A DNA stretch of 64,000 nt from Candidatus Hadarchaeum sp. (GTDB taxonomy: Archaea > Hadarchaeota > Hadarchaeia > Hadarchaeales > Hadarchaeaceae), in contig NZ_JBMFOX010000001.1 of assembly GCF_049969415.1 (NCBI RefSeq), positions 2,405 through 66,404 on the forward strand, in the 5' to 3' direction. The position numbers and the translations under genes were made by a program. The notes under the pieces were generated by a model. It was not told the DNA's origin. It made no database searches and was given only the letters and a program-made list of their open reading frames with translations. Of the stretch, positions 1-64,000 are shown one piece after another (within the stretch, counting starts at the first letter, position 1; each line of letters opens with the position of its first letter).

Positions 1-586
1 CTGCCCTCAGGCCCTCCTCCATGTCGGTGTAGCCGAAGGCGTTGGTCTCCAGAAGGTCGGAGATGACCTGACGGACGTCCTTTCTCTGCCCCATCGCCTT
101 GACGACCCGCGCCTGGGAGTTGAAGGTGACCACGGCGTAGCTGTCCTCCCTCAGCTCGATGGCCAGCATCGAGGCCCCGACGGCGGCCACGGCCAGCTTC
201 TCCCCAGCCATGGAGAGGCTGGTGTCAACCATCAGCGCGCAGGCCAACTTCTTCTGCTCCCTCGTCTCCACCACGATGTCCTCGGCCCGGTAGTCCGGCT
301 TCCCGATGATCCGCTCGCAGGTGGCCTCGAGGTCGATCTCGTCGGCGCCGAAGCGGTAGCTGTCCCGCCTCAGCTTGGCGGACCGCTTCGTCGGACCAAG
401 GCTCCTCAGCGCCCGGCGCAGGATCGCCCTGACGGCTATTTTCCTGAGCTCCTCGCGCTGCCTCTCATCTAGTCTGTTTTTGACATCGGGATAGCTCCGC
501 GCAATCAGCCAACCAACATCCCCGTCCTCCGCCCGATTCCCCGATTTCTCGGAAAAAATCACGGTGTAAACGGGGGGCTCAATCAA
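1..586 (-). CDS. vWA (von Willebrand A) domain protein; partial, 3' end lies beyond the left edge. Start is TTG at 586 (overlapping the MoxR stop as TTGA) or GTG at 562
   Basis: The minus-strand frame is open over the whole 1-586 stretch. Translation gives a MIDAS-type DxSxS motif (LMVDTSLSM) followed by VVTFNSQARVV...T...GL. It sits downstream of a MoxR ATPase and has a 4-nt TTGA overlap with that gene. It is absent from the ORF track because no stop codon lies in the window. Confidence 0.5.
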   Translation of the reverse strand, partial: MIEPPVYTVIFSEKSGNRAEDGDVGWLIARSYPDVKNRLDERQREELRKIAVRAILRRALRSLGPTKRSAKLRRDSYRFGADEIDLEATCERIIGKPDYRAEDIVVETREQKKLACALMVDTSLSMAGEKLAVAAVGASMLAIELREDSYAVVTFNSQARVVKAMGQRKDVRQVISDLLETNAFGYTDMEEGLRA

Positions 587-1470
587 GTCTTTTTTTTTAC
601 TTCAGGCTGTACGTTGGCCTTCTCGAAGCCGGGAGTTCTTTTCATAACTGAATCGACTATCGCGTCGATGACCTCAGCGGGCTGCCTCTGGGCCTCCTCC
701 CTCAGCTCAATCCTCGTGGGCAGGGCCAAGCGGCAGGCTTTCCTGACCGCCTCAGCGTTGCCACCCAGCTGGACGGCAAGCCGGGCCACGCTGATCGCGG
801 CCCGGATCGAGGCCCCCCGCCTGATCTCGGGATGCTCGCGGGTCGCCCTGACTATCCGGACGACCAGCCGGGAGAAATCAACGTCGTCAATTCCTGTGTG
901 TAGCCTTAGAATCTCGATCTCCTCGGGCTCAGGCTGGTAGCCTAGCGTCACCAGCTCAAAGCGGTCGCGCAGCGCCTCGGAGATGGGGCTGGTGGCGATG
1001 AACTCCCTAGGGTTCTGGGTGGCGATGATGACAAAGCCATCGGCGGCGGTGATGCTGCCGATCTTCGGTATCTCAATCTTGTACTCGTCCATCGCAGGCA
1101 GCAGCACATTCTGGACTGACTCCGGCATCCGGTTCAGCTCGTTGATGAAGAGCGCGCCACCGTTCTGCATCGCGAGAACCAGTGGCCCGGGGATGAAGGC
1201 CTCCTTAACGTAGCCTAGCTTCAGGACGATGGGCGGGTCGAACCACCCGGTGAGCTTCTGCTCGGTATACCTTTCGTCACCATCGACGCGGAAGACTTGC
1301 TTGTGCAGGTAGTTGGAAACGGCCAACGCGATGACGGTCTTGCCCACGCCGACCGGCCCCTCGATCAGGAGGTGCCGCCCTGCCCGGACCACCGCCAGGG
1401 CCTGCTCCAGCTCCCGCTCCCGGCCGATGATGCCGAACCTCCTCTGGATTTCCCTGACCTCCTCGAGCAT
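583..1470 (-). CDS. MoxR-family AAA+ ATPase
   Basis: Walker A GPVGVGKT, Walker B LLIEGP/DE region and the MoxR-type C-terminal domain, 295 aa. Confidence 0.85.
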   Translation of the reverse strand: MLEEVREIQRRFGIIGRERELEQALAVVRAGRHLLIEGPVGVGKTVIALAVSNYLHKQVFRVDGDERYTEQKLTGWFDPPIVLKLGYVKEAFIPGPLVLAMQNGGALFINELNRMPESVQNVLLPAMDEYKIEIPKIGSITAADGFVIIATQNPREFIATSPISEALRDRFELVTLGYQPEPEEIEILRLHTGIDDVDFSRLVVRIVRATREHPEIRRGASIRAAISVARLAVQLGGNAEAVRKACRLALPTRIELREEAQRQPAEVIDAIVDSVMKRTPGFEKANVQPEVKKKT

Positions 1471-1531
1471 CGCTACCCTGATAACCTAGCCGCGGAGGAA
1501 TAAACGTTTTCCTAGATTTAGGGTGAAAATA

Positions 1532-1553
1532 GTTGCAATAGCAACCTTTATAT
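1532..1553 (+). promoter_or_regulatory. Imperfect palindrome GTTGC-AATA-GCAAC next to TATA-like TTTATAT, about 30 bp upstream of the marR start. Candidate MarR operator and archaeal promoter
   Basis: Inverted repeat read directly from the sequence; position relative to the start at 1587. Confidence 0.3.
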
Positions 1554-1586
1554 CGACCGACCGTGCTCTTTGATGGAGGCTCGGCA

Positions 1587-2036
1587 ATGGATGAACTCAA
1601 GTCAATCGGGCGGCTGATCTCCTACCTTCACCGGCTCAAAGGCAGTTACCTTCACGAAAGGCTGGGAAAATACGGCATCGGCAGCGGTCAGGTTCCCCTC
1701 CTGATGCGGCTCTACCGCGGCGATGGCATCAATCAGGACCACTTGGCCCACGAGGTCAACATTGACAAGGCCACCTGCACGCGGGCGATAGAGAAGCTGG
1801 AGCGGGTGGGTCTGGTGAGACGGCGGACGGACGAGGCCGACCGGAGGGCCTATCGGGTCTGCCTGACCAAAAAGGCGAAACGGCTCCGTCCCACTGTGGA
1901 AAGGACGCTCAAGGACTGGACCAAGCTGCTCCTGACCGGGTTCTCCGCGGAGGAAAGGGAGAAACTATTCGAGTTTCTGGAGAGGTTGATAGCCAACGCC
2001 TCGGCCAAGAAAAACAGTGGTGGGGAGGATGTCTGA
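1587..2036 (+). CDS. MarR-family transcriptional regulator
   Basis: Winged-helix MarR pattern (KATCTRAIEKLERVGLVRR..DRR). Start chosen at MDELKS; the ORF track begins 8 codons earlier. Confidence 0.75.
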   Translation: MDELKSIGRLISYLHRLKGSYLHERLGKYGIGSGQVPLLMRLYRGDGINQDHLAHEVNIDKATCTRAIEKLERVGLVRRRTDEADRRAYRVCLTKKAKRLRPTVERTLKDWTKLLLTGFSAEEREKLFEFLERLIANASAKKNSGGEDV

Positions 2037-3438
2037 AGAGCTGCCGGTCCCGGAGGAAGCCTACACCGAGGGGGTCAAGACCCTGCTCGGGGATCCCAAG
2101 AGGGCCATCGTCAAGCTCTCCCTGCCCATGATCATGGCGATGCTGATCCAGGCCACCTACAACCTCGCCGACGCCATCTGGGTGGCGGGCATCGGCGCCG
2201 ACGCCCTGGCCGCCGTGGGCTTCGTGTTCCCCTTCTACTTCATCATGATGGCGATATCCACCGGGATTGGAATCGGGAGCAGCTCGGCCATCGCGCGCAG
2301 AATCGGGGCCCGGGATAAGGCCGGTGCCGACAGCGCTGCCACTAATTCGATCGTCCTCGTGGTAATCTCCGCGGTGATATTCACCGTGCCGCTGGTCATC
2401 TTCACCGAGCCCATCTTCGGGGCGATCGGAGCCGGTGGCACGCTCCGGATGACTGTGGACTACGCCCGGATAATCTCCGCCGGGGCCGTCTTCCTCTTTT
2501 TCAACAACGTCGGCAACGCCATCCTGAGGGGTGAGGGGGACGCCAAGCGGGCGATGTACGCCCTCGGGCTCGGCGCCGGTCTGAACATCATCTTGGACCC
2601 GATGTTCATCTACGTGCTCGGTTTCGGTGTTGCCGGGGCCGCGCTGGCCACCGTGCTCTCGATGTCCGTTTCCTCGGCCCTGCTGCTCTACTGGCTGGCG
2701 ATCAAGAACGACACCTACGTCTCCATCCGCTTCCGGGGCTTCCGGTTCCACGGGGAAATCGTGAAGGACATCCTCCGGGTCGGCATCCCCTCGTCGATAG
2801 TCCAAGTCTCGATGTCACTCTCGATGCTGCTGATCAACTTCCTCATCGTCCTCATCTCGCAGGGAGGCACCGATGGCGTCGCCGTCTACTCCGCGGGCTG
2901 GAGGGTGGCCACCGTGGGCACCCTGCCGCTGAACGGGATCGCCACCGCGGTGGTCGCCGTCTGCGGCGCGGCCTTCGGCGAGAGGGCCTACGATAAGATC
3001 AGCGTCTCACACCTGCACGCGATCAAGATCGGCCTGCTCATCGAGGCGGTCGTGACCGGGATAACGTTCGTCTTTGCCCCGCAGATCGCCGCCGTGTTCA
3101 CCTACTCCGAGGGCGCGGCCCGCATCGCCGGCGACCTGACGCTGTTCCTCCGGATCATCTGCCTCTTCTGGCCCTTCGTCTCCTTCGGGATGCAATCGTC
3201 GGCGCTGTTCCAGGCTGTGGGGCGTGGGGTCAGCTCCCTGATGGCGACGGTCTTCCGCGCGCTGGTGCTGACGCTGCTCTTCATCTTCATCCTGGCCTTC
3301 GTCCTCAACTACGGGCTGCTCGGTGTCTGGTGGGGCATCGTGCTGGCCAACATCATCGGCTCGCTGGTCGTCTTCAGCTGGGCCAGGCTCTTCGTGCGCG
3401 GGCTGATGCGAAGAGATGCGAAACGGCTTCTCAGATAA
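2029..3438 (+). CDS. MATE-family multidrug efflux transporter
   Basis: 12-TM polytopic protein with the MATE N-terminal pattern (KRAIVKLSLPMI...). Overlaps the marR stop as ATGTCTGA. Confidence 0.8.
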   Translation: MSEELPVPEEAYTEGVKTLLGDPKRAIVKLSLPMIMAMLIQATYNLADAIWVAGIGADALAAVGFVFPFYFIMMAISTGIGIGSSSAIARRIGARDKAGADSAATNSIVLVVISAVIFTVPLVIFTEPIFGAIGAGGTLRMTVDYARIISAGAVFLFFNNVGNAILRGEGDAKRAMYALGLGAGLNIILDPMFIYVLGFGVAGAALATVLSMSVSSALLLYWLAIKNDTYVSIRFRGFRFHGEIVKDILRVGIPSSIVQVSMSLSMLLINFLIVLISQGGTDGVAVYSAGWRVATVGTLPLNGIATAVVAVCGAAFGERAYDKISVSHLHAIKIGLLIEAVVTGITFVFAPQIAAVFTYSEGAARIAGDLTLFLRIICLFWPFVSFGMQSSALFQAVGRGVSSLMATVFRALVLTLLFIFILAFVLNYGLLGVWWGIVLANIIGSLVVFSWARLFVRGLMRRDAKRLLR

Positions 3439-3479
3439 TCCGGAAAACTCTTGCTGGGATGAGGGCCGGCTGCGCCCAA

Positions 3480-3794
3480 CTATTCTCGCTTCTCGACGAT
3501 GATGGTGCATTTGGTGACAAAGGCCGCGACGGCACCGAGGGCCGCCAGCCACGGCGCCAGCAACGCGCCGATGATGCCGGCCGTGACCGGGATTTCAATC
3601 AGGGTGCTGCCCTTTTCATCCTTGACGATGATCCGGGTTATATTGCCCTCGTGCACGAGCTCCTTGATTTTCTTCACCAGATCCTCCGCGGAAACGGAGA
3701 ACTCCTCGGAAACTCCTGCCACCGGTTTTCCGCAGCGGAAGCAGTAACGGGCGTCCTCGGGCAGGTCGGCCCCGCAGCTTTTACATTTCGCCAT
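3480..3794 (-). CDS. N-terminal zinc-ribbon plus DUF4342-family protein
   Basis: CKSCGADLPEDARYCFRCG zinc ribbon. The DUF4342-like tail LIEIPVTAGIIGALLAPWLAALGAVAAFVTKC matches that family. Confidence 0.6.
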   Translation of the reverse strand: MAKCKSCGADLPEDARYCFRCGKPVAGVSEEFSVSAEDLVKKIKELVHEGNITRIIVKDEKGSTLIEIPVTAGIIGALLAPWLAALGAVAAFVTKCTIIVEKRE

Positions 3795-3873
3795 TCGCTT
3801 CCCATTCCTTTTCTGACTCTATCATTTAAACAGTTGCTTAGCCATCATCTGTGTTTTACCCATTCAAACGGCA

Positions 3874-4887
3874 TTACAGCTTGGGCCCCGGGTCTCGTAT
3901 CAGCGGTGCCGTGGCACAGTGCGGCCCCCCGCCCGCCTTGATGAACTCGCTCATTTCCACCGCGATAACGTCCACCCCTTCCTTCTCCAGCCTCCGCCGG
4001 GTGAACTGAAAACCCGCCAGCATCACAATCTTGCCGGGCGCGAGGGCCAAAGTGTTACAGGCATAGTCCTTCGCCTCCTCGGGCGGGACCTCGATCAGGT
4101 TGATCTCCTTCTCCCTGAGATACTCCAAGAAATCGTAGGGGACCGCGGGCGGGTAAATCAGCGCCAGGCCATCACCAACGTATCCAAAAACACAGTCCAG
4201 GTGGGCGAAACCACCCGCAGGCCAGTCGGTGTTCTCCAACCATCCCGGAATGGGAACCACCTTAACCTCCTCAACCCCCACTGACTCCAGCACCCTCGAG
4301 ACCTGATCTATCCCCTCTTGGTTCGTCCGGATGCTCCTCCCGATGCAGACGTGGGCCGGATCGAGCCAGACCACGTTCCCGCCCTCGAAGGTCCCCGACC
4401 CCCGAACGGTGTACAGGATGGGGCAACCCAGCTCCATAACCCGCTTCGCCCACCAGACCTCGCCACCCCTATCCCAGGGTAGCGACATGCGGTGGACGAT
4501 GGCGCCTCCGTTGACCACGAAGCCAAAGTCCCTCGTCCCCCAGAGGCCCTGCAGCACCGCATACGGTCCCCGCGCCATCGGCGGGGCGTTCATCCCGTGG
4601 ACCTTCACCCCCTCCTCTTTCATGATCTCAACGAAGCGGTCGTGCTGCTCCGCGGCCTTATCCGGATCCGGCGCAGCCTTCATGCCGAACCACGTCCAAT
4701 CTCCCCTCGGCGGCGCAACCTCGGGACCGGGCCGCTGCACCAGCACCTCCCGGAGCTTTCCGATCTCGCTCTGGGCGCCCCACTTCTTGCCCCAGATATA
4801 CTTCAGCTCGTCGTCATAGTTCAGTGGTATCGGTGTCGCGGGCTTGCTCTTATCAATCCTCTTAACGGCTTCCTCGACCTTATCCAC
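3874..4887 (-). CDS. Guanidino-group-modifying enzyme superfamily protein (arginine deiminase / amidinotransferase / DDAH-like)
   Basis: C-terminal catalytic motif GGGPHCATAPLIRD and an internal HLD motif (FAHLDCVF), 337 aa. Confidence 0.55.
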   Translation of the reverse strand: MDKVEEAVKRIDKSKPATPIPLNYDDELKYIWGKKWGAQSEIGKLREVLVQRPGPEVAPPRGDWTWFGMKAAPDPDKAAEQHDRFVEIMKEEGVKVHGMNAPPMARGPYAVLQGLWGTRDFGFVVNGGAIVHRMSLPWDRGGEVWWAKRVMELGCPILYTVRGSGTFEGGNVVWLDPAHVCIGRSIRTNQEGIDQVSRVLESVGVEEVKVVPIPGWLENTDWPAGGFAHLDCVFGYVGDGLALIYPPAVPYDFLEYLREKEINLIEVPPEEAKDYACNTLALAPGKIVMLAGFQFTRRRLEKEGVDVIAVEMSEFIKAGGGPHCATAPLIRDPGPKL

Positions 4888-5011
4888 CTCAACCCTCCCC
4901 AGTTAAACTCGGAGCTGCTTCTTAAATTGTTTCTTGTGTCTGAGGCCCAAACAACCTTTATTAATTCAAACGGGCAATTTAATTCGAAAAATCAAGGTGG
5001 GGGGTGGAGAA

Positions 5012-5095
5012 ATGGCCAAGAAAAAGAAGGCGGTGAAGAAGAAGGAGAAACCTGCCGAAGAAAAACCCGCGGCAAGTTCGTGCTGCAGTGGTTAA
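5012..5095 (+). CDS. Candidate 27-aa lysine-rich small protein (MAKKKKAVKKKEKPAEEKPAASSCCSG)
   Basis: ATG preceded by GGTGGGGGGTGGAG (Shine-Dalgarno-like). Short, with no homolog I can recall. Confidence 0.2.
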   Translation: MAKKKKAVKKKEKPAEEKPAASSCCSG

Positions 5096-5190
5096 CCGCG
5101 CGCGCTGTTTTAAACTAACCTATAACTTGCATCATTTGCGATTTTGTTTGCTTCAGTTCGGCACCGTTTAAGCTACTTGTTTTTGTATTA

Positions 5191-6474
5191 TCAACTTCGA
5201 GGATCGAGCACGCGCCCCAGGAAGAGAACCGCCCCCGTGCTGGTGTCATGAATCAGGAAGATAAAGGGGTGGTCTAGCGAGACGTTAATCGGCGGAGGCA
5301 AAGTGGCCGTAAGTTCCATGATCACCGCGGTCGCTGCCGCCGCCTCGGTGCCCCTCTCGTCGACGGAAACGAAGGACTTGTGCAGCACCTTGCTAATGAA
5401 CAGCCTGTCGTCAGCCATGCCGGTGAAATCGGCCCGATCGGTGAACGCGGTGGGCATGCCCATCCCGGCGAGCGCGTTCGTCAGGTCGAGCGGAAACTCA
5501 AAGCGGAACTTCGGCATCCTCACTACCACATTCTGCCTCTCCAAACCGCCCACGATCTCGCGCAGACTTTCGACCGTCAGACCGGCCTCAAACTCCTCAA
5601 AACTTTCCGGCAGGATGACCAGCATCGCCACCGAGGTATCCCTGTAGGGCAGCTCGACGGCCTGGTAGCCCTCCCCCTTCGAGTAGCGGATGGATTCACT
5701 CTTGGGCCAGGACATCATCGGCACGGTGACCTGAGAGCCGTCGCGGAGGGTGAAGACGCCATCGGCAGTGAGGTTCTCGGAGAACGGATGTTGCCACATC
5801 GCGTTGAAGTAGATCGCGTTGGTCAGCACCAGCCGGGTGTAGGTGTCGATGGCACCTAGTGGAATCAGGTCCTTTATCTTCTCATTTGTCTGCTCGCCTA
5901 CCCAGTCATTGATCCTGACCCGGGCTGCCTCGGGGTCCCCCTGGAAATCCAAGCCGCGTAATCCGGCCCCGTAGTTCACAGCCAGGACATCCAAGAACTC
6001 CCGCTTGAACTCAAAGCCGATCTGCCCCCAGATCGAGTTGGCGATGTTGAGCCGGAAGTTCTCGCTGTTCTGGGCCATGAGCGCTAAATCCAGTGCGTCG
6101 AAGGCCGGGTGCAGCCTTTCCTGCGGCAGGGTGAAGCGGAGCACCTCGGCCATCTCCTGGGCGGTGGGGCCGCGGGCGCCCGCGTAGGTCATCGCCAGCG
6201 CCAGGGAAATGCTGTAGGGGGAGAAGAACAGGTTGCCCTCAGAGGCCCTGACCCGCTGGTAGAGATCCAGGGCAAAACCGGTGTTGCCTGCTACCAGCTC
6301 CGCGAAATCCTCCCGGGTCACGTTGGGGCTGGTATCGCGGGAGAGTCCGGAATGATAGAATTCCACGCCCGGAGTTCCATAATTTCCCAGTAGGACCACA
6401 CCCAATATGGTCAGAACAACGACGCCAGCGATCACCGCCGCCAGAATGCGGAGCGCAGAGTTACCGAGCTTCAC
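5191..6474 (-). CDS. Serpin-family protease inhibitor with an N-terminal TM/signal anchor
   Basis: Reactive-centre-loop hinge GTEAAAATAVIM and the C-terminal serpin signature PFIFLIHDTSTGAVLFLGRV.DP. N-terminal hydrophobic segment ILAAVIAGVVVLTILGVVLL. Confidence 0.85.
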   Translation of the reverse strand: MKLGNSALRILAAVIAGVVVLTILGVVLLGNYGTPGVEFYHSGLSRDTSPNVTREDFAELVAGNTGFALDLYQRVRASEGNLFFSPYSISLALAMTYAGARGPTAQEMAEVLRFTLPQERLHPAFDALDLALMAQNSENFRLNIANSIWGQIGFEFKREFLDVLAVNYGAGLRGLDFQGDPEAARVRINDWVGEQTNEKIKDLIPLGAIDTYTRLVLTNAIYFNAMWQHPFSENLTADGVFTLRDGSQVTVPMMSWPKSESIRYSKGEGYQAVELPYRDTSVAMLVILPESFEEFEAGLTVESLREIVGGLERQNVVVRMPKFRFEFPLDLTNALAGMGMPTAFTDRADFTGMADDRLFISKVLHKSFVSVDERGTEAAAATAVIMELTATLPPPINVSLDHPFIFLIHDTSTGAVLFLGRVLDPRS

Positions 6475-6565
6475 GTTAAAACCGCTTACATCTTTAGCTT
6501 ATCGCCTTATTAATTAAGTTTCATCAAAGCAACATTATCCTCCGGACGATTTACCGGCCAGGCTA

Positions 6566-7153
6566 CTACTGACTCTCCTGCTCCGGCTTCTCCTTCTCCT
6601 CAGCGCCTTCAGCCTTCTCCTTCCCAAGCAGCAGCCCCAGCAGCTCCCTCTGGTCCACCTCGGCCATCGCCCGCCAGCCGAGGTAAAGCAAACCCTGTTC
6701 ATCCTCGGAGAGGTAGCCCCGCCTGATGAAGCGGTCAATCGTCGCCTCCACCCGCCAGCGGGGGAACTTCTCCTGGAGGATGCGCTCGACCTCCTTCAGC
6801 GGTGCCTTGCCCCCGCGAGAGAGGATGTGGGCCAGCGCCACGGTGAGCATCGCCATGTCGTCCACCCGCCAGCCGAAGGTCCTAGCGTCGGAAAGCCTGG
6901 GATGCCCACGCAGGGTGATGAAGTAGCGGTCAGACTCCGAGCTCTCTCCCGCCTCGCTGACCCGCTTCACCGCCAGCCCCAGCTTCTCCAGCTCGGCATC
7001 CAGCAGCTTCAAGATCTGCTCGTAGTCGCGACCCAGCGCCCGCCTCAGCTCCCAGGCCTTGGCCCCGGGCTGCATGTGGTGCCTGAAGAAGAGCAGCTGG
7101 GCCGCCCGCGCCAGCTTCTCCCTGAGCTCAACCACGTCCGGGGCCTCAGGCAC
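6566..7153 (-). CDS. ScpB-like tandem winged-helix protein (putative kite subunit)
   Basis: Two wHTH-like repeats and an acidic C-tail. Overlaps the upstream scpA-like gene by 8 nt. Confidence 0.5.
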   Translation of the reverse strand: MPEAPDVVELREKLARAAQLLFFRHHMQPGAKAWELRRALGRDYEQILKLLDAELEKLGLAVKRVSEAGESSESDRYFITLRGHPRLSDARTFGWRVDDMAMLTVALAHILSRGGKAPLKEVERILQEKFPRWRVEATIDRFIRRGYLSEDEQGLLYLGWRAMAEVDQRELLGLLLGKEKAEGAEEKEKPEQESQ

Positions 7154-7937
7154 GCTTCTTCCTCCTCTTCAGCCACTCCTCGCGGCTGATGGCGATGGGC
7201 ACGGAAAATGTCGCCACGTTCTCCAGCACCTGCGGCTTCGGCAGCGGCTTCAGGTTGATCTCCTCCTCGAGCGGGTCGATGTCCAGCGTGGCATAGCCGT
7301 AGCTCACCAGGAAGCTCACCAGCCAGGCCCGAAACACCGTCTCCTCGAAGGTCTTTCCCTGGATGAACCTCCAGTAGGAGATGAACTCCTTCTCCCCAAC
7401 CGCCTCCTTCAGCTCCCTCCAGGTCCGGTCGAGCAGGGCGGTGAGGTCCTCGTCGCTGAGTATCCCCATCCTAGCCAGCTCCCGGCGCGCTATCTCCCCG
7501 GTCATGACCTCGGTGACCTCAAGCTCCTTGAACCTCTCGTCCAGCCCGGGAAGGTTGCGCCAGTAGTCGAGCCCCTCCCGGAGCGCGGGCAGGGAAAGGC
7601 TCTCGAGGTCGATGATCGGATGCCAGGCGCGGACGAGCACCTCGGCCAGATCCTGCGGCTGGAGCGCGTAGAGCTTGAGCGTGATCAGCAGCGGGTCCAA
7701 GTAGAGCAGGGAGGACTTGTGCTTGATCCATTCGCCCTGCTGGAAGATGACGTCGGCCAGCCCGAGCACCGCCTGAACGTCGAGGTAGAGCTCCTCGTTG
7801 GTCTTCAGCTTGGGCAGCAGCTCCCGGAGCCGGTCGAAGAACTCCCGGACCTCGACATCGAAGGGGTCCAGCCCGCTCTTCCTCACCGAGTCGCAGAGCT
7901 CCACGATGCGCTGCAGCAGCTCCTGTCGCTCCGTCAT
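7146..7937 (-). CDS. ScpA-like kleisin
   Basis: N-terminal GLDPFDVEVREFFDRL resembles the ScpA motif (IDPWDIDIVEV.D.FL). The C-terminal winged-helix-like segment is FRAWLVSFLVSYGYATLDID. Abuts the SMC-like gene at 7937/7938. Confidence 0.6.
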   Translation of the reverse strand: MTERQELLQRIVELCDSVRKSGLDPFDVEVREFFDRLRELLPKLKTNEELYLDVQAVLGLADVIFQQGEWIKHKSSLLYLDPLLITLKLYALQPQDLAEVLVRAWHPIIDLESLSLPALREGLDYWRNLPGLDERFKELEVTEVMTGEIARRELARMGILSDEDLTALLDRTWRELKEAVGEKEFISYWRFIQGKTFEETVFRAWLVSFLVSYGYATLDIDPLEEEINLKPLPKPQVLENVATFSVPIAISREEWLKRRKKRA

Positions 7938-9842
7938 CTAGGCCGCCACCTTGACGCTGGACAGTCCAGCTATGTTCTGGACCGTGATCACATTCGGGAC
8001 CCCTTCCACGTTCACCAGCCTGCCGGGGGTGATGATGATGTACTGCGCCTCCTCGTCCTTCATCGAGTTGAGGATTTCGGTCATCATCTGCTCGCGGTTT
8101 CTCGGGTCCATGTGCATCTCGAACTCGTCGATCGCCCGGATCGGTGACTTGATCCGCTGCTGCAGCGCCAGCAGGAAGCACATGATCGCCGTGGTGCGCT
8201 CGCCGCCGCTCTGCGTGTGCGGGTCCAGCACCTGGGGCTCGGCCCCCCTGAAGCCGACGAGCAGCTGCAGCCCCGCCTCGTCGATGTCGTCGGGATTTTC
8301 CAGCCTGACGTCGCCCGTGGCGTTGACCCGCTTCAGGATCTCCTGATACCTCACCCTGACCTCGCGGAGCAGCTTGTTGATTTCACCCTTCCACTTCTGC
8401 CGGCGCAGGTCCAGCTCCTCCAGCGCCCGCCTGCGGTTGGCCGCAGCGACCTCGGCCTTCGCCTGCAGCTCCTTCAGCGTGTTCTGGTAGCTGAGGTACA
8501 TCCGCTCGACATCGGGGGAGACGTCGGCGAGGCTGGCCAGCTGGATGGTGGTCGCCTTCAGCTCGTCCGTGACCTCCTGTGGCTTCCTCTTGGTCTCGAC
8601 CCTTGGCCCGATCTTGCTGGCCTCGGCTTCGGCCTCTTCGAGCTCCCGCCTCGCCTTTCTCAGCTCCGACCTAACCTCGGAGATCTCCTTCTCCAGCAGC
8701 TCGCGCTTGAGTTCGAGCACCGCCCCCCTGACCCGAGCGTTGATGTAGGATTCCTTCGCCCGCTCGCTCTCCTTCTTGACCGCGACCAGCCTAGACCGGG
8801 TCTCCTTCGTCCGCTCCAGGGCCTCCATCGCCGCCCGGTGGGCCCGCGTTAAATCCGACTCAAAACCGGCTAGGATTTCCCGGAACTCATCCCTGACCTT
8901 CTGAAAGCTCTTGCCCAGGCTCTCGAGAATCTTGCCGCGCGCCTCGGCCTCGGCATGCGCCCGCTCCTGCTCGATGAGCCGCTGGTAGGTGGCATCTATC
9001 TCGAAATCAAGCTCCTGCAGCCTCTTCTCCCAGTTCTGCTCCTCCCGATGGCTCCGAAGCCGGTCATCGGCAACCTCCTTCAGCTCACCCTCCAGCTCGT
9101 TCAGCCTCTGCTCCAGGCTGCTCACCGACTCCATCTGTCGGAAGAACTTCGACCAGGCCAGCTCGATCTCAAGCTCGCGCTTCCTTGACCCCAGCTCCTG
9201 CTTTTTCCGGAAGCGCTGGTATTCGCCCTCCCAGTAGCGCAGCGTCTCCTGGGCCTTCTCCAGCAGGCTCTTTATCGCCTCCTCCTCGCTGAGGCTGTGG
9301 GAAAGTTTCTCCCGCGCCTCCAAGATCATGTCCCGGTACTCCTTCAGCCCGACGACCTCCTCCACCACCTTCAGCCTCTCCTTGGCGTCGATGGCCCCGA
9401 AGACATCGATCATGCTCTGGTGCATGATGATGAGCATGTTGTCCGGGTTTATTGACAGCCGGCGCAGCAGGTGCATGACCTCGCCCTTGGTCGAGGCCCG
9501 GGAGTTAATCTCATGCCAGTAGTTCCCGTCCCGGCTCAGATATCGGGAGAGGACGATGGTGTCGGAGTTTATGCTCGCAATCGGCCTTTTCCCGTCCCGC
9601 GGCGAGTTGTCAAAAACAACGCTGACGCGGCCCAGATCCTTGCCCCTCCGGATAAGATCGCTGAGGCGGCGCGAGCGCTCGGTGTAGGTCTGCCCCAGCG
9701 CCACCGCCAGCCCGAGAAGTATCGAGGACTTCCCCGCGCCGTTGGGCCCGACGATGATGTTGAGCCCCGACTTGAGCGGGACCCTCGAGTACTCGTGGGA
9801 CATGAAGTTCTCAAGTATGATCTCCCGGATCAGGGCCGCCAT
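7938..9842 (-). CDS. SMC-like ABC ATPase, hingeless, 634 aa
   Basis: N-terminal Walker A VGPNGAGKSS; C-terminal signature QSGGERT; Walker B/D-loop IRAIDEFEMHMD. About 350 aa of heptad-rich charged central sequence with no Gly-rich hinge and no CxxC hook. Confidence 0.8.
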   Translation of the reverse strand: MAALIREIILENFMSHEYSRVPLKSGLNIIVGPNGAGKSSILLGLAVALGQTYTERSRRLSDLIRRGKDLGRVSVVFDNSPRDGKRPIASINSDTIVLSRYLSRDGNYWHEINSRASTKGEVMHLLRRLSINPDNMLIIMHQSMIDVFGAIDAKERLKVVEEVVGLKEYRDMILEAREKLSHSLSEEEAIKSLLEKAQETLRYWEGEYQRFRKKQELGSRKRELEIELAWSKFFRQMESVSSLEQRLNELEGELKEVADDRLRSHREEQNWEKRLQELDFEIDATYQRLIEQERAHAEAEARGKILESLGKSFQKVRDEFREILAGFESDLTRAHRAAMEALERTKETRSRLVAVKKESERAKESYINARVRGAVLELKRELLEKEISEVRSELRKARRELEEAEAEASKIGPRVETKRKPQEVTDELKATTIQLASLADVSPDVERMYLSYQNTLKELQAKAEVAAANRRRALEELDLRRQKWKGEINKLLREVRVRYQEILKRVNATGDVRLENPDDIDEAGLQLLVGFRGAEPQVLDPHTQSGGERTTAIMCFLLALQQRIKSPIRAIDEFEMHMDPRNREQMMTEILNSMKDEEAQYIIITPGRLVNVEGVPNVITVQNIAGLSSVKVAA

Positions 9843-9913
9843 GGAAATCAGTTAAAACTTGGCAGTTCCTATATAAGACAACGTCTGCGTTTAAATCTTG
9901 GGGGGCAACGGCC

Positions 9914-10618
9914 ATGGTCCTGGTGGCAAAGATCTTCGAGCTGAAGGAGCCGGTTGAGCTGGCCCTCGTCGCGCGCAAGCTCAGGTCCTTCCGTGAGGAG
10001 GAGCCCTACGGTTCGGGCAAGGAGACCAAGAAGCTGACCACCGAGATCCTCGAGCCCAAGCTTGAGGGCGACTCCTTCTCCGCGATCTTCAGCAAGGACT
10101 TCGTCATCAGCCGCTACTACAAGCGGGGCCTGGTCGAAACGGTGGTGACCGAGGAGGTCCCCTTCTGGATCAAGAGGTACAAGGGGCGTCTCTTCCTGAT
10201 CGTGCTCGCGCCCTCGAAGGCCCGGGGGGTGAAGAAGCTGCTGACGAACTACGTGGCCAACCGACTGAGCGACATCATCTTCATTAAAACGGGTGCCATC
10301 GTCGAGACCAAGATCACCCACGAGACGCTGAAGGAGCTCCACGAATCCAACCCGCATGCGACGAAGCTGATCTGGTTCGACAACGTGGACATCCCGGGCG
10401 TGGGCAAGCTGGCCTTGGCGGGATCGGGTCTGGCGGACACCAATCTCTACCGCGAATATCTGGAGCACGGAAAGCTGTGGTATGTGGTCTGGGAGGTGGC
10501 CAAGCGGGGCCTGGTCGTGGGAGTCACCAGAAACGTTGTGGTCACCCTCTTCAGCAGGTCCACGGTCCAGGAGTTCATCGACTTCATCATGGCCGAGATA
10601 CTCCCCATCATCGAGTGA
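9914..10618 (+). CDS. Hypothetical protein, 234 aa, divergent from the SMC-like operon
   Basis: Clean ORF with coding-like composition. No motif recognised. Confidence 0.45.
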   Translation: MVLVAKIFELKEPVELALVARKLRSFREEEPYGSGKETKKLTTEILEPKLEGDSFSAIFSKDFVISRYYKRGLVETVVTEEVPFWIKRYKGRLFLIVLAPSKARGVKKLLTNYVANRLSDIIFIKTGAIVETKITHETLKELHESNPHATKLIWFDNVDIPGVGKLALAGSGLADTNLYREYLEHGKLWYVVWEVAKRGLVVGVTRNVVVTLFSRSTVQEFIDFIMAEILPIIE

Positions 10619-10621
10619 AAA

Positions 10622-11251
10622 CTATCGGCTCTTCGGCCGCGTGAAGCTGCGACAGTATTTTCCCAGAGGGCAGCTGACGCATTTCCTCCGCTTGCAGTAT
10701 TCCAGATGGATCCTGATCAAGGCCGATTCAAACCGCTGGACCTGGTAACGGGTAAGCGCCAGGCTCTCGCCCAGCCGCAGGGCCACCGGAGATGGGCTGG
10801 GCTTCGCCTTGGGCCAGATTCCACGCAGCTCCCGCAGGAAGATGTTGCAGGCAACCGGGCCCACCCCCTTCAGCTCCTGAAGCCTCCGCTCCAGATCTCG
10901 CGCATTCTCGGCAGTCTGGTGCAGGCGTTCGAGGCCGCCCCGAGATTGGATTCTGCCCACGGTGTCGAGAATCGTCGAGGCCGTGGAAAAGTCGTAACGC
11001 ACATAACCCGCCGCGTCCAGCACCTCAACCAGCCTGTCCCAGCCCGCGGCCAGAATCGCCTCCGGAGTCACCAGACCCTCGGCCTCAAACATTTGATAGG
11101 TCTTCTTGGCCACGTTTGCGGAAATCCTTTTGGCGAAGAGCAGCGAGGCCAGAAACCACTTGAAACGGTCCTCCGGTTTCCTGAGGTCCAGACCCAGCTC
11201 GCGCGAATAGCTCGGAATCTTGGACAACACCTGAAGGCCGCCGGACATCAT
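10622..11251 (-). CDS. HhH-GPD superfamily base-excision repair protein (endonuclease III-like, with a C-terminal Cys cluster)
   Basis: Helix-hairpin-helix LQELKGVGPVACNIFLREL and C-terminal C-x4-C-x2-C-x5-C. The catalytic Asp is not evident. Confidence 0.55.
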   Translation of the reverse strand: MMSGGLQVLSKIPSYSRELGLDLRKPEDRFKWFLASLLFAKRISANVAKKTYQMFEAEGLVTPEAILAAGWDRLVEVLDAAGYVRYDFSTASTILDTVGRIQSRGGLERLHQTAENARDLERRLQELKGVGPVACNIFLRELRGIWPKAKPSPSPVALRLGESLALTRYQVQRFESALIRIHLEYCKRRKCVSCPLGKYCRSFTRPKSR

Positions 11252-11311
11252 TAATTTATTATCTGAGGGGATTATTAACCGATCTCTCGCGCGGCCCAGA
11301 CCTTCTCGAAA

Positions 11312-11590
11312 TCAGTCCCGTTGGGATGTTTTTCGTTGCTTCCTCAGATAGTCGTATATCTTTGATTCGGCCTCGCACAACCGGTAAACGCACTTTTCAA
11401 TGCGTTCATAATCGTGGTCAAGTTCGTTGATGTGATCGTCTAGCCTCTTGATGATACGGTTTACCGCCTCGGTATTTCTCTCCAGCCTGTGGAAATGGAC
11501 CAGGACCAACGCGATCACCAAAATTTCCACCGCCAAGACCACGACTTCAACGATAAACGTGAGGTCCATCGTGTCCCACAAAAAAATCAA
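11312..11590 (-). CDS. Small membrane protein, hypothetical
   Basis: N-terminal TM helix (LTFIVEVVVLAVEILVIALVLV), then a charged coiled region. Confidence 0.4.
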   Translation of the reverse strand: MIFLWDTMDLTFIVEVVVLAVEILVIALVLVHFHRLERNTEAVNRIIKRLDDHINELDHDYERIEKCVYRLCEAESKIYDYLRKQRKTSQRD

Positions 11591-11768
11591 TTTTTTAACT
11601 TATATGTCTTCAGCGGTTTCCAAATGTGGTTTCAAACTCCAAGACGCCGCTCCTCCAACAGCTGACCCCGGGAAAACTGCTGTGGCCAAAAATGGGAAAA
11701 ATGAGATGCTATCTGACGAATAGGTCGAAAATTTCTAACCGTCCAAGTTATAAACGTGCCGAAGAACA

Positions 11769-12176
11769 TTGATTGGGATTGAAACGAAAGACTCATCCGC
11801 GCTATCAAAAATAAAAATCTACCCTGAAGCTCCTGCGTTACCCTTCGATGTCATCGGGCCCGTCCAAGCTAGGGTCCACGCCGCCACAGCCCTCTCACCG
11901 GAACCAACGCTGGACGAAGTGAACCAGAAGCTGAGGGAGAAGGCCCTGAAGATGGGGGCGAACGCCGTAATCAATGTGGAATACAAGCGACAGAAGCTCA
12001 CGCTGACGGCCTGGAAGGTCCTCACCGCCAAGGGTCAAGCGGTAATCATCAAGGAGGGTGAAAAGAAGCCCGAGGCGGCGCTGATCCTCGCCATTTGTCC
12101 CGAGTGCCACGAAAGGATTCCGCTGGACTCTAAATTCTGCCCGGAATGCGGGACCCGCCTGAAGCCCAAGAAATAG
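11769..12176 (+). CDS. YbjQ/UPF0145-like domain protein with a C-terminal zinc ribbon
   Basis: LREKALKMGANAVINVEYK...TAKGQAVII resembles the YbjQ core. C-terminal CPECHERIPLDSKFCPECGTRLKP. Confidence 0.55.
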   Translation: MIGIETKDSSALSKIKIYPEAPALPFDVIGPVQARVHAATALSPEPTLDEVNQKLREKALKMGANAVINVEYKRQKLTLTAWKVLTAKGQAVIIKEGEKKPEAALILAICPECHERIPLDSKFCPECGTRLKPKK

Positions 12177-12243
12177 CCGAGGGGAAACCCGCCTTGCCAA
12201 AATTTTATACCGCCGCAGGTGCCTTATAAAAAAGGAGATTTTA

Positions 12244-13821
12244 ATGAAAAAAGTACTGGTCACCTTAATCTGTTTAACGCTCATCGCCGTGCTGGTGGGA
12301 TCGACGGCGCCTCCCGTGGCGGCCGCCGAAGAGGGCCTGTCGCTCACCGCTGAGTACACGCTGCGGTACCAAATCCAGCTGCCTTACCAAGGAACCTACT
12401 ATCCGGGCAGGACTTCCATCCGCGTGGAAATATACGACATCCCGATATCCTCCGACCGTCAGAAGGTCCAGGCGACGCTGGATCAGGGCAGCATCCAGAC
12501 CATCAACGGCAGGGACGTCTGGGTCATCGAGACGACAACCATTTATACCAACAACATCTTCACCGGCACCTTCGTGGTCACCGTGGATCTGACAAACACC
12601 GCCGCCGTGCCGCACCAGCCCCTGCCGACCGCGGTGGACGAGGAGGTGGCGCAATACCTCCAGCCCGACGAATACGTCACCGTTTCCGCCGAGGTGGCCA
12701 ACCAAGCGCTGCAGCTGGTGGGCGAGGCCGGCAACGATGTCCCGAAAATCATCGCCAAGTTCGTCGATTGGATCAAGAAAAATGTCACCTACGACGAGGC
12801 CAAGTGGGCGGCGAGGCTTTCCGGAGCCAAGATCTCCGACCTGACCGACAATGAAATGCTGATGGTTCGCTCCGGCGTCTGCACCGACTACGCCAACCTG
12901 TTCCTAGGCTTCTGCCGGGCTGTGGGCCTTCCGGCACGGAGTGTTTTGGGATATGGCTTGAGGAGTGAGGAAAAGGACCTCTACCAAGAGATCCAGAGCG
13001 CGACGAGCCACGCCTGGGTCGAGGTCTGGATTCCGAACTACGGATGGCTAACGGTGGACCCCACCTGGGGAGACATCGGCGACGTGCGCAAGATCATCAC
13101 TGCCAAGACCCGTGAAGAGGGCTGGCACTACTGGTACCAGGATGTTCCACCTGGCTCCGGGATAACGGCCTCGGGCGTCAAGTACAGCATCGTCCTCACC
13201 GGCTGGGAAGTCGTCAACAAGGTCACCCCGGTAGCGCTGGCGCTGGGTGAAGCGGGCAACGAGCTGAACTTCAACCTCACCAACATCTCGCCCATACCCT
13301 TCTTGGACAACGTCCTCATCAGAAGTTGCCTCTGGCAGGACGGGACTTGGTCGGAATGGTCTGATGTCTCCAGTGAGATAATATTTCTCAACCCCCAGGA
13401 AACCTACACCTACCGCGCTGCCAAGGAGAGCGGCGTAGGCTACCACGTCTGGTCCAGGATGGCCGAGAACGGGCTGGTGAACTGGCAGTATCCCCAAACC
13501 ACTACCACCTACACCACCACGCCGCAGGAAACCACCCCAACCGGACCCTCGATTCCCACGGAGCTGACGGAGATGCTGCCCTTCGTCGTGGTGATAGTAA
13601 TCATGGCGATCTTGGGCGCGATAGCGTCGACCCGAAGAAGGAGAGCGCTACCTCGCCAGAAACCGACTGCAACTCCGGAGCCCGAACCAGAAGCTGCCAC
13701 CGCGCCGGAGCCGACACGGGCGCTGGCAATCTGCCCCAAATGCAACGCGCGGGTTCCCGCAGAGGCAAAGTTCTGCACCGAATGCGGCGCCGACCTGAAG
13801 CCGAGAAAGCGCAGGACCTGA
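12244..13821 (+). CDS. Transglutaminase-like cysteine protease domain protein. Signal peptide, extracellular domain, Thr-rich linker, TM helix, cytoplasmic zinc ribbon
   Basis: Cys/His/Asp triad context GVCTDYANLF...SHAWVEVW...GWLTVDPTWGD. C-terminal CPKCNARVPAEAKFCTECGADLKP. Confidence 0.7.
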   Translation: MKKVLVTLICLTLIAVLVGSTAPPVAAAEEGLSLTAEYTLRYQIQLPYQGTYYPGRTSIRVEIYDIPISSDRQKVQATLDQGSIQTINGRDVWVIETTTIYTNNIFTGTFVVTVDLTNTAAVPHQPLPTAVDEEVAQYLQPDEYVTVSAEVANQALQLVGEAGNDVPKIIAKFVDWIKKNVTYDEAKWAARLSGAKISDLTDNEMLMVRSGVCTDYANLFLGFCRAVGLPARSVLGYGLRSEEKDLYQEIQSATSHAWVEVWIPNYGWLTVDPTWGDIGDVRKIITAKTREEGWHYWYQDVPPGSGITASGVKYSIVLTGWEVVNKVTPVALALGEAGNELNFNLTNISPIPFLDNVLIRSCLWQDGTWSEWSDVSSEIIFLNPQETYTYRAAKESGVGYHVWSRMAENGLVNWQYPQTTTTYTTTPQETTPTGPSIPTELTEMLPFVVVIVIMAILGAIASTRRRRALPRQKPTATPEPEPEAATAPEPTRALAICPKCNARVPAEAKFCTECGADLKPRKRRT

Positions 13822-13836
13822 GACGATCCCGGCCGC

Positions 13837-15780
13837 CTATGGATTCCCCTGGCTTATCAGAGAAAACGACAAAGAGGTTCCGCTTACGTAGGATTGCTCG
13901 CAACCGATCGTGTTTCCGCCCAAGGTCGCCGTAAAGTTCCATGTGGACGTGCTACCGGTCTCTTCCACGTAGTATGAATAGGTGCCCTTGAGCGTGTTCC
14001 CATAAATTCTCCCGGAAACTGTCCCAGAACAGGAGGTGTAACCCGCAACTTCACCTGATGAATCCCAGCGCAGCTGAACGCCAGTTATGCTCACGGTTCC
14101 GGAGAAATAGCCGTCGCTGACGGACTTGATATCCCAAGTTAGCTCTCCGCCGTCATTGTAGCTCCACGGCGTGCGAGGATTTTTTCCGACCGAGGTGTAG
14201 GTCCCCGACCATGTCCCGGAGATATCGGGTGTCGGTGCATCCCTTGGGAAGAGCTCGTTGGCCTTGGCCAGCGCAGCCGCCAGCGTGGGCTTGGTCCGAT
14301 AGGTGCCGATAACCGGGGCCGCCTCGAGGATGGCTTTCTTGATTTCCCAGCTTGACAGGTCCGGACGCTCCCCGGCCAACGCCGTGGCCAGGCAGGTGAA
14401 CTGCGGAGCGGCGAAAGAGGTGCCGTTCAGGCCTGCGGGCATCTGGGCATAGATTATATCGTCCGGGTTCTCGCTGGTGTTAAAGGCCCGGATGCGCTCG
14501 TTATTGCCGTCCAAGCCACCAGCGATAATCACGTGGTCCCAAGCGTTGGGGTATTTTTCCCTCAAATCGGCCAGCTGCCCCGTGAGGTCGACGCCCATGT
14601 TCCCGGCCGCGATGGATATTAGAATGTGATCGAGGTAGGGCTGGCCCATGACCTCCATCCCGTGGAGGATTCCCGCGAGGAACTGGTACTCCCCCGTTTG
14701 GATCTTCGTGACGTCAGCGCTCTCGACGCCGTGCCGGTCGCTGCCATCAGCGAGGCCGTCCCTGTAACCCAAAGAAAGGTTAATCGCTGTCACCCGGTCG
14801 GCGTCCTTGGCGTTGATCATGGTCAAGGCGATTGCGGGAACGATGGAACCTCCATTGATGTACCCCTTTTCCGTGCCGTTGGGCTGGTAATAAACGTCGA
14901 CCTCGGACTTGGCCGTGGCCGATGACGTGCAGCCGCTGGCGATATCGGAAACGTTGGTGCCGTGGTGGGTGGAACCGTCGTTGGACCAAGCATCGATGAT
15001 TACTTGGTTGCTGTCGAGGGCACCCGAATCGTAGGCATCCCAAAACCAGCCACTGGTCTGCTCGGCATCCACATAAGTTATTCCTTTCTGGGCCAAGTCG
15101 ATCGGTGTGCAGGGGAAAGCATCATCCACCCAAGATTCATCCCACAGGTTGCTGATGAAGCCGGCTTCTTCCCCCGTGGTAACGCGTGCCCAATAGTAGC
15201 CGCAGACGGGCACTCCGAGGACCAGCTCCCCGCCGAGGTATTCTACCCCGGCCACCACCGTCGCATTCTTGGTGCCCTTTTTCGTCAAAATGACGACCAG
15301 GCCGGAGTAGGCCTCCACGCCGGTGATGGTAGTCCCGTCCTTGGCGACATAGGAGATCTCGGTGACCACCGGATAACCGCCGCCATAGGGGATTACTCCG
15401 TCAACCCTGTCGTCGAACGGGCGCGTCGATATGGCGGTTGTGGTAGTTGGGCTCGTCGTTTGCGCGGTCGTTGTCGTGTTTGTGCTGCTCGTCGTCGGTG
15501 GTGGAATTTGCCCCTCCATCGAAGCCAATGCTGCCGTGGCCACCATGGCCACAATCAATATCAAAAGAATCGTGTACGGCAAAGGTCTACTTTTCGCCTT
15601 TGGTCTCCCGGTCGACGTCTGGCGTGCCACCGGGGCCTCCGATCGGCTTTCGAACTTCGGACCCGTCAAACCTGAAGGTGGTGTTCTAAACGACGGTCCG
15701 ACGAAAATCTTGGCACCGCACTCCGGGCAGAACTTTGCTCCGCTGTCAACTCTAGCGCCACACTCACGACAATACGACAA
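13837..15780 (-). CDS. S8 (subtilisin-family) serine peptidase. N-terminal zinc ribbon, TM anchor, Thr-rich linker, protease domain
   Basis: HGTNVSDIASG (His) and GTSFAAPQFTCLA (Ser) motifs. N-terminal YCRECGARVDSGAKFCPECGAKI. Confidence 0.8.
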   Translation of the reverse strand: MSYCRECGARVDSGAKFCPECGAKIFVGPSFRTPPSGLTGPKFESRSEAPVARQTSTGRPKAKSRPLPYTILLILIVAMVATAALASMEGQIPPPTTSSTNTTTTAQTTSPTTTTAISTRPFDDRVDGVIPYGGGYPVVTEISYVAKDGTTITGVEAYSGLVVILTKKGTKNATVVAGVEYLGGELVLGVPVCGYYWARVTTGEEAGFISNLWDESWVDDAFPCTPIDLAQKGITYVDAEQTSGWFWDAYDSGALDSNQVIIDAWSNDGSTHHGTNVSDIASGCTSSATAKSEVDVYYQPNGTEKGYINGGSIVPAIALTMINAKDADRVTAINLSLGYRDGLADGSDRHGVESADVTKIQTGEYQFLAGILHGMEVMGQPYLDHILISIAAGNMGVDLTGQLADLREKYPNAWDHVIIAGGLDGNNERIRAFNTSENPDDIIYAQMPAGLNGTSFAAPQFTCLATALAGERPDLSSWEIKKAILEAAPVIGTYRTKPTLAAALAKANELFPRDAPTPDISGTWSGTYTSVGKNPRTPWSYNDGGELTWDIKSVSDGYFSGTVSITGVQLRWDSSGEVAGYTSCSGTVSGRIYGNTLKGTYSYYVEETGSTSTWNFTATLGGNTIGCEQSYVSGTSLSFSLISQGNP

Positions 15781-15982
15781 ACAAAAAACCTCTGGATATA
15801 AATAGGCTGGCCACAGGTATAAGGACGACCCACCGTAAACAAAGAGGAAAGGTGTTTCAAGTTTTATGAAATTATCCCAAGCCAGGCTGAGTCCAGGTTA
15901 GTACTCAAACCGCCATAAACTTTTTGGCGAAATTTCCGGATGCCAATTTTAGCAACACTTCAAACTCAAATCTATTGATGTA

Positions 15983-16059
15983 TGGTGCGGCCGGCGGGAT
16001 TCGAACCCGCGTAGCAGGCTCGGGAAGCCTGAGTCTTAACCAAGCTGGACCACGGCCGC
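15983..16059 (-). tRNA. tRNA-Gly, anticodon CCC. 15983-15985 encode the 3' CCA
   Basis: Hand-folded cloverleaf: 7-bp acceptor GCGGCCG/CGGCCGC, anticodon stem CAGGC/GCCTG with loop TTCCCGA, T-arm GCGGG-TTCGAAT-CCCGC, discriminator A plus CCA. Confidence 0.8.
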
Positions 16060-16083
16060 CCAAGAAAACTATTGAATCCCCAA

Positions 16084-16878
16084 CTAAAGCCTTTCGCGCG
16101 CCAGCTCGGTGAGTTCGGTCTTGGTCAGCAGTCCGACCAGTTCACCGTCGAGGTTCAGAACCGGCAGGGCGGAAAACCGCTTCTCCAGCATGAGCTTCGC
16201 CGCCTCGGGGAGCCTGGTGTCGGTCCTGACCGTCGTCGGCGGCTGCGTCATGATGTCCCCCACCAGAAGGTTCCTGATGCGCTCGCTCTTGTACTTGTCC
16301 GGGACCACCTCCTGAAACGCCGCCAGCTTCATGGCCACGTCCCTCGTCGTCACAATCCCGACCAAGGCCCGGTTCTCCACCACAGGCAGGGCCAGTATCT
16401 CCTCCTCGAGAAGAAGCTTCCGCGCGTGGATCACCCTGTCGGCGGGCGAAACGGTGAGGGGGCTGGCCCGCATGACCTGCCCCACATAGACATCGTCGTA
16501 CTCCATGCAGACCTTGGCGAAATCCATCTTGGTCACGATGCCCACCAGCTTTCCCCCCTCGAGCACGGGCAGCCCGCTGATGTCATGGTCCAGCATCAGC
16601 TCGGCGGCCCTCTTCGCCGTGACATCCGGGGCCACGCTGATGGGATCGGGGGTCATGACGCTAGAGATGTGCAGCCGGCTGGGGGGCAGCCGGTAGGCGT
16701 GCAGCGATCCCAGTTCCCGGGCGATGTCCTTCTCGGTCAGCATCCCCACCACGCGGTCGCCCTCGACGGCAACGATCCTGGAGATCTGCGCCCGCCTCAT
16801 GCAATCGATGGCATCGGCCAGTGACCGGTCCTTGTCCAGGGCAATCACGGGTGAACTCATTATCTGGCTGGCCCTCAT
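16084..16878 (-). CDS. CBS-domain protein (about 4 CBS domains)
   Basis: Repeated CBS pattern (h-h-G-h-h-T..Dh). 4-nt overlap with the next gene. Confidence 0.8.
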   Translation of the reverse strand: MRASQIMSSPVIALDKDRSLADAIDCMRRAQISRIVAVEGDRVVGMLTEKDIARELGSLHAYRLPPSRLHISSVMTPDPISVAPDVTAKRAAELMLDHDISGLPVLEGGKLVGIVTKMDFAKVCMEYDDVYVGQVMRASPLTVSPADRVIHARKLLLEEEILALPVVENRALVGIVTTRDVAMKLAAFQEVVPDKYKSERIRNLLVGDIMTQPPTTVRTDTRLPEAAKLMLEKRFSALPVLNLDGELVGLLTKTELTELARERL

Positions 16879-17735
16879 TCAAACCCCGCCCTGCGGATTC
16901 CTCTGAGCAGGTCGGTCTTGGTCACGATGCCGACCAGCTCCTCACCCTCCACCACCGGTATGCCGCTCATCCCGCTCTCCATCATCAGCGCCGCGGCCTC
17001 AGCGGCGTCGGCGTCCGGGTAAACCGTCACTGGGTCCCTGCGCATAATATCATCTGCAGTAAGCAGCGCCACATATTTAACATATCGGCCCCGCGGTCTG
17101 CCGCCCCGCTCCACCTTTCTCGTGTACCTGACCTCCCTCTCCCTCACCCCCTTCTCCGGATGCTCGAGCTGGGCGAAGGCTAGGTCCCTGTCCATTATCA
17201 CCCCCACGGGCTTCTTCCCCTCGGTCACCACCACGCTCCGGACGTTGCACTCCTCCATCATCTCAACGATGCGCGCCACCGATTGTCGGCGGTTGACCGT
17301 GACCACGTCCCTGCTCATCAGCTCCCTCACCTTAAACCTCTTCCCCAGCAGCCCTGAAAAATGTCTCACCACATCGGTCTTGGTCAGAATCCCGACCAAC
17401 CGCTCGCCATCCAGCACCACCAGGCTGCTGACATCCCTATCGAGCATCATGACCACGGCCTTGTTGACATCGGTGCCCGGAGAAACCGCGTGGACCTCCC
17501 TGCTCATGACGCGGGAGACCAGCCCGTTATCCCAGGTGCGCAGGCGCCAGGACGGTGAACCCGCCCTGAGCCGGGAAACGATGTCGCGGACGGTCAGCAG
17601 CCCAACGACCCTGCCCCGCTCCATCACCACCAGCCGTTTCACCTTTCCCCTCAGCATCAACCGTTTCGCGTGGGCCAGCGTGTCGGTCGGCTTCACCACC
17701 AGCACCGGCGCGCTCATCAGCTCCCGGACCTTCAA
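16875..17735 (-). CDS. CBS-domain protein (about 4 CBS domains)
   Basis: CBS repeats; overlaps both flanking genes by 4 nt. Confidence 0.8.
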   Translation of the reverse strand: MKVRELMSAPVLVVKPTDTLAHAKRLMLRGKVKRLVVMERGRVVGLLTVRDIVSRLRAGSPSWRLRTWDNGLVSRVMSREVHAVSPGTDVNKAVVMMLDRDVSSLVVLDGERLVGILTKTDVVRHFSGLLGKRFKVRELMSRDVVTVNRRQSVARIVEMMEECNVRSVVVTEGKKPVGVIMDRDLAFAQLEHPEKGVREREVRYTRKVERGGRPRGRYVKYVALLTADDIMRRDPVTVYPDADAAEAAALMMESGMSGIPVVEGEELVGIVTKTDLLRGIRRAGFE

Positions 17736-18649
17736 AGCAACAACCTCATCAGGTCGTGCTCGGTAATTATCCCCAACAGTTCCTCACCGGAGACGACGGG
17801 CAATCCGCCGCAGCCCCGCTGGTGCATGATTCCGGCGGCCTCACCCACGTCCATCTCCGGGGCGGCTTTAACGACCTCGCGCGTCATGATTTCCCCGACG
17901 CTGATGGACATCGCGTCCTCAAACCTTTCCGAGCTCAGGTGGTCAAAGATTCTGTTGGAGCTGAGGTAACGCAGGATGTCCATGCTCGTCACGATGCCCA
18001 CCAGCCTGCCGCCGCTCAGGACGGGAAGCCGGCGAAAACCGCGGGACACTATGGTGCGCGCGGCGTCCAGGATCCTGAAGGAAGATTCAGCGGTAACGAC
18101 GTGGCGGGACATGTAGTAGCTCACCTTGGCCCCGGTCTCCTCCGGGACGAACCGGAGAAAATCGTGCTCCGAGACGATTCCGACTATTTTCCCGTCATCG
18201 TCCAGTATCGGGACCCCGCCGACACCTTTGTCGAGGATGAGCCGGGCAACCTCGGTTATCGACATGCGGCTGGTCCCGTAGGTCAGGTCCCTCTCCATGA
18301 CCACCCTCACCGGCTCATTGATCGCCGCCAGAAAGTTACCGCCGAACTTTACCTTGATGATGTTGAACTTCTCCCCGCCGCCAAGAAATTCTAGGATGTC
18401 CCTGGTCCTGACCACGCCCACCAGCCTCTTGCTCCCGGGTTCGGTCACCGGCAGCCTTCTTATCCCCTCCTTCACCATCAGGTCGACCGCATTTTTTATT
18501 CTCATCGTCTGGGTCACCGAGACCACCGGCTTCTTGGCTATGGTCATTATGTCGCCCTCCTTGCGGTGTACGCGAGACTTGAAGTCGACGGGGCCTCGGT
18601 CCAGAGATTTATAGTGGGGCATCCTCCGCATGCTTTCACCCGCAGGCAA
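17732..18649 (-). CDS. CBS-domain protein (about 4 CBS domains)
   Basis: CBS repeats. Confidence 0.8.
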   Translation of the reverse strand: MPAGESMRRMPHYKSLDRGPVDFKSRVHRKEGDIMTIAKKPVVSVTQTMRIKNAVDLMVKEGIRRLPVTEPGSKRLVGVVRTRDILEFLGGGEKFNIIKVKFGGNFLAAINEPVRVVMERDLTYGTSRMSITEVARLILDKGVGGVPILDDDGKIVGIVSEHDFLRFVPEETGAKVSYYMSRHVVTAESSFRILDAARTIVSRGFRRLPVLSGGRLVGIVTSMDILRYLSSNRIFDHLSSERFEDAMSISVGEIMTREVVKAAPEMDVGEAAGIMHQRGCGGLPVVSGEELLGIITEHDLMRLLL

Positions 18650-19454
18650 ACCTGACGATATCCGAACGGCTCAAAATGCCCACCAGATCTCCCTCCGAAA
18701 CCACCGCCAGCCGGCCAATTTTTTTCTCCAGCATCAGATCGATGGCTGCGGGAAGAGGGGTTTGAGGGGAGACCACGATGGCCGGCGTTCTCATCACCGA
18801 TTTCACGCGCGGCGGCGACTTGAAACGGCCTTTGTCCGACTCCTCCGAGAGGCGGACAGTCCCCGACCTGATTATGTCGGAGCGGGTGATCATCCCCAGC
18901 ACCTGTCTTGACCTCCGCCGCTTATCATACCTGACCACGGGCAGGCCGGAGCAGTTTGTTTTCTCCATCAGGTCCCAGATCTTGGAGATCTCATCCTCGG
19001 GCTCGCAGGTAACCACATCCGTAACCATTACTTCTCCCACCCGTCTTTCCGGGGAAATTCTCCCGGAAATCTGGGCCAAGACATCGTCGAGTCTTACCAG
19101 GCCGACCACCGTCATGTCGTTCGGTCCCTTCACCACGGGAACGTCGGAGACCTCATGCCCGACCATCTGCCTCGCCAGATTAACGAGCGACATCTCTGGG
19201 GTGGCCACCAGCCTGTAGGGGGACATAATCCCGGAAACGGCAATGTTGGAGCGGGTCGAGGTCACCTGCAGGACCTCCTTGATCGTCACAATCCCGGAAA
19301 GTCTCCCAGCATCGATGACCGGCAGGCTCTTAAGTCCGGTTGAACGCATCACCGCCCGTGCCTTGGTGACCAGATCGTTGGGGGCCACAAATATGCTGCA
19401 GGGCTTCATCACATCTTCAACTTTCACGCCGCTGAGCACTTCACGGCATGCCAT
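18636..19454 (-). CDS. CBS-domain protein (about 4 CBS domains)
   Basis: CBS repeats. Confidence 0.8.
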   Translation of the reverse strand: MACREVLSGVKVEDVMKPCSIFVAPNDLVTKARAVMRSTGLKSLPVIDAGRLSGIVTIKEVLQVTSTRSNIAVSGIMSPYRLVATPEMSLVNLARQMVGHEVSDVPVVKGPNDMTVVGLVRLDDVLAQISGRISPERRVGEVMVTDVVTCEPEDEISKIWDLMEKTNCSGLPVVRYDKRRRSRQVLGMITRSDIIRSGTVRLSEESDKGRFKSPPRVKSVMRTPAIVVSPQTPLPAAIDLMLEKKIGRLAVVSEGDLVGILSRSDIVRFACG

Positions 19455-19462
19455 TAAACCAT

Positions 19463-19993
19463 CTACTCGCCCATCGAATCACGACAATTTTCACACACCC
19501 ACATGCCATTAACTTCATAGAGATCGGTGGTGACCTCGCCGCAGTTCTCGCAGACGCTCTGATCCACGCGTTCCTCCGGAATTCTTTCCGGATGGGCCAT
19601 CAGCTCGGAGAGCGCCGGAGATATCGCGGTGATATCCGACGAGGTAACGATGCCGACCAGCTTTCCGTTTTTAACCACAGGAAGCCGGCGGATCTTGTTG
19701 CTGGCCATGATCTTGGCGGCTTCAACGATGTCGGCGTCGGGGCCGATTGTGATCAGGGGGGCCGACATTATCTTCCCCACCCGAATCTTGCTCGGCTTGA
19801 GGTCCTCGCTAACGACCTTCATCAAAAGGTCCTTCTCGGTCAGAATACCAACGGGCTTCTTTCCATCAACCACCACGATGCTGCCGACGTCCTTGCTCGC
19901 CATCAGCTTGGCGGCCCGAGCCACATTGGTTCCCCGGGGCACCGTCAAAACTTCAGTCCTCATGGCCTCGCTGACCGGAATCACCCGCTTCAT
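19463..19993 (-). CDS. CBS-pair protein with a C-terminal zinc ribbon
   Basis: Two CBS domains plus CENCGEVTTDLYEVNGMWVCENC. Confidence 0.8.
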   Translation of the reverse strand: MKRVIPVSEAMRTEVLTVPRGTNVARAAKLMASKDVGSIVVVDGKKPVGILTEKDLLMKVVSEDLKPSKIRVGKIMSAPLITIGPDADIVEAAKIMASNKIRRLPVVKNGKLVGIVTSSDITAISPALSELMAHPERIPEERVDQSVCENCGEVTTDLYEVNGMWVCENCRDSMGE

Positions 19994-20067
19994 CGTGCCA
20001 CCGATTTCATATTGTCATTTTCTACTTAAATCTTTAAGGCACCGAAAAACAGTTAATTCTGATTTGC

Positions 20068-20778
20068 GTGGACACCGAGAGCTGGAAAGCGGCGGCGGCG
20101 CGAGAAGCGGCCAAGCTTGTCCGAGACGGCATGGTGGTGGGCCTAGGCTCCGGAACCACCGTGGCCAAGTTAATCGAGGCGCTCTCGGAACTGCGACCCG
20201 ACGCAACCTACATCGCCGCCTCGTCGTCGTCCGAGAGGCTGGCCAGGGATTTGGGGTTAAAGCTGACCGGATTCGAGAACCACCAGCAGCTCGACCTGAC
20301 CATCGATGGCGCCGACGAGGTGGACCCTAACTTCGACCTGATCAAGGGACACGGCGGGGCGCATACCCGGGAGAAAATCATCGCCGAGGCCGCGAGAAGG
20401 GTGGCCATCATCGTTGACAAAAGCAAACTGGTCAGAAGGCTGGGACAGCGTTTTCCCGTCCCGGTCGAGGTCCTGCCCTTCGCCAAGGACTACACGATAA
20501 AAAAGCTGGCCGCGCTCGGCAGCCCACTTCTCAAGACCAAAGACGGCGCCCCCTTCGTGACCGACAACGGCAATTATCTCGTCGAGGTCTGGTTCAAGAG
20601 AATCAGCAACGCGGCAAAACTGGAAAAGAAGATCAACAGCCTCCCTGGAGTAATTGACAATGGGATTTTCACCGGTCTCGCCGATGTGATTTTCGCCGGC
20701 CATGAGGACGGGTGTACGGTTTTGCGGGACAGGAGGGGCTTCCTGAAGTTCTTGAAACAGGCTGAATCCAAAGGGTAA
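20068..20778 (+). CDS. rpiA: Ribose-5-phosphate isomerase A
   Basis: GLGSGTT, IDGADEVD and KGHGGAHTREK motifs. Confidence 0.85.
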   Translation: MDTESWKAAAAREAAKLVRDGMVVGLGSGTTVAKLIEALSELRPDATYIAASSSSERLARDLGLKLTGFENHQQLDLTIDGADEVDPNFDLIKGHGGAHTREKIIAEAARRVAIIVDKSKLVRRLGQRFPVPVEVLPFAKDYTIKKLAALGSPLLKTKDGAPFVTDNGNYLVEVWFKRISNAAKLEKKINSLPGVIDNGIFTGLADVIFAGHEDGCTVLRDRRGFLKFLKQAESKG

Positions 20779-20828
20779 AATCGGGACCAAAAAAGGCTTA
20801 AGGATTTGACAGGAAAAATCTCTATGAG

Positions 20829-20948
20829 CCGGGGTAGCTCAGCTGGTCAGAGCGCGAGACTCATAGCTTCAACCGCAGCTGTGAGTGCTGAACTACGGGA
20901 TGATGTAGGAAATCTCGAGGCCGCGGGTTCAATTCCCGCCCCCGGCAC
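20829..20948 (+). tRNA. tRNA with anticodon CAU (elongator Met or agmatidine-type Ile2), with a 46-nt intron (20867-20912) at the canonical 37/38 site
   Basis: Hand-folded: acceptor GCCGGGG/CCCCGGC (G1-C72, so not an initiator); D-arm GCTC/GAGC; anticodon stem CGAGA/TCTCG with loop CTCATA interrupted after A37; T-arm GCGGG-TTCAATT-CCCGC; discriminator A. Confidence 0.75.
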
Positions 20949-21009
20949 CTTTTAAAACCATAAACATCACCTGAGCATACTATTTAACCCCGGTCCCGCG
21001 TCTTTAGTT

Positions 21010-21903
21010 TTGGTAACTATGGAAAAAATATCCCGGGTTGAAAGGAAACACGTGGGCGCAATCTTACCCCAACGCAGGGCCGATGCCCACAAGGGAGATT
21101 TCGGCAGGTTGCTCGTGATCGGCGGCAGTTCCCGCTACGTGGGCGCCCCAGCTCTAGTCGGGCTGGCCGCGCTGCGTTGCGGCGTTGACCTCGCCATAAT
21201 CGCGGCTCCGGAGAGAACCGCTTGGACCATCAACTCGCTCTCGCCGGACCTGATCACAATCAAGCTCCAGTGCCGTGATCTGGAGCCTTCCACGTTGCCT
21301 GAGATTTCCCGAGAACTGGAAAGCGCCACGGCGGTCGTCGTCGGTCCCGGTCTGGGGGCACTGCCGGAAACTCTCGAAGCCGTGGTCAGGCTGGCGCGAC
21401 TGTTGCGGGAAACCCACCCCGGACTCCCGGCGCTGTTCGACGCCGACGCCTTCAAGGCCTTGGCCAGAGAAACCAGCCTGCTCAACAAAATGCCCTGGGT
21501 GATGACGCCCCACGCCGGAGAGTTCAAAACGCTCACCGGCCAAACTTTGCCCGCCGATCTAGATGGCCGCATCCAGATGGTCAAGAGGGCCGCGCGGAAA
21601 CTGGGATGCGTCATCCTGCTTAAGGGGCACGTGGACATCATCGCCTCGGCGAAGGGGGAGCTGAAGCTCAACCACACCGGAAATCCCGGCATGACCGTCG
21701 GCGGCACCGGAGATGTCCTCTCCGGAATCGTCGGCGCCTTCCTGTCCCAAGGCGTCGATCCTTTCCAGGCAGCCACCGCCGGAGCTTGGGTCTGCGGGAG
21801 GGCCGGCGATCTGTGCCTGAAGGATAAGGGCTATGAGTTCCTCGCCTCAGACGTAATCAATAAAATACCTGAAGTGTTCAAGGAGGTAAGGAAAAAGGGG
21901 TGA
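21010..21903 (+). CDS. nnrD: ADP-dependent NAD(P)H-hydrate dehydratase (YjeF C-terminal domain)
   Basis: [12 protein letters not shown] and [14 protein letters not shown] motifs. Confidence 0.75.
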
Positions 21904-21907
21904 AAAC

Positions 21908-22054
21908 ATGGCAAGGTTTGAAGTCGCGGAGAGGCGCCTGTTCAACACCAAAATCTGCATGAGGTGCAACGCCCATAACCCAATCAAGGCTACCAAGTGC
22001 CGCAAGTGTGGCTACTCCGGTCTCAGGCCCAAGAGCAAGGAGCCACGAGGATGA
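21908..22054 (+). CDS. rpl40e: Ribosomal protein L40e
   Basis: [48 protein letters not shown]. Below the ORF-track size cutoff. Stop overlaps the next start as ATGA. Confidence 0.8.
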
Positions 22055-22797
22055 AGGTAGAGGAGAGACTGCGGCGTATCATCTCACTTCATGGCGCCGC
22101 TCATCTCACGCTCATCGACCCCGAAAAACAGCCCCCGGAAAAAGCGGGAATAATGGCCGCGGATGCTGCCGCCGCCGGAACCGACGGAATCATGGTCGGC
22201 GGTTCAACGCACGCCGGCGGCGGGCTGCTCGACGACACCGTGCTCGCGATAAAGAAGACCACCGACCTTCCGGTCATTCTCTTCCCGGCCAACGAGGCTG
22301 GCATCAGCGCCCACGCCGATGCCATCTTCTTCATGAGCATGCTCAACTCGCGCGACGTCTATTACCTCGCCGGCGCCCAGCGGCTGGGGGCACCCATCGT
22401 CAAAAAGCTGGGGCTGGAGCCGATTCCCATGGCCTACCTAGTCGTGGAGCCGGGAGGCGCTGTTGGCCGCGTGGGCAAGGCCGAGCTGATCCCGCGAGAG
22501 GACAAAGAACTCGCGGCCGCCTACGCGCTGGCGGCCCAGTATCTGGGGATGAGGCTGGTGTATCTGGAGGCGGGCTCGGGGGCCGACAGACCGGTTCCGG
22601 TTGAAATGGTCCGAGCGGTGCGAGAAGCGACTGATGTCATTTTAATCGTCGGCGGGGGAATCAGAACACCCAAGGCGGCGGCGGAGCGCGTCCGGGCCGG
22701 AGCCGACATCATCGTGACCGGAACGCTGGTGGAACAGTCCAAAGACCGGCGTGCCAGAATAGGGGAAATTGTGAGAAAAATCAAGATGGTACGCTAA
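22051..22797 (+). CDS. Geranylgeranylglyceryl phosphate synthase (PcrB/GGGPS family)
   Basis: PcrB-family TIM-barrel pattern (GGSTH..., [22 protein letters not shown]). Start re-set to MKVEERL because the ORF-track start at 21997 would overlap L40e. Confidence 0.8.
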
Positions 22798-22841
22798 AAA
22801 TAGGAACGGCGGGAAAATCGGCTGGTCAAGATCGACGAAAA

Positions 22842-23066
22842 TTAAATCAACTTGCGGTGCTTGGCGCAGGAAATACAGGCATATTCCTTCATGTGCGGCA
22901 GAAACACGCGCCTTCGATCGAGCCCGGGGATGTTCCGCAGGTCACCGATACCGTAATGCCGCCTGACCGGGACTGCCTTGATTCGCGGCGTCATCCGGCC
23001 GCAGTAGACGCAGGGCACGGGCTGGCTCCTGCCACCCGGCTTGTAATGGCCCCATTTCTTACCCAT
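22842..23066 (-). CDS. Small zinc-ribbon protein, tentatively ribosomal protein L34e
   Basis: KPGGR...CVYCGR...VP...YACISCAKHRKLI resembles the L34e CxxC...CxxC layout. Start set at the internal MGKKWG. Confidence 0.4.
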   Translation of the reverse strand: MGKKWGHYKPGGRSQPVPCVYCGRMTPRIKAVPVRRHYGIGDLRNIPGLDRRRVFLPHMKEYACISCAKHRKLI

Positions 23067-23186
23067 GATCTCGACCAAGACTTCATTAAAATTCAAGGCT
23101 ATAACTGTTTGGGTTTCACCACGATGAATCACCAAATAACCTCTGCAGGACCTAGTGGTTCCCAAATCGTGGCCGCAGAAACGATT

Positions 23187-23504
23187 TTACTTAACCGATC
23201 GAATCATCGTCAGGAGCATCTTGAACCGCTCGCAAGCAAATAGAGCATGCGGCTCGTTGGCCGGCATCAGTATGGCCTCACCAGAACTCAGGTGATATTT
23301 CTTCTTGGAGATGGTGATTTCGGCCTCGCCATCGATAATCTGCACCAAGGCATCATAGGGCGCGGTGTGCTCGCTAAGGCCCTGTCCCTTATCAAAGGAA
23401 AACAGCGTGACCGTCCCGGCTTTCTTCCTCATAATCTCCCGGCTGACCACGGAGCCCTCCTGATAGGCCACCAAATCTGCCAGCTTCATGACCTGTTTAG
23501 CCAA
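23187..23504 (-). CDS. Cupin-domain protein
   Basis: Cupin barrel motifs (G..HTAPYD..V....GEAEI). Confidence 0.65.
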   Translation of the reverse strand: MAKQVMKLADLVAYQEGSVVSREIMRKKAGTVTLFSFDKGQGLSEHTAPYDALVQIIDGEAEITISKKKYHLSSGEAILMPANEPHALFACERFKMLLTMIRSVK

Positions 23505-23588
23505 ATCATTACTCTCCTGTTTTTTCAGGCTATCACCAGCAATACCTCGAGTCCGAATTATATAACTGTTAATTTTTTCAAATCTTAA

Positions 23589-24188
23589 TCAACCAGAGTA
23601 TCTCTCTTCCTTCCAGGGGTCACCGCGGTTGTGATAGCCGTGGCTCTCCCAGAAGCCGGGCCTGTCCTCGGCAATGAACTCCACCCCAACCACCCACTTC
23701 GCGCTCTTCCAGAAGTACAGCCGGGGCACAACGAGCCTGACCGGATAGCCGTGCTCCGGGGTCAGCGGTTTGCCATCATGTTTGACCGCGAAAAAAACGT
23801 CGGGCTCAAAAAAATCGCTGAGCTGAAGATTGGTGGTGAACCCTCCCGCCCCGTGAACTATGACGAACCTCGCCTCGGGAAGAATCCTGACCAGCTTTTT
23901 CAAGTGGCTCGTGCTCACGCCCTCCCAAAGGTTGTCCAGCCTCGTCCACCCTGTGACGCAGTGGATATCGGAGAGGACCCTCACGCGAGGCAAGGACATA
24001 AACTCCTGATAGTTCAATCTCAGCTCCCTCTCCACCAGTCCGAAAACTGAGAGGCTCCAGTTTGAGGGGTCTATCCGCTGCACCTTCCCATAGTGGAGAA
24101 CCGGCCATTCATCGGCCAGCCGCTGCCCCGGTGGAATTCTGTTCTTTCTTTCCACGTCGGGGCTTCTGATTATCCCCAAGTCAGGCAC
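23589..24188 (-). CDS. Molybdopterin-dependent oxidoreductase, sulfite-oxidase family (MsrP/YedY-like catalytic subunit)
   Basis: Oxidoreductase-molybdopterin-binding fold signature (HCVTGW..., YFWKSAKWV). Confidence 0.7.
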   Translation of the reverse strand: MPDLGIIRSPDVERKNRIPPGQRLADEWPVLHYGKVQRIDPSNWSLSVFGLVERELRLNYQEFMSLPRVRVLSDIHCVTGWTRLDNLWEGVSTSHLKKLVRILPEARFVIVHGAGGFTTNLQLSDFFEPDVFFAVKHDGKPLTPEHGYPVRLVVPRLYFWKSAKWVVGVEFIAEDRPGFWESHGYHNRGDPWKEERYSG

Positions 24189-24329
24189 CTCTTCACCCCG
24201 TTCCAGTTCTACCCATCACCACAAAAGCATGAAGCTTAGCATAATAACTGTTTTCAAAATTTTTCCTCAGGAGATTTACCAAACAACTTGTCAAACCGTG
24301 CGTATTTACTCGAGGTGGTGGCGAAAACG

Positions 24330-26522
24330 TCAATGATGATGCCCGTGTCCCGCCGACCCCTCCCCTCCGATGGCAGAGAGGTACTTCTCAGGATCCTGCC
24401 GGAACTTCTCCTCGCAGGCCCGGGAGCAGAAATAAACGATCCCCCCTTGGTGCTCCAGCTTGCTGAAGGCTTCTTCAGGACGCAGTTCCATCCCGCAGAC
24501 GGGGTCTTTGACCATCAGGCTTTCGGCCTCCAGCTTCGGAACCTTCGGGCCGTGCCTCCTCAGCGTCTGAGCGTTGAGCGCCACAATGATCGTGCTCAGC
24601 GACATCACTATGGCACCAACGGCGGGATTCAGAACTACCCCCAGACCAGAAAGAACCCCGGAGGCTAGGGGGATGGTGAGGACATTGTAACCCGCCGCCC
24701 ACCAGAGATTTTGCACCATCTTGGAGTAAGTCCGGCGGGAAATTTCTACGACCTTGATCACGTCCCTAGGGTCATTTCTCACCAGAATTATGTCCGCGCT
24801 CTCGATCGCCACGTCGGTGCCGGCACCGATGGCTATACCGACGTCGGCCGTGACCAGAGCCGGTGCGTCGTTGATCCCGTCGCCCACCATTGCCACCCGC
24901 TGTCCTGCCTCCCTCAAGGCCTTCACCCTCTCCGCTTTTTCTTCGGGCAGCACCTGGGCGAAGTACTCATCAATTTTGAGTTCCTCGGCGACCCAGCGGG
25001 CGACCTCGTCGGAGTCTCCGGTGATCATGTAGACCTTCAGGCCCATCTCCTTCAGCCGCCTGACCGCCTCAAAGGACTCGGCCCTAATCCTGTCGGCGAG
25101 GGCAAAAGCCCCGGCCAGCTCCCCGTCCACCAGGGTGAAGACGATGGTTTTTCCCCCTTTCTGAAGTTCCTCTATCCTAGAATCAGAGGGCTCCTTCCTC
25201 AGCTCCTTCAGCAGGTTGGGGCCGCCCACGTAAACTTCCCTACCCTGAACCCTGCCCCTAGCGCCCCGGCCCGGTATCGCCCTGAAATCCTCGGCGGGCG
25301 GGATGGCAACATTGCCCTCCCGCGCGCGCTCGACGATGGCCTTAGCTATCATGTGTTCGGAGTTGAGCTCGATGCTGGCGGTGAGCTTGAGAAGTTCCTC
25401 CTCAGGAATGAAGGAGATAACATCGGTGACGCCGAGCTTCCCCTCGGTCAGTGTCCCCGTCTTGTCAAAAACAACCGCATCCACATTTCTAACCGCCTCA
25501 AAGGCCCTCCTATCCCTGATGAGAATCCCGTTCCTAGCGGTGATGGAGGTGGAGATGGCCACGACGAGTGGTATGGCCAGACCAAGAGCGTGGGGGCAGG
25601 CAATCACCATAACAGTAACGGAGCGTTCTATCGCAAAGCCCGGGTCTGAAACCAGCGACCAAGCGACGTAGGTCAAAATCCCGACGCCGAGGGCCACGTA
25701 GAAAAGCAGCGCGGCGGCCCGGTTAGCCAGATCTTGGGTCCTAGATCGGCTCTCCTGCGCCTGTTTCACCAGCTTGATGACCTGCGCCAGATAGGTTGCC
25801 TCACCCGTCTTTTCCACCCTCACCTTTAAGGCCCCCTCCTCATTGATGCTGCCGCCGATGACCCTCGCCCCGGCACCCTTGGGCACGGGGACTGACTCCC
25901 CGGTTAAAAAGGACTCGTTTACCGAAGAGGCGCCCTGAATCACAATTCCATCGGAAGGTATCCTCTCCCCGGGACGAACCAGCACCACCTGTCCGGCCCG
26001 GAGCTCCGAGGCCGGGACGTCCCTCAACCCACCGTCCTCAACCAAATGTGCGGTTGTGGGCATTATTCTGACCAGCTCCTCCAGCGCCATCGAAGCCCCT
26101 AGTAGGCTCTTCGCCTCGATCCAATGACCGAGTAACATCACATCGATCAGCGTGGCGAGTTCCCAGAAAAAGTCCATTCCGAAAGCTCCAAGCACCGTGG
26201 CCGCCGAGTAGAAAAAGGCCACGGAAATCGCCATGCCGATGAGGGTCATCATCCCGGGCTGACGCGACCTTATTTCATCAACCAGTCCGGACAGAAAAGG
26301 CCAGCCACCGTAAATGTAGATAGGAACTGAGATGAGAAGCAGCACCAAACCCTGATAGGGTATCGAGAGGGTGAAGCCAAACCACATCTGGATCATTTCT
26401 GAAAGCAGCAGGACTGGCACGGTTAGAACTAGGGAGACCAGAAATCTTCGCTTAAAGTCCGACAAGTGGTGGGCATGACCGTGGCCCATGTGCTCGGGAG
26501 AGCCGTGAAAGTGGTGTTGCAT
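24330..26522 (-). CDS. P1B-type heavy-metal ATPase, CopB-like. CPH motif, His-rich N-terminus, C-terminal YHS/TRASH domain
   Basis: DKTGTLT, GDGINDAPAL and CPH in the TM helix. N-terminal HHFHGSPEHMGHGHAHH; C-terminal DPVCGMEL...FCSRACEEKF...GHGHHH. Confidence 0.9.
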   Translation of the reverse strand: MQHHFHGSPEHMGHGHAHHLSDFKRRFLVSLVLTVPVLLLSEMIQMWFGFTLSIPYQGLVLLLISVPIYIYGGWPFLSGLVDEIRSRQPGMMTLIGMAISVAFFYSAATVLGAFGMDFFWELATLIDVMLLGHWIEAKSLLGASMALEELVRIMPTTAHLVEDGGLRDVPASELRAGQVVLVRPGERIPSDGIVIQGASSVNESFLTGESVPVPKGAGARVIGGSINEEGALKVRVEKTGEATYLAQVIKLVKQAQESRSRTQDLANRAAALLFYVALGVGILTYVAWSLVSDPGFAIERSVTVMVIACPHALGLAIPLVVAISTSITARNGILIRDRRAFEAVRNVDAVVFDKTGTLTEGKLGVTDVISFIPEEELLKLTASIELNSEHMIAKAIVERAREGNVAIPPAEDFRAIPGRGARGRVQGREVYVGGPNLLKELRKEPSDSRIEELQKGGKTIVFTLVDGELAGAFALADRIRAESFEAVRRLKEMGLKVYMITGDSDEVARWVAEELKIDEYFAQVLPEEKAERVKALREAGQRVAMVGDGINDAPALVTADVGIAIGAGTDVAIESADIILVRNDPRDVIKVVEISRRTYSKMVQNLWWAAGYNVLTIPLASGVLSGLGVVLNPAVGAIVMSLSTIIVALNAQTLRRHGPKVPKLEAESLMVKDPVCGMELRPEEAFSKLEHQGGIVYFCSRACEEKFRQDPEKYLSAIGGEGSAGHGHHH

Positions 26523-26900
26523 TTATTGTTCATCGCTGTATTGATTAAAGAAATTAACGCCGGCGTGCTGGCCGTAACCCGTCTTCTGTTTTCAGGCGAC
26601 ATTCAGCTAAGCGGGCTACCACCCGCCTCCGGCAGGCGTTCATCGGCGGCAATTTGCCCTTGCATCCCGCGTGATGGCCGTTTCATCCCCAGCGACACGA
26701 CCTCAGCGTTGCCGCATCATGGCGCGAGTCGTGGGGTGTCGTTTCTGTGCCATCTTCCCGACCTCTCGGCCGTACCCTTGCGGGGCCGCGGACCTGCCCG
26801 ATGGACGGAATTTCCTCAGGCTTGCGCCCGACGGTCGCCCACCAGCTCGCCGGCAATTAAATTCCCATCTTTCAGCCTTTAGATTTTCCGCCTGGACCTA

Positions 26901-27734
26901 TTAACCGAAGGCCACATCGAGGATCATCATTACCACAAATCCCAGCATGGCGCCTATCGTGGCCAAATCATGGTTGCCCCCCGTCTGCGATTCAGGAATC
27001 AGCTCCTCGATGACGACGAAGATCATCGCCCCGGCGGCAAAGGCTAGGGCATAAGGCATGATGGAACGGGCCGAGATGACCGTCGCCGCCCCGATTACGG
27101 CCGCGACCGGCTCAACGACCGCGGACAGCTGCCCGTACCAGAAGCTCCTCAACCGGGACATGCCCTCGCGCCTGAGCGGCAGGGAAACCGCCAGCCCCTC
27201 CGGGAAGTTCTGGATCCCGATGCCGACAGCCAGCGCGGTCGCCCCGGCGAGGGTGGCGAAAGGCAACCCCACAGTAACCGCCCCGAACGCGACCCCCACG
27301 GCGAGCCCCTCGGGGATGTTGTGGAGGGTTATGGCCAAAACGAGCAAAGTGGTTCTCTGCAGGCTCGTCTTGGGTCCCTCCGCCTCGCGCATGGGAAGGC
27401 CGAGATGCAGATGGGGCAGGGCTCTGTCCAAAATCTGCAGTAAAGCCCCGCCGGCGATAAAGCCGACCGCGGCTGGCAACCAGGCCGGAAAACTTCCCTC
27501 CGCAGACATTTCTATCGCCGGGATGAGCAGAGACCAAACGCTGGCCGCGATCATGATGCCAGCCGCAAATCCGAGCATGCCGTCCATCACCCTCCGGTTG
27601 AAAGCCCTGAAAAAGAAAACTCCAGAAGCTCCCAGCGCCGTTAAGCCCCAGGTAAACACGGTGGCCAGAAACGCCTGCATCACGGGATGAAGATCATAAA
27701 AGAAACCAAGCATGCCATCAGCCAGTTTATTCAA
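26901..27734 (-). CDS. ZIP-family divalent metal transporter
   Basis: HNIPEGLAVG motif; polytopic. Confidence 0.8.
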   Translation of the reverse strand: MNKLADGMLGFFYDLHPVMQAFLATVFTWGLTALGASGVFFFRAFNRRVMDGMLGFAAGIMIAASVWSLLIPAIEMSAEGSFPAWLPAAVGFIAGGALLQILDRALPHLHLGLPMREAEGPKTSLQRTTLLVLAITLHNIPEGLAVGVAFGAVTVGLPFATLAGATALAVGIGIQNFPEGLAVSLPLRREGMSRLRSFWYGQLSAVVEPVAAVIGAATVISARSIMPYALAFAAGAMIFVVIEELIPESQTGGNHDLATIGAMLGFVVMMILDVAFG

Positions 27735-27743
27735 GCATAAAAT

Positions 27744-27980
27744 TTAACCATCGACAAGAATTCCCACCACCGGAAACGTCGCCAGAAGTTCATCACCATG
27801 CGGAGCCTTCCCCATTGCCTCGGTCAGGTCTTCGCCGGCCCTGTGCCGGGCCTGGTGCCTGCCACCTTTCCAGAGAAAGCTGGAGGAGACATCATAAACC
27901 TTGCCCCGATAGGCGACATAAGCCGGTCTGCCCTCCCTGCCATCATAAACGGCCAGTTCCTCTCGACTGAACTTTCTCAT
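27744..27980 (-). CDS. Cytochrome b5-like heme/steroid-binding domain protein
   Basis: FSREELAVYDG...YVAYRGKVYDVS..W.GG.H..H.AG.DLT. Confidence 0.55.
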   Translation of the reverse strand: MRKFSREELAVYDGREGRPAYVAYRGKVYDVSSSFLWKGGRHQARHRAGEDLTEAMGKAPHGDELLATFPVVGILVDG

Positions 27981-28034
27981 GTAACCATCAATAGATAACT
28001 TCTAAAAAATAAAAAGGGGAGAGATAACCCCCAC

Positions 28035-28586
28035 CTACTTCAGAAACTTCGACACAAACGGTGACGTCTCTCCCCGCCTTAGGTAGTGTCCGGAAGGCCC
28101 TTCGCCGAGGAACTCCGAGAACCAAGATTCATGTTCGATCTCCTCGTTCAGGATTGACAGGGAAAGGTCATAGGTGCGATGATCTTTGCCCGCAGTTAAA
28201 TTGCAGATGTGTGTGTAGCCTCTTACCGCACATCTCTCCGCCTCGACCAGCACCTTCAACATCGCCCTGATGTCGGTTGGATCCCGGGGCAAGCTCGCCG
28301 GAGGACAGGCCGAGCAGTCGTGGAAGTCCTTCATGTTCTCCGGAAGTTTTCCGCCCAGCTCATATATCCGCGGCACCAAGGCCTCGAAGTGGTTACGGTC
28401 CTCAATTCTCGCCGTTTCGGCAATCTCCTTGATTCCCTCCCCCTCCAGACCGATCAAGTTCACCCGCAGAATTGTGTAGTAGTAATAAGTCGTCAGCTCT
28501 GCCGCTGCGTTCTTCACCAGCAACTCGACCAGCTCGTCGACATTGACGCCTGATCTCTCCACCATCTCCCGCGCCACTTTAGCCAT
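28035..28586 (-). CDS. Ferritin-like / Dps-like protein
   Basis: Four-helix-bundle diiron-like spacing of E/H residues, 183 aa. Confidence 0.45.
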   Translation of the reverse strand: MAKVAREMVERSGVNVDELVELLVKNAAAELTTYYYYTILRVNLIGLEGEGIKEIAETARIEDRNHFEALVPRIYELGGKLPENMKDFHDCSACPPASLPRDPTDIRAMLKVLVEAERCAVRGYTHICNLTAGKDHRTYDLSLSILNEEIEHESWFSEFLGEGPSGHYLRRGETSPFVSKFLK

Positions 28587-28618
28587 TTTCTCACCTCCTG
28601 AAATTTTTCAAACTCTTT

Positions 28619-28843
28619 TTAACCCAAATCTGCTGCCCGTCTTCCGGAATCGGTCAGGAGGTATTTTCCCTGCTCCTCGCGGACCAGGCCGGCTTCCACG
28701 AGTTCCCTTAGGCCGGCCCTAACCCGAAACAGCGGGAGATTTGTCTCCTTGGCGACCTCCTCCGGGGTGCGAGATTCGGCTAGGGCCAAGAGTATTTTTC
28801 TGCCTGACTCGGTGGGCTTGCCATCCGGCGATATGCAGGCCAA
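28619..28843 (-). CDS. Small winged-helix transcriptional regulator
   Basis: wHTH pattern, 74 aa. Confidence 0.45.
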   Translation of the reverse strand: MACISPDGKPTESGRKILLALAESRTPEEVAKETNLPLFRVRAGLRELVEAGLVREEQGKYLLTDSGRRAADLG

Positions 28844-28847
28844 GCCT

Positions 28848-29501
28848 TCACCTCGCCAGCTTCTTTTTGCAGAAGTACCAGTCCTTGCAGTCGTAGCCCT
28901 GTTTCAGCCTTTCCTCGGCCGCCTCCTGGGTGGCCGGAGGAGGAACGATGACGTCCTCACCGGGCCTCCAGTTGGCTGGCGTGGCGACATGGTACTCATC
29001 AGTGGTCTGCAGGGCGTCGATCAGCCTGAGGATCTCGTCGGTGTTCCTCCCCGTCGTCAGCGGGTAGTAGATCATCGCCCGGACGATCCCGTTGGGGTCG
29101 ATCACAAAGACGCATCGGGTAGTCTCGGTCTTGCTTTCTCCCGGCATGATCATACCGTAGAGCTGCGAAACTTTCTTGTCCAAGTCGGCGATCACGGGAA
29201 ACGGTATCTTGACACCGAACTTCTCCTCGATGTTTCTTATCCAAGCGATGTGGGAAGTCACGCTGTCAACGCTCAATCCCAAGAGCTGAACGTTCCTCTT
29301 TTGAAGCTCGGGGTAAATCTTTGCGAAGGCGATGAACTCGGTGGTACAGACGGGCGTGAAATCGGCGGGATGGGAGAACATGATGAGCCAGCTGCCCCTG
29401 AAATCCGAAAGCTTCAGTTTTCCCTGCGTGGTCACGGCCTCGAACTCGGGCGCCTTCTCACCCAGTCGCGGCAGCGTTTTTACCTCCAAACTTTCCTCCA
29501 T
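28848..29501 (-). CDS. Peroxiredoxin
   Basis: Peroxidatic Cys motif FTPVCTTE. Confidence 0.85.
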
Positions 29502-29544
29502 TTTTTACACCTCCCCATTTTTCTGTCAAAAAAATTCAGTATTT

Positions 29545-29880
29545 TCATCCCCATTTGCCCTTGCCCACGTGGGTCTGAACCTCGGTTCTGGACCTCTGCC
29601 TTATCATCCATGCCATTTCCTTGGCTTGGGTGAATATTTCCAAGCACCTCGGGTCAAGGTTATCCCTGATTCCGTTCTCCGCAACCGCCAAGACCTCGCT
29701 CAGCAGCTTCTGCAGCGAAACATGCAGATCGTTGGTGTATCTGGACCTCTCGATCAGCTGCGCCTTATCATCCGGCAGCTTCTCAAATTTTTCCCTGGGT
29801 GCGCCACAGTTGGGGCACTTCTCCGGCGGATTCTCGCCGTCGTAAATGTAGCCGCAAACCAAACACTTCCACTTCATCAT
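29545..29880 (-). CDS. Rubredoxin-domain protein (N-terminal rubredoxin knuckles plus an uncharacterised C-terminal domain)
   Basis: [12 protein letters not shown]...CPNCGAP. Start re-set to MMKWK to avoid overlapping rubrerythrin. Confidence 0.5.
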
Positions 29881-29908
29881 CTCCACACCTCCATCAATTA
29901 TCTCCGTC

Positions 29909-30412
29909 TCAGAACCCCTTAAACTCTGTCTCCGGGGCTCCGCATATGGGACATCTCTTCGGCGCCTCACCCTCAACGGTGTAGCCGCATTTTTTGCAGA
30001 TGTAGATGGTCCCGATTTCAATGTCCGAGCCGCTCAGCACGCTCTGCCTAGCCTGCTGGTACATCCCGGCATGCACCTTCTCCGCCTGCAGCGCATAGTT
30101 AATGCTCCGCTGCGCTCCCAGCTCGTTCTGGAGATCGGCGACGGCTTTAAACGCCGGGTACATCTCCTCAACCTCATATGTCTCACCGTCAATCGCCGCC
30201 TGCAAATTTTCCGCTGAACTTCCGACCTGCCCGAGCGTTCGCAGATGGTTCGCTGCATGCACCAGTTCCGCGTAGGAAATGGCCCGGAAAAGTCTGGCCA
30301 CGTTTTTAAGCCCCTCTTCCTCGGCCCTCTCGGCAAATATGGCGTACTTCATGTGGGCCTGGCTTTCTCCCGCAAAAGCTTCTTTCAAATTTTTCTCGGT
30401 CATTTTCTTCAT
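29909..30412 (-). CDS. rbr: Rubrerythrin
   Basis: N-terminal ferritin-like EAFAGESQA...; C-terminal rubredoxin-like CKKCGY...CPICGAP. Start set at [13 protein letters not shown]. Confidence 0.8.
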
Positions 30413-30508
30413 CCAATCCCCAAGAGTTAATTTATCTACGGATTTATTAAACTTTTGTCCGAAAAAAGGATTTATATGTCCCAAATTATTATTAAACAGG
30501 ATGAAAAC

Positions 30509-30934
30509 ATGGTGGACGAGCTCGATCTGAAGATTCTGCAAATGCTGGAGAACGACGGCAGCCTATCCTTCACGGAAATTGCCAGGAGGCTGAGGCTGAA
30601 CGAGTCAACGGTCCGGAAAAGAGTTCTTGCCCTGAAGGAGAAAGGAGTGATAAAAAAATTCACCATCGTCGTCGATCATGAAAAGATCGGCTTCTCCACC
30701 TTGGCAGTGGTCGGCATCGACGCCACACCGGATAAACTGCTGGAAATCGCGCAAAAATTGGCGGAACTGCCTGAGACTAAATACGTGGCCACCTCAACGG
30801 GAGACCATATGATAATGACCGAAATCTGGGCCAGGGACGGCAGGGAGCTCTCCAGAATCCTCTCCGAAAAAATCGGTGCCATTGAAGGGGTGAAAAAAAT
30901 CTGTCCGGCTATCATCCTCGAAAAAATCAAGTGA
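30509..30934 (+). CDS. Lrp/AsnC-family transcriptional regulator
   Basis: HTH LDLKILQMLENDGSLSFTEIARRL plus RAM domain. Start at MVDELD. Confidence 0.8.
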   Translation: MVDELDLKILQMLENDGSLSFTEIARRLRLNESTVRKRVLALKEKGVIKKFTIVVDHEKIGFSTLAVVGIDATPDKLLEIAQKLAELPETKYVATSTGDHMIMTEIWARDGRELSRILSEKIGAIEGVKKICPAIILEKIK

Positions 30935-31023
30935 ATTAATCCCGTCTGGTTTTATAGGCTATTGAAAAAATCCCACCAATCTTGAAATACTGCGGCTGGA
31001 TTTTGCTGGATTGTGTAAAGAAA

Positions 31024-31383
31024 TCAGGCCGAAAAATGCTTCTTGTATAGCTCGTCCCGGATAACATCGATGACTTTTGTTCCGACATGAACTTTGGCGA
31101 CCTTCAACTTTTCCTCCTTAAGAAGCGATAGCGCCCCAAGCCCAATCTCGGCGGCCACGACCACGTCCACACCGAACTCTTTCAGCTTCTGAACAACCAC
31201 CCGGCCCCTGCCCCGGGAAAGTCCCGCCGCCGGATTTTTCATTATCTCCAAGTGAACCTTTTTCCCCTCGACTGTGGCTATGGTGAATGTCTCCGCCTTG
31301 GCAAAGTGGTCTGCAACTTCGTCTCCTAGCCCTTTCTGTCCCTTGGTAGCAATGGCCACCTTAACCTTGGCCATATGTGTCAC
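31024..31383 (-). CDS. NifX/NafY-like dinitrogenase FeMo-cofactor-binding domain protein
   Basis: KVAIATKG...HFAKAETF...VVAAEIG pattern. Confidence 0.6.
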   Translation of the reverse strand: MTHMAKVKVAIATKGQKGLGDEVADHFAKAETFTIATVEGKKVHLEIMKNPAAGLSRGRGRVVVQKLKEFGVDVVVAAEIGLGALSLLKEEKLKVAKVHVGTKVIDVIRDELYKKHFSA

Positions 31384-31648
31384 GGGATTTTGATTCTTCC
31401 AGCTGTTTAATCCGTTCCTGAACGAGCTCCAGCTCTTGCTTCAATCTCTCCATATGGTTTTTGAGATAGTCGATTTCTTCTTCCGGAGTCAATGCCATCG
31501 CGGGTGGACGCGGAGCGTAGAGCCACCAGCAGGCTCCCGGACCGTAGAGCCAACCGGGCCGCTGCCAGGGTGGCAAGTAGCTGAACGGACCATGTCCCGG
31601 CCAATCACCGAACCGCCGATATCCCTTCCGACCGAACATTTCCATCAC
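31361..31648 (-). CDS. DUF5320-like small protein
   Basis: Trp/Pro-rich N-terminal half followed by a C-terminal coiled coil. Typical partner of NifX-like genes. Confidence 0.4.
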   Translation of the reverse strand: MMEMFGRKGYRRFGDWPGHGPFSYLPPWQRPGWLYGPGACWWLYAPRPPAMALTPEEEIDYLKNHMERLKQELELVQERIKQLEESKSRDTYGQG

Positions 31649-31774
31649 CGAAATATGTTCTATAGCACAAAATATAAAAAGCTTTGGTTCTGACCAATTC
31701 AGCGGCCATAGGAAATACTAAACGCGTCCGTTCGAAAGTTGGAATATCTGCCGCTGTACCGATTTCTCGAAATC

Positions 31775-32686
31775 TCAAATCTCTATTCCTAGAAATATTC
31801 TAACCCCAACACCGATTAGAAACGTCAGCGCGGCAACCCCGAGGCTGATTGCCGCCATTTCGGCAAATCTCCGCAGAAAAGGAAATCCCCTAGCAACTGA
31901 CACGTAGTAGGTGAAGACAAATATAATGAAAACGGCGAACAGTATTGTCAACCCCAGTGAGAGGAGTGTTTCCTGAAACAGGAGAAACGGAGCTATCAAA
32001 AGCATGACTGTGGCCAGATAAGCTACTCCTGTGTAAAGCGCGGCCTTACCCGGACGTTTTGATGAGTCCTCCGCCTTGGTCGACAGATACTCGGAAGTTG
32101 CCATAGAAACGGAGGCAGCGATGCCCGTGATCAACCCCGCAACGGCAACATAGCGGCTGTTCTCGAAGGCAAAGCTGAACCCGGCCAGTGCCCCAGTTAG
32201 CTCCACCAGAGCGTCGTTCAGTCCCAGCACCATGGAGCTAACATACTCAAGCCTTTCCTCGTGAATTGAATCGATAAGTTGTTTCTCGTGATCCTCCTCA
32301 TCCCTTAGGATTTCCTCAGCCTCCGGTATAATTTTTGACAGCTTTTCATAGTTTTCCTGCGCTCGCTCCTCGCTTTTTTCCATCAATTTCAGGCCAAAGG
32401 TTATTCCGAAAATTCTGGACACAAAAAGATAAAACCAGACCAACGGCCCGTTTGGCTTCACCTCGAGACCCGTGTGGTCCTTCCAGAAATTATAGTGTCT
32501 GAGCTCATCATCCGCCATCCGGCTCAATATCTCCTTAGTCCTCTGGTCCCTCGCCGAAGACGACAGCCTTTTGTAAATGTGAAGGCCGTTGATCTCCTCC
32601 TTCTGCGCAGCAACGAGGCTGTTTTTAATCTCGGTGCTCAAAGGATGAGAATTCATGAAGGTCAATTTATTCTGGACTCCTAACAA
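31775..32686 (-). CDS. VIT1/CCC1-family iron transporter with an N-terminal ferritin-like domain
   Basis: Ferritin-like ExxH N-domain plus a C-terminal 5-TM VIT1 region. Confidence 0.7.
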   Translation of the reverse strand: MLGVQNKLTFMNSHPLSTEIKNSLVAAQKEEINGLHIYKRLSSSARDQRTKEILSRMADDELRHYNFWKDHTGLEVKPNGPLVWFYLFVSRIFGITFGLKLMEKSEERAQENYEKLSKIIPEAEEILRDEEDHEKQLIDSIHEERLEYVSSMVLGLNDALVELTGALAGFSFAFENSRYVAVAGLITGIAASVSMATSEYLSTKAEDSSKRPGKAALYTGVAYLATVMLLIAPFLLFQETLLSLGLTILFAVFIIFVFTYYVSVARGFPFLRRFAEMAAISLGVAALTFLIGVGVRIFLGIEI

Positions 32687-32766
32687 TTTAGATTTTGTCT
32701 TCCGGCAGTGCTACTTAATTCTACCAGAACAATCAGCAGGGTCATTGTCCGTGAGAACAAGTTTAT

Positions 32767-33552
32767 TTATTCTTTCGCTCTCTTAAGCCATCTCAACTTG
32801 CCTCTACCAATCTTCACTTCCACGCGAGGTTTGGTGGCAAGGTAAACCGAGCGAACGTTCATCCCGACAAAGTCATCCTGAACTCGCGTCAGTTCCTGCA
32901 GCGTCAGCGGTCTCACCCGACTGGGTCTCAATGGAGTATTTAACTGGACCTCATCGGGATTTATCTCCTTGGCGATTTTGGCAATTTCACGTGAAAATTT
33001 CATGTTCTCCGGGACTAACATGACCTCCAGCTGAAACCTGCCCCTGAACTCAGCGCGAAATTTCTTTAAACCCTCAACTATCTCGTGGAAATAAATGCCC
33101 GAGTGCGGCCGATTTACCGCCTGAAGTAACTGCTCGTCGGAAACATCCAGCTTGCCTTTCACGATATCTGCCTTGGCCAAATCTTCCCTTACCTCCCTCC
33201 GGATTTTGAGCGAAGAATTGGTCAGAACCGCCACCGGAAGTCCCGAGATTTCTCGGGCTATATCTATAAGCTGCCCCAAGTTCCGAGCCAGCGTTGGTTC
33301 ACCCGTGCCAGAGAAGGTCACCACATCGGCCCTAACCTTATTAACTGCCCGCTTGAGGGCGCGCGCGACCTGGTCTTCGGTGACAAAAACCCTCCGTTCG
33401 ACCGACTTCTCGGTTGTGGGTCCGAGAGAGCAGTAGATGCAGTCGAAGGAGCAAATTTTTCCTTTCTGACAAATCGGATCCACGCCCAGTGATCTCCCCA
33501 GTCGCCAAGAGGAAACCGGACCGTAAACAATTGCCATAAATCGACCAGCCAC
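32767..33552 (-). CDS. Radical SAM domain protein
   Basis: CSFDCIYC (CxxxCxxC) near the N-terminus. Confidence 0.7.
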   Translation of the reverse strand: MAGRFMAIVYGPVSSWRLGRSLGVDPICQKGKICSFDCIYCSLGPTTEKSVERRVFVTEDQVARALKRAVNKVRADVVTFSGTGEPTLARNLGQLIDIAREISGLPVAVLTNSSLKIRREVREDLAKADIVKGKLDVSDEQLLQAVNRPHSGIYFHEIVEGLKKFRAEFRGRFQLEVMLVPENMKFSREIAKIAKEINPDEVQLNTPLRPSRVRPLTLQELTRVQDDFVGMNVRSVYLATKPRVEVKIGRGKLRWLKRAKE

Positions 33553-33648
33553 ATTCTCCTTTAGCCCATTTTTGAACTCGCGACAAATAAATGCCTCGGT
33601 TGCGCCTTAGAAAAGTAACTGCCGATACCAATTGGATTTACCAAGAAA

Positions 33649-34386
33649 TCACAACATCTTGAGCGCCCACATCAGAGCAATTCCGATTATAAACGCGAAG
33701 AAGGCCACCAAGGTTCTGGTGGTGCTCGCCTCTTTGTGCAGCTCGGGAACCAGATCCGAGGCCGCGATGTAGAGAAATCCGCCCGCGGCGAAGGGCAGCA
33801 AAAACATCATCGCGATTTCATGGTGGGGGAACAAATAATAGCCCAGAATTCCTCCTGCCACCGCCGTCAAAGCAGTCACAAAATTCAAAAACAGCGCCTT
33901 TCGAGAGCTGAGACCGCCGTAGACCAAGACGCCGAAATCTCCCAGCTCCTGCGGAATTTCGTGTGCAGCGATGGCGATGGTGGCGGTCAATCCGAGAGGT
34001 ACGCTCACGACGAAACTGGCCGCCATGATCAAGCCATCGATAAAATTGTGCACGCCATCACCAATGAGGTTTAGATAAGCGAAGGTATGTATCGGGCACG
34101 CTCTCTCATGACAGTGCCGCCAGAGCAGTTTCTCCAGGATAAAAAAAATCACGAAACCTACGATCACCATCAAGAAGACATCTTCCAAACTGGCGGTTCC
34201 GCTAGCTATCGCTTCCGGCAACAGGTGGAGAAAACCGCCGCCGATCATAGCCCCAGCAGCAAACCCGATTTGTGCCAGCAATATTTTCTTTAACATATTT
34301 TCTGATAACACCAGTGTGGCCGCCCCGATGAATGAAATCAGGCTAACGATAAATGTAGCCAAAAGAATCCAGAGAACCTCGATCAT
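33649..34386 (-). CDS. ZIP-family divalent metal transporter
   Basis: HEIPQELGDF motif; polytopic. Confidence 0.8.
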   Translation of the reverse strand: MIEVLWILLATFIVSLISFIGAATLVLSENMLKKILLAQIGFAAGAMIGGGFLHLLPEAIASGTASLEDVFLMVIVGFVIFFILEKLLWRHCHERACPIHTFAYLNLIGDGVHNFIDGLIMAASFVVSVPLGLTATIAIAAHEIPQELGDFGVLVYGGLSSRKALFLNFVTALTAVAGGILGYYLFPHHEIAMMFLLPFAAGGFLYIAASDLVPELHKEASTTRTLVAFFAFIIGIALMWALKML

Positions 34387-34387
34387 T

Positions 34388-34831
34388 TCAACCCTCCCGT
34401 TTACATCTTACGTCGGTGAAGATGGTTTTCTTGCAGGGACATGATGTGGGGTGTCCATAGGTGCGACAGATGGTATTAATCAGTTCCATCGAGGCATGAT
34501 AATCCAGTTTAGAAGCCTCTTTACAAGCGCTCTTGGGGTCGTACTTTAACAAATCCGCAAAGAGCACCTCCAAGATGCGGTGTTTTCTTAGCAACTTTCG
34601 GGCCTCTCGTTTGCCTTCCTCAGTCAACTCGACGCCTCGATAGGGCCGGTGGACAAGTAACCGTTTCTTGGAAAGATTTCGCAACACTTCAGTTACCGTG
34701 GCGGGTCGAACTTTGAAAATTTTTGCGATACTTGTGGTACTGACATCCGATGAGCCCTCAACCTGCTTTCTGTAGATCAACATTAGATACTTGGTCTCTG
34801 TCTCTGTCAAAGCTGCTTCCGCCTTCATCAT
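34388..34831 (-). CDS. DtxR/MntR-family metal-dependent repressor with a Cys-rich C-terminal tail
   Basis: DtxR HTH pattern (TTSIAKIFKVRPATVTEVLRNL...). C-tail CKEAS...CRTYGHPTSCPCKK...RCK. Confidence 0.75.
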   Translation of the reverse strand: MMKAEAALTETETKYLMLIYRKQVEGSSDVSTTSIAKIFKVRPATVTEVLRNLSKKRLLVHRPYRGVELTEEGKREARKLLRKHRILEVLFADLLKYDPKSACKEASKLDYHASMELINTICRTYGHPTSCPCKKTIFTDVRCKREG

Positions 34832-34838
34832 TATCAGA

Positions 34839-34861
34839 AAATTTAGGATTTACCTAAATTT
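34839..34861 (+). promoter_or_regulatory. Perfect 9-5-9 inverted repeat AAATTTAGG-ATTTA-CCTAAATTT, 8 bp upstream of the dtxR-family start. Candidate DtxR-type operator overlapping the promoter
   Basis: Read directly from the sequence. The TTAGG...CCTAA ends match the terminal half-sites of the DtxR/IdeR box (TTAGGTTAGCCTAACCTAA). Confidence 0.4.
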
Positions 34862-35002
34862 AACATTTTTGGTTGATAAGACGCAAAAACTTACGTGGCG
34901 ACGATTTAAAATCCAGACGAAACATCAAAAAATGAGTGTATGTCAGAAGTTGCTTTAGATGAACTTTGCCAAAATATTTGTTTTTAACCCGCGGTGCCGG
35001 AC

Positions 35003-35448
35003 ATGATCGGGAAAACTAAATCATTTGAATATGCACTGGAAAGGGCCGGGATGGCAAGGTTTAACTTGGTCTCAGTCTCAAGCACTATCCCGCCCGGGTG
35101 TAAAATGATTAGCCGCGGAAAAGTTTGAAAATGCTCTCATACGGGCAAATTGTCTTTGGAGTTTTCGCCAGATGTTGCGGCAACGAAAGGGGGCGCCTGA
35201 TATCAGCGAGTATCGGCTGTGCGATACCTGCGAACAAGAACACCTATGAGTACATCAGCGGACATGATGCCTGCGGGCAAACCGCGAATGAAGCGGGCGA
35301 CTATGCTGAAGATCTGGCCGCATCAACGCCCGCTGGCTTCCTAGGCCTAACTTTCGATCCTGAGAAAATTTGGAATGAGAGAAAGCAGATTTGGAAAATT
35401 TCGGGGAAAATAGTAAGAACCACCAACATCACCCAGACTACCCTATGA
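35003..35448 (+). pseudogene. pdaD: Pyruvoyl-dependent arginine decarboxylase (PdaD), apparently frameshifted at an A4 run (~35119-35122). Pseudogene or sequencing indel
   Basis: Frame A (35003-35128) gives MIGKTKSFEYALERAGMARFNLVSVSSTIPPGC, matching the PdaD Ser-Ser self-cleavage region. Frame B (35113-35448) gives ...LISASIGCAIPANKNTYEYISGHDACGQTANEAGDY..., which I align by hand with the PdaD alpha chain. The two frames differ by -1. Confidence 0.55.
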
Positions 35449-36369
35449 AGAAAGGAATGTGGTCAACGGTCTTTGCCGCGACTGTATTTGTTCTGTAATA
35501 TTCTTTGGTCCACCAAAAGTAACCGAATCGCCTGTCCTAATCCTTCGACAATTTTTCCCAAACAGGCTAACAAACTTCGCGACGGCCCTGCTGCCCGTGC
35601 AGTGGCACGGCATCAGCGATTCCACGCTGAACTCCTTAAATTTCCCGGCGGTCCAAGTTATCCTTCCCGTGTCTGATTTATACAGATGAAAGCCACCCAA
35701 GACCGCGTGCAAGCAGCTGGAACCGGTCATCCTCTGAGCGCTTTCAATCGTGTTAACTATTCCAGCATGAGCACAGCCGGTGATGACCAACAACCCCGCG
35801 CCCTTGACCCTCACAAAAAGTGCCTGATCGTCAGGGAGGTTGTCCTTAACAAGCCTTCCCTCCCTCTTTGTCCTGAAACCCTTAACCTGCTCCAGCCGGT
35901 TGGTTCTTTTAATTTCACCGCTGACCCAGACACCTGGGACCAATTGGTAAGGTTTTTTATTTCGGATCAAAATACCGCCGGCGCTTTCGAGCTCCGCAGC
36001 CGTGCACGGCATGCCGATCTTCTTGGGCTTCTTCTTTTTTAACACAAATTTTGGTTCAAGCGCCTCTGGATGGAGAATTATGGGCAATTTTTTATTGATA
36101 AACTTCAAAACACCAAGAAGCCCGCCAGTATGATCGCTATGTCCATGGCTGAGGGCGATGTAATCCACTTTCTTCAGGTCAACACCAAGCCTTCTGGCAT
36201 TATCCAAAACCGCCTCCGCCTCAGGCCCGGCATCGAAAAGCAAATGGAGGCTGCCTCGGGCCGATTCAACTTCGATAAAAAAGGATAGCCCATGCTTCGC
36301 AACAAGGTCGGGCCTCCTTTTGGTGTCCTCAATCAGAACCGTAAGTTTCAGGCCATCTATCCCGCGCAA
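35443..36369 (-). CDS. MBL-fold metallo-hydrolase
   Basis: HGHSDHTGG motif. Confidence 0.75.
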   Translation of the reverse strand: MRGIDGLKLTVLIEDTKRRPDLVAKHGLSFFIEVESARGSLHLLFDAGPEAEAVLDNARRLGVDLKKVDYIALSHGHSDHTGGLLGVLKFINKKLPIILHPEALEPKFVLKKKKPKKIGMPCTAAELESAGGILIRNKKPYQLVPGVWVSGEIKRTNRLEQVKGFRTKREGRLVKDNLPDDQALFVRVKGAGLLVITGCAHAGIVNTIESAQRMTGSSCLHAVLGGFHLYKSDTGRITWTAGKFKEFSVESLMPCHCTGSRAVAKFVSLFGKNCRRIRTGDSVTFGGPKNITEQIQSRQRPLTTFLSS

Positions 36370-36715
36370 GTTCTCCCTCCTCCGGTTCCTGCGGTGGCCT
36401 ATCGGCGATTATCAGAGGCCTGCGCTCGACCATCATCTGAACGACCTTTTTTCTGGCGCTCTCCAGACAGCGCCACACGGTGCCGCGGGAGATCTTCATC
36501 CTCTGGGCGACCTCATCCTGATTCAGGCCCTCGATGTAGGTCAGGCGGAGGGACTCGTACTCATCGTAGGAGAGATAGATCGGCCCTGAGGTGGAAATCG
36601 GCCCCTCTCCGGGAGACCAAGGAACGAACATAGTCGGGGCCGGTATGGAGCTGAGAAATCTCGGCTTCATCGGCCTGCCCGGACCGTGCCTTCGCCAGCA
36701 CCATCTTCGCGGCAT
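36329..36715 (-). CDS. DUF134/UPF0251-family DNA-binding protein
   Basis: MPRRWCWRRHGPGRPMKPRF...DEYESLRLTYIEGLNQDEVAQRMKISRGTVWRCLESARKK matches the DUF134 layout. Start re-set to MPRRW. Confidence 0.6.
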   Translation of the reverse strand: MPRRWCWRRHGPGRPMKPRFLSSIPAPTMFVPWSPGEGPISTSGPIYLSYDEYESLRLTYIEGLNQDEVAQRMKISRGTVWRCLESARKKVVQMMVERRPLIIADRPPQEPEEGELARDRWPETYGSD

Positions 36716-36759
36716 GGTATCATTACTTTTGTGTTCATTCGCACATAATAACATTTACC

Positions 36760-38763
36760 TCAGATTCCCAGAGGGTTGAGGTGATTGAAGATCCCGCCCA
36801 CCAGCAGAGCGAGGACAAAGGTACCGATTGTTATCAGTATCGCGTCCTTCCATCCCAGCTCCTGCTTGAGGGCCGCCACGGTCGCCGCGCAGGGGACGTA
36901 GATTGAGACGACGAGGGCGAAGACAAAAAGCTGCAGCGGCGTCATGAACTCCAGCAGATTTGAGGTACCGGCCAACGCGACCAGCAGAACCAGTGCCCCC
37001 TCCTTCCTGATAAAACCGTAAAGCAGCGAGATGATGGTTACCGCGGGCAGTCCGAGCCAGCCCGAGGTAAGCGGGGAAAGCGGGCTTACTATCACGGACA
37101 GCAAGCCGGAAACGTCCAGGGCACCTATTGCCAAGCTGCCGAGGATGAGGATCGGGGTGGCAAAGTAAACGAAGTGCTTCATCCTCATCCAGGTCTTACT
37201 CAACAGGGGCCTGAGCATGGGGACGCGCAGCGGCGGCACCTCCATTATCATCCCGGAAACCTTACCGCGCAGAAAGCGGTTGAGGAGCAAACCGACGATG
37301 AAGATCAGGACCAAGATGATGCCGTAGATTAGAAGCGCGTACTGGACCCCCAAAAAATATCCCACCGTGCCCAAGATGACGGCAGTCCGGGCGGAGCAGG
37401 GTACCATGGTGATGAGGAAGTTGGCGATCAACCTCTCCCGCCTCGTCGTCAGCACCCGGGTGGACATAATCGCGGGCACGTTGCAGCCGAATCCGCCCAG
37501 CATCGGGACGACTGCACGGCCGTGAAGTCCTATCCGGTGCATCGCTGAATCCATCACGAAGGCCATGCGCGGAAGATAGCCCACATCCTCAAGCAGGGCA
37601 AGGATGAGAAAAAAGACCAGAATGTATGGGATCACGACCGCCAAGATCCCGGAAATACCCTGGTTAATTCCGATGTCAAGGACCCGTCCCAGATTGCCAA
37701 GAGAAGTAAAAAAGCCGCTGAGAACGGGAGAAACATAGGCATCCCAAGCTCCAACCACCAACCCCTCCAAAAATCCACCCACGTAGATCAATAGGAGGAT
37801 AAGGGCGGCAAACACGGCCAACATTATCGGTACGCCCGTTCGCATGTTTGAGGTGATGTCGTCCAGACGGTAGGTCCACTTCGGCTTGACCGGAACTATG
37901 TCAGTCACCTCCTTCGAAATCATGGCCGCGATCCCATGGCGCTCGCGGGCAATCCTGTAAGCGGACGGCTCCCCGTACTCAACCGCCATTTCCCGCGCCA
38001 GCTTTCTCGCCTTCATCAAAAAGCTCTCGCTGCCGGGGAGATCAGCCACGGCCCGGATGAGGTGTTCATCGCCCTCTAAGAGCTTTAGGGCCAGAGTGCG
38101 GGCGGAGAGATTGAAAGGGGCCTTGCCCCGGAACTTTGCGATCTCGACCGCGAGTTCCCTTATCGCCTTCTCCGTGTCCCGGCTCAGTGGCAAAACCCGC
38201 TTGGGTCTTTTTCCCTCGAGGGCAATCTTTATGGCCTCATCAAAGGCCCTGGCCACGTTTTCCCCGTGGGTGGCCACGGTGGTTATCACCGGCAAACCGA
38301 GCTTCTTCGCGAGCTTTTCCGTGCTCGGGTGAAGCCCCTTCGCCAGCGCCACATCATACATATTCAAAACCAGCAGCATCGGACGACCCAGCTCCATCAG
38401 CTGCAGGGTCAAGAAAAGACTACGCTCCAAGTTAGAGGCGTCGGCTATGTTCATAATCACGTCGGGCTCCTGTTCCAAGATAGCACGCCGGGCAACCAGC
38501 TCATCTTGGGAAACCGCACCAAGCGAATAAACTCCAGGCAGATCGATTACCCTGATGTCGTGCTCGCCGCGCTTCACCCGGCCCTCCATCAGCTCCACCG
38601 TTGTTCCGGGATAATTGGAAATTATAACATCAGCCCCGGTGATCTGATGAAAGATCGCGCTCTTGCCCACGTTGGGAGTTCCCGCAAGCGCCACCACTAT
38701 CTCGGGTTTTTTTGTTTCCGGCACCGAAATCACCAAAGATTTAATGCCAGCCCCGACCGGCAC
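36760..38763 (-). CDS. feoB: Ferrous iron transporter FeoB
   Basis: G-domain GTPNVGKS and DLPG motifs; polytopic C-terminal permease. Confidence 0.9.
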   Translation of the reverse strand: MPVGAGIKSLVISVPETKKPEIVVALAGTPNVGKSAIFHQITGADVIISNYPGTTVELMEGRVKRGEHDIRVIDLPGVYSLGAVSQDELVARRAILEQEPDVIMNIADASNLERSLFLTLQLMELGRPMLLVLNMYDVALAKGLHPSTEKLAKKLGLPVITTVATHGENVARAFDEAIKIALEGKRPKRVLPLSRDTEKAIRELAVEIAKFRGKAPFNLSARTLALKLLEGDEHLIRAVADLPGSESFLMKARKLAREMAVEYGEPSAYRIARERHGIAAMISKEVTDIVPVKPKWTYRLDDITSNMRTGVPIMLAVFAALILLLIYVGGFLEGLVVGAWDAYVSPVLSGFFTSLGNLGRVLDIGINQGISGILAVVIPYILVFFLILALLEDVGYLPRMAFVMDSAMHRIGLHGRAVVPMLGGFGCNVPAIMSTRVLTTRRERLIANFLITMVPCSARTAVILGTVGYFLGVQYALLIYGIILVLIFIVGLLLNRFLRGKVSGMIMEVPPLRVPMLRPLLSKTWMRMKHFVYFATPILILGSLAIGALDVSGLLSVIVSPLSPLTSGWLGLPAVTIISLLYGFIRKEGALVLLVALAGTSNLLEFMTPLQLFVFALVVSIYVPCAATVAALKQELGWKDAILITIGTFVLALLVGGIFNHLNPLGI

Positions 38764-39469
38764 GGCGCCGAACCCTTCTCATCGCTGCCCGCTTCACCAA
38801 AATTTTTGAAGCTATGTCGCGGCTGAGCGCGACCTGTATTTTACCGCACTGGAGCATGATGGCCCCGCGAGGGAGCTTTTCTGTCACCATCACCTTAGAA
38901 CCGGGGAGGATGTTCAACGCCAGCAGACGTTCCACCGCCTCCTTCTCCTCCGGAATCGTCGCCACCGTTCCCCATTCGCCGCACCCCAGGTCTGAAAGAG
39001 GTTCCAAGCTTGGCTGTTCCGAATTGCCTCTGGATCGAGGTATGATCCCCCCGTGAGGACAGGTAACCGGCCTTTTGAGGAGTTCGTCAATTTTTTCCGT
39101 CAGCTCATCGTCGAAAACATGCTCGAACTCGCAGGCGTGTTCATGGATCCCTGGCAGCTCATGACCAAAGACATCACAAAGCAAACGCTCCGCCAACTTG
39201 TGGCGTCGCACGACCCTGATAGCCTCGTCCATGCCGCGGTCGGTAAGCGCGGCCCCGGAACGATCTCGAGTAACCAACCCCTTATCGCTCAGCCGGGAAA
39301 GCATCTCGACCACGCTGGGGTCCTTTACCTTAAGTTTCTGGGCTAGCTCGCTCACCTTGACCCGTTGCTTTGCCTTGGACTGCTCCCTGTAGATGGCCTC
39401 CAGATACTCCTCCTCCGAGGCCGAGAGCTTGGATCCCTTCCTGCACGCGTGCGGGACCATAGTAATCAT
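38741..39469 (-). CDS. DtxR-family metal-dependent regulator fused to a C-terminal FeoA-like domain
   Basis: N-terminal DtxR HTH plus metal-site residues. C-terminal SH3-like FeoA segment (GEWGTVATI...LNILPGSKVMV). Confidence 0.7.
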   Translation of the reverse strand: MITMVPHACRKGSKLSASEEEYLEAIYREQSKAKQRVKVSELAQKLKVKDPSVVEMLSRLSDKGLVTRDRSGAALTDRGMDEAIRVVRRHKLAERLLCDVFGHELPGIHEHACEFEHVFDDELTEKIDELLKRPVTCPHGGIIPRSRGNSEQPSLEPLSDLGCGEWGTVATIPEEKEAVERLLALNILPGSKVMVTEKLPRGAIMLQCGKIQVALSRDIASKILVKRAAMRRVRRRAGRGWH

Positions 39470-39514
39470 TAATTAGGTAAACCTAAATTAATTTAAATCT
39501 TTAGGCGAACCTAA
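39468..39514 (+). promoter_or_regulatory. Two DtxR-box-like inverted repeats, TTAGGT-AA-ACCTAA (39473-39486) and TTAGG-CGAA-CCTAA (39501-39514), flanking the TATA-like TTTAAAT (39492-39498) directly at the start codon of the dtxR-feoA gene
   Basis: Read directly from the sequence. Same half-site (TTAGG/CCTAA) as the repeat at 34839-34861. Confidence 0.4.
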
Positions 39515-39602
39515 AAATCACCGCACGCTAAAAACACGTCAAAGGAAAAACCCAACACAAGGCTTTTAGAAAACATGATCAATTTAATGACGTTATGATA
39601 CC

Positions 39603-41291
39603 ATGCAGGACGTCTCCATACTCATAGGCGGCCAAGCCGGAGACGGAATGATGAGGGCTGCCGAACTGATTGGCAGAATCTTCAACCGACTGGGCCTTTA
39701 CGCCTTTGTGATAAACGACTACGGATCGCTCATCCGGGGAGGCCATAACTTTTGCAAGATAAGGGCGGCGGATAGGCAGATTTGGCATCACCGGGATTCT
39801 GTGGACCTTATCGCCGCCGTTAACCAAGACACCATAGCCAAGCACCAAAACGAGCTGACAAGCGGTGGCCGCGTTCTCTATGACAGCGACACGGCTAAGT
39901 ACGAAGGACCCCACGAACCGTTGCCGATACCGCTTACAACAATGGTCAAAGGTGTGGGCGGTGTTCCCATCATGAGAAACTCGGCAATGATCGGCGCCAT
40001 CGCTGGTCTTTGCGGAGTTCCGTTAAACATTATCGAAGACATCCTCAACCGAGCCTACGGTGAAAAAGCGGCCAAAAACATTGAGCTTGTAAAAATGGGA
40101 TATGAATTCGCCGGGAAAAATTTCAAGCCAATTCTAAAAATCGAGATAATAAAACGTGATCCAACTCCATTTATCTCGGGAGCAGAGAGCTTGGCCCTCG
40201 GAGCGGTCAAGGCAGGGATGAAGCTTTACATCACTTACCCCATGACCCCTTCAACCGCCATCCTGAACTACCTCGGTCCGGCCCAAGACGAGCTCGGCAT
40301 CGTTTTGGTGCATCCGGAAAATGAGATCGGGGTAGCCAACATGGCGCTGGGCGCGGCCTATGCGGGGGTGAGAACGATGGTCGGCACGGCTGGCGGCGGC
40401 TTTGCCCTGATGCAGGAAGCATTCAGCATGGCCGGCCAAGCTGAAATCCCTGTTGTGTTCGTTGTGGGGCAACGGGTTGCCCCGGCCGTGGGAGCACCCA
40501 CCTACACCGCACAGGCGGACCTAAAGTTCTTGCTCAACGCCGGACACGGAGAGTTTCCACGCATAGTTGTGGCCCCGGGAGATCCGGAGGAGGCGTTCGT
40601 GAAAACTGGTGAGGTTATGAACCTAGCTTGGAAGTACCAATCGCCAGCCATTGTCATCGTAGACAAGCACCTCCTGGAGAGTTACATGAGCATCGCGATC
40701 GACGAGAATGGGGTTCGGTTGGAACCGGCTGAGTTCGCCGCGGAACAGGTAGAGTATCGGAGATATCGGTTCACCGATAGTGGAATATCACCAATTACAT
40801 TCCCTGGCAAGAAAGGTGCTGTCGTCAAGGTCACCAGCTATGAACACGATGAGTATGGATACGCTGAAGAAACCGCAGAGGGCATACAAAAAATGCAGGA
40901 GAAAAGGTTGCGAAAGCTCTCATCGATGATCCGAGATCTTAAGGAAAGGGAGACGGTGAAAATCCACGGTGATTCAAAGGCTGAAAACCTGGTGTTGGCA
41001 TGGGGTTCCACCAAAGGGGCAATCCTGGAAGCGATGAACCTCATCGACAGACCGATACGGTTCCTGCAGATCATTTATCTGAGCCCGTTCCCAGAGTGGG
41101 AGGTTTCCCGGCATCTCAGAACAGCGAATAATGTTCTATTGGTCGAGGGCAACCTAACCGGTCAACTCGGATCACTGATAGCAGAAAAAACTGGATTCCG
41201 CATTAAAAACGCCGTTCTCAAAAATGATGGAAGGCCATTTGACCCTGTTCTCTTGGCAAACAAGATACGGGAGGCGTTCGGATGGAAATGA
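39603..41291 (+). CDS. 2-oxoacid:ferredoxin oxidoreductase, alpha subunit with a fused N-terminal gamma domain
   Basis: N-terminal ILIGGQAGDGMM (gamma-type), then the alpha-domain TPP/pyrimidine-binding region. 562 aa. Confidence 0.8.
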   Translation: MQDVSILIGGQAGDGMMRAAELIGRIFNRLGLYAFVINDYGSLIRGGHNFCKIRAADRQIWHHRDSVDLIAAVNQDTIAKHQNELTSGGRVLYDSDTAKYEGPHEPLPIPLTTMVKGVGGVPIMRNSAMIGAIAGLCGVPLNIIEDILNRAYGEKAAKNIELVKMGYEFAGKNFKPILKIEIIKRDPTPFISGAESLALGAVKAGMKLYITYPMTPSTAILNYLGPAQDELGIVLVHPENEIGVANMALGAAYAGVRTMVGTAGGGFALMQEAFSMAGQAEIPVVFVVGQRVAPAVGAPTYTAQADLKFLLNAGHGEFPRIVVAPGDPEEAFVKTGEVMNLAWKYQSPAIVIVDKHLLESYMSIAIDENGVRLEPAEFAAEQVEYRRYRFTDSGISPITFPGKKGAVVKVTSYEHDEYGYAEETAEGIQKMQEKRLRKLSSMIRDLKERETVKIHGDSKAENLVLAWGSTKGAILEAMNLIDRPIRFLQIIYLSPFPEWEVSRHLRTANNVLLVEGNLTGQLGSLIAEKTGFRIKNAVLKNDGRPFDPVLLANKIREAFGWK

Positions 41292-42130
41292 GGGAATTCG
41301 ACACTCCGACGAAAAACACTTGGTGTCCAGGCTGCAACAATTTCGGCATCCTAACCGCCGTCAAGCAGGCGCTGGCGGAACTGGTGAATTCCGGAGAAAT
41401 GAAACCGGAGGAGATTGTAATCCTATCTGGAGTGGGGTGCCACGGCAAGATATCCGATTACATCAAGGTCAACAGCTTTTACTGCCTGCATGGAAGAACG
41501 ATACCGCCGGCAATGGGGATAAGGGTTGCCAACCAGAAGTTGAAAGTCATTGCTTTTTCCGGCGACGGTGACGCCTACGCCGAAGGAATCAGCCACGTCA
41601 TCCACGCGGCGCGGAGAAATCTAGACATAACATTGGTCGTGCACGACAACGAAGTTTTTGCCCTGACGACATCGCAGGTGACGCCCACCACCAAGAAAGG
41701 ATTCAAGACAAAGTCCGCTCCAAAGGGAAGTTTTGAAACCCCACTAAATCCGCTGCATCTCATGCTATCGTGCGGGGCCACCTTTGTGGCTCGCGGATTT
41801 TCGGGTGATATAAAGCATCTTAAGTCAATACTAATCGAAGCCGTCAGACACCGTGGCTTTAGCTTCATTGACGTTATTCAGGAATGTGTGACCTTTAACC
41901 CAATCAAGGAAAAATACCTGCCCAAAATTTATGATCTCAACAAAGAAGGCCACAAGGTGACAGACTTCTCCGCCGCCTGGAAAAGGGCGAGCGAGATCGA
42001 AAGGATACCGATAGGGATCTTCTATCGGGAGGAGAGAGAAACGTACGAAAAACAGCTGCTGAACGAAAGAATCCTCGTGGAAGAAGGACCAGTACCATCG
42101 ATAAAAAAGGTACTTCAGGAATTCACTTGA
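41282..42130 (+). CDS. 2-oxoacid:ferredoxin oxidoreductase, beta subunit (TPP-binding)
   Basis: GCHGKISDY...GDGDAYAEG TPP motif. 10-nt overlap with alpha. Confidence 0.8.
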   Translation: MEMREFDTPTKNTWCPGCNNFGILTAVKQALAELVNSGEMKPEEIVILSGVGCHGKISDYIKVNSFYCLHGRTIPPAMGIRVANQKLKVIAFSGDGDAYAEGISHVIHAARRNLDITLVVHDNEVFALTTSQVTPTTKKGFKTKSAPKGSFETPLNPLHLMLSCGATFVARGFSGDIKHLKSILIEAVRHRGFSFIDVIQECVTFNPIKEKYLPKIYDLNKEGHKVTDFSAAWKRASEIERIPIGIFYREERETYEKQLLNERILVEEGPVPSIKKVLQEFT

Positions 42131-42236
42131 ATTATTTTGAAAAGCTTAAATCCCGGCGGGAAAAAACTACTTGCATGCCAATTGACCGGGATTTTACGGC
42201 GAAGAGAAAAAAGTCGGGGCGCACTTAGGACATGAT

Positions 42237-42485
42237 GTGTTGGGACCGGTCAATTCGCCGAAAGAACTTGGAATCAACGGCACTTCAGTGACAGTTGACT
42301 GGGATGTATGCAATGGGTGTGCAACTTGTTCCGAGGTTTTCTCCTGTCAACATATTCGACACGGTTGAGGTGCAAAACATCCCACCCCAAATAGAAAATC
42401 TGATCCGGCAAGAGAACCCGACTGCATAAAGTGCCTCGCCTGCAAAAGCAGCTGCCCGACCAAGGCCATCCGGATTGAAAAATAA
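42237..42485 (+). pseudogene. Degenerate 2x[4Fe-4S] ferredoxin-like ORF (a delta-subunit-like remnant) with an in-frame TGA at 42366-42368
   Basis: Frame 0: ...VTVDWDVCNGCATCSEVFSCQHIRHG-TGA-GAKHPTPNRKSDPAREPDCIKCLACKSSCPTKAIRIEK. The first Cys cluster is irregular and the second is canonical. The +1 frame reads SPVNIFDTVEVQNIPPQIEN between them. Confidence 0.3.
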
Positions 42486-42529
42486 TCCACCGCCAACGCC
42501 AATCTTCCAGTACCCAATCACGCCTCAAC

Positions 42530-43042
42530 TCACAAGAACCTCTGAAACCTGTCCTTTTTCGCCCGGCAGATGGGACAAACCTCAGGAGGCTCTTCCCGCG
42601 CGCACAAATATCCACAAACAACACAGCGCCACACGGGAAGTGAAATTCCGGAGATTCCAGTGGAAACCGATGCCAACTTTGCCCTTTCCCGCTCCCCAGG
42701 CGGCGGGCGTCTTTCCGGTATCGAGCCAATTGTCTTTTTTCCGTCCAGCACTTCTTGGGAGACATAAAGGCCGCAATAGCAGGCACCGTAATCGTTTAGA
42801 TCTGCGTCCCGGTAATCACAGGGGCAGATGATATCCAAGTCCTCTTCTTTCTTGCCGGAGGCCAATCTGCAGGGGCAGGACCAGTATCCGTATCTTTGTT
42901 CGTTTACCAGCAAGCCTTTCACGAGGCTTTTGGCAAACTCGACATCGTTATTGAGGTGGTAGCCTGCTGCCTCCGCCTCCTTTTTCAGCCTGTTGTAAAG
43001 ATTATCGACGCTTTCCGGAGTTATCAAAACTTCACCGCTCAC
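42530..43042 (-). CDS. Ferredoxin:thioredoxin-reductase catalytic-subunit-like domain fused to a C-terminal rubredoxin domain (FDR-type)
   Basis: CPCR...CPC...CYC motif; C-terminal WRCVVCGY...CPICRAKK. Confidence 0.65.
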
Positions 43043-43317
43043 AGTCCCAGCGCCTTTTTTATCTCCTCCTCCTTAAATCCGACTACAACTCTGTTGTTAA
43101 TCACGATTGTGGGAAAAGATCTTCTCGGATTCCAACGATCCATTTCCCGCAAGGCCTCCTTTCTGCTTTCGCCGTCTAGAAGGTCTACATCCACATAAAA
43201 ATAATCAACACCAAGGCTGTCCAAAAGCCTCTTAGTTTTGCTACACCAGACGCATGTGCTCAGCGCGTACAAAACCACATCGCCCCTTTTTCTACCCTCA
43301 ACATGGTTCATTTTCAT
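43039..43317 (-). CDS. Glutaredoxin/thioredoxin-fold protein
   Basis: CVWC active site. 4-nt overlap with the upstream gene. Confidence 0.65.
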
Positions 43318-43458
43318 GGATCTCCTCTTTCAATCATGATTTCTGTTAGAATATCGAAAAGAATCTCTTGGTTTCTACGGAAGTATGGTCATTGGGCCGG
43401 GGCATGAAAAAATTGCCCCAGCGAAGCTTCTGGGCTGGACCCAAACAATCGCTGCCCA

Positions 43459-43884
43459 TTATATTTCTTCCATCAGTGTGGTAAAGGTGTCGTGGTGCTC
43501 TTCTTCGTCCTCAAGGATGTGTCTGAAAATCAGATTGGCTACTTCGTCGCCCTCCTTTCTCGCCAACTCTATTATCTTGGTGTACATGCTGATGGCGTTT
43601 TCCTCATCCTTTATGTCCTGGGCAATCATCTCTTTGAGGGTCTTGCCTACGACGATAGGCGAAGGCTTGGTCGTGGGCGTGCCTCCAAGGTAGTAAAGCC
43701 TTTCGGCTATCTTTTCCGCGTGCTTCATCTCAACTATGGCTATTTTTTTAAGCTCGTCCTTTACGGCAAAGCCCTTTACTCCGCCCCACATGACGTGCTG
43801 CCACATATACTGTATCGAGACTTGAAGTTCCCTAGCAATCGCGTCGTTTAACAGGTCCAGCAATTCCTTTGAAACCTTTTTCAT
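43459..43884 (-). CDS. Ferritin-like diiron protein (bacterioferritin/rubrerythrin-like)
   Basis: ExxH spacing (EMKHAEK..., EDEEEHHD), 141 aa. Confidence 0.5.
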   Translation of the reverse strand: MKKVSKELLDLLNDAIARELQVSIQYMWQHVMWGGVKGFAVKDELKKIAIVEMKHAEKIAERLYYLGGTPTTKPSPIVVGKTLKEMIAQDIKDEENAISMYTKIIELARKEGDEVANLIFRHILEDEEEHHDTFTTLMEEI

Positions 43885-44032
43885 TTTTTCACCATCTTAT
43901 TCTATCCCTCTCAACATTTTAATCTATTTGGAAGCTGTTTTTTATGGGAAGTAGATACCTCAAATGGGTCAAAACACTCCGACTCGGTGAATAAAAAAAC
44001 AAAAACAACCTGCCACACGGGGCCGTCATAAA

Positions 44033-44206
44033 CTACTTCTTCTTCGCCTTTTTAGCCGGCGCGGTGACTTTTTTCATCGGCACGTCGCAGCAAATCAAAT
44101 CACAAACTGCACACCCGCAATCCTCTTCAACCGCAACAACGACCCCGCATTTTTCGCACTGATATCTTTCTCCCTTCTTGGCCAACCAAAATCCCCAACA
44201 GATCAT
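44033..44206 (-). CDS. Desulforedoxin-like small metal-binding protein, 57 aa
   Basis: YQCEKCGVVVAVEEDCGCAVCDLICCD resembles the desulforedoxin C-x2-C...CC pattern. Lys-rich tail. Confidence 0.35.
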   Translation of the reverse strand: MICWGFWLAKKGERYQCEKCGVVVAVEEDCGCAVCDLICCDVPMKKVTAPAKKAKKK

Positions 44207-44364
44207 ACAGCTGGCCCATATTTATCAATTTCGGAAAATCTTCGCCCTAACCTGCGAAACCAAGTCCAATATCGACCGCTACGCCGCAACCTTTATCTAG
44301 GTGCCTCCACCGGGCTGAAATTACTCGACCCCTTAGGAACCAACAGGCGAAGCAGGAATCTCCT

Positions 44365-44372
44365 ATATTTAT
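44365..44372 (+). promoter_or_regulatory. TATA-like box TATATTTA upstream of the por operon
   Basis: AT-rich octamer about 50 bp upstream of the first candidate start. Confidence 0.3.
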
Positions 44373-44420
44373 CGCTAAATCGGCTGCTGCAGGTAAAAAA
44401 AGACCAAGCTTCCTCTTCCG

Positions 44421-45047
44421 GTGGGAACTAAAACAGGGGACAATTTTCCGTTCAACTCACCGATCAAAATTTATAAGGGAACGCTAACTTTTGTTAAAAG
44501 GAAAAAGGGGATTTTCACGATAGAGATAAGATTCCACGGCAGGGGCGGTCAAGGGGCCGTTACCGCGGCGCGCCTTTTGGCAGAGGCCGCCTTCCTCGAG
44601 GGCAACTACTGCCAGGCCTTTCCCTTTTTCGGTGCAGAAAGGCGCGGTGCTCCCGTGGTGGCCTTCACCCGCATCAACAAACAGCCCATCCGCACCCGCG
44701 AACAGGTCTACAGTCCAGACTATGTGGTGGTGCTCGACCCGACTCTGGTTGAAGCCGTCGATGTGGCCGCGGGGCTGAAACCCGAAGGGATTGTGATTCT
44801 TAATTCCAAAAAAGTTCCCGAAAATCTGGAAGGAAAAAAGATCGCGGTTGTGGACGCGACCAAAATCGCCATCGAAAACTTGGGAATTCCGATAACGAAC
44901 ACCACAATGCTCGGAGCACTGGCACGTGCCACCGGCGTGGTCTCACTGGAATCAATCTCAAAGGTGATTGAGAAGAGGTTCGGAAAGCTGGCCGAGAAAA
45001 ACATTAGTGCGGCCAAGCGAGCCTATGAAGAGACGGTGATCTCATGA
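44421..45047 (+). CDS. porG: Pyruvate:ferredoxin oxidoreductase gamma subunit. The true start is probably downstream; the conserved domain begins near 44519
   Basis: [17 protein letters not shown] motif. No canonical start codon sits directly before IEIRFHG. Confidence 0.8.
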
Positions 45048-45304
45048 AGCTCAAGCCCGGAGCCGTAATAACCGAGCCCGGAAACTCGGAAAAATACGAA
45101 ACCGGAGGCTGGAGGACCTTCTCTCCCGTAGTCGACCCGGCCAAATGCACCGGCTGCGGAATCTGCTGGCTCTTCTGCCCCGAGGCGGCGATATCTAAAG
45201 GCAAGCCGCCCAAAATCGACCTCAGATACTGCAAGGGGTGCGGCATCTGCGCCAACGAATGTCCCGTCAAGGCGATAGCCATGAAGGAGGGCGGTAACCG
45301 ATGA
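45044..45304 (+). CDS. porD: Pyruvate:ferredoxin oxidoreductase delta subunit (2x[4Fe-4S])
   Basis: [12 protein letters not shown] and [12 protein letters not shown]. Confidence 0.85.
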
Positions 45305-46482
45305 AACAGATAATCGACGGCAATGAGGCGGCCGCTCTTGCCGCCAAGCTGGCCCGGGTGAAGGTGATCTCGGCTTACCCTATAACCCCGCAGACGACCG
45401 TCGTTGAAAAACTAGCGGAATACATCTCCAACGGGGAACTGGATGCGGAGTTCATCAAGGTCGAGTCGGAGCACAGCGCCATGAGTGCCTGCATCGGCGC
45501 GGCGGCCACAGGCGTGCGCGCTTTCACGGCGACCTCATCACAAGGACTCCTTCTCATGAACGAGATGCTATACGTGGCCTCCGGGCTCAGACTACCGATC
45601 GTCATGACCAACGCCAACCGCTCGGTGTCCGCCCCGCTCAGCATCTGGTGCGACCAGCAGGACTCAATGACGGTGCGGGACTCGGGCTGGATCCAGCTCT
45701 ACTGTGAGAACAATCAGGAGATCCTCGACACCACCATCCAGGCCTTTCGTATCGCCGAGGAAGTCCTGCTCCCCGTCATGGTCTGCTACGATGGTTACAT
45801 CCTCTCCCACACGCTGGAACCCGTCGACTGTCCCAGCCAAGAGGAAGTCGACGCCTTTCTGCCTCCCTACCGCTACCCCTACGCGCTCGACCCCGAGAAG
45901 CCGGTGACGATGGGGCCCGTCGGCGTCCCCGAATACTACATGGAATTCAGATACCTGCTACAGAAAGCGGTTCAGGAGGCAAAGCCCAAAATCGAGGAAA
46001 TCGACGCTGAATTCAGAAATCGCTTTGGCCGCGGCTATGGAATTATGGAGAAATACCAAAGCGACGACGCGGAAGTGATAATACTCACCATGGGCTCGCT
46101 TAGCAGCAGCTCCAAGGATGTGGTGGATCGGCTAAGAAAACATGGAGAAAAGGTGGGGCTGGTGAAGCTGAAATCATTTCGCCCCTTCCCGGTCGAGGAA
46201 ATGGTCGAAGCCTTAGGGCGGGCCAAGGCCATCGCGGTGATAGAGAAGGACATCTCCCTCGGCCACGCGGGAGGCCTCTTCATCGACACGGCGGCGGCCT
46301 TCGTCAACCGAGGTCGGGCCCCGCTGCTGCTCAACTTTATCTGCGGACTGGCCGGAAGGGACGTCACCTCGGCCCATATCGAGCAGGCCGTCAGAGAGGC
46401 ACAAATGGCGGCTGAGACCGGTGAGGTCAAGGAAAAGATCAGGTGGTTGGGTCTTCAGGAAAACTTGGTGAGTGATGATTGA
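45301..46482 (+). CDS. porA: Pyruvate:ferredoxin oxidoreductase alpha subunit
   Basis: Domain order and the YPITPQT motif. 4-nt overlaps on both sides. Confidence 0.85.
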
Positions 46483-47354
46483 TGAAGGAGATTTCAGATC
46501 TGGAACTGCTGGCCCCGGGCCACCGCGCCTGCGCCGGCTGCCCCTGCGCCCTATCGCTGCGCCACGCGCTGAAGGCGCTGGGCAAGAACGTCATCATCAG
46601 CCAGGCCACGGGATGCATGGAAGTAACCACGACGCCGTATCCGGAAACCGCCTGGAGGGTGCCATGGATACACGTTGCCTTCGAAAATGCCGCCGCCGTT
46701 GCCTCCGGGGTTTCCCGGGCGCTAAAGGTGCTGGGCAAAACACACGTCAAATCGGTCGCCATCGCCGGTGACGGTGGCACAGCCGATATCGGGATCCAAG
46801 CGCTCTCCGGTGCCGTGGAGAGAGGCGAGGACATCCTTTACCTCTGCTATGACAACGAGGCCTACATGAACACCGGAATCCAGCGAAGCGGGGCCACCCC
46901 CTTCGGCGCCTGGACCACCACGACGCCCGTGGGTAAGGTTAAGAGGGGCGAGGATCTGCCGAAGAAGGACATGCCGGCAATAATGATTGCCCACGGAGCC
47001 CCCTATGTGGCCACGGCCTCGGTCGCCTATCCCCTCGACTTTCAGAAGAAGGTGAAAAAAGCGGCGTCAATTAAAGGCCCCACTTACGTGCACGTGCACG
47101 CCCCGTGCGTCCCGGGATGGAGAATCGACAGCAGCAAGTCGATAGAGGTGGCCCGCCTGGCCGTGCTCACGGGTGCCTGGATCCTGTACGAGTTTGAAGC
47201 GGGCAAGATAAACGTCACCTTCAAGCCCGCAAAAAGAAGGCCGGTCGCCGAGTATCTGAAGGCGCAGGGCAGGTTCAGGCATTTGACTGAAGAGGAGATG
47301 GCGCGGATACAGCAAATGGTCGACGAGCAGTGCCAAAAGTTCGGGATCCCTTAA
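46479..47354 (+). CDS. porB: Pyruvate:ferredoxin oxidoreductase beta subunit (TPP-binding)
   Basis: GCPCALS... and [12 protein letters not shown] motif. Confidence 0.85.
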
Positions 47355-47468
47355 ATTGAGCATCAAAGAGGATTGTCCTCCGAATCTCCGGAAAACAGGG
47401 GGCTTAAGTTCCGCATAGTCCCATTCAATTTCTTTATTATCCGAAACATTGGAGTTAAAGGGAGAAAG

Positions 47469-49775
47469 ATGGAAAGAGCGGAAATTCAGGTCAGCGGCAT
47501 CGTGCAGGGTGTGGGCTTCAGGCCGTTCGTATACCGGCTGGCAACCAAACACCAACTTGTGGGATTTGTCCGCAATATGGGTGACGCCGGAGTCCAGATA
47601 GTGGTCGAGGGGAGAAGGGAAAAAATCATGGAATTCATCCAAGCGCTCCGGTCGGAAAAACCACCGCGCTCGAGCATCGAATCCATAGCCGTTTTCTGGC
47701 AACCGCCCTCCCGAGAATTCAAGGACTTTCAGGTCCACTCCAGCGACAGGAAGCAGCTGGGCCTTCCCTCGGTGATCCCACCCGACCTCGCCCTTTGCGA
47801 TGAGTGCCTCGGCGAGATGCTCGACAAAAATGACCGAAGGTACCACTACCCGTTCATAACCTGCGTCAACTGCGGTCCTAGATTCACCATCATCGAAGAG
47901 CTCCCCTACGACCGCGTCAGAACCTCCATGAAACATTTCCCGCTCTGTTCTGACTGCCTCTGCGAGTACCTAGATCCGGCTGACAGAAGATATCACGCCG
48001 AGCCCACGGCCTGCCCCGTCTGCGGACCCCGCATGGAGCTGTACCATTCCAGCGGCGAGATCGTCAGAACGGGGGACCCGGTCACTGAGGCAGCACGACT
48101 GCTTGATGAAGGATGCTTGGTCGCCGTGAAGGGAATCGGAGGCATCCACATCGCTGCGAGGACCACCGACGACGGGGTGCTGGAGAGGTTGAGGAAGGAG
48201 TTCGATCACCCCCAGCAGCCCTTTGCGGTGATGTCCAAGGACCTAGATACTGTGAGAACCTTCGCTGAGGTATCACTGGAAGAAGCGGAGCTGCTCACCT
48301 CCTACCGTAGACCAATCGTCATTCTGAAAAAATCACCGAATTATCATCTCTCCGAGCTGGTGGCCCCGGGACTTGACACCATCGGGGTGATGCTCCCCTA
48401 CTCCGGAATCCATCATCTCCTCCTGCACGCAGGAAGGGAGCCGGCTTATGTGATGACCAGCGCCAACGTGACCGGGCTTCCCATGATCGTGGACAACAAC
48501 GAGGCCTTGGCGAGGCTGAAAAACGTCGTCGATTACCTGCTGCTGCACAACCGCATCATCGTCAACAGGTGCGACGACTCGGTGGTCAAGATGATCGAGG
48601 GCAAGCCCGCCTTCCTGAGGCGCTCCCGCGGCTTTGTCCCCGAGCCGATTCAGCTCGCCTTCAACAGTGACCGCAGCGTGCTGGCTCTGGGCGGGGACCT
48701 CAACGTCACCGCGTCGATTTTAACCGGCAATCGCTGCTTTCTCAGCCAGCACATAGGGGATACCTCCAAGCTCGAAACTCTGGAGTATCTGCAGGAGGCG
48801 ATTGCCAGGCTGAGGCACCTGCTGAACCTGCAAAAAGTTGATTTCGTGGCTCATGACCTGCACCCAGAATATTCCACTTCCCGGATTGCTCCCCAAATGG
48901 CGGAGAAGTTCCAAGCCCGGACCGTTGCCGTCCAGCACCACCACGCCCACCTGTGCGCCCTCATGGCCGAACATGGGCTCGACGAACTAGTGGGAGTGGC
49001 CGCAGATGGTGTCGGCTACGGGCCCGACGGGACGGCCTGGGGCGGGGAGATCATGGTGGCCAGATTGGACTCTTATGAACATCGCGGCGGTCTGGTGAAA
49101 CAGCCGATGCCGGGCGGAGATCTGGCCGCAATTTATCCGGCCAGGATGGTTGCTGGAATTCTCTGGGGACACCTTGAAACCGCCGAACTCGATCGCGTCC
49201 TTCGCGAGTACTGCCCGAACGGTTTTAAATACGGGGAAAGTGAGCGGAAAATCGTCCTCCAACAGCTGGAAAGAAAATTAAATGTGTTCCCGAGCAGCAG
49301 CTGCGGCCGGGTTCTGGATGCCGTCTCCTGTCTCCTAGGAATCTGCTTCCAGCGGACCTACGAGGGCGAGCCTGCCATAAAGCTGGAGGCAGCTGCTGAA
49401 GGCGGGGAGGCCGATAAAGTCAACATTGAACCGGCTGTGGAAAACCTCGGCGGTAAGCTGATGCTAAACACCTCGAAGTTGCTCCTAGATGTCTTGGCCG
49501 CCAGAAAAAGGAATGTTCCGCGCAAGCACATTGCCGCCGCAGCCCAGCTGGCAATTGCCCGCGGACTAAGCCAGATGGCCATTGAAGTGGCCAAATCGGA
49601 GGGAATCGAGGTAATCGGCGCGTCCGGCGGCGTCTTCTGTAACTGGGCCATCACCGTTGCCGTGAGAAAGGAGGTGGAAGAGTCCGGACTAAAGTTCGTT
49701 CGGCACGAGCTGCTGCCTCCCGGGGATGGTTGCCTCTCGGTGGGACAAGCGGTGGTCGCTTCGCGGATGACCTGA
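47469..49775 (+). CDS. hypF: [NiFe]-hydrogenase maturation carbamoyltransferase HypF
   Basis: Acylphosphatase domain (VQGVGFRPFV), two CxxC-x18-CxxC zinc fingers, YrdC-like and Kae1/YgjD-like domains. Start at MERAEIQV. Confidence 0.9.
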   Translation: MERAEIQVSGIVQGVGFRPFVYRLATKHQLVGFVRNMGDAGVQIVVEGRREKIMEFIQALRSEKPPRSSIESIAVFWQPPSREFKDFQVHSSDRKQLGLPSVIPPDLALCDECLGEMLDKNDRRYHYPFITCVNCGPRFTIIEELPYDRVRTSMKHFPLCSDCLCEYLDPADRRYHAEPTACPVCGPRMELYHSSGEIVRTGDPVTEAARLLDEGCLVAVKGIGGIHIAARTTDDGVLERLRKEFDHPQQPFAVMSKDLDTVRTFAEVSLEEAELLTSYRRPIVILKKSPNYHLSELVAPGLDTIGVMLPYSGIHHLLLHAGREPAYVMTSANVTGLPMIVDNNEALARLKNVVDYLLLHNRIIVNRCDDSVVKMIEGKPAFLRRSRGFVPEPIQLAFNSDRSVLALGGDLNVTASILTGNRCFLSQHIGDTSKLETLEYLQEAIARLRHLLNLQKVDFVAHDLHPEYSTSRIAPQMAEKFQARTVAVQHHHAHLCALMAEHGLDELVGVAADGVGYGPDGTAWGGEIMVARLDSYEHRGGLVKQPMPGGDLAAIYPARMVAGILWGHLETAELDRVLREYCPNGFKYGESERKIVLQQLERKLNVFPSSSCGRVLDAVSCLLGICFQRTYEGEPAIKLEAAAEGGEADKVNIEPAVENLGGKLMLNTSKLLLDVLAARKRNVPRKHIAAAAQLAIARGLSQMAIEVAKSEGIEVIGASGGVFCNWAITVAVRKEVEESGLKFVRHELLPPGDGCLSVGQAVVASRMT

Positions 49776-50700
49776 GTTGCCCTGCCAGACATTCGGGGGC
49801 TGCCTTCATTTTTTCCTCGCCCAACAGCTGCTCGGCCTCTGAAATCAGCACCATCAACCGCGTTTTGCTCAGCCCAATTCTGGTCAACTGGTTTGGGTCC
49901 GTGGTGAGCAACTGTCTGACCAGAACCACGCCGGCGGAACTCAGTCTTTCCAGCGTCCCTTTATCAACCGATCTCAGCACGGTTACCGGGTACAGCCCCC
50001 TCCTCTCAATCATCTTCTCTAGTCCACAGCCCCGGGGGTACCTCCAGCAGATTAATTTTACTCCACGGCATTCGGCATACCTCGTGGCATCACCAGAGGC
50101 TTTGGTATTGGAAACCAGCCAAACCTCATCAAACCTTTCTCCCCCACCCTGCTCAGCGGCCTCGTTCAAATCCAAAAACCGCGCGTAGGTGTACATGACG
50201 TCCTTGAGTCCCACCGCGGTCCCGGGCAGGTTGTGAAACTTGCACTCGACCATGGCCCGAATAAAATCACCGTCGGTCTTCTCCGCGATCACATCAACCT
50301 CATGCCGCACGCATCTTCCCTTCACGATGCTCCTTAACCTCGTCTGGTATCCGTAGTACCTAAGCAGCTCGGCGATGTAGTTTTCAAAGGTGAAACCTGC
50401 CGGGCCAAGGCGCATTATCGCTTCTTTTAAGCCATAGCGCATCGCCACTGGCGGTTGCTGCTCGGAAATCATGGACTTGACGAGTTTCAGAATCTCCTTG
50501 GTGGTTATTCCGTCGTAGACCCTGCACTCAATTTTCTTAACAATCGCCCCGGCCACCTCCCGGCTGGCGCCTGCTCGGCGCAGGGTCCGCAGTATCTTAT
50601 CCGGGCGGAAATCCTCGACCTGACCATTAGATTTAACGACCCGGATTACCAATAGCGCCCCCTCCATTACTGAGACTCCAAAAGAATTTAAAGTGGTCAT
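49651..50700 (-). CDS. ATP-cone domain fused to a restriction-endonuclease-like (Mrr-type) domain
   Basis: N-terminal ATP-cone pattern (VIRVVKSNGQVEDFRPDKI...). A PD-(D/E)xK-like DVIAEK...ECK segment. The last ~40 codons overlap the hypF 3' end antisense. Confidence 0.55.
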   Translation of the reverse strand: MTTLNSFGVSVMEGALLVIRVVKSNGQVEDFRPDKILRTLRRAGASREVAGAIVKKIECRVYDGITTKEILKLVKSMISEQQPPVAMRYGLKEAIMRLGPAGFTFENYIAELLRYYGYQTRLRSIVKGRCVRHEVDVIAEKTDGDFIRAMVECKFHNLPGTAVGLKDVMYTYARFLDLNEAAEQGGGERFDEVWLVSNTKASGDATRYAECRGVKLICWRYPRGCGLEKMIERRGLYPVTVLRSVDKGTLERLSSAGVVLVRQLLTTDPNQLTRIGLSKTRLMVLISEAEQLLGEEKMKAAPECLAGQLRSSAKRPPLVPPRGNHPREAAARAERTLVRTLPPPFSRQR

Positions 50701-50707
50701 GCCGCCA

Positions 50708-51313
50708 CTAGGACAAAAACCCGATCAAAACCAAGATGGTGTTGTAGGAATTATGGGCCAAAACCGCGCCACCGAGCCCAAAGTACAAATAAGCTACGGA
50801 AAGCAGCAGGCTGGCCGGCAACATGGAAATGACGATTGCAGGATAGGTGCCGGGATTGGAAAGGTGAAAAGCCGAAAACAAAATGGCCGAGGTCAAGACC
50901 GCGAGAACTTTAGACCCGCGCCACCGAATCATCTCATCGATCAACACGCCGCGAAAGATCCATTCCTCGAATACGGGCAGCACATTGACCAACAATAAAG
51001 TCAACCAAGGATAGTCCTGCTCCAGCGACACAAAGGGATATTCCTCAGGAGAAACCGTCTCTATCCCTAAGTAAAACAGAACGGAACCAATCGCCATCGA
51101 TAAGACCAGCGAGAGAAAAGCGACCGAAAGCGCTCCGGTAATTAGGACCAGCCACTGCTTGGCCTTCATCCTTTTGACTAGGCGGAACCACTGCTTGGGA
51201 CGCAGCCTCTCCAAGTGGTAGGGCCGCTTCACTATTATCCGGCCCATGAAGACGCCGAGAGCCACCCCGGCAACGAGAATCCTGACCAAATCCAGCCAGT
51301 ACAAAAAAATCAC
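50708..51313 (-). CDS. CPBP-family (CAAX) intramembrane protease
   Basis: EEWIFRG and FSAFH motifs. Confidence 0.7.
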   Translation of the reverse strand: MIFLYWLDLVRILVAGVALGVFMGRIIVKRPYHLERLRPKQWFRLVKRMKAKQWLVLITGALSVAFLSLVLSMAIGSVLFYLGIETVSPEEYPFVSLEQDYPWLTLLLVNVLPVFEEWIFRGVLIDEMIRWRGSKVLAVLTSAILFSAFHLSNPGTYPAIVISMLPASLLLSVAYLYFGLGGAVLAHNSYNTILVLIGFLS

Positions 51314-51328
51314 GCGGATAGCCGTGAC

Positions 51329-51535
51329 TCAGCGATGCTCGGGAAACGACCCCAGCTTTATCGTCCACACAGGAGTGTTCCCGCGCAGCCTCCGCTCCAC
51401 CTTCCCCTCCTCAGAGAGGTGGTAAAGATCGACGCGCAGCCTCACGATGTCGATGCCCGTCATTCGGGACAGCTCCTCAGTGGTAACCGGCGTTCCCGCT
51501 TCCTTCAGCGCCCTCAGGATCAACTCCTTTTTCAC
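51329..51535 (-). CDS. Small winged-helix protein
   Basis: 68 aa, HTH-like. Confidence 0.35.
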   Translation of the reverse strand: MKKELILRALKEAGTPVTTEELSRMTGIDIVRLRVDLYHLSEEGKVERRLRGNTPVWTIKLGSFPEHR

Positions 51536-51539
51536 CCCA

Positions 51540-51860
51540 TCACCCCTCCTTAAGCCTCTCCAGCGCCTCCAGGGCTGATTTTATTCTATCCAGCAGTTCT
51601 AAAGTCTTAGCGTGATCCGTCTCCTTGGCAAGCTGTTCAGCGAGGGCATCTATCTTTGCCTGCAGCGTCGCCCGGACCTTATCGAGCGCCTGGTCCTTGG
51701 TCTCAGCTACAGATTTCTTCGCCCGGCCACCGCAAACGGGACAAACCACCCTTCCCTGGTACTCAAACAGGGGACTCATGCAGCTGCCGCAGTGGACCGC
51801 CAACATCTTGCCTCCGGCCATCAGCATCTCCACGACCTTGGGTATGTCCTCCTCCTTCAT
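51540..51860 (-). CDS. Zinc-ribbon protein (UPF0148 / autoantigen-p27-like) with a C-terminal coiled coil
   Basis: HCGSCMSPLFEYQGRVVCPVCG. Confidence 0.45.
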   Translation of the reverse strand: MKEEDIPKVVEMLMAGGKMLAVHCGSCMSPLFEYQGRVVCPVCGGRAKKSVAETKDQALDKVRATLQAKIDALAEQLAKETDHAKTLELLDRIKSALEALERLKEG

Positions 51861-51924
51861 GCTCTACCCCAAAACCCTTTATTTGGGCCCGGGATTAAAA
51901 TTAGATGATTGAGCATGTGGCGGG

Positions 51925-52191
51925 GTGATGTCCGTGTCCTCAGAGGAAAAACTGAAGCAGGTTGCAGAGATGATGTCGCGTGTGGCCGAGGACACTACCG
52001 TTCCGCGGAACATCCGCAGGGCCGTTGGCGAGGCCAAGAATGCCCTTTTGAACAAAAGCAACGACGCCATGGTCAGGGCTTCAACTGCCATCTCGATCCT
52101 TGATGAGATAAGCAATGATCCCAACATGCCCGTTCACACCCGCACCCTGATCTGGAACGCCATCAGCATTCTAGAGACCATTCGCGAGTGA
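51925..52191 (+). CDS. UPF0147-family small archaeal protein
   Basis: Pattern ...VPRNIRRA...AISILDEIS.DPNMP.HTRT.IW. Confidence 0.5.
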   Translation: MMSVSSEEKLKQVAEMMSRVAEDTTVPRNIRRAVGEAKNALLNKSNDAMVRASTAISILDEISNDPNMPVHTRTLIWNAISILETIRE

Positions 52192-52263
52192 GGATGAAAT
52201 TTGACAGCCCTTATCTGCACCTGCGAAAGAAGATAGGGCAAATGCCGCCTGAGGTGTTTAGTT

Positions 52264-52611
52264 ATGACCATCGACATCAAGCCGCTGGTAAAACTAATGA
52301 AAAAGAGGGACCTCAAAGGCGCCAGAGACTGGCTCGAGGCAAACCGAGGCAAAATCGATCCCAATGATGAGTTCGCTAGGGGCTACCTGCTGGCGCTGCA
52401 AGGAATGGTCTCCGCGCTGGAATCCGGTGGCGAGCTCGCCGCCATCAACAAGGTGCTGGAGAAGAAATATTCTGGCGAGCAAATAGCCGAAATCATAAGC
52501 GAGACGAGGAGTAGGATCGCGCAAAAGTTCCGGCCGGCTGACGAACGGGGTTTCAACACCGCCTGGGTAGATATCCTCAGCGAACTTTCGGTTAAAAACC
52601 CTGAGGACTAA
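52264..52611 (+). CDS. Hypothetical protein, 115 aa
   Basis: Clean ORF; no motif recognised. Confidence 0.4.
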   Translation: MTIDIKPLVKLMKKRDLKGARDWLEANRGKIDPNDEFARGYLLALQGMVSALESGGELAAINKVLEKKYSGEQIAEIISETRSRIAQKFRPADERGFNTAWVDILSELSVKNPED

Positions 52612-52616
52612 GTCCG

Positions 52617-53231
52617 CTAATCCTCCGTGGATTTCTTAGCCGGAGGACGGACGAATATCCGGTATTTGTCGACGCCCTGCAGCTCCATCACGATCCTCTT
52701 GGCGATCAGCGATTTCACGTTCACCAGACCTTTAACCCGGTTCTCTATATCGGCAAAGTCGACGAAGGGGCTCTTCTTCCTCTCTTCGATTATCGCCCAC
52801 ATCAGCTTCTTACCTATCCCAGGAATCAGCTCCAGCTGGTGGAAGCGGGTTGTCAGCGGCCCCGCCCTGTTGAAGAACTCGACAAAACGCTCGGGGTTTT
52901 CCTCGAGTAGGCTTTCCACCGCCGGCTGGAGCTCGGCCTTGGCTGCGGCGGTTAAGTCCTCATAGCCGATCCGGCGTTTTATCCTCTCGACCTTGTCCCG
53001 CTCACCCTTGCCAATGGAAACCCTTTCGTGCGGCACAAAGGTCACTCCCTTGAAGGGCACCACCTCCAGCAGCGTGAAGAAGGTGTCGCCGAGTATCTGG
53101 GCTATGGGCTCCCTCAGGTGAATGGGCCTGGGATCGTTAGGGTGGCCCTGAGGGAGAAAATCCAATACTATTCCCCGGTCCTCGTACTTTTTCTCCAAAA
53201 AACACGCCTCCGAGCCCGTTTCTTTAACCAC
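52617..53231 (-). CDS. DUF655-family HhH nucleic-acid-binding protein
   Basis: Conserved archaeal family adjacent to Rpo4 and L21e. HhH LIPGIGKKLMWAI. Confidence 0.55.
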   Translation of the reverse strand: MVKETGSEACFLEKKYEDRGIVLDFLPQGHPNDPRPIHLREPIAQILGDTFFTLLEVVPFKGVTFVPHERVSIGKGERDKVERIKRRIGYEDLTAAAKAELQPAVESLLEENPERFVEFFNRAGPLTTRFHQLELIPGIGKKLMWAIIEERKKSPFVDFADIENRVKGLVNVKSLIAKRIVMELQGVDKYRIFVRPPAKKSTED

Positions 53232-53562
53232 TATACTTCTTAACTAGCTCGAGAACCTTGTTCGCTTCGTCGTCTTCGAGTTTAACCCTCTCCTTGGAAA
53301 AAATCAGCTCCAAATCCTCCTTGGTCTCCGGCATCAGGTCAACGATCGCCACGGCCAAGTGCTCCTTGATTTTATCCATCTTCAGAAGCTCCTCCTTAAG
53401 CTCTTGGGCCTCTTTCGGCTTGAGTTTGGCGAACTTTTGAGCATAATCATAGGTGAGCCTCTGCCAGTACTCCAGCTCTCCCTCCTTCTTGACCTTCTCC
53501 AGAATGCCAAGGACCTCAGGAAGGGACACCGGTTTCTCCTTCACCACACGTTTGCCGATCAT
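53224..53562 (-). CDS. rpoF: RNA polymerase subunit Rpo4/F
   Basis: Size, a position between L21e and DUF655 that is conserved in archaea, and the helical pattern. Confidence 0.55.
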   Translation of the reverse strand: MIGKRVVKEKPVSLPEVLGILEKVKKEGELEYWQRLTYDYAQKFAKLKPKEAQELKEELLKMDKIKEHLAVAIVDLMPETKEDLELIFSKERVKLEDDEANKVLELVKKYSG

Positions 53563-53861
53563 GCCTCCACCAACCTAAGGTGTTCGGGACGGGAAATAAT
53601 CTTTTTTATTGAGCCACCGTCGCGGACGTCCACAACATAGGCCCGGCCCCGCCTCTCGCTGATAACTCCAGTCCTGCCGTGGTAGCGCGGATGCGGCTGT
53701 CCCTTGACCACGCCGGGGTCCAAAATTATGGAAACCTTGCTGCCCACGGGAAGGTCCTGAACTGCACGGCTGACAGGAGATAGCCCCTTCTCACGGGGGT
53801 GTTTGGTCAGCTTCTTCCGACTCTTGCTTCTCAATCCCTTGGAACGCCCGGACATCTTCAA
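53559..53861 (-). CDS. rpl21e: Ribosomal protein L21e
   Basis: MSGRSKGLRSKSRKKL...HPRYHGRTG. Confidence 0.85.
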   Translation of the reverse strand: MKMSGRSKGLRSKSRKKLTKHPREKGLSPVSRAVQDLPVGSKVSIILDPGVVKGQPHPRYHGRTGVISERRGRAYVVDVRDGGSIKKIISRPEHLRLVEA

Positions 53862-53911
53862 TCACATAAGACGATTTTTTCCTGTCTAATTAAGTTGATT
53901 GTCTCGCCCGT

Positions 53912-55291
53912 TTAAGAGCCTTTTCCAGGGCCCTTCTCACCCGGCCCGTAACCAGACCGGAACAGCTTCCCCAGCTGTCCCATCCTCGGACCCCGGCCCT
54001 TGGCAAAGGCCTTGAGGAATCGCTTCATCAGCTCATACTGCTTCAAAAGCTCACGGACCTCGGTCTCGGTGGTTCCCGAGCCCCGCGCCACCCTGCGGAT
54101 GCGGGAGGCATTCAGGATCTTGGGGTCCTCAAGCTCCTGCGGGGTCATCGACTGCATGATGTACTTAAACTTCTTCAGCTTCTCCTCCCCCACCCTCATC
54201 TGCTCCTCGGGCAGGGAGACCCCTACTCCGGGAATCATCTGCATGATCTTTCTCAGCGGTCCCATCTTGCTCATCGCCTCCAGCTGTTCGTAGACGTCGC
54301 GGAGCGTTATCTTGCCCGCCATCATCGCCTTCACGTCCGCTGGCTTCAGCTTTTCCTCCTTGGTCACCTCCTCGATTTTCTGCAGCAGGGTTTCAAGATC
54401 ACCCATCCCGAGCAACCTAGCCACGAATTTCTCCGGCACGAATGGTTCGAGGTCTTCTATGTGCTCCCCGACGCCGATGAACTTTATCGGTGCCCCGGTG
54501 GCCGCGACGGCAGAGAGGGCGCCGCCGCCCTTGGCCGTGCCGTCCAGCTTGGTTACCAAGATAGACCCGATGGGAGTGGCCTGCTTGAACGCCGACGCCT
54601 GCTCCTTCGCCTGCTGTCCTATGGTGCCGTCGATGACCAGCATTATCTCATCTGGTTCCACGGCACGGGCAATCTCCTGCATCTCCTGCATCAGCGCCTC
54701 CTCGCGGCGATGTCTGCCCGCGGTGTCGACGATGATGAGCTCCGAGCGCTCCTTCTTGAAGCGCCTGACTCCCTCCTTAGCCAAGACTATCGGATCCGTT
54801 GACTCCGGATCTCCGAAGACCTCGACGCCTATCTGCTGGCCGAGCTGCCTCAGCTGCTCATAGGCCCCGGGGCGGTAGGTATCGGCACAGACTATCGCCG
54901 GCTTGTATCCGCGCTTCTTGAAGTAGGCAGCAAGCTTGGCAACGGATGTGGTCTTGCCGCTGCCCTGGAGGCCGACCATGAGGAGGACCTTCGACCTGCC
55001 CGCCTCAAGCTGGAGCGGCGCGGGTTTTCCCAAGAAGGCTGAGAGCTCCTCATAGACAATTTTGATAACGTGCTCCTTGCGGCTCATCCCTGGAGGCAGC
55101 TTTTCCTCAAGCGCCCTTTTCTCTATCCGCTTGGTGAGGTCCAACACCAATTCAACGTTGACGTCAGCTTGAAGCAATGCCCGCTGGATCTCTCTGACCA
55201 GCTCCTTAACCGCCCGCTCATCCACATGCGCCGCGCGAGTTATCTTCTGCAGGGCGCCATGCAGTGCCTTTCCCAGCTGTTCCAGAACCAT
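53912..55291 (-). CDS. srp54: Signal recognition particle protein SRP54
   Basis: NG domain GLQGSGKTT and DTAGR; Met-rich M domain. Confidence 0.9.
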   Translation of the reverse strand: MVLEQLGKALHGALQKITRAAHVDERAVKELVREIQRALLQADVNVELVLDLTKRIEKRALEEKLPPGMSRKEHVIKIVYEELSAFLGKPAPLQLEAGRSKVLLMVGLQGSGKTTSVAKLAAYFKKRGYKPAIVCADTYRPGAYEQLRQLGQQIGVEVFGDPESTDPIVLAKEGVRRFKKERSELIIVDTAGRHRREEALMQEMQEIARAVEPDEIMLVIDGTIGQQAKEQASAFKQATPIGSILVTKLDGTAKGGGALSAVAATGAPIKFIGVGEHIEDLEPFVPEKFVARLLGMGDLETLLQKIEEVTKEEKLKPADVKAMMAGKITLRDVYEQLEAMSKMGPLRKIMQMIPGVGVSLPEEQMRVGEEKLKKFKYIMQSMTPQELEDPKILNASRIRRVARGSGTTETEVRELLKQYELMKRFLKAFAKGRGPRMGQLGKLFRSGYGPGEKGPGKGS

Positions 55292-55343
55292 CGGCTCACT
55301 TCTCTAAATTCTCTCATGAAAGATAAATAAACATAGCAACTAA

Positions 55344-56378
55344 ATGTTTCCCGGTGATGGCACGAAGGCGCTGATCCTCGCCGGCGGTTTTGCCAAAAGG
55401 CTGGGTACCATTGGAGAGCTGATGCCAAAGGCGATGATCATTGAGAAAGGGGACACCATCCTGAACCATTTGGTCAATAAAATCCGCGCCGTGAATCTGG
55501 AACCGATTATCTCGACCAACAAAAAATTTGAGAAGTTTTTCTCCGGGTACCAGAACGTCATCGTCGAGGATGCCATGGCCGAGGAGCAAAAACTCGGGGC
55601 CGTCTCCGCAATCTGGAACGCGATTGAAAAGATGAAGATTGAGGAGGACCTCATGGTGGTCTGTGCTGACAACTACTTCTCCTCCAGCTTCGAGGGCTTC
55701 GTCTCTAGCTATACAGGAGAGCCACTCGTGGGCATTTACTACGTGGGGCGGAACCCGGAGATGAAGCCTGAAGAAATGGCCACGGTAAAATTCAATGGCA
55801 GTGAAAATTACCCACCGCCTGCGTCCAGCTTTTTCTTCACCGATTTTAAGGAAAAGGTCACCCCGCCCCTCAGCAGTTACGTTAGCACGGGTGCCTATAT
55901 CTTTCCCAAGCGCGTCTTTCCCGTCCTCCGCGAGTTCTGCCGGAGCGCCAAACAGGACGCACCAGGATTCTTCATCCAGCACCTGATGCAACGAGGGGAG
56001 AGGGTCAGGGGCTATCTGTTCGGGGGCGAGTGGTATGATGTTTCCCACAAGAGCTACCTGCAGGCATTTCGCGAGGCGAGGGTGGTGAAAAACGACGACC
56101 GCTACATCGTCTGCGACCGGCCGCTCGGAGGCAATCTGGTGCTCTCGATTACCATTCTCCACGCCGGCAAACAGACGACGGGCCACTCCCATCCCGTGGG
56201 TGAGGTTTACTTCTTCATCGAGGGTGAGGGGGAGCTAGAAACCAACGGAAACAGACGGCGGGTGAGAGAAAAAGATGTGGCGACCATTGCCCCGAATGAG
56301 TTCCACCGTGTCTACAACACGCGGGACAAGGACCTCGTTTTCATCTCGGTTTTTGAGAAATACGGTGAAAGAGGATAA
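55344..56378 (+). CDS. Sugar-phosphate nucleotidyltransferase with a C-terminal cupin (mannose-6-P isomerase-like) domain
   Basis: LILAGGFAKRLG NTP-transferase motif. C-terminal GHSHPVGEVYFFIEGEG cupin. Confidence 0.65.
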   Translation: MFPGDGTKALILAGGFAKRLGTIGELMPKAMIIEKGDTILNHLVNKIRAVNLEPIISTNKKFEKFFSGYQNVIVEDAMAEEQKLGAVSAIWNAIEKMKIEEDLMVVCADNYFSSSFEGFVSSYTGEPLVGIYYVGRNPEMKPEEMATVKFNGSENYPPPASSFFFTDFKEKVTPPLSSYVSTGAYIFPKRVFPVLREFCRSAKQDAPGFFIQHLMQRGERVRGYLFGGEWYDVSHKSYLQAFREARVVKNDDRYIVCDRPLGGNLVLSITILHAGKQTTGHSHPVGEVYFFIEGEGELETNGNRRRVREKDVATIAPNEFHRVYNTRDKDLVFISVFEKYGERG

Positions 56379-56617
56379 AATTGTCTGTGGCAAAAATATC
56401 TTTTGAAAAATGGTCTGAAAATCTCGAAGATCCGTAGGAAGGGCTTTGGCCCATCTGCCAGGTGATGGAATTAAAAAGGATTCCTTGGTCGAAAAGAAAT
56501 TATTTCCTTAACCTAATGTGTGCAGAATCCGACTTAACTATTTTTAAATCGGAACAACCGGCCCCGCTCAAGTTCTCACAGATAGCTAAATAGCTCCAGC
56601 AATAGAGAGAATTTCAT

Positions 56618-57922
56618 ATGATGATCAAGTACATCCGGGACCCGATACACGGTTACATCGGCATAACTGATGTGGAACGCCGGATAATTGACACCTGGCC
56701 TGTCCAGCGTCTCCGCGGGATAAAGCAGCTCTCAATCGCATCGCTCGTCTATCCCGGCGGCGAACACACCAGGTTTTCTCACTCGCTGGGCGCCATGCAT
56801 GTGGCGGGCCTGATCGCTGACTCGCTGAAAAAAAGCGTTGAAATCTCAGAAAATGATTGGCAGCTTGTCAGGCTCGCCAGCCTTCTTCATGACGTTGGTC
56901 ACGGTCCCTTCTCGCATTCCTACGAAGAACTGATTGCGGAAAAGCGCGGCCTCAATCACGAGCAGATGGGAGCAAGAATCGTGAAGGAGAGCGAACTCGC
57001 CGACGTGCTGAAGGACTGCGGCTACAGCCCGGATGAAATCGTCGATCTCGCCTTTGGCAAGGCGAGGAAGCGAAGCGACTATCTGCACCAGATAACGGCC
57101 AGCCAGGTTGATTCTGACAAGCTCGACTTTCTGGTCCGGGACTCCTACTACACCGGCGTCGAATACGGTCGCATCGACATCAACCGGCTGATTCAGGCGA
57201 TGGACGTCTACGGCAACGACATCGCCATTGACCTAAAGGCGCTCTATGCGCTCGAGGCATTCATGATAGCAAGATACGAGATGTTCCTCGCCGTCTACTA
57301 CCACCACGCCGTAAGATCCGCGGAGATCATGCTCCACAAGGCGATGGGCCACGCTGATGAAATCATCGGGCTGACTTCATTCACCGATGTTAACGAGTTC
57401 CTGAAGATGGACGACGGCTATGTGGCAACCAAACTGAGGGAGCTTAACCCCGCCGACTTTAACGATCCTGAAAAAAGACGGCAGGTCGAAAAGGCCAAGG
57501 AGATAATGAGGATGCTGGACAACCGAAAGCTCCTCAAGGTAGCCTACCAGCGAGATGTTCACGTCAAGGACGCCTACGTGGCAAAATTGCTGAGCGACAA
57601 AAACGTGAGGCGGCAGAAGGAGCAGGAGATTGCGAGGCTGGCTGGCGTCGAGAACGATGATGTGGTGGTGGACGTGCCAACGCTGGACTCCATTCCTTAT
57701 TATCCTCGTGAAATCGATCCTATGGAAATCCCTGTTTTCACCTACATCGGCGGAAACAAGGAACTAGTGCAGCTCTCAAGGTACTCGCGGTTGATCAACG
57801 TGCTGAAGGGATACGTCGACATAATCCGGGTCTACACGAGCCCCAGCCACAGAAATAACGTTGAAAAAGCCGCTGGCGAGGTCTTCAAGACGCTGCCCTT
57901 TTCCGCCCAGATAAACATGTAG
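56618..57922 (+). CDS. HD-domain phosphohydrolase (dNTP triphosphohydrolase-like)
   Basis: H...HDVGHGPFSH...D HD motif. Confidence 0.7.
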   Translation: MMIKYIRDPIHGYIGITDVERRIIDTWPVQRLRGIKQLSIASLVYPGGEHTRFSHSLGAMHVAGLIADSLKKSVEISENDWQLVRLASLLHDVGHGPFSHSYEELIAEKRGLNHEQMGARIVKESELADVLKDCGYSPDEIVDLAFGKARKRSDYLHQITASQVDSDKLDFLVRDSYYTGVEYGRIDINRLIQAMDVYGNDIAIDLKALYALEAFMIARYEMFLAVYYHHAVRSAEIMLHKAMGHADEIIGLTSFTDVNEFLKMDDGYVATKLRELNPADFNDPEKRRQVEKAKEIMRMLDNRKLLKVAYQRDVHVKDAYVAKLLSDKNVRRQKEQEIARLAGVENDDVVVDVPTLDSIPYYPREIDPMEIPVFTYIGGNKELVQLSRYSRLINVLKGYVDIIRVYTSPSHRNNVEKAAGEVFKTLPFSAQINM

Positions 57923-57937
57923 TTTGTCTGAAAAAGG

Positions 57938-58528
57938 TCAAAGCAGATTTTCCACCAATTTTCTAATTTCCGCCTGGACCTCCCCGACGGGGCGGTTGCC
58001 ATCGACCACCTTCATCCGGTATAACTTAGCGATGCTCAGATAGGCCTGCCGGACCCTTCGCTGGAGCTCAAGGTTGCTTTCAAATTCATCGAGCCTGCGC
58101 GAACGATTAATTCTCTGACTCGAAACCTCCGGTGGAACGTCTATCAGTATCATCAGGTCCGGATCCGGGGCCATCTCGTTTATCTTCATTACCCACCTGA
58201 GGGGAAGCCCACGGGCCGACTGATAGGCCAGCGAAGAGGCCTTGTATCTATCGGAAATAACAATCTTGCCCGAATTCACAGCCGGAGCTATAACCTGCTC
58301 CACATGCTGCAACCGGTCGGCGGCGAAGAGAAGGGCCTCAGCGGCCACGGGCAACTTAAGATTCCCTCGCAGGGCCAACTTTATTATTTTCCCGATCGGG
58401 CCTCGAGTGGGCTCTTCGGTGACCAAGACCCCATGACCCATTCTTCGCAACCAGCTGGCGAGCAATCTTGCCTGGATGCTCTTACCGCTTCCGTCCAAGC
58501 CCTCGAGGCAAATGAACTTCCCCTTCAC
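57938..58528 (-). CDS. tmk: Thymidylate kinase
   Basis: P-loop EGLDGSGKS and DRY motif. Confidence 0.8.
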   Translation of the reverse strand: MKGKFICLEGLDGSGKSIQARLLASWLRRMGHGVLVTEEPTRGPIGKIIKLALRGNLKLPVAAEALLFAADRLQHVEQVIAPAVNSGKIVISDRYKASSLAYQSARGLPLRWVMKINEMAPDPDLMILIDVPPEVSSQRINRSRRLDEFESNLELQRRVRQAYLSIAKLYRMKVVDGNRPVGEVQAEIRKLVENLL

Positions 58529-58574
58529 CCAAGCACCAGAGCAAAGTCTTCTCCGAGGGATATGTATTTATCGC

Positions 58575-59765
58575 CTAAGCCACGGGCAGAGGCAGGCAGA
58601 GGACAAACACCACCAATGCCGCCGCCGCTAAAATTTTATGGCGCGTCGACAGCGGCGAAACATCGTCCAGGGCCCCGGGATGATAGCCCCGGAAGAAAAC
58701 CAGAATCAACAGACCCCAGACGAAAAAGATCGGCATCTCAGGGAAGGCCAGTCCGAGCAGCATCAGCAAAAACCCCAGCATCCGGGTCAGTATATAGTGG
58801 CGCTGCCCGCCCAGGAGCGCCCGGGCGATGTGCCCTCCATCAAGCTGTCCCACCGGAATCATGTTAAACATCGTGAGGAGCATTACCACCCAGCCGGAGA
58901 AGGTCAGCGGGTTGAGCTCAAAGGCGCTGGTGAACCTGCCCAGGGTTACCAGCTGCAGCAGGCCGAACATTACCGGAACAAACGGCAGCGGATTTTCCAG
59001 TGAACTCGGGGTTGAAAGCGATAGGCCGATGAAGGTTATTATCGCCGAAAGAACAAAGCCAGTGATGGGCCCTGAGGCGCCCATCTCAACCAGCGCCTCC
59101 TTAGTTGGTATGGGGCTCTTGATGTTGATAACCGCTCCAAATGTCCCCAGCGGGAACGGTGGCGGAGCGGGAATGAAGTAGGGCAGTGTTGAAGCAACCC
59201 TGTTGTGCCAGGCCGAGAGCTTATGGCCCATCTCATGAGCCACCAGCATGGCCAAAAGGGAAGCGGAGAAGAGAGCTGCGCTTCCAAGGGAGCTCTCAAA
59301 GAGATAGTATCCCGCAACAAAGGTCGATGCCACCGTGGCGGCGAAAAGGGCCAAATTGACCACGGGGCTGCCGCCGCGGACAGGAGGGCTCCTCACCAGC
59401 GCCAGCTTTAGTTCGCCCTCCTGCACACGCATCACTGGGAGGTAATTTTCCTTTTTCAGAACCCGCAACAGATAGCGAAAGCCGCTGCGGGGATTACGCG
59501 ATGACACCTCCATTTCAATCCTGTCCCTCCGCCCCACCATGTCCAAGATCTCAAATTTCTTTGTAACCTGTTCCAGCATCCTGACCAGCCAATCAGGCGC
59601 TTCCTCAGCAACAACCTTGAAACTGCCGCCGCACCTAGGACAGCCCCCCGGAATTATCTCACCGACTTTGCGGGCCGACATCCGATAATCGCTATACTGG
59701 CACTCCGTGCACTCAAATCTCTTTATCGGGGGCAGTTTCCCCATTTCATCACCCGCATCGATCAC
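58575..59765 (-). CDS. M50-family (site-2 protease-like) membrane metalloprotease with an N-terminal zinc ribbon
   Basis: HEMGHKLSAWHN in a TM helix. N-terminal CTECQYS...CPRCGGSF. Confidence 0.65.
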   Translation of the reverse strand: MIDAGDEMGKLPPIKRFECTECQYSDYRMSARKVGEIIPGGCPRCGGSFKVVAEEAPDWLVRMLEQVTKKFEILDMVGRRDRIEMEVSSRNPRSGFRYLLRVLKKENYLPVMRVQEGELKLALVRSPPVRGGSPVVNLALFAATVASTFVAGYYLFESSLGSAALFSASLLAMLVAHEMGHKLSAWHNRVASTLPYFIPAPPPFPLGTFGAVINIKSPIPTKEALVEMGASGPITGFVLSAIITFIGLSLSTPSSLENPLPFVPVMFGLLQLVTLGRFTSAFELNPLTFSGWVVMLLTMFNMIPVGQLDGGHIARALLGGQRHYILTRMLGFLLMLLGLAFPEMPIFFVWGLLILVFFRGYHPGALDDVSPLSTRHKILAAAALVVFVLCLPLPVA

Positions 59766-60325
59766 TCGCCGGCACCGGACCAGCGAGGATACAGCCCGTG
59801 ATCGATGCCAAACATCTCCAAAACTCTTCCTACGATGAAGTCCACGAGGTCCGATATCTCCTTGGGTCGAATGTAAAAGGCCGGAGCTGCGGGCAGGATA
59901 ACGGCCCCCGCCTGCCTGAGCTTTACCATGTTTTCCAGATGAATCAGGTTAAGAGGAGTCTCCCGCGGAACCAGCACCAGTCTCCGGTTCTGCTTGAGGG
60001 TCACGTCGGCCGCACGGGTGATCAAATCGTGGGAAATGCCGTTGGCGATTTCACCCAGTGTTTTCATGCTGCACGGAATCACCACCATGCCGTCGACCTG
60101 ATAAGACCCGCTTGAAGGAGGCGCCTCCAGGTCATCCGGAGAATAGCTCCGTGCGGAAATTTTACAAAGATCTGCAGCAGTTTTTCCCGTCTCCATCTCC
60201 AGAATTTTTTCCGCGTTTCTTGAAATGATGAGCTCCGTCTCTATCTCCAGATTTTTACACGCCTCGAGAAATCTCAACCCGTACAGGGCACCGCTCGCCC
60301 CAGTCAAAGCGACAATTAAACGCAT
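59762..60325 (-). CDS. ubiX: Flavin prenyltransferase UbiX/Pad1 family
   Basis: ALTGASGALYG and the family pattern. Confidence 0.75.
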   Translation of the reverse strand: MRLIVALTGASGALYGLRFLEACKNLEIETELIISRNAEKILEMETGKTAADLCKISARSYSPDDLEAPPSSGSYQVDGMVVIPCSMKTLGEIANGISHDLITRAADVTLKQNRRLVLVPRETPLNLIHLENMVKLRQAGAVILPAAPAFYIRPKEISDLVDFIVGRVLEMFGIDHGLYPRWSGAGE

Positions 60326-60373
60326 ATTTTCACCACTAATATCTTTACTGAACTAATATAACCGCCACCTGCG

Positions 60374-61525
60374 TCAATGCTGGGCGACCACCTGTTCAAC
60401 CTTTCGCACCACTTCATCGCCAACTTCAGAAGTGCTCGATTTTCCACCAAGATCATAAGTCCTGACCTTCCCCTCCTGAAGCACTTTGACGACGGCCGCC
60501 TCGATGACGTCCGCGAGGCTCTGCTCACCCAGCTCCTCAAGCATCATCTGTCCGGCTAAAATCGTGGCTATCGGGTTGGCCACATTTTTCCCTGCATGCT
60601 TGGGTGCCGAACCGTGAATGGGCTCGAACATGCTGACGCCGTCGGGATTGATGTTACCGCCCGGCGCCAAGCCCAAGCCCCCCTGAATCATGGCGCCGAG
60701 ATCGGTGATGATGTCTCCGAACATGTTTGGGGTCACCACCACCTGATACCATTCGGGATTCTTCACGAACCACATGGTGATGGCATCCACAAAGGCCAAC
60801 TCGGTTTCAATCTCGGGATAATCCTTAGCCACCGCCTCGAAGACCTCTCGCCAGAGCCCGTAAACATTGGTGAGCACATTGGCCTTGTCTACTGAGGTTA
60901 CGCGCTTTTTCCCCTTCCGCCGTGCCAGCTCAAAGGAATAGCGGATAACTCTCTCCGTCCCCCTCCGGCTAATGACCCCGAGCTGATAGGCAATCTCATC
61001 CCGATCCACATCGATGTCCAGATTAAATTTCGCCTCATAGAGCGACCTGATGAGGTCTAGCTCGGCCTTGGACTTGCCCCAGGCCCTTCCGCCCAGAGCC
61101 ACGTAAAAGTCCTCGGTGTTCTCCCTGACGACAAAGAAATTCACGTGCTCAGGGCCCTTCCCCACCAGCGGGCACGGGACTCCCGGATAGAGCTTAACCG
61201 GGCGCAGATTTACATACTGGTCGAAGTAAAAACGGAGCCGCAGCAGTATCCCCTGCTCCAAGATTCCAGTCGGTACCCTAGGATCGCCCAAGGCCCCGAG
61301 GTAAACCGCGTCCATCTGAGACAGTTCCCTCAGCGCTTCTTCAGGGATCAACTCCTTAGTTCTGAGGTAGTGTTCGGCACCGTAGGGGAACTCCACAAAA
61401 TCAAACTCGACTCCGCCAACCACATCGGCCGCGGCACGAAGGACCTTCACGCCCTCCCGAATGACCTCGGGGCCAACGCCGTCGCCCGGAATGACCGCGA
61501 TTTTGTATTTCCTCAAAACCTTCAC
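60374..61525 (-). CDS. leuB: 3-isopropylmalate dehydrogenase (or related beta-decarboxylating dehydrogenase). Start set at GTG 61525; the ORF-track N-extension was rejected
   Basis: [18 protein letters not shown]-binding start and the NxxD...DxxGD family core. Operon with leuCD. Confidence 0.75.
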
Positions 61526-61556
61526 CGGAACAATTTCAATGCGGGACCTCTTAAGC

Positions 61557-62075
61557 TTAAACCGCAGATTTTTTCCCCATGTTGCCGCTTTTCCGTCCCA
61601 TCCTTTTGAGGTAAGGCAACAGGCCCCCGGCCCGAAGGATTTCCATGAGAAAATCAGGGAGCGGCTCGGCCTTGAATTTCTTGCCCGTTCGGGTGTTGAG
61701 CACCTCACCCTTGCTGATGTTCACCTTGATACCATCGCCCGTCTTGAAGCCCCGCCGCGCCTCCCGGGAGACCAGAACCGGCAATCCTTGATTTATCGCG
61801 TTCCGGAAAAATATCCGGGCAAATGACTCCGCGACCACGGCGGCAATTCCCGCTCCCCGCAACGCGATGGGTGCGTGCTCCCGGCTCGAGCCACAGCCAA
61901 AGTTCTTTCCAGCCACGATGACATCTCCTTTTCTGACCTTGGCGGCGAACTCGGGATCCACCGCCTCCATCACGTGCTTCGCCAGCTCCTTTGGATCCCG
62001 CTGGACCAAATAGCGCCCAGCGATGATGTCATCGGTTGAGATGTTGTCCCCAAAGACCCAAGCCCTGACCATCAC
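61557..62075 (-). CDS. leuD: 3-isopropylmalate dehydratase small subunit
   Basis: Aconitase swivel-domain pattern ([10 protein letters not shown]...GCGSSREHA). Confidence 0.8.
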
Positions 62076-63328
62076 ACATCCCTCGGATCAGTTATCTCCC
62101 CCTTCAGGGCCGAGGCGGCCACCGTCGCCGGCGAGCCGAGATAGACTTGGGCCTCGGGGCTGCCCATGCGTCCCCGGAAATTCCTGTTGGAAGAGGAGAT
62201 GCAGACCTCACCGGGCCCGAGAATTCCTATGTGTCCGCCCATGCAGGCTGCGCAGGAAGGCGATCCCACCATGGCACCGGCCCCGACGAACTTTTGCAGC
62301 AACCCCTTTTCCAGCGCCTCAAGGTAAACCTCGCGCGAGGCGGGTACGACCAACATCCTCACTCCCCGGGCTATTTTTCTACCCTTCAAAATTCTGGCGG
62401 CCTCGATCAGGTCTTCAAGCCGGCCGTTGGTGCAGCTGCCTAAAAACGCCTGATCCACCTTTACCCCGGCCACCTCGCGCACAGGGCGCACCTTATCCAC
62501 GTGGTGAGGTATGGCCACCTGAGGTTCGATTCGAGACAAATCGTAATCTCTCTCCTCCACATAGCTCGCGCCCGGATCGCTGTAAATTGCTTGATAATCC
62601 CATTTGGCCCTGCCTGCCAAATATCTGGCTGTAATCTCATCCGCCGGGACAATCGCGGTCTTCGCCCCCATTTCCACCCCCATATTGCACATCGTCATCC
62701 TTCCACCAACGCTAATGCCCTTCAGACCATTGCCGGCAAACTCGATGGCGCGGTAATTGGCGCCGTCCGCCCCGACATCACCCACCAGCCTCAGCACCAC
62801 GTCCTTCGGGAGGACCCGGTCTCTAAGCCTCCCTTCAACTTTTATGAGCATACTCTCGGGCACCCGGAACCAAAGTTTCCCTGTGGCAAACACCGCGGCC
62901 ATGTCCGTGGAACCTATTCCCGTGGCAAAACAGCCAAAGGCACCATAGGTACAGGTGTGGGAATCGGCTCCGACGATAAGTTCACCAGGAAGCGCGAAAC
63001 CGTGTTCCGGCAGCACCTGATGGCAAACGCCCTCATTAACATCAAAGAAGTTCTGGATGTTATTCTTCGCCGCAAACCTGCGCAGCCTGATGTGCTCCTT
63101 TGACGCCTCAATGGATATCGATGGCGCCTGGTGATCCAAAACGATTACCACCCTTGAGGGATCCCAGACGCCCTCGACTCCAATCTGCTCCAAGGCCTCA
63201 ATCGTGATGGGTCCGGTAATATCATTAATCATGGCCACGTCGACCCGGGCCTCAACTATCTCGCCCGGAGAAACACTTTGACGCCCTGACGCCCGGGCCA
63301 GTATTTTCTCGGCAATCGTCATCGGCAT
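62072..63328 (-). CDS. leuC: 3-isopropylmalate dehydratase large subunit
   Basis: Aconitase-family Fe-S ligands (GSCTNGR..., CAACMGG). Confidence 0.8.
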   Translation of the reverse strand: MPMTIAEKILARASGRQSVSPGEIVEARVDVAMINDITGPITIEALEQIGVEGVWDPSRVVIVLDHQAPSISIEASKEHIRLRRFAAKNNIQNFFDVNEGVCHQVLPEHGFALPGELIVGADSHTCTYGAFGCFATGIGSTDMAAVFATGKLWFRVPESMLIKVEGRLRDRVLPKDVVLRLVGDVGADGANYRAIEFAGNGLKGISVGGRMTMCNMGVEMGAKTAIVPADEITARYLAGRAKWDYQAIYSDPGASYVEERDYDLSRIEPQVAIPHHVDKVRPVREVAGVKVDQAFLGSCTNGRLEDLIEAARILKGRKIARGVRMLVVPASREVYLEALEKGLLQKFVGAGAMVGSPSCAACMGGHIGILGPGEVCISSSNRNFRGRMGSPEAQVYLGSPATVAASALKGEITDPRDV

Positions 63329-63404
63329 AAAGTTCCAACCAGATTAAGTGGCTCAAACTTTAAGTTTTATTGTAGTTATCACACAACGACAATATTTTCC
63401 AAAA

Positions 63405-64000
63405 TCAGATTCTTATGGCCCCCTCTGCAGCCGAAGTGACCACCTGGGAGTAATGGCCCAAATATCCCGTCTTTATTTTAGGCGGACGCAACTTTACCTT
63501 GGCCAGCCTTTCCTGAAGCTCTTCTTCTGGAACCAGTACCTCCAGCCGGCGGCGCGGGATGTCGATCAAGATCTTATCCCCTTCGGCAACGGTCGCAATC
63601 GGACCCCGCTCGGCAGCCTCGGGCGAGACATGCCCCACCGCCGCTCCACGTGTGCCTCCGGAGAATCTACCATCAGTCACCAGAGCCACTGAGTCAATTA
63701 ATCCCAGTCCGGCTAGGGCGGAAGTGGCCGCAAGCATCTCACGCATTCCCGGACCTCCCTTGGGGCCCTCGTACCGAATAACAACCACATCACCGCGCCT
63801 GATCTTGCCGGACAGTATCGCCCTCACGGCGTCCTCCTCGCAATCGAACACCCGGGCCGGCCCCGTATGCCGAATCATTTTCGGGCTCACGCCAGCATAC
63901 TTTATCACGGCTCCACGGGGGGCCAAACTGCCGAACAAAATCGCGATGCCGCCCTCGCGATGGTAGGGTTTTTTCAGCGGCCTGATTACCCCATTGTTCG
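63405..64000 (-). CDS. ilvD: Dihydroxy-acid dehydratase, C-terminal part. The gene continues past the right edge
   Basis: [25 protein letters not shown] signature. The frame stays open to position 64000. Confidence 0.8.

Follow-up and report, generated by a model that had tools for sequence, protein, structure and literature searches.

The 64,000-nucleotide stretch of DNA from Candidatus Hadarchaeum sp. analysed here (the window) contains a gene for an SMC-like ATPase of 634 amino acids followed by two smaller genes, and it raises the question of whether a complete SMC–kleisin–kite set can exist without a hinge—an element regarded as defining and essential for SMCs, responsible for dimerisation, ring closure and the DNA gate—and to which family such a set belongs. 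A sequence-only reading had described three genes in a tight operon, and this arrangement, on the minus strand, is confirmed by the ORF coordinates and both junction sequences. The gene of the short SMC (7938–9842, minus strand) ends with a TAG stop codon directly followed by the ATG of the 263-aa kleisin (7146–7937, minus strand; junction at 7938/7937), and the gene of the 195-aa kite (6566–7153, minus strand) begins with a GTG in an 8-nt overlap with the end of the kleisin gene (GTGCCTGA at 7146–7153); the three genes are predicted to be co-transcribed. A fourth gene, coding for a protein of 234 residues from no known family (DIV234; 9914–10618, plus strand), is divergent from the SMC gene. 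The 71-nt intergenic region between them (9843–9913) carries, as read from the sequence, two back-to-back TATA-like boxes, TTATATA at 9870–9877 (minus strand) and TTTAAAT at 9891–9897, which, judging from their spacing to both start codons, are putative promoters.

Concerning the ATPase, it does not represent a chance ORF, because it is matched by the Pfam model SMC_N with an E-value of 3.7e-32 over residues 5–605. This match, together with the Walker A, signature and Walker B motifs present in the translation, upholds the description of an ABC ATPase with an SMC-type head; all the motifs quoted in that reading (VGPNGAGKSS, QSGGERT, IRAIDEFEMHMD and GLDPFDVEVREFFDRL) were found in translation. 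In the AlphaFold2 model (40-sequence alignment, mean pLDDT 78.9) the N-terminal part of the head spans residues ~1–165 and the C-terminal one ~506–634, i.e. the protein possesses the split ABC-type head with SMC-type fold of an SMC sensu stricto. The signature reads HTQSGGER, and the Walker B pair D572–E573 is invariant in the family alignment. There is also an 'ITP' of the Smc5 type, at the position occupied in canonical SMCs by the H-loop histidine. The best Foldseek matches of the model are the yeast Smc5/6 chains, and the family profile (A3) found in the PDB Smc5 at 7e-41, SMC6 at 1e-36 and the Pyrococcus Smc at 4e-29, SMC proteins ranking in both searches far above Rad50. In a search of 1.84 billion proteins, the named matches below the archaeal family were eukaryotic SMC5 proteins of ~1000–1190 aa. 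By these comparisons, the head appears closer to Smc5/Smc6 than to the canonical SMC.

The SMC sensu stricto has arms of ~300–350 residues (~50 nm) and, at the coiled-coil apex, a globular hinge for dimerisation. The protein studied here has neither the hinge domain nor the long arms. Its AlphaFold2 model consists of the head and a single antiparallel coiled-coil hairpin formed by the helices 167–316 and 321–505, with the apex reduced to the four-residue loop 317–320 and no globular middle domain; the arm is ~150 residues (~22 nm) long, and its C-terminal helix exhibits joint-like breaks at residues 412–420 and 438–443. The Pfam model SMC_hinge gave no match in the 634-aa protein at E<=1, and the translated arm contains no cysteine, and hence no CxxC motif, so that the earlier claim of a missing hinge and missing zinc hook is borne out by profile search, predicted topology and composition alike. 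The tip of the hairpin is variable and motif-free: along the alignment, conservation is high in the head and neck and lowest in the segment 301–340, where ~45% of the positions are gaps. Residues 14–330 and 320–634 align, respectively, to residues 1–321 and 719–1034 of a 1047-aa relative, and this two-block alignment places the missing ~400 residues precisely at the apex. The subunit is thus an SMC without a hinge and without the distal half of the arms.

An SMC of half the usual length could have resulted from a mis-assembled or internally deleted smc gene, or from a decaying pseudogene, the former having been named in the sequence-only reading as what would overturn it. The best 120 cluster representatives, coming from independent assemblies, are mostly 620–650 aa long and share 57–92% identity with the short SMC, and relatives of 548–681 aa from several archaeal phyla align with it end to end. 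Since the same length is kept in more than 100 independent assemblies as well as across phyla, the explanation by an artefact is already refuted; moreover, the reading frames are uninterrupted and show translational coupling, and strong purifying selection acts on the heads. Its remaining probability is negligible.

The two partners had been labelled ScpA-like kleisin and ScpB-like kite, and this part of the interpretation has to be corrected. Neither ScpA (PF02616) nor ScpB (PF04079) was matched at E<=1 among 21 kleisin and 19 kite family members, and ScpB was also absent from the PDB profile searches at E<=10. The kleisin profile (A1) found in the PDB EID3 (3.4e-6) and yeast Nse4 (5e-3) over residues ~136–259, and Nse4_C was matched by all 21 kleisin family members; these matches back the C-terminal winged helix, the N-terminal helical region being strongly conserved in the family alignment. 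The profile searches with the kite identified MAGE/Nse3 and Nse1, and its AlphaFold2 model has two winged helices in tandem and an acidic tail that is disordered, much as the third gene had been described; the winged helices of MukF and JetA were among the matches of the fold search. The earlier interpretation is therefore retained as far as an SMC–kleisin–kite set without a hinge is concerned, whereas its assignment to ScpAB gives way to an SMC5/6-related one.

With the ATPase matching best Smc5/Smc6, the adjoining kleisin Nse4/EID3 and the adjoining kite MAGE/Nse3 and Nse1, the locus belongs to the archaeal operons published as "SMC5/6-related" (Yoshinaga and Inagaki 2021, PMC8665677; van Hooff et al., preprint, 10.1101/2024.01.07.573240), with which it shares the Smc5/6 head affinity, the gene order SMC–kleisin–kite, the Nse4-related kleisin and the Nse1/3-related kite, and where it is best filed. 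Those operons were described from TACK lineages and a few euryarchaea, including a Hadesarchaeon, a taxonomic range that agrees with the one seen here. It should be noted that in both studies the coiled coils were removed before tree building; the texts of neither mention the short length or the hinge loss, nor do they describe a fourth gene. For the Hadarchaeum genome, Supplementary Table 3 of the preprint records neither an SMC nor a kleisin, both of which were thus apparently missed. For all three proteins, the best matches in the PDB, by sequence and by fold, are to the eukaryotic Smc5/6 complex with Nse4 and Nse1–Nse3, which also shares with the short SMC the head motifs HTQSGGER and QY..ITP. 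It differs in being a Smc5–Smc6 heterodimer, the archaeal complex presumably being a homodimer; in having two kites, whereas the archaeal locus has one kite gene without the Nse1 RING region; and in possessing the hinge and the ~400 arm residues missing here. No match to Nse2, Nse5 or Nse6 surfaced, in an untargeted way, among the genes examined.

Other families with similar features fit less well. The Smc–ScpAB condensin has the SMC–kleisin–kite architecture and operon logic in common with the locus, but its arms measure ~47–50 nm versus ~22 nm, and membership was rejected owing to the lack of ScpA, ScpB and a hinge and to the NCBIfam scores: TIGR02169, the top NCBIfam match on the SMC heads, reached 181 bits against a cut-off of 729, and TIGR02168 reached 114 bits against 567. 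The archaea-specific SMC-related proteins (ASRPs: ClsN/coalescin, Sph1/2 and arcadin-4) and Rad50 are, like the short SMC, archaeal head–rod–tail ATPases of ~600–900 aa without an SMC hinge; most of them carry, however, a CxxC zinc hook, and we know of no kleisin–kite partners for them. With 54 bits for the ASRP model NF045487 (cut-off 300) and 63 bits for the Rad50 models (cut-offs 700–1000), membership in the Rad50, ASRP, arcadin and RecF groups was rejected on the curated cut-offs and the missing hook. MukBEF and Wadjet (JetABCD) also combine an SMC, a kleisin and a kite with an extra partner, but their SMCs are long and have hinges, and JetD is a nuclease of the Toprim type; the best 25 PADLOC matches included no Jet or Muk model.

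The best PADLOC matches deserve attention, since the ATPase was recognised by the models of LmuB (1e-21) and mad3 (1e-23), raising a defence system of the Lamassu, Wadjet or MADS kind. If the locus were an SMC-based immune system like Lamassu or Wadjet, foreign DNA would be sensed by the short SMC, with DIV234 as the effector. The size and arm length do resemble those of LmuB (~650 aa, ~20 nm), which has no SMC hinge either, a fourth gene of no assigned function is present, and eukaryotic Smc5/6 restricts episomal DNA (PMC10586767). LmuB is, however, Rad50-like, often has a zinc hook, usually carries the Walker B E-to-Q substitution (PMC10586767) and works with the effector LmuA, whereas the short SMC combines an SMC5/6-like head with an intact DE pair and no hook, and its partners—not matched by any PADLOC model—are of the kleisin and kite kinds instead of being LmuA/LmuC or JetD. 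Membership in Lamassu thus failed on the PADLOC-negative neighbours, the invariant D572–E573 and the CxxC-free arm. Furthermore, the gene order and orientation are the same throughout the Hadarchaeales loci examined, where identity is high, unlike in patchy defence islands; the kleisin has no match in the viral contigs of IMG/VR; and DIV234 matches no nuclease or toxin profile. A role in immunity is accordingly rated as quite unlikely.

As to DIV234 itself, it was found upstream of and divergent from the short SMC in 24 of the 30 loci with a 10-kb upstream flank, which substantiates the suggestion that this gene may belong to the module; it stands likewise beside the SMC in other Hadarchaeales and shares 46% identity with the equivalent divergent gene in a korarchaeote. 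No match to it came from Pfam, NCBIfam, PADLOC or PHROGs, nor from two profile searches of PDB sequences, and comparison with the kleisin and kite families by hhalign yielded no identification. In the few loci examined, it was linked to short SMCs and was not found beside two hinge-bearing and two zinc-hook relatives. DIV234 is a new candidate SMC partner.

The triad of SMC, kleisin and kite was present in 45 loci, the kleisin following the SMC directly in 45 loci, and among the taxa that the records name are Hadarchaeales, Korarchaeota, Bathyarchaeia, Methanomethylicia and Thermofilales. The short SMC alone was also found in MAGs carrying the labels Nitrososphaeria, Thermoprotei, Culexmicrobium and Halobacteria, whose counterparts for the kleisin are MAGs of MSBL1 and Geothermarchaeales. 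A contig scan saturated by the Walker A pattern gave 16 loci, named TACK loci among them and none from Hadarchaeota. The identity of the kite among Hadarchaeales (65–100%), the absence of the kleisin from viral contigs and an Nse1/3-related kite recorded in all four Hadarchaeales genomes of the preprint's table support a housekeeping character of the complex. An Lhr-type helicase lies within a few kilobases in 13 of 47 triad loci, one Hadarchaeales locus included, and this recurrent neighbour supports a repair context.

The same table (10.1101/2024.01.07.573240, Supplementary Table 3) bears on the possibility that the complex is the main chromosome organiser, substituting for condensin and extruding or bridging DNA with its short arms after dimerisation via the tips, arm zipping or DIV234. 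No condensin- or cohesin-related SMC is recorded in three of the four Hadarchaeales genomes (one of them Hadarchaeum), which suggests that the canonical smc is absent in most Hadarchaeales MAGs; the kite record in the four genomes, the very high sequence conservation within Hadarchaeales and the lack of any other SMC gene in the 64-kb window point in the same direction. On the other hand, the absence of an SMC from a MAG may reflect incompleteness, a ScpB-like kite is recorded in all five Hadarchaeota genomes of the table, and the Hadarchaeales genome WYZ-LMO6 has both operon types. Within the SMC, moreover, conservation is lowest and indels are most frequent at the tip, which has no hook or hinge, and the family is Smc5/6-like, not condensin-like. 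On balance, an organiser of this kind is unlikely.

The reading preferred here, and considered probable, is that the locus encodes a four-component SMC5/6-related complex which has lost the hinge and the distal half of its arms and acts in genome maintenance by clamping or sensing DNA. All the clamp parts of the yeast Smc5/6 type would have been kept, only the hinge and distal arms being gone. Upon ATP binding, the heads of two SMC protomers would engage, the kleisin would link one protomer's neck to the other's cap, the kite homodimer would be seated on the kleisin, and the heads, kleisin and kite together would clamp double-stranded DNA atop the heads, as in the yeast Smc5/6 head module. With no hinge, the SMC pair would be held only by head engagement, the kleisin–kite bridge, arm zipping or possibly DIV234; a clamp or sensor of repair, replication or recombination intermediates is therefore more likely than a long-range loop extruder. 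We thus infer that the complex is a minimal clamp on DNA, gated by ATP, with a role in maintaining the genome.

The short form appears to be derived, because its hinge-bearing relatives P0422 (982 aa) and P0434 (928 aa) are followed by homologous genes for kleisin and kite and lie next to the short-SMC clade in the tree; judging from these sequences, the most likely origin of the short SMC is an ancestor that had a hinge and the same partners. A broader view, put forward as tentative and rather doubtful, is that hingeless SMC–kleisin–kite sets could predominate among the archaeal complexes most closely related to eukaryotic Smc5/6, working without a closed SMC lumen, with DIV234 as a new class of accessory subunit—a dimerisation factor, a tip- or neck-binding factor or a loader—accompanying the short form.

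A hingeless SMC with the full kleisin–kite set, conserved in several archaeal phyla, offers a natural test of the need for a hinge, and a natural experiment on what the head–neck–kleisin–kite module can do alone; as the family adjoins eukaryotic Smc5/6, it also bears on the ancestral activity of the Smc5/6 type. The complex is small (634 + 263 + 195 + 234 aa) and, as hot-spring assemblies of Hadarchaeum contain close relatives, possibly thermostable, a property that, if true, would suit cryo-EM and single-molecule work.

The locus represents the known archaeal SMC5/6-related system in a hingeless form. It comprises three minus-strand genes—those for a short SMC ATPase of 634 aa (7938-9842), a kleisin of 263 aa (7146-7937) and a kite protein of 195 aa (6566-7153)—and, divergent from the SMC gene, a fourth one of 234 aa (9914-10618). 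The positions of the three reading frames and their tight coupling, as described in the sequence-only reading, are exact: the SMC stop codon TAG directly abuts the kleisin start ATG, and the kite gene begins with GTG, overlapping the kleisin stop by 8 nt. The spacer between the genes for the SMC and the 234-aa protein is 71 nt and contains two TATA-like boxes. The Walker A, signature and Walker B motifs reported earlier are found in the 634-aa translation, which matches Pfam SMC_N over residues 5-605 (3.7e-32).

The absence of a hinge, also claimed from sequence alone, holds by several routes. The SMC_hinge profile gave no match at E<=1 in the 634-aa protein, and there is no cysteine in its arm. 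The AlphaFold2 model (built from 40 aligned family sequences; mean pLDDT 78.9, mostly 85-92 in the arms) is a single antiparallel hairpin: a 4-residue loop joins helices 167-316 and 321-505, the second of which is interrupted by two joint-like breaks. In a 1047-aa relative, the counterparts of residues 14-330 and 320-634 are residues 1-321 and 719-1034 (~43% identity), so that the ~400 missing residues are exactly the distal arms and the apex. Each arm has ~150 residues, equivalent to ~22 nm, about half of a normal SMC arm. In the family alignment, conservation is strong in the heads and the head-proximal neck; the tip (residues 301-340) exhibits the lowest identity and ~45% gaps, the length variation being concentrated there. 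An assembly artefact as the source of the short SMC is ruled out by the recurring length: the best 120 database clusters, all of them from assemblies of the Hadarchaeales type, mostly have lengths of 620-650 aa, with identities of 57-92%, and a search of 1.84 billion representatives gave a bimodal picture: 53 clusters of 548-681 aa align over their full length, whereas the closely related long forms, of 928-1047 aa, number only five.

Concerning the identity of the ATPase, its family profile matches Smc5 (yeast 7e-41, human 3e-37) and Smc6 (yeast 1e-36, human 3e-35) ahead of the Pyrococcus Smc (4e-29), with Rad50 (1e-9) far below all of them. The motifs HTQSGGER and QY..ITP are common to the short SMC and Smc5, Smc5/6 chains rank first in Foldseek, and outside the archaeal family the named best library matches are eukaryotic SMC5 and a hinge-bearing Asgard (Freyarchaeum) SMC. 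The partners point the same way. Pfam Nse4_C matches all 21 sampled members of the kleisin family (best 4e-7), and ScpA none of them; in the PDB, the matches to the kleisin family profile include human EID3 (3.4e-6), which is a paralogue of Nse4, and yeast Nse4 itself (5e-3). Among 19 members of the kite family, MAGE (the Nse3 fold) is matched by 15, SMC_Nse1 by six and ScpB by none, and the top PDB match of a broader cross-phylum kite profile is a MAGE/Nse3 chain (E 0.012); these kite signals, each individually weak, mutually agree on MAGE/Nse3 and Nse1. The ScpA-like and ScpB-like labels given previously to the two partners are therefore rejected; the sequence-only observation as such is confirmed, and the interpretation that went with it is right in part.

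The origin of the short form is illuminated by its long relatives. Two of them, P0422 (982 aa) and P0434 (928 aa), bear a hinge, the middle region of P0422 matching an SMC_hinge-containing protein at 5e-12. At both loci the next gene encodes a kleisin homologous to that of the window (27-28% identity), followed by a small gene in the kite position, its match to the window kite being 33% at the P0422 locus and marginal (E 0.03) at the P0434 locus. A rough neighbour-joining tree of heads places the two next to the short clade, a picture consistent with one ancestral SMC5/6-like operon from which the hinge was subsequently lost. Three relatives from Bathyarchaeia, of ~1016-1047 aa (P0377, P0383 and P0390; L001:2105-5248, L002:6001-9087) share 40-44% identity with the short SMC in the head and proximal arm, and carry a conserved midpoint motif, C-[DE]-[KR]-C-G-S, that resembles a zinc hook. 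Neither a kleisin nor a kite gene neighbours them in the two loci examined; the rough tree puts these proteins within the short clade or adjacent to it, which tentatively suggests a secondary re-extension of the hingeless SMC in a paralogue.

The gene-neighbourhood survey proposed along with the sequence-only reading revealed the order short SMC-kleisin-kite in 45 loci at the first count and in two further Hadarchaeales loci added afterwards (47 in total), the taxa named in their records including Hadarchaeales, Korarchaeota, Bathyarchaeia, Methanomethylicia and Thermofilales. Two exceptions were seen: a lone SMC of Nitrososphaeria (L005:5424-7349; 53% identical), with an MFS transporter next instead of kleisin and kite, and a kleisin-kite pair without an SMC immediately upstream (L092:19024-20351). 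The earlier guess that the divergent gene may belong here proved right, the 234-aa gene being a genuine, previously undescribed fourth member of the module. Its product is 46% identical to that of the equivalent divergent korarchaeote gene and 71-74% identical to those of other Hadarchaeales with the adjacency kept. With the gene as anchor of a metagenome scan, 24 of the 30 loci having 10 kb of its upstream flank contain an upstream short SMC on the opposite strand, at 69 nt to 7.7 kb, and on every contig that reaches far enough the kleisin and kite come next. Searches of Pfam, NCBIfam, PADLOC, PHROGs and PDB sequences gave no match for the protein, which is unrelated to either the kleisin or the kite family. 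Homologues of 62-69% identity at L025-L034 and L038, with no SMC, kleisin or kite within 5-10 kb of flank, may be either paralogues or members of a lineage with a rearrangement.

A defence role of the Lamassu/Wadjet type is unlikely, since the synteny of the module is stable, PADLOC matches none of the partners, the kleisin was not found in viral contigs and Walker B is intact, unlike in typical LmuB. In yeast Smc5/6, the DNA clamp involves the heads, neck, Nse4 kleisin and kite subunits. The retention of all these clamp-forming parts—heads, neck, Nse4-like kleisin and kite—in the window complex is the ground on which an ATP-gated DNA clamp is proposed as its putative mechanism; a DNA clamp of yeast Smc5/6 is reported in a cryo-EM study (PMC9191643). 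The stoichiometry is presumed to be 2:1:2; head engagement and the kleisin-kite bridge would keep the two SMCs in contact, possibly aided by arm zipping or the 234-aa protein.

The lineage corresponds to the "SMC5/6-related aSMC" of Yoshinaga & Inagaki (PMC8665677), and van Hooff et al. (10.1101/2024.01.07.573240) describe it in the form of SMC5/6-related SMC-kleisin-kite operons. Neither text mentions the short length or the hinge loss, and in both studies the coiled coils were stripped before phylogeny; nothing on hingeless SMC5/6-like proteins from archaea was found in the further literature covered, which is incomplete. Supplementary Table 3 of van Hooff et al. records an Nse1/3-related kite for the Hadarchaeum genome and no SMC or kleisin, so those of the window were apparently missed. 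The same table records no canonical SMC in three of four Hadarchaeales MAGs, which leaves some probability for a rival reading, less likely than the clamp, in which the short SMC complex would be the cell's sole chromosome organiser.

The neighbourhood hints weakly at DNA repair. A large helicase of the Lhr type (DEAD, Helicase_C, WHD_Lhr and DEAD_assoc domains), a type with a role in repair, is found no more than a few kb from the triad in 13 of the 47 loci (L003/L004, L009, L013, L037, L044, L046, L054, L055, L075, L100, L103, L106), covering several lineages and including a Hadarchaeales locus; none is present within the window. The second hint is a 209-aa gene (10622-11251, minus strand), convergent with the 234-aa gene across a 3-nt gap and conserved in the same place at L023 and L024, the two Hadarchaeum loci closest to this one. 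Its product has an LKGVGP segment like that of a helix-hairpin-helix, and near the C-terminus a cluster of four cysteines weakly resembling the MutY Fe-S loop (E 0.42; MutY/EndoIII-like); it is possibly a small protein of the DNA glycosylase type.

Elsewhere in the window, the kite gene is adjoined on its downstream side by the gene for a full-length serpin (5191-6474, minus strand; Pfam Serpin 1.2e-114), here in an archaeon; the protein has a hydrophobic stretch at its N-terminus. An archaeal RNase P RNA is also present, as is a tRNA spanning 120 nt (20828-20947, plus strand) called by Rfam (62.6 bits) and not by ARAGORN, consistent with an intron-containing archaeal tRNA. Two neighbouring plus-strand genes (11769-12176 and 12244-13821) encode products with similar C-termini, each a double CxxC zinc-ribbon with a basic tail after it: CPECHERIPLDSKFCPECGTRLKPKK and CPKCNARVPAEAKFCTECGADLKPRKRRT.

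Follow-up and report, generated by a model that had tools for sequence, protein, structure and literature searches.

Putative sriA-sriD ribosome hibernation factor genes and a linked dual-CBS gene in Candidatus Hadarchaeum

Four consecutive minus-strand genes of Candidatus Hadarchaeum, at 18636-19454, 17732-18631, 16875-17735 and 16084-16878, are very probably the sriA, sriB, sriC and sriD genes of this organism respectively, as judged by homology, and would form a ribosome hibernation factor operon. The array is a newly found member of the already known Sri system. The sriA-sriD operon was recently described, its products, the single ribosomal subunit inhibitors (Sri), plugging idle ribosomes and thereby protecting them in dormancy, and 2026 cryo-EM structures show the M. 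acetivorans ribosome bound to SriA, SriB, SriC or SriD (10.64898/2026.01.19.700200; PDB 9ZNF, 9ZNG, 9ZNI). The array lies in a 64-kb stretch of DNA, referred to here as the window, and is completed by a fifth CBS gene, termed G5. The features discussed are as follows.

15983-16059, minus strand: tRNA-Gly(CCC), identified by ARAGORN, 24 nt downstream of sriD
16084-16878, minus strand: predicted sriD ortholog, 264 aa, four CBS domains
16875-17735, minus strand: predicted sriC ortholog, 286 aa, four CBS domains, pI 10.3
17061-17168, minus strand: putative basic ribosome-binding loop of SriC (by homology), residues 190-225, LEHPEKGVREREVRYTRKVERGGRPRGRYVKYVALL
17732-18631, minus strand: predicted sriB ortholog, 299 aa from the ATG at 18631, four CBS domains and a basic N-terminal tail
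18548-18631, minus strand: SriB N-terminal extension, 28 aa, MRRMPHYKSLDRGPVDFKSRVHRKEGDI, net charge +4
18636-19454, minus strand: predicted sriA ortholog, 272 aa, four CBS domains, pI 9.4
19463-19993, minus strand: G5, 176 aa, a CBS pair, flexible linker and acidic C-terminal four-Cys zinc ribbon
19484-19552, minus strand: G5 zinc-ribbon segment, residues 148-170, CENC-x15-CENC, read from sequence
19994-20067, no strand assigned: divergent intergenic region, AT-rich, 74 nt, between G5 and rpiA, read from sequence

The five minus-strand CBS-only ORFs of an earlier note on this DNA were confirmed with identical coordinates. Pfam assigned 4, 4, 4, 4 and 2 CBS (PF00571) stretches per gene, the total of 18 agreeing with the approximate count given there, and whole-protein CBS E-values ranged from 8e-32 to 6e-58 across the five proteins; these assignments cannot be chance. 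No non-CBS or catalytic domain, embedded or otherwise, was found by Pfam in the five proteins, and no further CBS genes were found elsewhere in the window. The paralogs share 24-34 % identity pairwise and are therefore old duplicates, in line with the divergence and lack of recent duplication described earlier. Likewise borne out were the CxxC...CxxC ribbon ending the first-transcribed gene and the position of the array right beside tRNA-Gly. Many Hadarchaeota loci had a tRNA at this position, but none of the scanned loci from other phyla did; the tRNA-Gly(CCC) gene is a lineage-specific neighbour outside the Sri system.

For the gene junctions, the 8-nt gap between G5 and sriA and the 4-nt overlaps at both sriB/sriC and sriC/sriD were as previously stated, but the reported 14-nt overlap between sriA and sriB was not retained. 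It rests on the mechanical sriB ORF of 305 aa, which extends to a TTG at 18649. The SriB protein of every one of the 80 related loci starts with a conserved M/V-[RK]-[RK], equivalent here to the ATG at 18631 (MRRMPHYK...), and GGGTGA is found 4 nt upstream of this ATG. The start was therefore reset to this position, giving a predicted 4-nt gap with no overlap. Upstream of the array, 19994-20067 is the sole non-coding stretch of appreciable length and is thus where the promoter is likely to lie; a TTTAAGTA-like element is located ~30-37 nt before the G5 ATG and GGTGG just upstream of the same ATG. No terminator-like site was found inside the array by a sigma-70/terminator scan, a type of scan that is not applicable to archaea. 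Overall, the earlier view of these genes for diverged CBS-only proteins as one compact and probably co-transcribed unit was supported.

To each four-CBS protein corresponded one specific best match among the Sri chains of PDB 9ZNF/9ZNG/9ZNI, the chain identities in these entries being taken from the data statement, text and chain lengths of Nissley et al. E-values were 1e-44 to 1e-54 for the cognate chains and at best 1e-16 to 1e-21 for the other Sri chains, while BLAST scores were 158-189 bits for cognate and ≤90 bits for non-cognate pairs. Identity to the characterised M. acetivorans Sri proteins was 33-37 %. The best PDB match of the predicted SriA was 9ZNF chain 4 (M. acetivorans SriA; E 1.2e-44, 37 % identity; next Sri chain 4.7e-16), and a Candidatus Hadarchaeum sp. 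MAG has an annotated protein that is 100 % identical to it. The predicted SriB matched 9ZNF chain 5 (SriB) with E 1.1e-54 and 36 % identity. For the predicted SriC, the alignment to 9ZNI chain 6 (SriC) ran end to end (1-280 to 1-280; E 2.4e-44, 33 % identity; next-best Sri chain 3.7e-21), and the predicted SriD matched 9ZNG/9ZNI chain 7 (SriD; E 9e-47, 36 % identity; next chain 1.4e-21) and carries the G-h-h-T-x-x-D ribose-binding motif in CBS1-3. The order in the direction of transcription is sriA-sriB-sriC-sriD, and sriA-B-C-D is the commonest published arrangement (10.64898/2026.01.19.700200).

Two family-specific elements outside the CBS domains were also conserved. The KS.DRGP..F[KE]S[RK]...EGD motif of the SriB tail was kept in 80/80 loci, and the window SriB residues RGPVDFKSRVHRKEGDI align with residues 45-61 of M. 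acetivorans SriB. Public gene calls in close relatives start at an internal Met, giving 271 aa and omitting this tail. The equivalent tail in M. acetivorans enters the peptidyl-transferase centre and exit tunnel (10.64898/2026.01.19.700200); since the segment before CBS1 is about half as long here (28 aa vs roughly 60), the Hadarchaeum tail may reach less far down the tunnel. The SriC loop corresponds in the alignment to residues 191-225 of M. acetivorans SriC, as the loop is delimited in the source paper (10.64898/2026.01.19.700200). It comprises 36 aa with 11 K/R and a net charge of +6, vs 35 aa and +5 in M. acetivorans, and keeps the GG...RYVK core.

The M. acetivorans system resembles the present one in having four consecutive genes in the same order, with four CBS domains each and one-to-one best matches, in both elements above and in a dual-CBS gene immediately upstream. 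M. acetivorans belongs to the Halobacteriota, whereas the array described here is from the Hadarchaeota. Besides the shorter SriB tail, the Hadarchaeum SriD is without the N-terminal extension of roughly 19 aa seen in the M. acetivorans protein, its alignment beginning at chain residue 20. The Hadarchaeum dual-CBS gene lies 8 nt from sriA, whereas the one in M. acetivorans is reportedly transcribed separately.

The same array was present in close relatives and was distributed across Hadarchaeota, Methanobacteriaceae, Methanosarcinales, Methanocellales, Methanomicrobiales, Archaeoglobi, Hydrothermarchaeota and Bathyarchaeia. The array is thus neither absent nor unlinked in relatives, close or distant, and the earlier generalization that multi-CBS genes are normally scattered fails for the Sri family. 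The sriC gene was missing from some Hadarchaeota, so the lineage does not strictly require the four-factor model. Beside the array, neither a kinase nor any other effector gene was conserved.

In M. acetivorans, SriA/B block the large-subunit tRNA sites and peptidyl-transferase centre and SriC/D the small-subunit mRNA and tRNA path; these are two alternative pairs on the ribosome, with SriA clashing with SriD (10.64898/2026.01.19.700200). The proteins inhibit translation in vitro, SriD being the most potent, and the delta-sriABCD mutant shows a longer lag and 30S/16S loss (10.64898/2026.01.19.700200). In Methanolobus, AMP in the CBS pockets holds the ARC-P/ARC-A pair on the ribosome and ATP releases it (10.64898/2026.01.19.700304). 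Set beside these data, the earlier suggestion of a hetero-oligomer holds for hetero-pairs but not for a five-part complex. The view that the proteins have no attached effector domain and a target encoded elsewhere also stands, with the amendment that the target is the ribosome and that the Sri proteins are effectors themselves, sterically plugging the tRNA, mRNA and peptidyl-transferase sites. Adenine-nucleotide sensing is supported at least for the SriC/D counterparts ARC-P/ARC-A, and nothing supports nucleotide buffering.

It is accordingly very improbable that the five proteins are a free-standing hetero-oligomeric adenine-nucleotide sensor or buffer regulating an enzyme or transporter encoded elsewhere. 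Their CBS-only composition would suit such a role, as would the G-h-h-T/S-x-x-D motif, tied to ribose binding, in most CBS units. The top PDB match of the window SriB is the crystallised SriB-type protein MJ1225 of Methanocaldococcus jannaschii (PDB 3KH5/3LFZ), which matches all four CBS domains at E 7e-56, level with M. acetivorans SriB. MJ1225 has reportedly been described as an archaeal AMPK-gamma homolog; it begins at CBS1 without the N-terminal tail and therefore corresponds to the SriB-short class. Against a sensor or buffer, direct imaging shows orthologs sterically blocking the ribosome and deleting them affects ribosome stability, the array has no conserved kinase or effector neighbour, and SriA and SriD cannot share one ribosome. 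A role of the CBS-tetrad proteins as transcription regulators like HhpR of Pyrococcus yayanosii, with the zinc-ribbon protein as a DNA-binding partner, appears more remote still. The NCBIfam HhpR model gave partial matches, and according to a 2026 paper HhpR and the Sri proteins fall into one archaeal CBS-tetrad sequence cluster, but the scores of 37-90 bits do not come close to the model cut-off of 520 bits, and in each case the specific Sri chain is a much better match than other CBS proteins, except for MJ1225, which is level with SriB for the window SriB. The linker and ribbon of G5 are also strongly acidic (net charge -8; median -7, range -13 to -3, in 70 orthologs), unlike a nucleic-acid-binding surface.

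Among other related systems, the Methanolobus ARC-P/ARC-A factors (10.64898/2026.01.19.700304) are likewise a non-fused four-CBS pair blocking the mRNA and tRNA paths on the small subunit, as for SriC/SriD, although that study covered only two small-subunit factors. The predicted SriC and SriD would correspond to ARC-P and ARC-A respectively, an equivalence drawn from binding sites and another paper's grouping. Dri, the dual ribosomal subunit inhibitor of Pyrobaculum calidifontis (PDB 9E6Q/9E7F), has an N-lobe homologous to SriA and a C-lobe homologous to SriC and occupies the same ribosome regions, but is one polypeptide of >500 aa with two fused CBS tetrads where Hadarchaeum has separate genes; chain 9e6q_3 gave weak matches to the window proteins (about 1e-17 to 1e-18). 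Hib/HibA/AHA (Nat Commun 2026, PMC13324472; PMC12934967) also binds the large subunit through a CBS tetrad resembling SriA and has the same physiological role, but requires a fused HPF/RaiA domain, none of which was found by Pfam in the Hadarchaeum proteins.

G5 is the counterpart of MA4647, the dual CBS gene upstream of sriA in M. acetivorans. Pfam found only its two CBS domains, and the AF2 model (pLDDT 88.7) predicts a CBS pair, a disordered segment at 135-142 and a small ribbon, with CENC at residues 148-151 and 167-170 and the four Cys invariant in 15 diverse orthologs. The sole full-length PDB matches were to TA0289 (1PVM/2QH1), a CBS-rubredoxin-like protein of Thermoplasma acidophilum with a similar N-terminal CBS pair and C-terminal four-Cys ribbon. 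At 26 % identity and E 5e-12 this match is weaker than those of G5 to generic CBS proteins, and orthology is therefore uncertain.

In all 68 informative genome loci, from several archaeal phyla, G5 was directly upstream of sriA. The two genes were 8 nt apart at the median and never more than 47 nt, a closer spacing than between sriA and sriB. Conversely, of 71 G5-like genes in metagenomes, 50 were followed by a Sri gene, 10 of these 50 preceding a stand-alone sriD, and 21 (about 30 %) had no Sri gene nearby. Twelve of the 21 Sri-less loci were examined, and their recurring neighbours were an amidohydrolase, or a Mut7-C RNase then AMMECR1. G5 was absent from the three Methanobrevibacter loci that have lost sriA and sriC. 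This operon adjacency across many archaea appears to be new, the link not being noted in the papers that could be searched. The gap to sriA being only 8 nt, G5 is probably co-transcribed with the sri genes in Hadarchaeum.

G5 could instead be merely a conserved neighbour of unrelated role, such as a rubredoxin-like redox function as proposed for TA0289, the functional unit then being the four genes; this is a reasonable possibility that we nevertheless doubt. TA0289-type proteins occur in Thermoplasma, and their recombinant zinc ribbons are said to bind iron and transfer electrons in vitro. The 21 Sri-less metagenome genes also favour an unrelated role, as does M. acetivorans, in which neither reads bridging MA4647 and sriA nor a joint transcript were seen (10.64898/2026.01.19.700200). 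For native hibernating Methanolobus ribosomes, the dominant class is described as having no more than two extra factor densities, those of the SriC/D-type pair, and no G5-like protein is mentioned (10.64898/2026.01.19.700304). However, the invariant adjacency and tight spacing, the stand-alone sriD loci and the Methanobrevibacter losses all argue against an unrelated role, such conservation over these evolutionary distances being unusual for unrelated genes. We infer that G5 partners the Sri proteins in an accessory or regulatory capacity and is not a chance neighbour.

The sequence comparisons themselves show the orthology and order of the genes, the SriB tail and SriC loop, and the conserved five-gene array. 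The binding and physiology that we infer for the Hadarchaeum organism are by homology, modelled on the M. acetivorans and Methanolobus systems. Each Sri product would be a disc of four CBS domains docking onto an idle ribosome. SriA would occupy the A/P tRNA sites of the large subunit, with the basic N-terminal tail of SriB packing on SriA and entering the peptidyl-transferase centre and exit tunnel. [quoted passage not shown] Binding would halt translation and shield rRNA from nucleases in long starvation, and, based on the AMP/ATP behaviour of Methanolobus ARC-P/ARC-A, a rise of ATP relative to AMP in the CBS pockets would release the factors.

The open reading frames of the array were recovered on the minus strand with exactly the coordinates and lengths described in the earlier note, as was the adjacent tRNA-Gly. 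The features, in genome order, are listed below.

15983-16059, minus strand: tRNA-Gly(CCC), on the same strand as the array
16084-16878, minus strand: sriD ORF, 264 aa, four CBS domains
16875-17735, minus strand: sriC ORF, 286 aa, four CBS domains
17732-18649 (TTG start), minus strand: sriB ORF, 305 aa, four CBS domains
18636-19454, minus strand: sriA ORF, 272 aa, four CBS domains
19463-19993, minus strand: G5 ORF (the fifth gene, counterpart of Methanosarcina acetivorans MA4647), 176 aa, two CBS domains

The observation of a five-gene array is correct and far from chance. CBS was the sole Pfam domain above threshold in all five proteins (whole-protein E-values 8e-32 to 6e-58), and the four tetrad proteins, 264–299 aa in length, each carry four tandem CBS domains without an HPF domain or second tetrad. 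Below-threshold Pfam matches to 'Beta_protein' in SriA (16 bits versus a cut-off of 27) and to DUF7573 in G5 (20 bits versus 30) were ignored. The CxxC...CxxC motif reported at the C-terminus of G5 was borne out as CENC-x15-CENC. No further CBS genes were found outside the array within the 64-kb window.

The neighbouring genes are unrelated to the array: ribose-5-phosphate isomerase A, NAD(P)HX dehydratase and GGGP synthase are upstream and divergent, and a zinc-ribbon/S8-peptidase protein and a transglutaminase-like protein are downstream. A scan for sigma-70 promoters and intrinsic terminators, using models not applicable to archaea, gave one chance-level promoter match and 0 terminators. 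Two convergent genes at 12244-13821 (+) and 13837-15780 (-) encode probable membrane or secreted proteins, one transglutaminase-like with a C-terminal ribbon and one S8-subtilase-like with an N-terminal ribbon, the ribbon in each being a short CxxC...CxxC zinc-ribbon domain. The G+C content was 0.48–0.51 at 30001-36000 and 42001-44000, compared with approximately 0.56–0.62 across most of the window, and these stretches may be foreign or otherwise distinct DNA.

The identity of the four tetrad proteins was determined by phmmer search of PDB sequences. The best PDB chains were 9znf_4 for 18636-19454 (E 1.2e-44), 9zni_6 for 16875-17735 (E 2.4e-44) and 9zng_7 for 16084-16878 (E 9.3e-47), and the best Sri chain for 17732-18649 was 9znf_5 (E 1.1e-54). 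Matches to non-cognate Sri chains reached at best 1e-16 to 1e-21. In the entries these chains are named merely 'CBS domain-containing protein'; 9ZNF, 9ZNG and 9ZNI are the M. acetivorans 70S ribosome with SriA and SriB, with SriD, and with SriC and SriD, respectively (bioRxiv 10.64898/2026.01.19.700200). Chains 4, 5, 6 and 7 were taken as SriA, SriB, SriC and SriD because the chain lengths agree with the description in that paper, notably for the long N-terminal extension of SriB. In BLAST comparisons with the aligned segments of the M. acetivorans chains, identities were 37, 36, 33 and 36 % for SriA to SriD, with 158–189 bits for cognate pairs and at most 90 for non-cognate pairs.

From these one-to-one matches, the order in the direction of transcription is therefore sriA-sriB-sriC-sriD, which is the commonest published arrangement, found in 529 GTDB species (bioRxiv 10.64898/2026.01.19.700200). 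The published family was delimited as proteins of 100–500 aa, with HMM matches pooled at E < 1e-35 and then assigned by tree clade (bioRxiv 10.64898/2026.01.19.700200); the subfamily placement of the four window proteins is by best-match margin, not by tree. Judged from sequence, the array represents in Hadarchaeota the Sri ribosome-hibernation operon described in January 2026, and its kind is thus already known. No exact match to the 305-aa ORF was found by sequence look-up, which is uninformative since public gene calls start at other codons.

Other CBS systems were compared and rejected. The Hib/AHA type consists of a CBS tetrad fused to HPF/RaiA, which is absent from all five proteins, and the Dri type is one polypeptide of >500 aa with two CBS tetrads, whereas all five proteins are at most 305 aa and encoded by separate ORFs. 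Scores were 37–90 bits for HhpR (NCBIfam NF053603; curated cut-off 520) and 26–72 bits for the CBS-domain anti-phage protein DS11 (NF053863; curated cut-off 260). For IMP dehydrogenase or another enzyme-attached CBS module, no catalytic domain was found, and the NCBIfam matches were all partial, far below cut-off and confined to the CBS regions of enzymes and regulators. Recent tandem duplication was likewise rejected, as the array is kept across phyla and the five proteins are just 24–34 % identical to one another, in agreement with the divergence seen in the earlier note. One non-Sri chain, MJ1225, matched the window SriB at E 7e-56, level with M. acetivorans SriB; it is without the N-terminal tail and therefore corresponds to the SriB-short class.

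Synteny of the five genes in relatives, suggested as a check on the array, was found both in close relatives and more widely. The five genes, with their neighbours, recur on three contigs from close relatives; SriA of one Candidatus Hadarchaeum sp. MAG is 100 % identical to the window SriA, and G5 is 94–97 % identical to Ca. Hadarchaeum proteins. For the broader comparison, one genome per GTDB species was scanned with a three-sequence SriB seed alignment, used instead of a SriA alignment whose 16 diverse sequences were too divergent to serve as a seed, and the best 80 of 518 matches were retained. ORFs at these loci were called and assigned to classes by BLAST comparison with the five proteins of the window, with starts chosen by homology. 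About 30 of the 80 loci were from Hadarchaeota and the others included Methanobacteriaceae, Methanosarcinales (including ANME-2 and Methanoperedens), Methanocellales, Methanomicrobiales, Archaeoglobi, Hydrothermarchaeota and Bathyarchaeia. The ORF classes were clean, and the order sriA-B-C-D was kept in most of the 80. Both this sample and the metagenome sample used for G5 below consist of the best 80 matches of their scans, which favours relatives of the query, and neither is a census.

Several loci departed from the common organization. The gene sriC is missing from eight Hadarchaeota loci (L009, L011, L012, L014, L017, L018, L019 and L033), where the order is G5-sriA-sriB-sriD with sriD approximately 10–25 nt after sriB; the L009 contig ends approximately 490 nt past sriD. 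SriD in these lineages would therefore be without its small-subunit partner. Three Methanobrevibacter loci have sriB and sriD only. A complete G5-sriABCD cluster organized as in Methanosarcinales loci was also present on a contig binned as 'Anaerolineales bacterium' (L038, JAIWAT010000033.1), which is probably archaeal and was assigned to a bacterial MAG by mis-binning.

A tRNA directly 3' of sriD on the same strand was specific to Hadarchaeota, with none at the loci scanned from other phyla. The tRNA-Gly(CCC) was found at this position in several Hadarchaeota loci, tRNA slots including L007 5068-5143, L010 8483-8559, L026 9781-9856 and L028 7217-7294. Elsewhere the slot held a 90–97-nt ARAGORN call typed Met, Trp or '???' (L013 6731-6821, L016 4821-4912, L020 9597-9688 and others), which may be a mis-typed intron-containing tRNA. 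ARAGORN called no tRNA 3' of sriD in the closest relatives L001 and L005.

Long SriB is told from SriB-short by its N-terminal extension, with >15 residues aligned to M. acetivorans SriB positions 27–56 as the criterion, and SriC is told from SriC-short by a basic loop (bioRxiv 10.64898/2026.01.19.700200). The segment RGPVDFKSRVHRKEGDI of the window SriB aligns with M. acetivorans SriB residues 45–61. The window protein is of the long form, with 12 residues aligned to positions 45–56 (phmmer) and 11 upstream, a total of approximately 23 residues in which M. acetivorans SriB was compared from residue 45 and the 11 were counted from the MRR start. The N-terminal motif M[RK][RK]...KS.DRGP..F[KE]S[RK]...EGD is kept across SriB of the 80 related loci, and the start is therefore ATG 18631 and not TTG 18649, giving a protein of 299 aa. 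With this start, the 14-nt overlap previously described between sriA and sriB becomes a 4-nt gap, with a GGGTGA Shine-Dalgarno-like element preceding the sriB start; sriB-sriC and sriC-sriD each overlap by 4 nt. Public gene calls for SriB in the close Ca. Hadarchaeum relatives (L001-L003 9447-10262) begin at an internal Met, yielding 271 aa and losing the 28-aa conserved tail. In M. acetivorans this N-terminal tail is the ribosome-inserting element (bioRxiv 10.64898/2026.01.19.700200). The window SriC and its M. acetivorans counterpart align end to end, and the loop of the former (residues 190–225; 36 aa, net +6) is comparable to that of the latter (191–225; 35 aa, net +5). This long positive loop places the window protein in the SriC class and not in SriC-short.

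In M. acetivorans, all four Sri proteins inhibit in vitro translation, and a quadruple deletion lengthened the lag that followed 28 days in stationary phase and caused loss of 30S subunits and of the 16S 3' end (bioRxiv 10.64898/2026.01.19.700200). On the large subunit, SriA covers the A and P sites, and the SriB tail is wedged against it and extends into the peptidyl-transferase centre and the exit tunnel (bioRxiv 10.64898/2026.01.19.700200). On the small subunit, SriD takes up the A site, obstructs the mRNA channel and contacts the decoding centre through two loops, and SriC is in the P/E sites and keeps the anti-Shine-Dalgarno end of 16S rRNA sequestered (bioRxiv 10.64898/2026.01.19.700200). 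SriA and SriD clash, and the A/B and C/D pairs therefore act on different ribosomes. In an independent study of Methanolobus, the SriC/D-type factors ARC-P/ARC-A were present on 84 % of stationary-phase 70S particles, with AMP in the CBS pockets and release triggered by ATP (bioRxiv 10.64898/2026.01.19.700304).

By homology with the M. acetivorans and Methanolobus proteins, the window SriA-D would bind the ribosome, inhibit translation and, in stationary phase, shield rRNA, and overall orthology with M. acetivorans SriD suggests small-subunit A-site binding for the window SriD. CBS1–3 of the latter have the motif G-h-h-T-x-x-D, which is compatible with nucleotide binding but not proof of it. 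A nucleotide-sensing module with its target encoded elsewhere had been proposed for the array; going by the orthologs, it is half right, in that the target would be the ribosome and the proteins would themselves be the effectors. What holds Sri proteins off ribosomes during growth was raised as a question by the authors of the Sri study (bioRxiv 10.64898/2026.01.19.700200).

The linkage of G5 to the Sri genes was compared in both directions. Among the best 80 of 518 SriB-anchored loci, all 68 with sriA and enough upstream sequence had, immediately 5' of sriA and in the same orientation, a gene for a CBS-pair protein ending in CxxC...CxxC; the median G5-sriA spacing was 8 nt (maximum 47 nt). 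The sriA-sriB spacer exceeded 100 nt in 21 of 70 loci. In the reverse direction, a metagenome scan seeded with a diverse G5 alignment gave 71 informative loci from its 80 best matches; downstream of the G5-like gene were sriA in 38, a stand-alone sriD in 10, sriB in two and no Sri gene nearby in 21. In 12 such unlinked loci examined, recurrent downstream contexts were a Mut7-C RNase followed by AMMECR1 (L098 5043-6139, L129 5080-6220, L119, L128, L157) and an amidohydrolase of approximately 447 aa (L100 5129-6469, L103, L115, L120); one locus (L156 2386-4425) had an NFACT (ribosome quality-control) gene just upstream.

G5 has the architecture of TA0289, with two Pfam CBS domains and CxxC motifs at residues 148 and 167 that are invariant in orthologs, and its AlphaFold model (pLDDT 88.7) has the CBS pair joined to a small ribbon by a disordered linker. 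The only full-length PDB match was TA0289 itself ('CBS-rubredoxin-like protein'), at 26 % identity. Iron or zinc binding and rubredoxin-like redox activity are properties of TA0289-type ribbons that may extend to the ribbon of G5. G5 is acidic (median pI 5.25, n=70 orthologs) and SriA basic (median pI 9.4), and the charge of the G5 linker plus ribbon is negative in all 70 orthologs (median -7, window -8). The acidic ribbon is thus unlikely to bind rRNA and likelier to contact a basic protein surface, which together with the synteny favours a putative role for G5 as an accessory to, or regulator of, the Sri proteins. G5 could act as an anti-factor, chaperone or release factor that times Sri binding to or leaving the ribosome, since it is acidic, is tightly coupled to basic SriA and also precedes stand-alone sriD.

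We tentatively consider it possible, at somewhat under an even chance, that G5, of the MA4647 class, belongs integrally to the Sri system as its fifth component and could be an energy- or redox-sensing partner. It would have been missed in 2026 because one survey kept only proteins >200 aa and the other study set MA4647 aside, having no reads bridging it to sriA in M. acetivorans (bioRxiv 10.64898/2026.01.19.700200). The missing bridging transcript also counts against G5 as a Sri partner, as do the approximately 30 % of G5-like genes that are unlinked and the dominant class of native Methanolobus ribosomes, for which two extra factor densities only were described (bioRxiv 10.64898/2026.01.19.700304). 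Nothing on the physiological function of TA0289 or MA4647 was found in the searchable literature, with MA4647 mentioned once, and the G5-Sri linkage appears to be unreported there. Some Methanosarcinales and Methanobacteriaceae loci (L035, L037, L041, L043, L049-L051, L069 and others) have a sriA-sriB spacer of 90–330 nt with G5 and sriA overlapping or separated by up to 30 nt; in Methanobacterium and Methanothermobacter the G5-sriA overlap is 8 nt. Such spacing suggests G5-sriA and sriBCD as the transcription units in these lineages, a split that sits awkwardly with M. acetivorans RNA-seq, where sriABCD is one unit and MA4647 is separate (bioRxiv 10.64898/2026.01.19.700200).

The main gain from the array is correct names for genes now labelled only 'CBS domain-containing protein' or 'IMP dehydrogenase', together with the indication that public gene calls drop what is, by analogy with M. 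acetivorans, probably a functional N-terminal tail of SriB. For Hadarchaeota, which are uncultured archaea of the deep subsurface, survival probably depends centrally on dormancy, and a complete, compact Sri cluster fits such a dormancy-centred lifestyle. The near-universal linkage of G5 to Sri genes in the loci sampled makes it a candidate for the missing regulator of archaeal ribosome hibernation, a role directly testable in M. acetivorans, where genetics, in vitro translation and cryo-EM are already in place.

Follow-up and report, generated by a model that had tools for sequence, protein, structure and literature searches.

Introduction

The gene pdaD is the usual archaeal gene for agmatine production, and a locus in 64,000 nucleotides of DNA from a Candidatus Hadarchaeum sp. 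(the whole stretch analysed here, referred to as the window) raises the question whether one archaeal lineage has abandoned it. A preliminary description of the window had placed pdaD at 35003-35448, split by one frameshift at an A4 homopolymer, and had offered a sequencing indel, a genuine pseudogene or a recoding event as explanations. With few exceptions, archaea need agmatine for polyamines and for the agmatidine of tRNA-Ile2, which reads AUA, and owing to agmatidine arginine decarboxylase is regarded as essential in most of them (PMC8503589; PMC12979288). Our comparisons indicate, with a probability of roughly 85%, that the locus is a genuine, fairly recent unitary pseudogene of pdaD, carrying several lesions and located at the orthologous position. 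As a feature a decayed pdaD is nothing unusual, although what it implies for the physiology is of moderate interest.

Identity and extent of the pdaD locus

Both pieces of the split gene match the Pfam profile PF01862 well above its gathering score of 22.7. The first, an ORF of 44 aa at 34994-35128 whose peptide includes ERAGMARFNLVSVSSTIPPGCKMISRGKV and ends in FNLVSVSSTIPPGCKMISRGKV before the TGA at 35126-35128, covers profile positions 17-53 (E 1.3e-11, 45.1 bits); the second, the ORF at 35125-35448, carries the protein on in another frame, up to 35445, and covers positions 54-142 (E 1e-15, 58.4 bits). These E-values place the identification as pdaD, which had first been made from the sequence alone, far beyond chance. 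The local picture drawn earlier was equally accurate: the first frame ends at the TGA at 35126, an AAAA run occupies 35119-35122, and the remainder is read in a different frame as far as 35445.

Neither piece includes profile positions 1-16 or 143-161, which are found in other frames. A three-frame translation reads M N .. P K Y L F L T R G A G H D R E at the N-terminus and K K G M W S T V F A A T V F V L, followed by a stop, at the C-terminus. The interval 35003-35448 does lie inside pdaD, but the gene extends beyond it on both sides (Table 1), as seen in a codon alignment with 14 Hadarchaeota orthologues, all of them gapless over 181 codons. It measures 540 nt in the window, compared to 546 nt in the orthologues. 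When the indels are repaired, the translation matches PF01862 over its full length (1-161 of 161, 141.7 bits), while staying below the cut-offs of the NCBIfam equivalog NF009064 (140.3, cut-off 207) and of TIGR00286 (91.7, cut-off 106.95).

We mapped catalytic sites by alignment to the PvlArgDC of Methanocaldococcus jannaschii (chains 1n2m/2qqd). The Ser-Ser self-cleavage site is kept, as VSS at 35075-35083 aligned with Ser52-Ser53 of M. jannaschii, and so is the equivalent of Asn47. The coding sequence is spread over five frame segments, and no single ORF of about 160-190 codons exists. We infer that an active enzyme cannot be made, as the Ser-Ser site is cut off from the body of the α-subunit and the longest ORFs to survive are those of 44 and 107 aa.

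We considered whether a low GC content might point to decay or to horizontal transfer, and rejected this, the value for pdaD (0.48) falling within the range of the intact orthologues (0.46-0.54). In most orthologues a purine-rich GAGG/GGAG motif is found 6-10 nt upstream of the ATG; it is missing at 34940-34958 of the window, where the sequence before the start reads CAGAAGTTGCTTTAG ATG, and its absence may represent a further decay of expression signals.

Four frame-breaking deletions

Aligned at the DNA level with the 14 orthologues, the window copy shows four frame-breaking deletions, of 2, 2, 1 and 1 nt. The frameshift reported near 35119-35123 is among them (lesion 3), but it is not the only one, and the single-frameshift model was rejected on the strength of this alignment and of the terminal profile parts found in other frames.

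Lesion 1 affects codons 3-4, which encode Leu/Phe-Val/Leu in the orthologues, and is open to bypass by a TTG start at 34966; for lesions 2, 3 and 4 bypass is not possible. At lesion 2 the window reads GAA AAC T-- AAA, where the orthologues have GAA AAA TTG AAA. Lesion 3 aligns as GGA AAA G-T with ancestral GAA AAA GGT, and past it the original frame runs into the TGA at 35126-35128. The most parsimonious interpretation of this alignment is that one G was lost and one A substituted by G, with the length of the A-run unchanged, so that a lost G beside the A4 run replaces the change in homopolymer length that had been proposed. Lesion 4 aligns as CTA -TG with TTA GTG, the frame then stopping at the TGA at 35446-35448. 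The stop codon of the convergent metallo-β-lactamase-fold gene (35443-35445) abuts this lesion.

Table 1. Coordinates of the putative pdaD pseudogene, its lesions and frame segments, and adjacent features in the window
Feature	Position	Strand	Description
DtxR-family metal-dependent repressor	34388..34831	-	PF01325/PF02742 on the L001 orthologue; 71% identical, single frame
Palindrome TTTAGGATTTACCTAAA	34842..34858	.	Intergenic, kept across relatives
Putative pdaD pseudogene, whole	34959..35498	+	Ancestral ATG at 34959 to TAA at 35496-35498; codon alignment with 14 orthologues
Lesion 1	34965..34968	+	TTTG, 4 nt compared to 6 in all orthologues; 2-nt deletion
Segment PKYLFLTRGAGHDRE(N), codons 5-20	34969..35017	+	Frame meets TAA at 35017-35019
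Lesion 2, codons 19-20	between 35017/35018	+	2 nt lost; codon alignment
Segment KSFEYALERAGMARFNLVSVSSTIPPGCKMISRGK	35018..35122	+	PF01862 17-53; Ser-Ser site at 35078-35083
Lesion 3, codon 57	35123	+	Single G compared to GG (GGT/GGC/GGG/GGA); 1-nt deletion
Segment LKMLSYGQ...NITQTTL, codons 58-166	35125..35445	+	PF01862 54-142
Lesion 4, codon 167	between 35445/35446	+	G of GTG lost; 1-nt deletion
C-terminal segment KKGMWSTVFAATVFVL, then stop	35448..35498	+	Third frame
Metallo-β-lactamase-fold gene, convergent	35443..36369	-	Final 56 nt shared with the 3' end of pdaD (35443-35498)

Orthology and genomic neighbourhood

Searches with the repaired protein yielded 2656 homologues. The best match was to a protein from a Hadesarchaea MAG (P0001, 84-85% identity), and the next were to dozens of 181-aa Hadarchaeota proteins with 65-76% identity. 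The contig that bears the best homologue, L001, served as the nearest relative. It is syntenic with the window across eight genes upstream of pdaD, encoding a P-type ATPase, a rubredoxin-domain protein, a Nitro_FeMo-Co protein, a small ORF, VIT1, a radical SAM protein, a ZIP transporter and a DtxR-family repressor, from which the intact pdaD of L001 is transcribed divergently. All eight neighbours are full length and in one frame in the window, with 57-92% identity to L001. The divergent repressor-pdaD pair occurs at 12 Hadarchaeota loci. Because of the synteny with L001 and the recurrence of this pair, the window copy is the positional orthologue of the intact genes, and the conserved divergent repressor marks the locus as the ancestral position of pdaD.

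Between the repressor gene and pdaD, the palindrome TTTAGG(G)NTNNCCTAAATTTAA is present in the window, in L001 and in the related loci L008-L015, L020 and L030, and is duplicated in L009. It is probably the operator of the neighbouring repressor and does not belong to the pseudogene. On the other side, the metallo-β-lactamase-fold gene has no close homologue downstream of pdaD in the compared relatives.

The locus is enclosed by a dense cluster of genes for metal homeostasis and oxidative stress (24330-43884), which comprises a P-type ATPase, two ZIP transporters, two ferritin-like proteins, rubrerythrins, VIT1, two DtxR-family regulators (one of them fused to FeoA), FeoB, an FTR-rubredoxin protein and a glutaredoxin. 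Elsewhere, the window contains a full-length archaeal RNase P RNA (26563-26850, minus strand, 196 bits), overlapped by a spurious 138-aa ORF (26466-26882), a full-length serpin in this archaeal genome (5191-6474, minus strand, PF00079, E 1e-114), and four tandem paralogues with four CBS domains each (16084-19454, minus strand).

Amino-acid replacements and relaxed constraint

At ten columns that are invariant in the 14 other Hadarchaeota sequences, the window copy carries a private replacement (I44T, E55G, D63Y, S76G, G99E, E103G, M125T, L126P, S139I, A177T). The same count for each of the other sequences is 0-5, with a median of 1 and a value of 1 for the nearest relative. Five of the affected residues (I44, G99, E103, M125, L126) are 99-100% conserved among 120 diverse homologues, none of which carries the residue of the window at these positions. 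For two of the replacements the comparison is unanimous: the codon ACT at 35084-35086, immediately after the Ser-Ser site, encodes Thr, in contrast to the Ile of 120 of 120 homologues (I44T), and GGA at 35260-35262 encodes Gly where all 120 have Glu (E103G). E103 is aligned with Glu109 of M. jannaschii, whose carboxylate reportedly assists the self-cleavage by which the pyruvoyl cofactor is formed in the PvlArgDC family (PMC2720952).

Outgroup-polarised parsimony assigned 16.5 nonsynonymous and 17.5 synonymous changes to the window branch, compared to 3 and 12 to the L001 branch, counts which are approximate because the synonymous sites are saturated. The nonsynonymous asymmetry (16.5 versus 3) has a one-sided binomial P of about 0.001. 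As a control at the protein level, the changes in the window and in L001 numbered 12 versus 13 for the repressor and 11 versus 11 for the radical SAM protein, but 11 versus 2 for pdaD. As the flanking genes are symmetric and pdaD is not, the relaxation is specific to pdaD.

The pairwise dN/dS is still 0.047, at a saturated dS of about 1.7, and constraint on pdaD must therefore have persisted through most of the period after the split. At about 13 replacements in about 409 nonsynonymous sites, the excess is small beside that dS and, as a rough estimate, suggests that inactivation took place within roughly the last few percent of the window branch; it would accordingly be recent relative to the split from the nearest sequenced relative.

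We thus find intact orthologues at the same position, disabling lesions, and relaxed selection that is specific to both lineage and gene, as would be expected of a unitary pseudogene. The ancestral pdaD would have decayed in place, through four deletions, an excess of missense changes and the loss of the Glu109 equivalent, and among the explanations offered at the outset the genuine pseudogene is the one that the deletions and the missense excess at invariant sites bear out. Such fresh decay at the ancestral position would mean that the lineage recently stopped depending on PdaD. For annotation, it means that the locus should carry a pseudogene label, rather than being "repaired" as a single homopolymer error.

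Alternative explanations of the broken frame

The most serious alternative is that the organism has an intact gene and that the frameshifts are errors of sequencing or assembly, caused by homopolymer miscalls or a poor consensus. Three of the four deletion sites do lie in or beside short A/G runs, and the same lineage, which would have served as a replicate of the lesions, is absent from the genome contigs, the metagenome contigs and the protein index that we searched: queries for identical ZIP and repressor proteins gave no hit, and the best matches in a same-lineage scan were 87% in genome contigs and 81% in metagenome contigs. Yet two of the lesions remove 2 nt each, and at none of the four sites is there a homopolymer of at least 5. 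Moreover, the four indels fall within 0.54 kb, as opposed to zero in about 5.9 kb of syntenic coding sequence from the eight flanking genes, a clustering with a chance probability of about 5e-5. About 50 further ORFs of the window have Pfam matches, none of them apparently broken, including SRP54, L21e, Rpo4, GGGP synthase, HypF, FeoB and oxidoreductase subunits. Finally, indel errors would not produce an excess of missense changes that is specific to pdaD and affects invariant residues, the Glu109 equivalent among them. We consider this explanation improbable, and in its trivial form, one miscounted homopolymer, it fails on the three additional deletions, on the 2-nt length of two of the lesions, none of which is in a long homopolymer, and on the gene-specific missense excess.

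Two other candidates for broken genes in the window were rejected. The overlapping ORFs 42274-42786 and 42530-43042 are a complete FTR-rubredoxin protein and an ORF without family, not a frameshifted gene, and the ORF of the IlvD C-terminus (63405-63938) runs off the end of the window.

It could also be supposed that the gene is functionally split, with a β-like N-terminal and an α-like C-terminal piece that are translated separately and then assembled, and the frameshift at codon 57 does follow closely upon the Ser-Ser cleavage site, the natural boundary of the β and α chains. This is very unlikely. The pyruvoyl group arises by serinolysis within an intact proenzyme (PMC2720952), whereas a separately translated α piece would begin with Met or Leu and lack the group; both pieces are, furthermore, broken again by lesions 2 and 4, and their product would be without the Glu109 equivalent.

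Programmed frameshifting or another form of recoding that restores full-length PdaD, for which the possibly slippery-looking A-rich stretch GGAAAAGTTTGAAAA next to lesion 3 might be cited, is the least probable of all and excluded in practice, because it would need four independent shifts of different sizes at unrelated sequences, present in 0 of 14 orthologues and hence without a conserved recoding signal, and would still yield a product without the catalytic Glu and with other changes at invariant sites.

A possible second broken pdaD in Hadarchaeota

The pdaD of Hadesarchaea DG-33 (L030 10001-10417, identical to L073, LQHI01000030.1) has internal deletions of 73 and 53 nt, both out of frame, the first of which removes the Ser-Ser site. 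It is otherwise about 97% identical to the gene of a neighbour species (L011). This copy may be an independent pseudogene or an artefact of MAG assembly; if the break is real, loss of pdaD is recurrent in the phylum.

Agmatine supply and AUA decoding

Within the window, AUA makes up 22% of the Ile codons (237 of 1076), with 10 in SRP54 alone, so decoding of AUA is still required. Given how common these codons remain, the organism probably still needs agmatine, and the earlier corollary, that with a pseudogene the organism must make agmatine in a different way or import it, stands. Of the possible solutions, a non-homologous arginine decarboxylase encoded elsewhere in the genome is the likeliest, with environmental uptake ranking second and loss of the requirement third. 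Some archaea without PdaD carry an AAT-fold decarboxylase instead (PMC8503589).

In the 64-kb window, tblastn searches with 121 PdaD queries revealed no second pdaD, the lowest E-value away from the locus being 0.07, and comparison of about 70 window ORFs with Pfam found no PLP-dependent or SpeH-type decarboxylase, agmatinase, aminopropyltransferase/spermidine synthase or TiaS. A literature search on Hadarchaeota and agmatine found nothing. We also weighed the reading that the pseudogene is real and no replacement enzyme exists, the organism either depending on its community for agmatine, as an auxotroph, or having lost the need for it. The latter variant would involve tRNA-Ile(UAU), which two archaea use in place of Ile2 (PMC8450103), together with an ornithine-based route to polyamines. 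The former has a parallel in Thermococcus kodakarensis, which depends on added agmatine for growth once it lacks pdaD (PMC12979288), and the broken gene of DG-33 would suit either. Against this stand the scope of the search, which covered 64 kb, the different decarboxylases found in other archaea that lack PdaD (PMC8503589), and the AUA codons, whose decoding is still required. On balance we regard the absence of a replacement as less likely than not.

Some Hadarchaeota, the lineage of the window and independently DG-33, might, as a tentative extension, be dispensing with PdaD while still decoding abundant AUA codons, either as cross-fed agmatine auxotrophs or by means of a type of arginine decarboxylase hitherto unrecognised in archaea. 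From the decay of pdaD one would predict that the rest of the genome encodes a non-homologous decarboxylase or an importer of agmatine, or else that the organism has switched to tRNA-Ile(UAU).

The window also contains a tRNA gene with the anticodon CAU (20828-20947, plus strand; Rfam tRNA, 62.6 bits; missed by ARAGORN), interrupted after position 37 by an intron of about 46 nt that holds the box C/D-like words AUGAUGU and CUGA. It is not an initiator, because of its G1-C72 pair, and its GCCGGGG acceptor stem and its intron look more like those of an elongator Met than of Ile2; comparison tRNAs that would distinguish Met from Ile2 were not present in 35 related loci. A 337-aa protein of the arginine deiminase/DDAH family is encoded at 3874-4887 (minus strand; PF02274, PF19420), and an arginine-modifying enzyme thus shares the window with the apparently dead arginine decarboxylase.

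Comparison with known systems

The window copy resembles the characterised PdaD/PvlArgDC enzymes of M. jannaschii (MJ0316; 1N2M, 2QQD) and T. kodakarensis (TK0149) in its PF01862 match, its Ser-Ser motif and its Asn47 equivalent. It differs from them in its four deletions, in the Gly that takes the place of the Glu109 equivalent, and in scoring below the NCBIfam equivalog cut-off even after repair.

The closest precedent for its decay is provided by the pseudogenes of aaxB, a PvlArgDC gene of Chlamydia trachomatis (Giles, Fisher and Graham 2009, PMC2720952). Both cases concern the same enzyme family and share lineage-specific inactivation and relaxed selection, and one missense change in aaxB is located on the β-strand that bears the Glu109 equivalent (PMC2720952). 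However, aaxB is a bacterial gene of acid resistance or exchange, inactivated by one nonsense or one missense change, whereas the window holds an archaeal biosynthetic gene, normally considered essential, with four frameshifts and several missense changes.

For life without PdaD, the precedents are Methanomicrococcus blatticola, with an AAT-fold arginine decarboxylase (aADC), and the Crenarchaeota, with an arginine decarboxylase derived from SpeH (PMC8503589). They do without PdaD while still needing agmatine, as the lineage of the window probably does; but in them pdaD is absent and the substitute is known, whereas in the window a decaying remnant is still in place.
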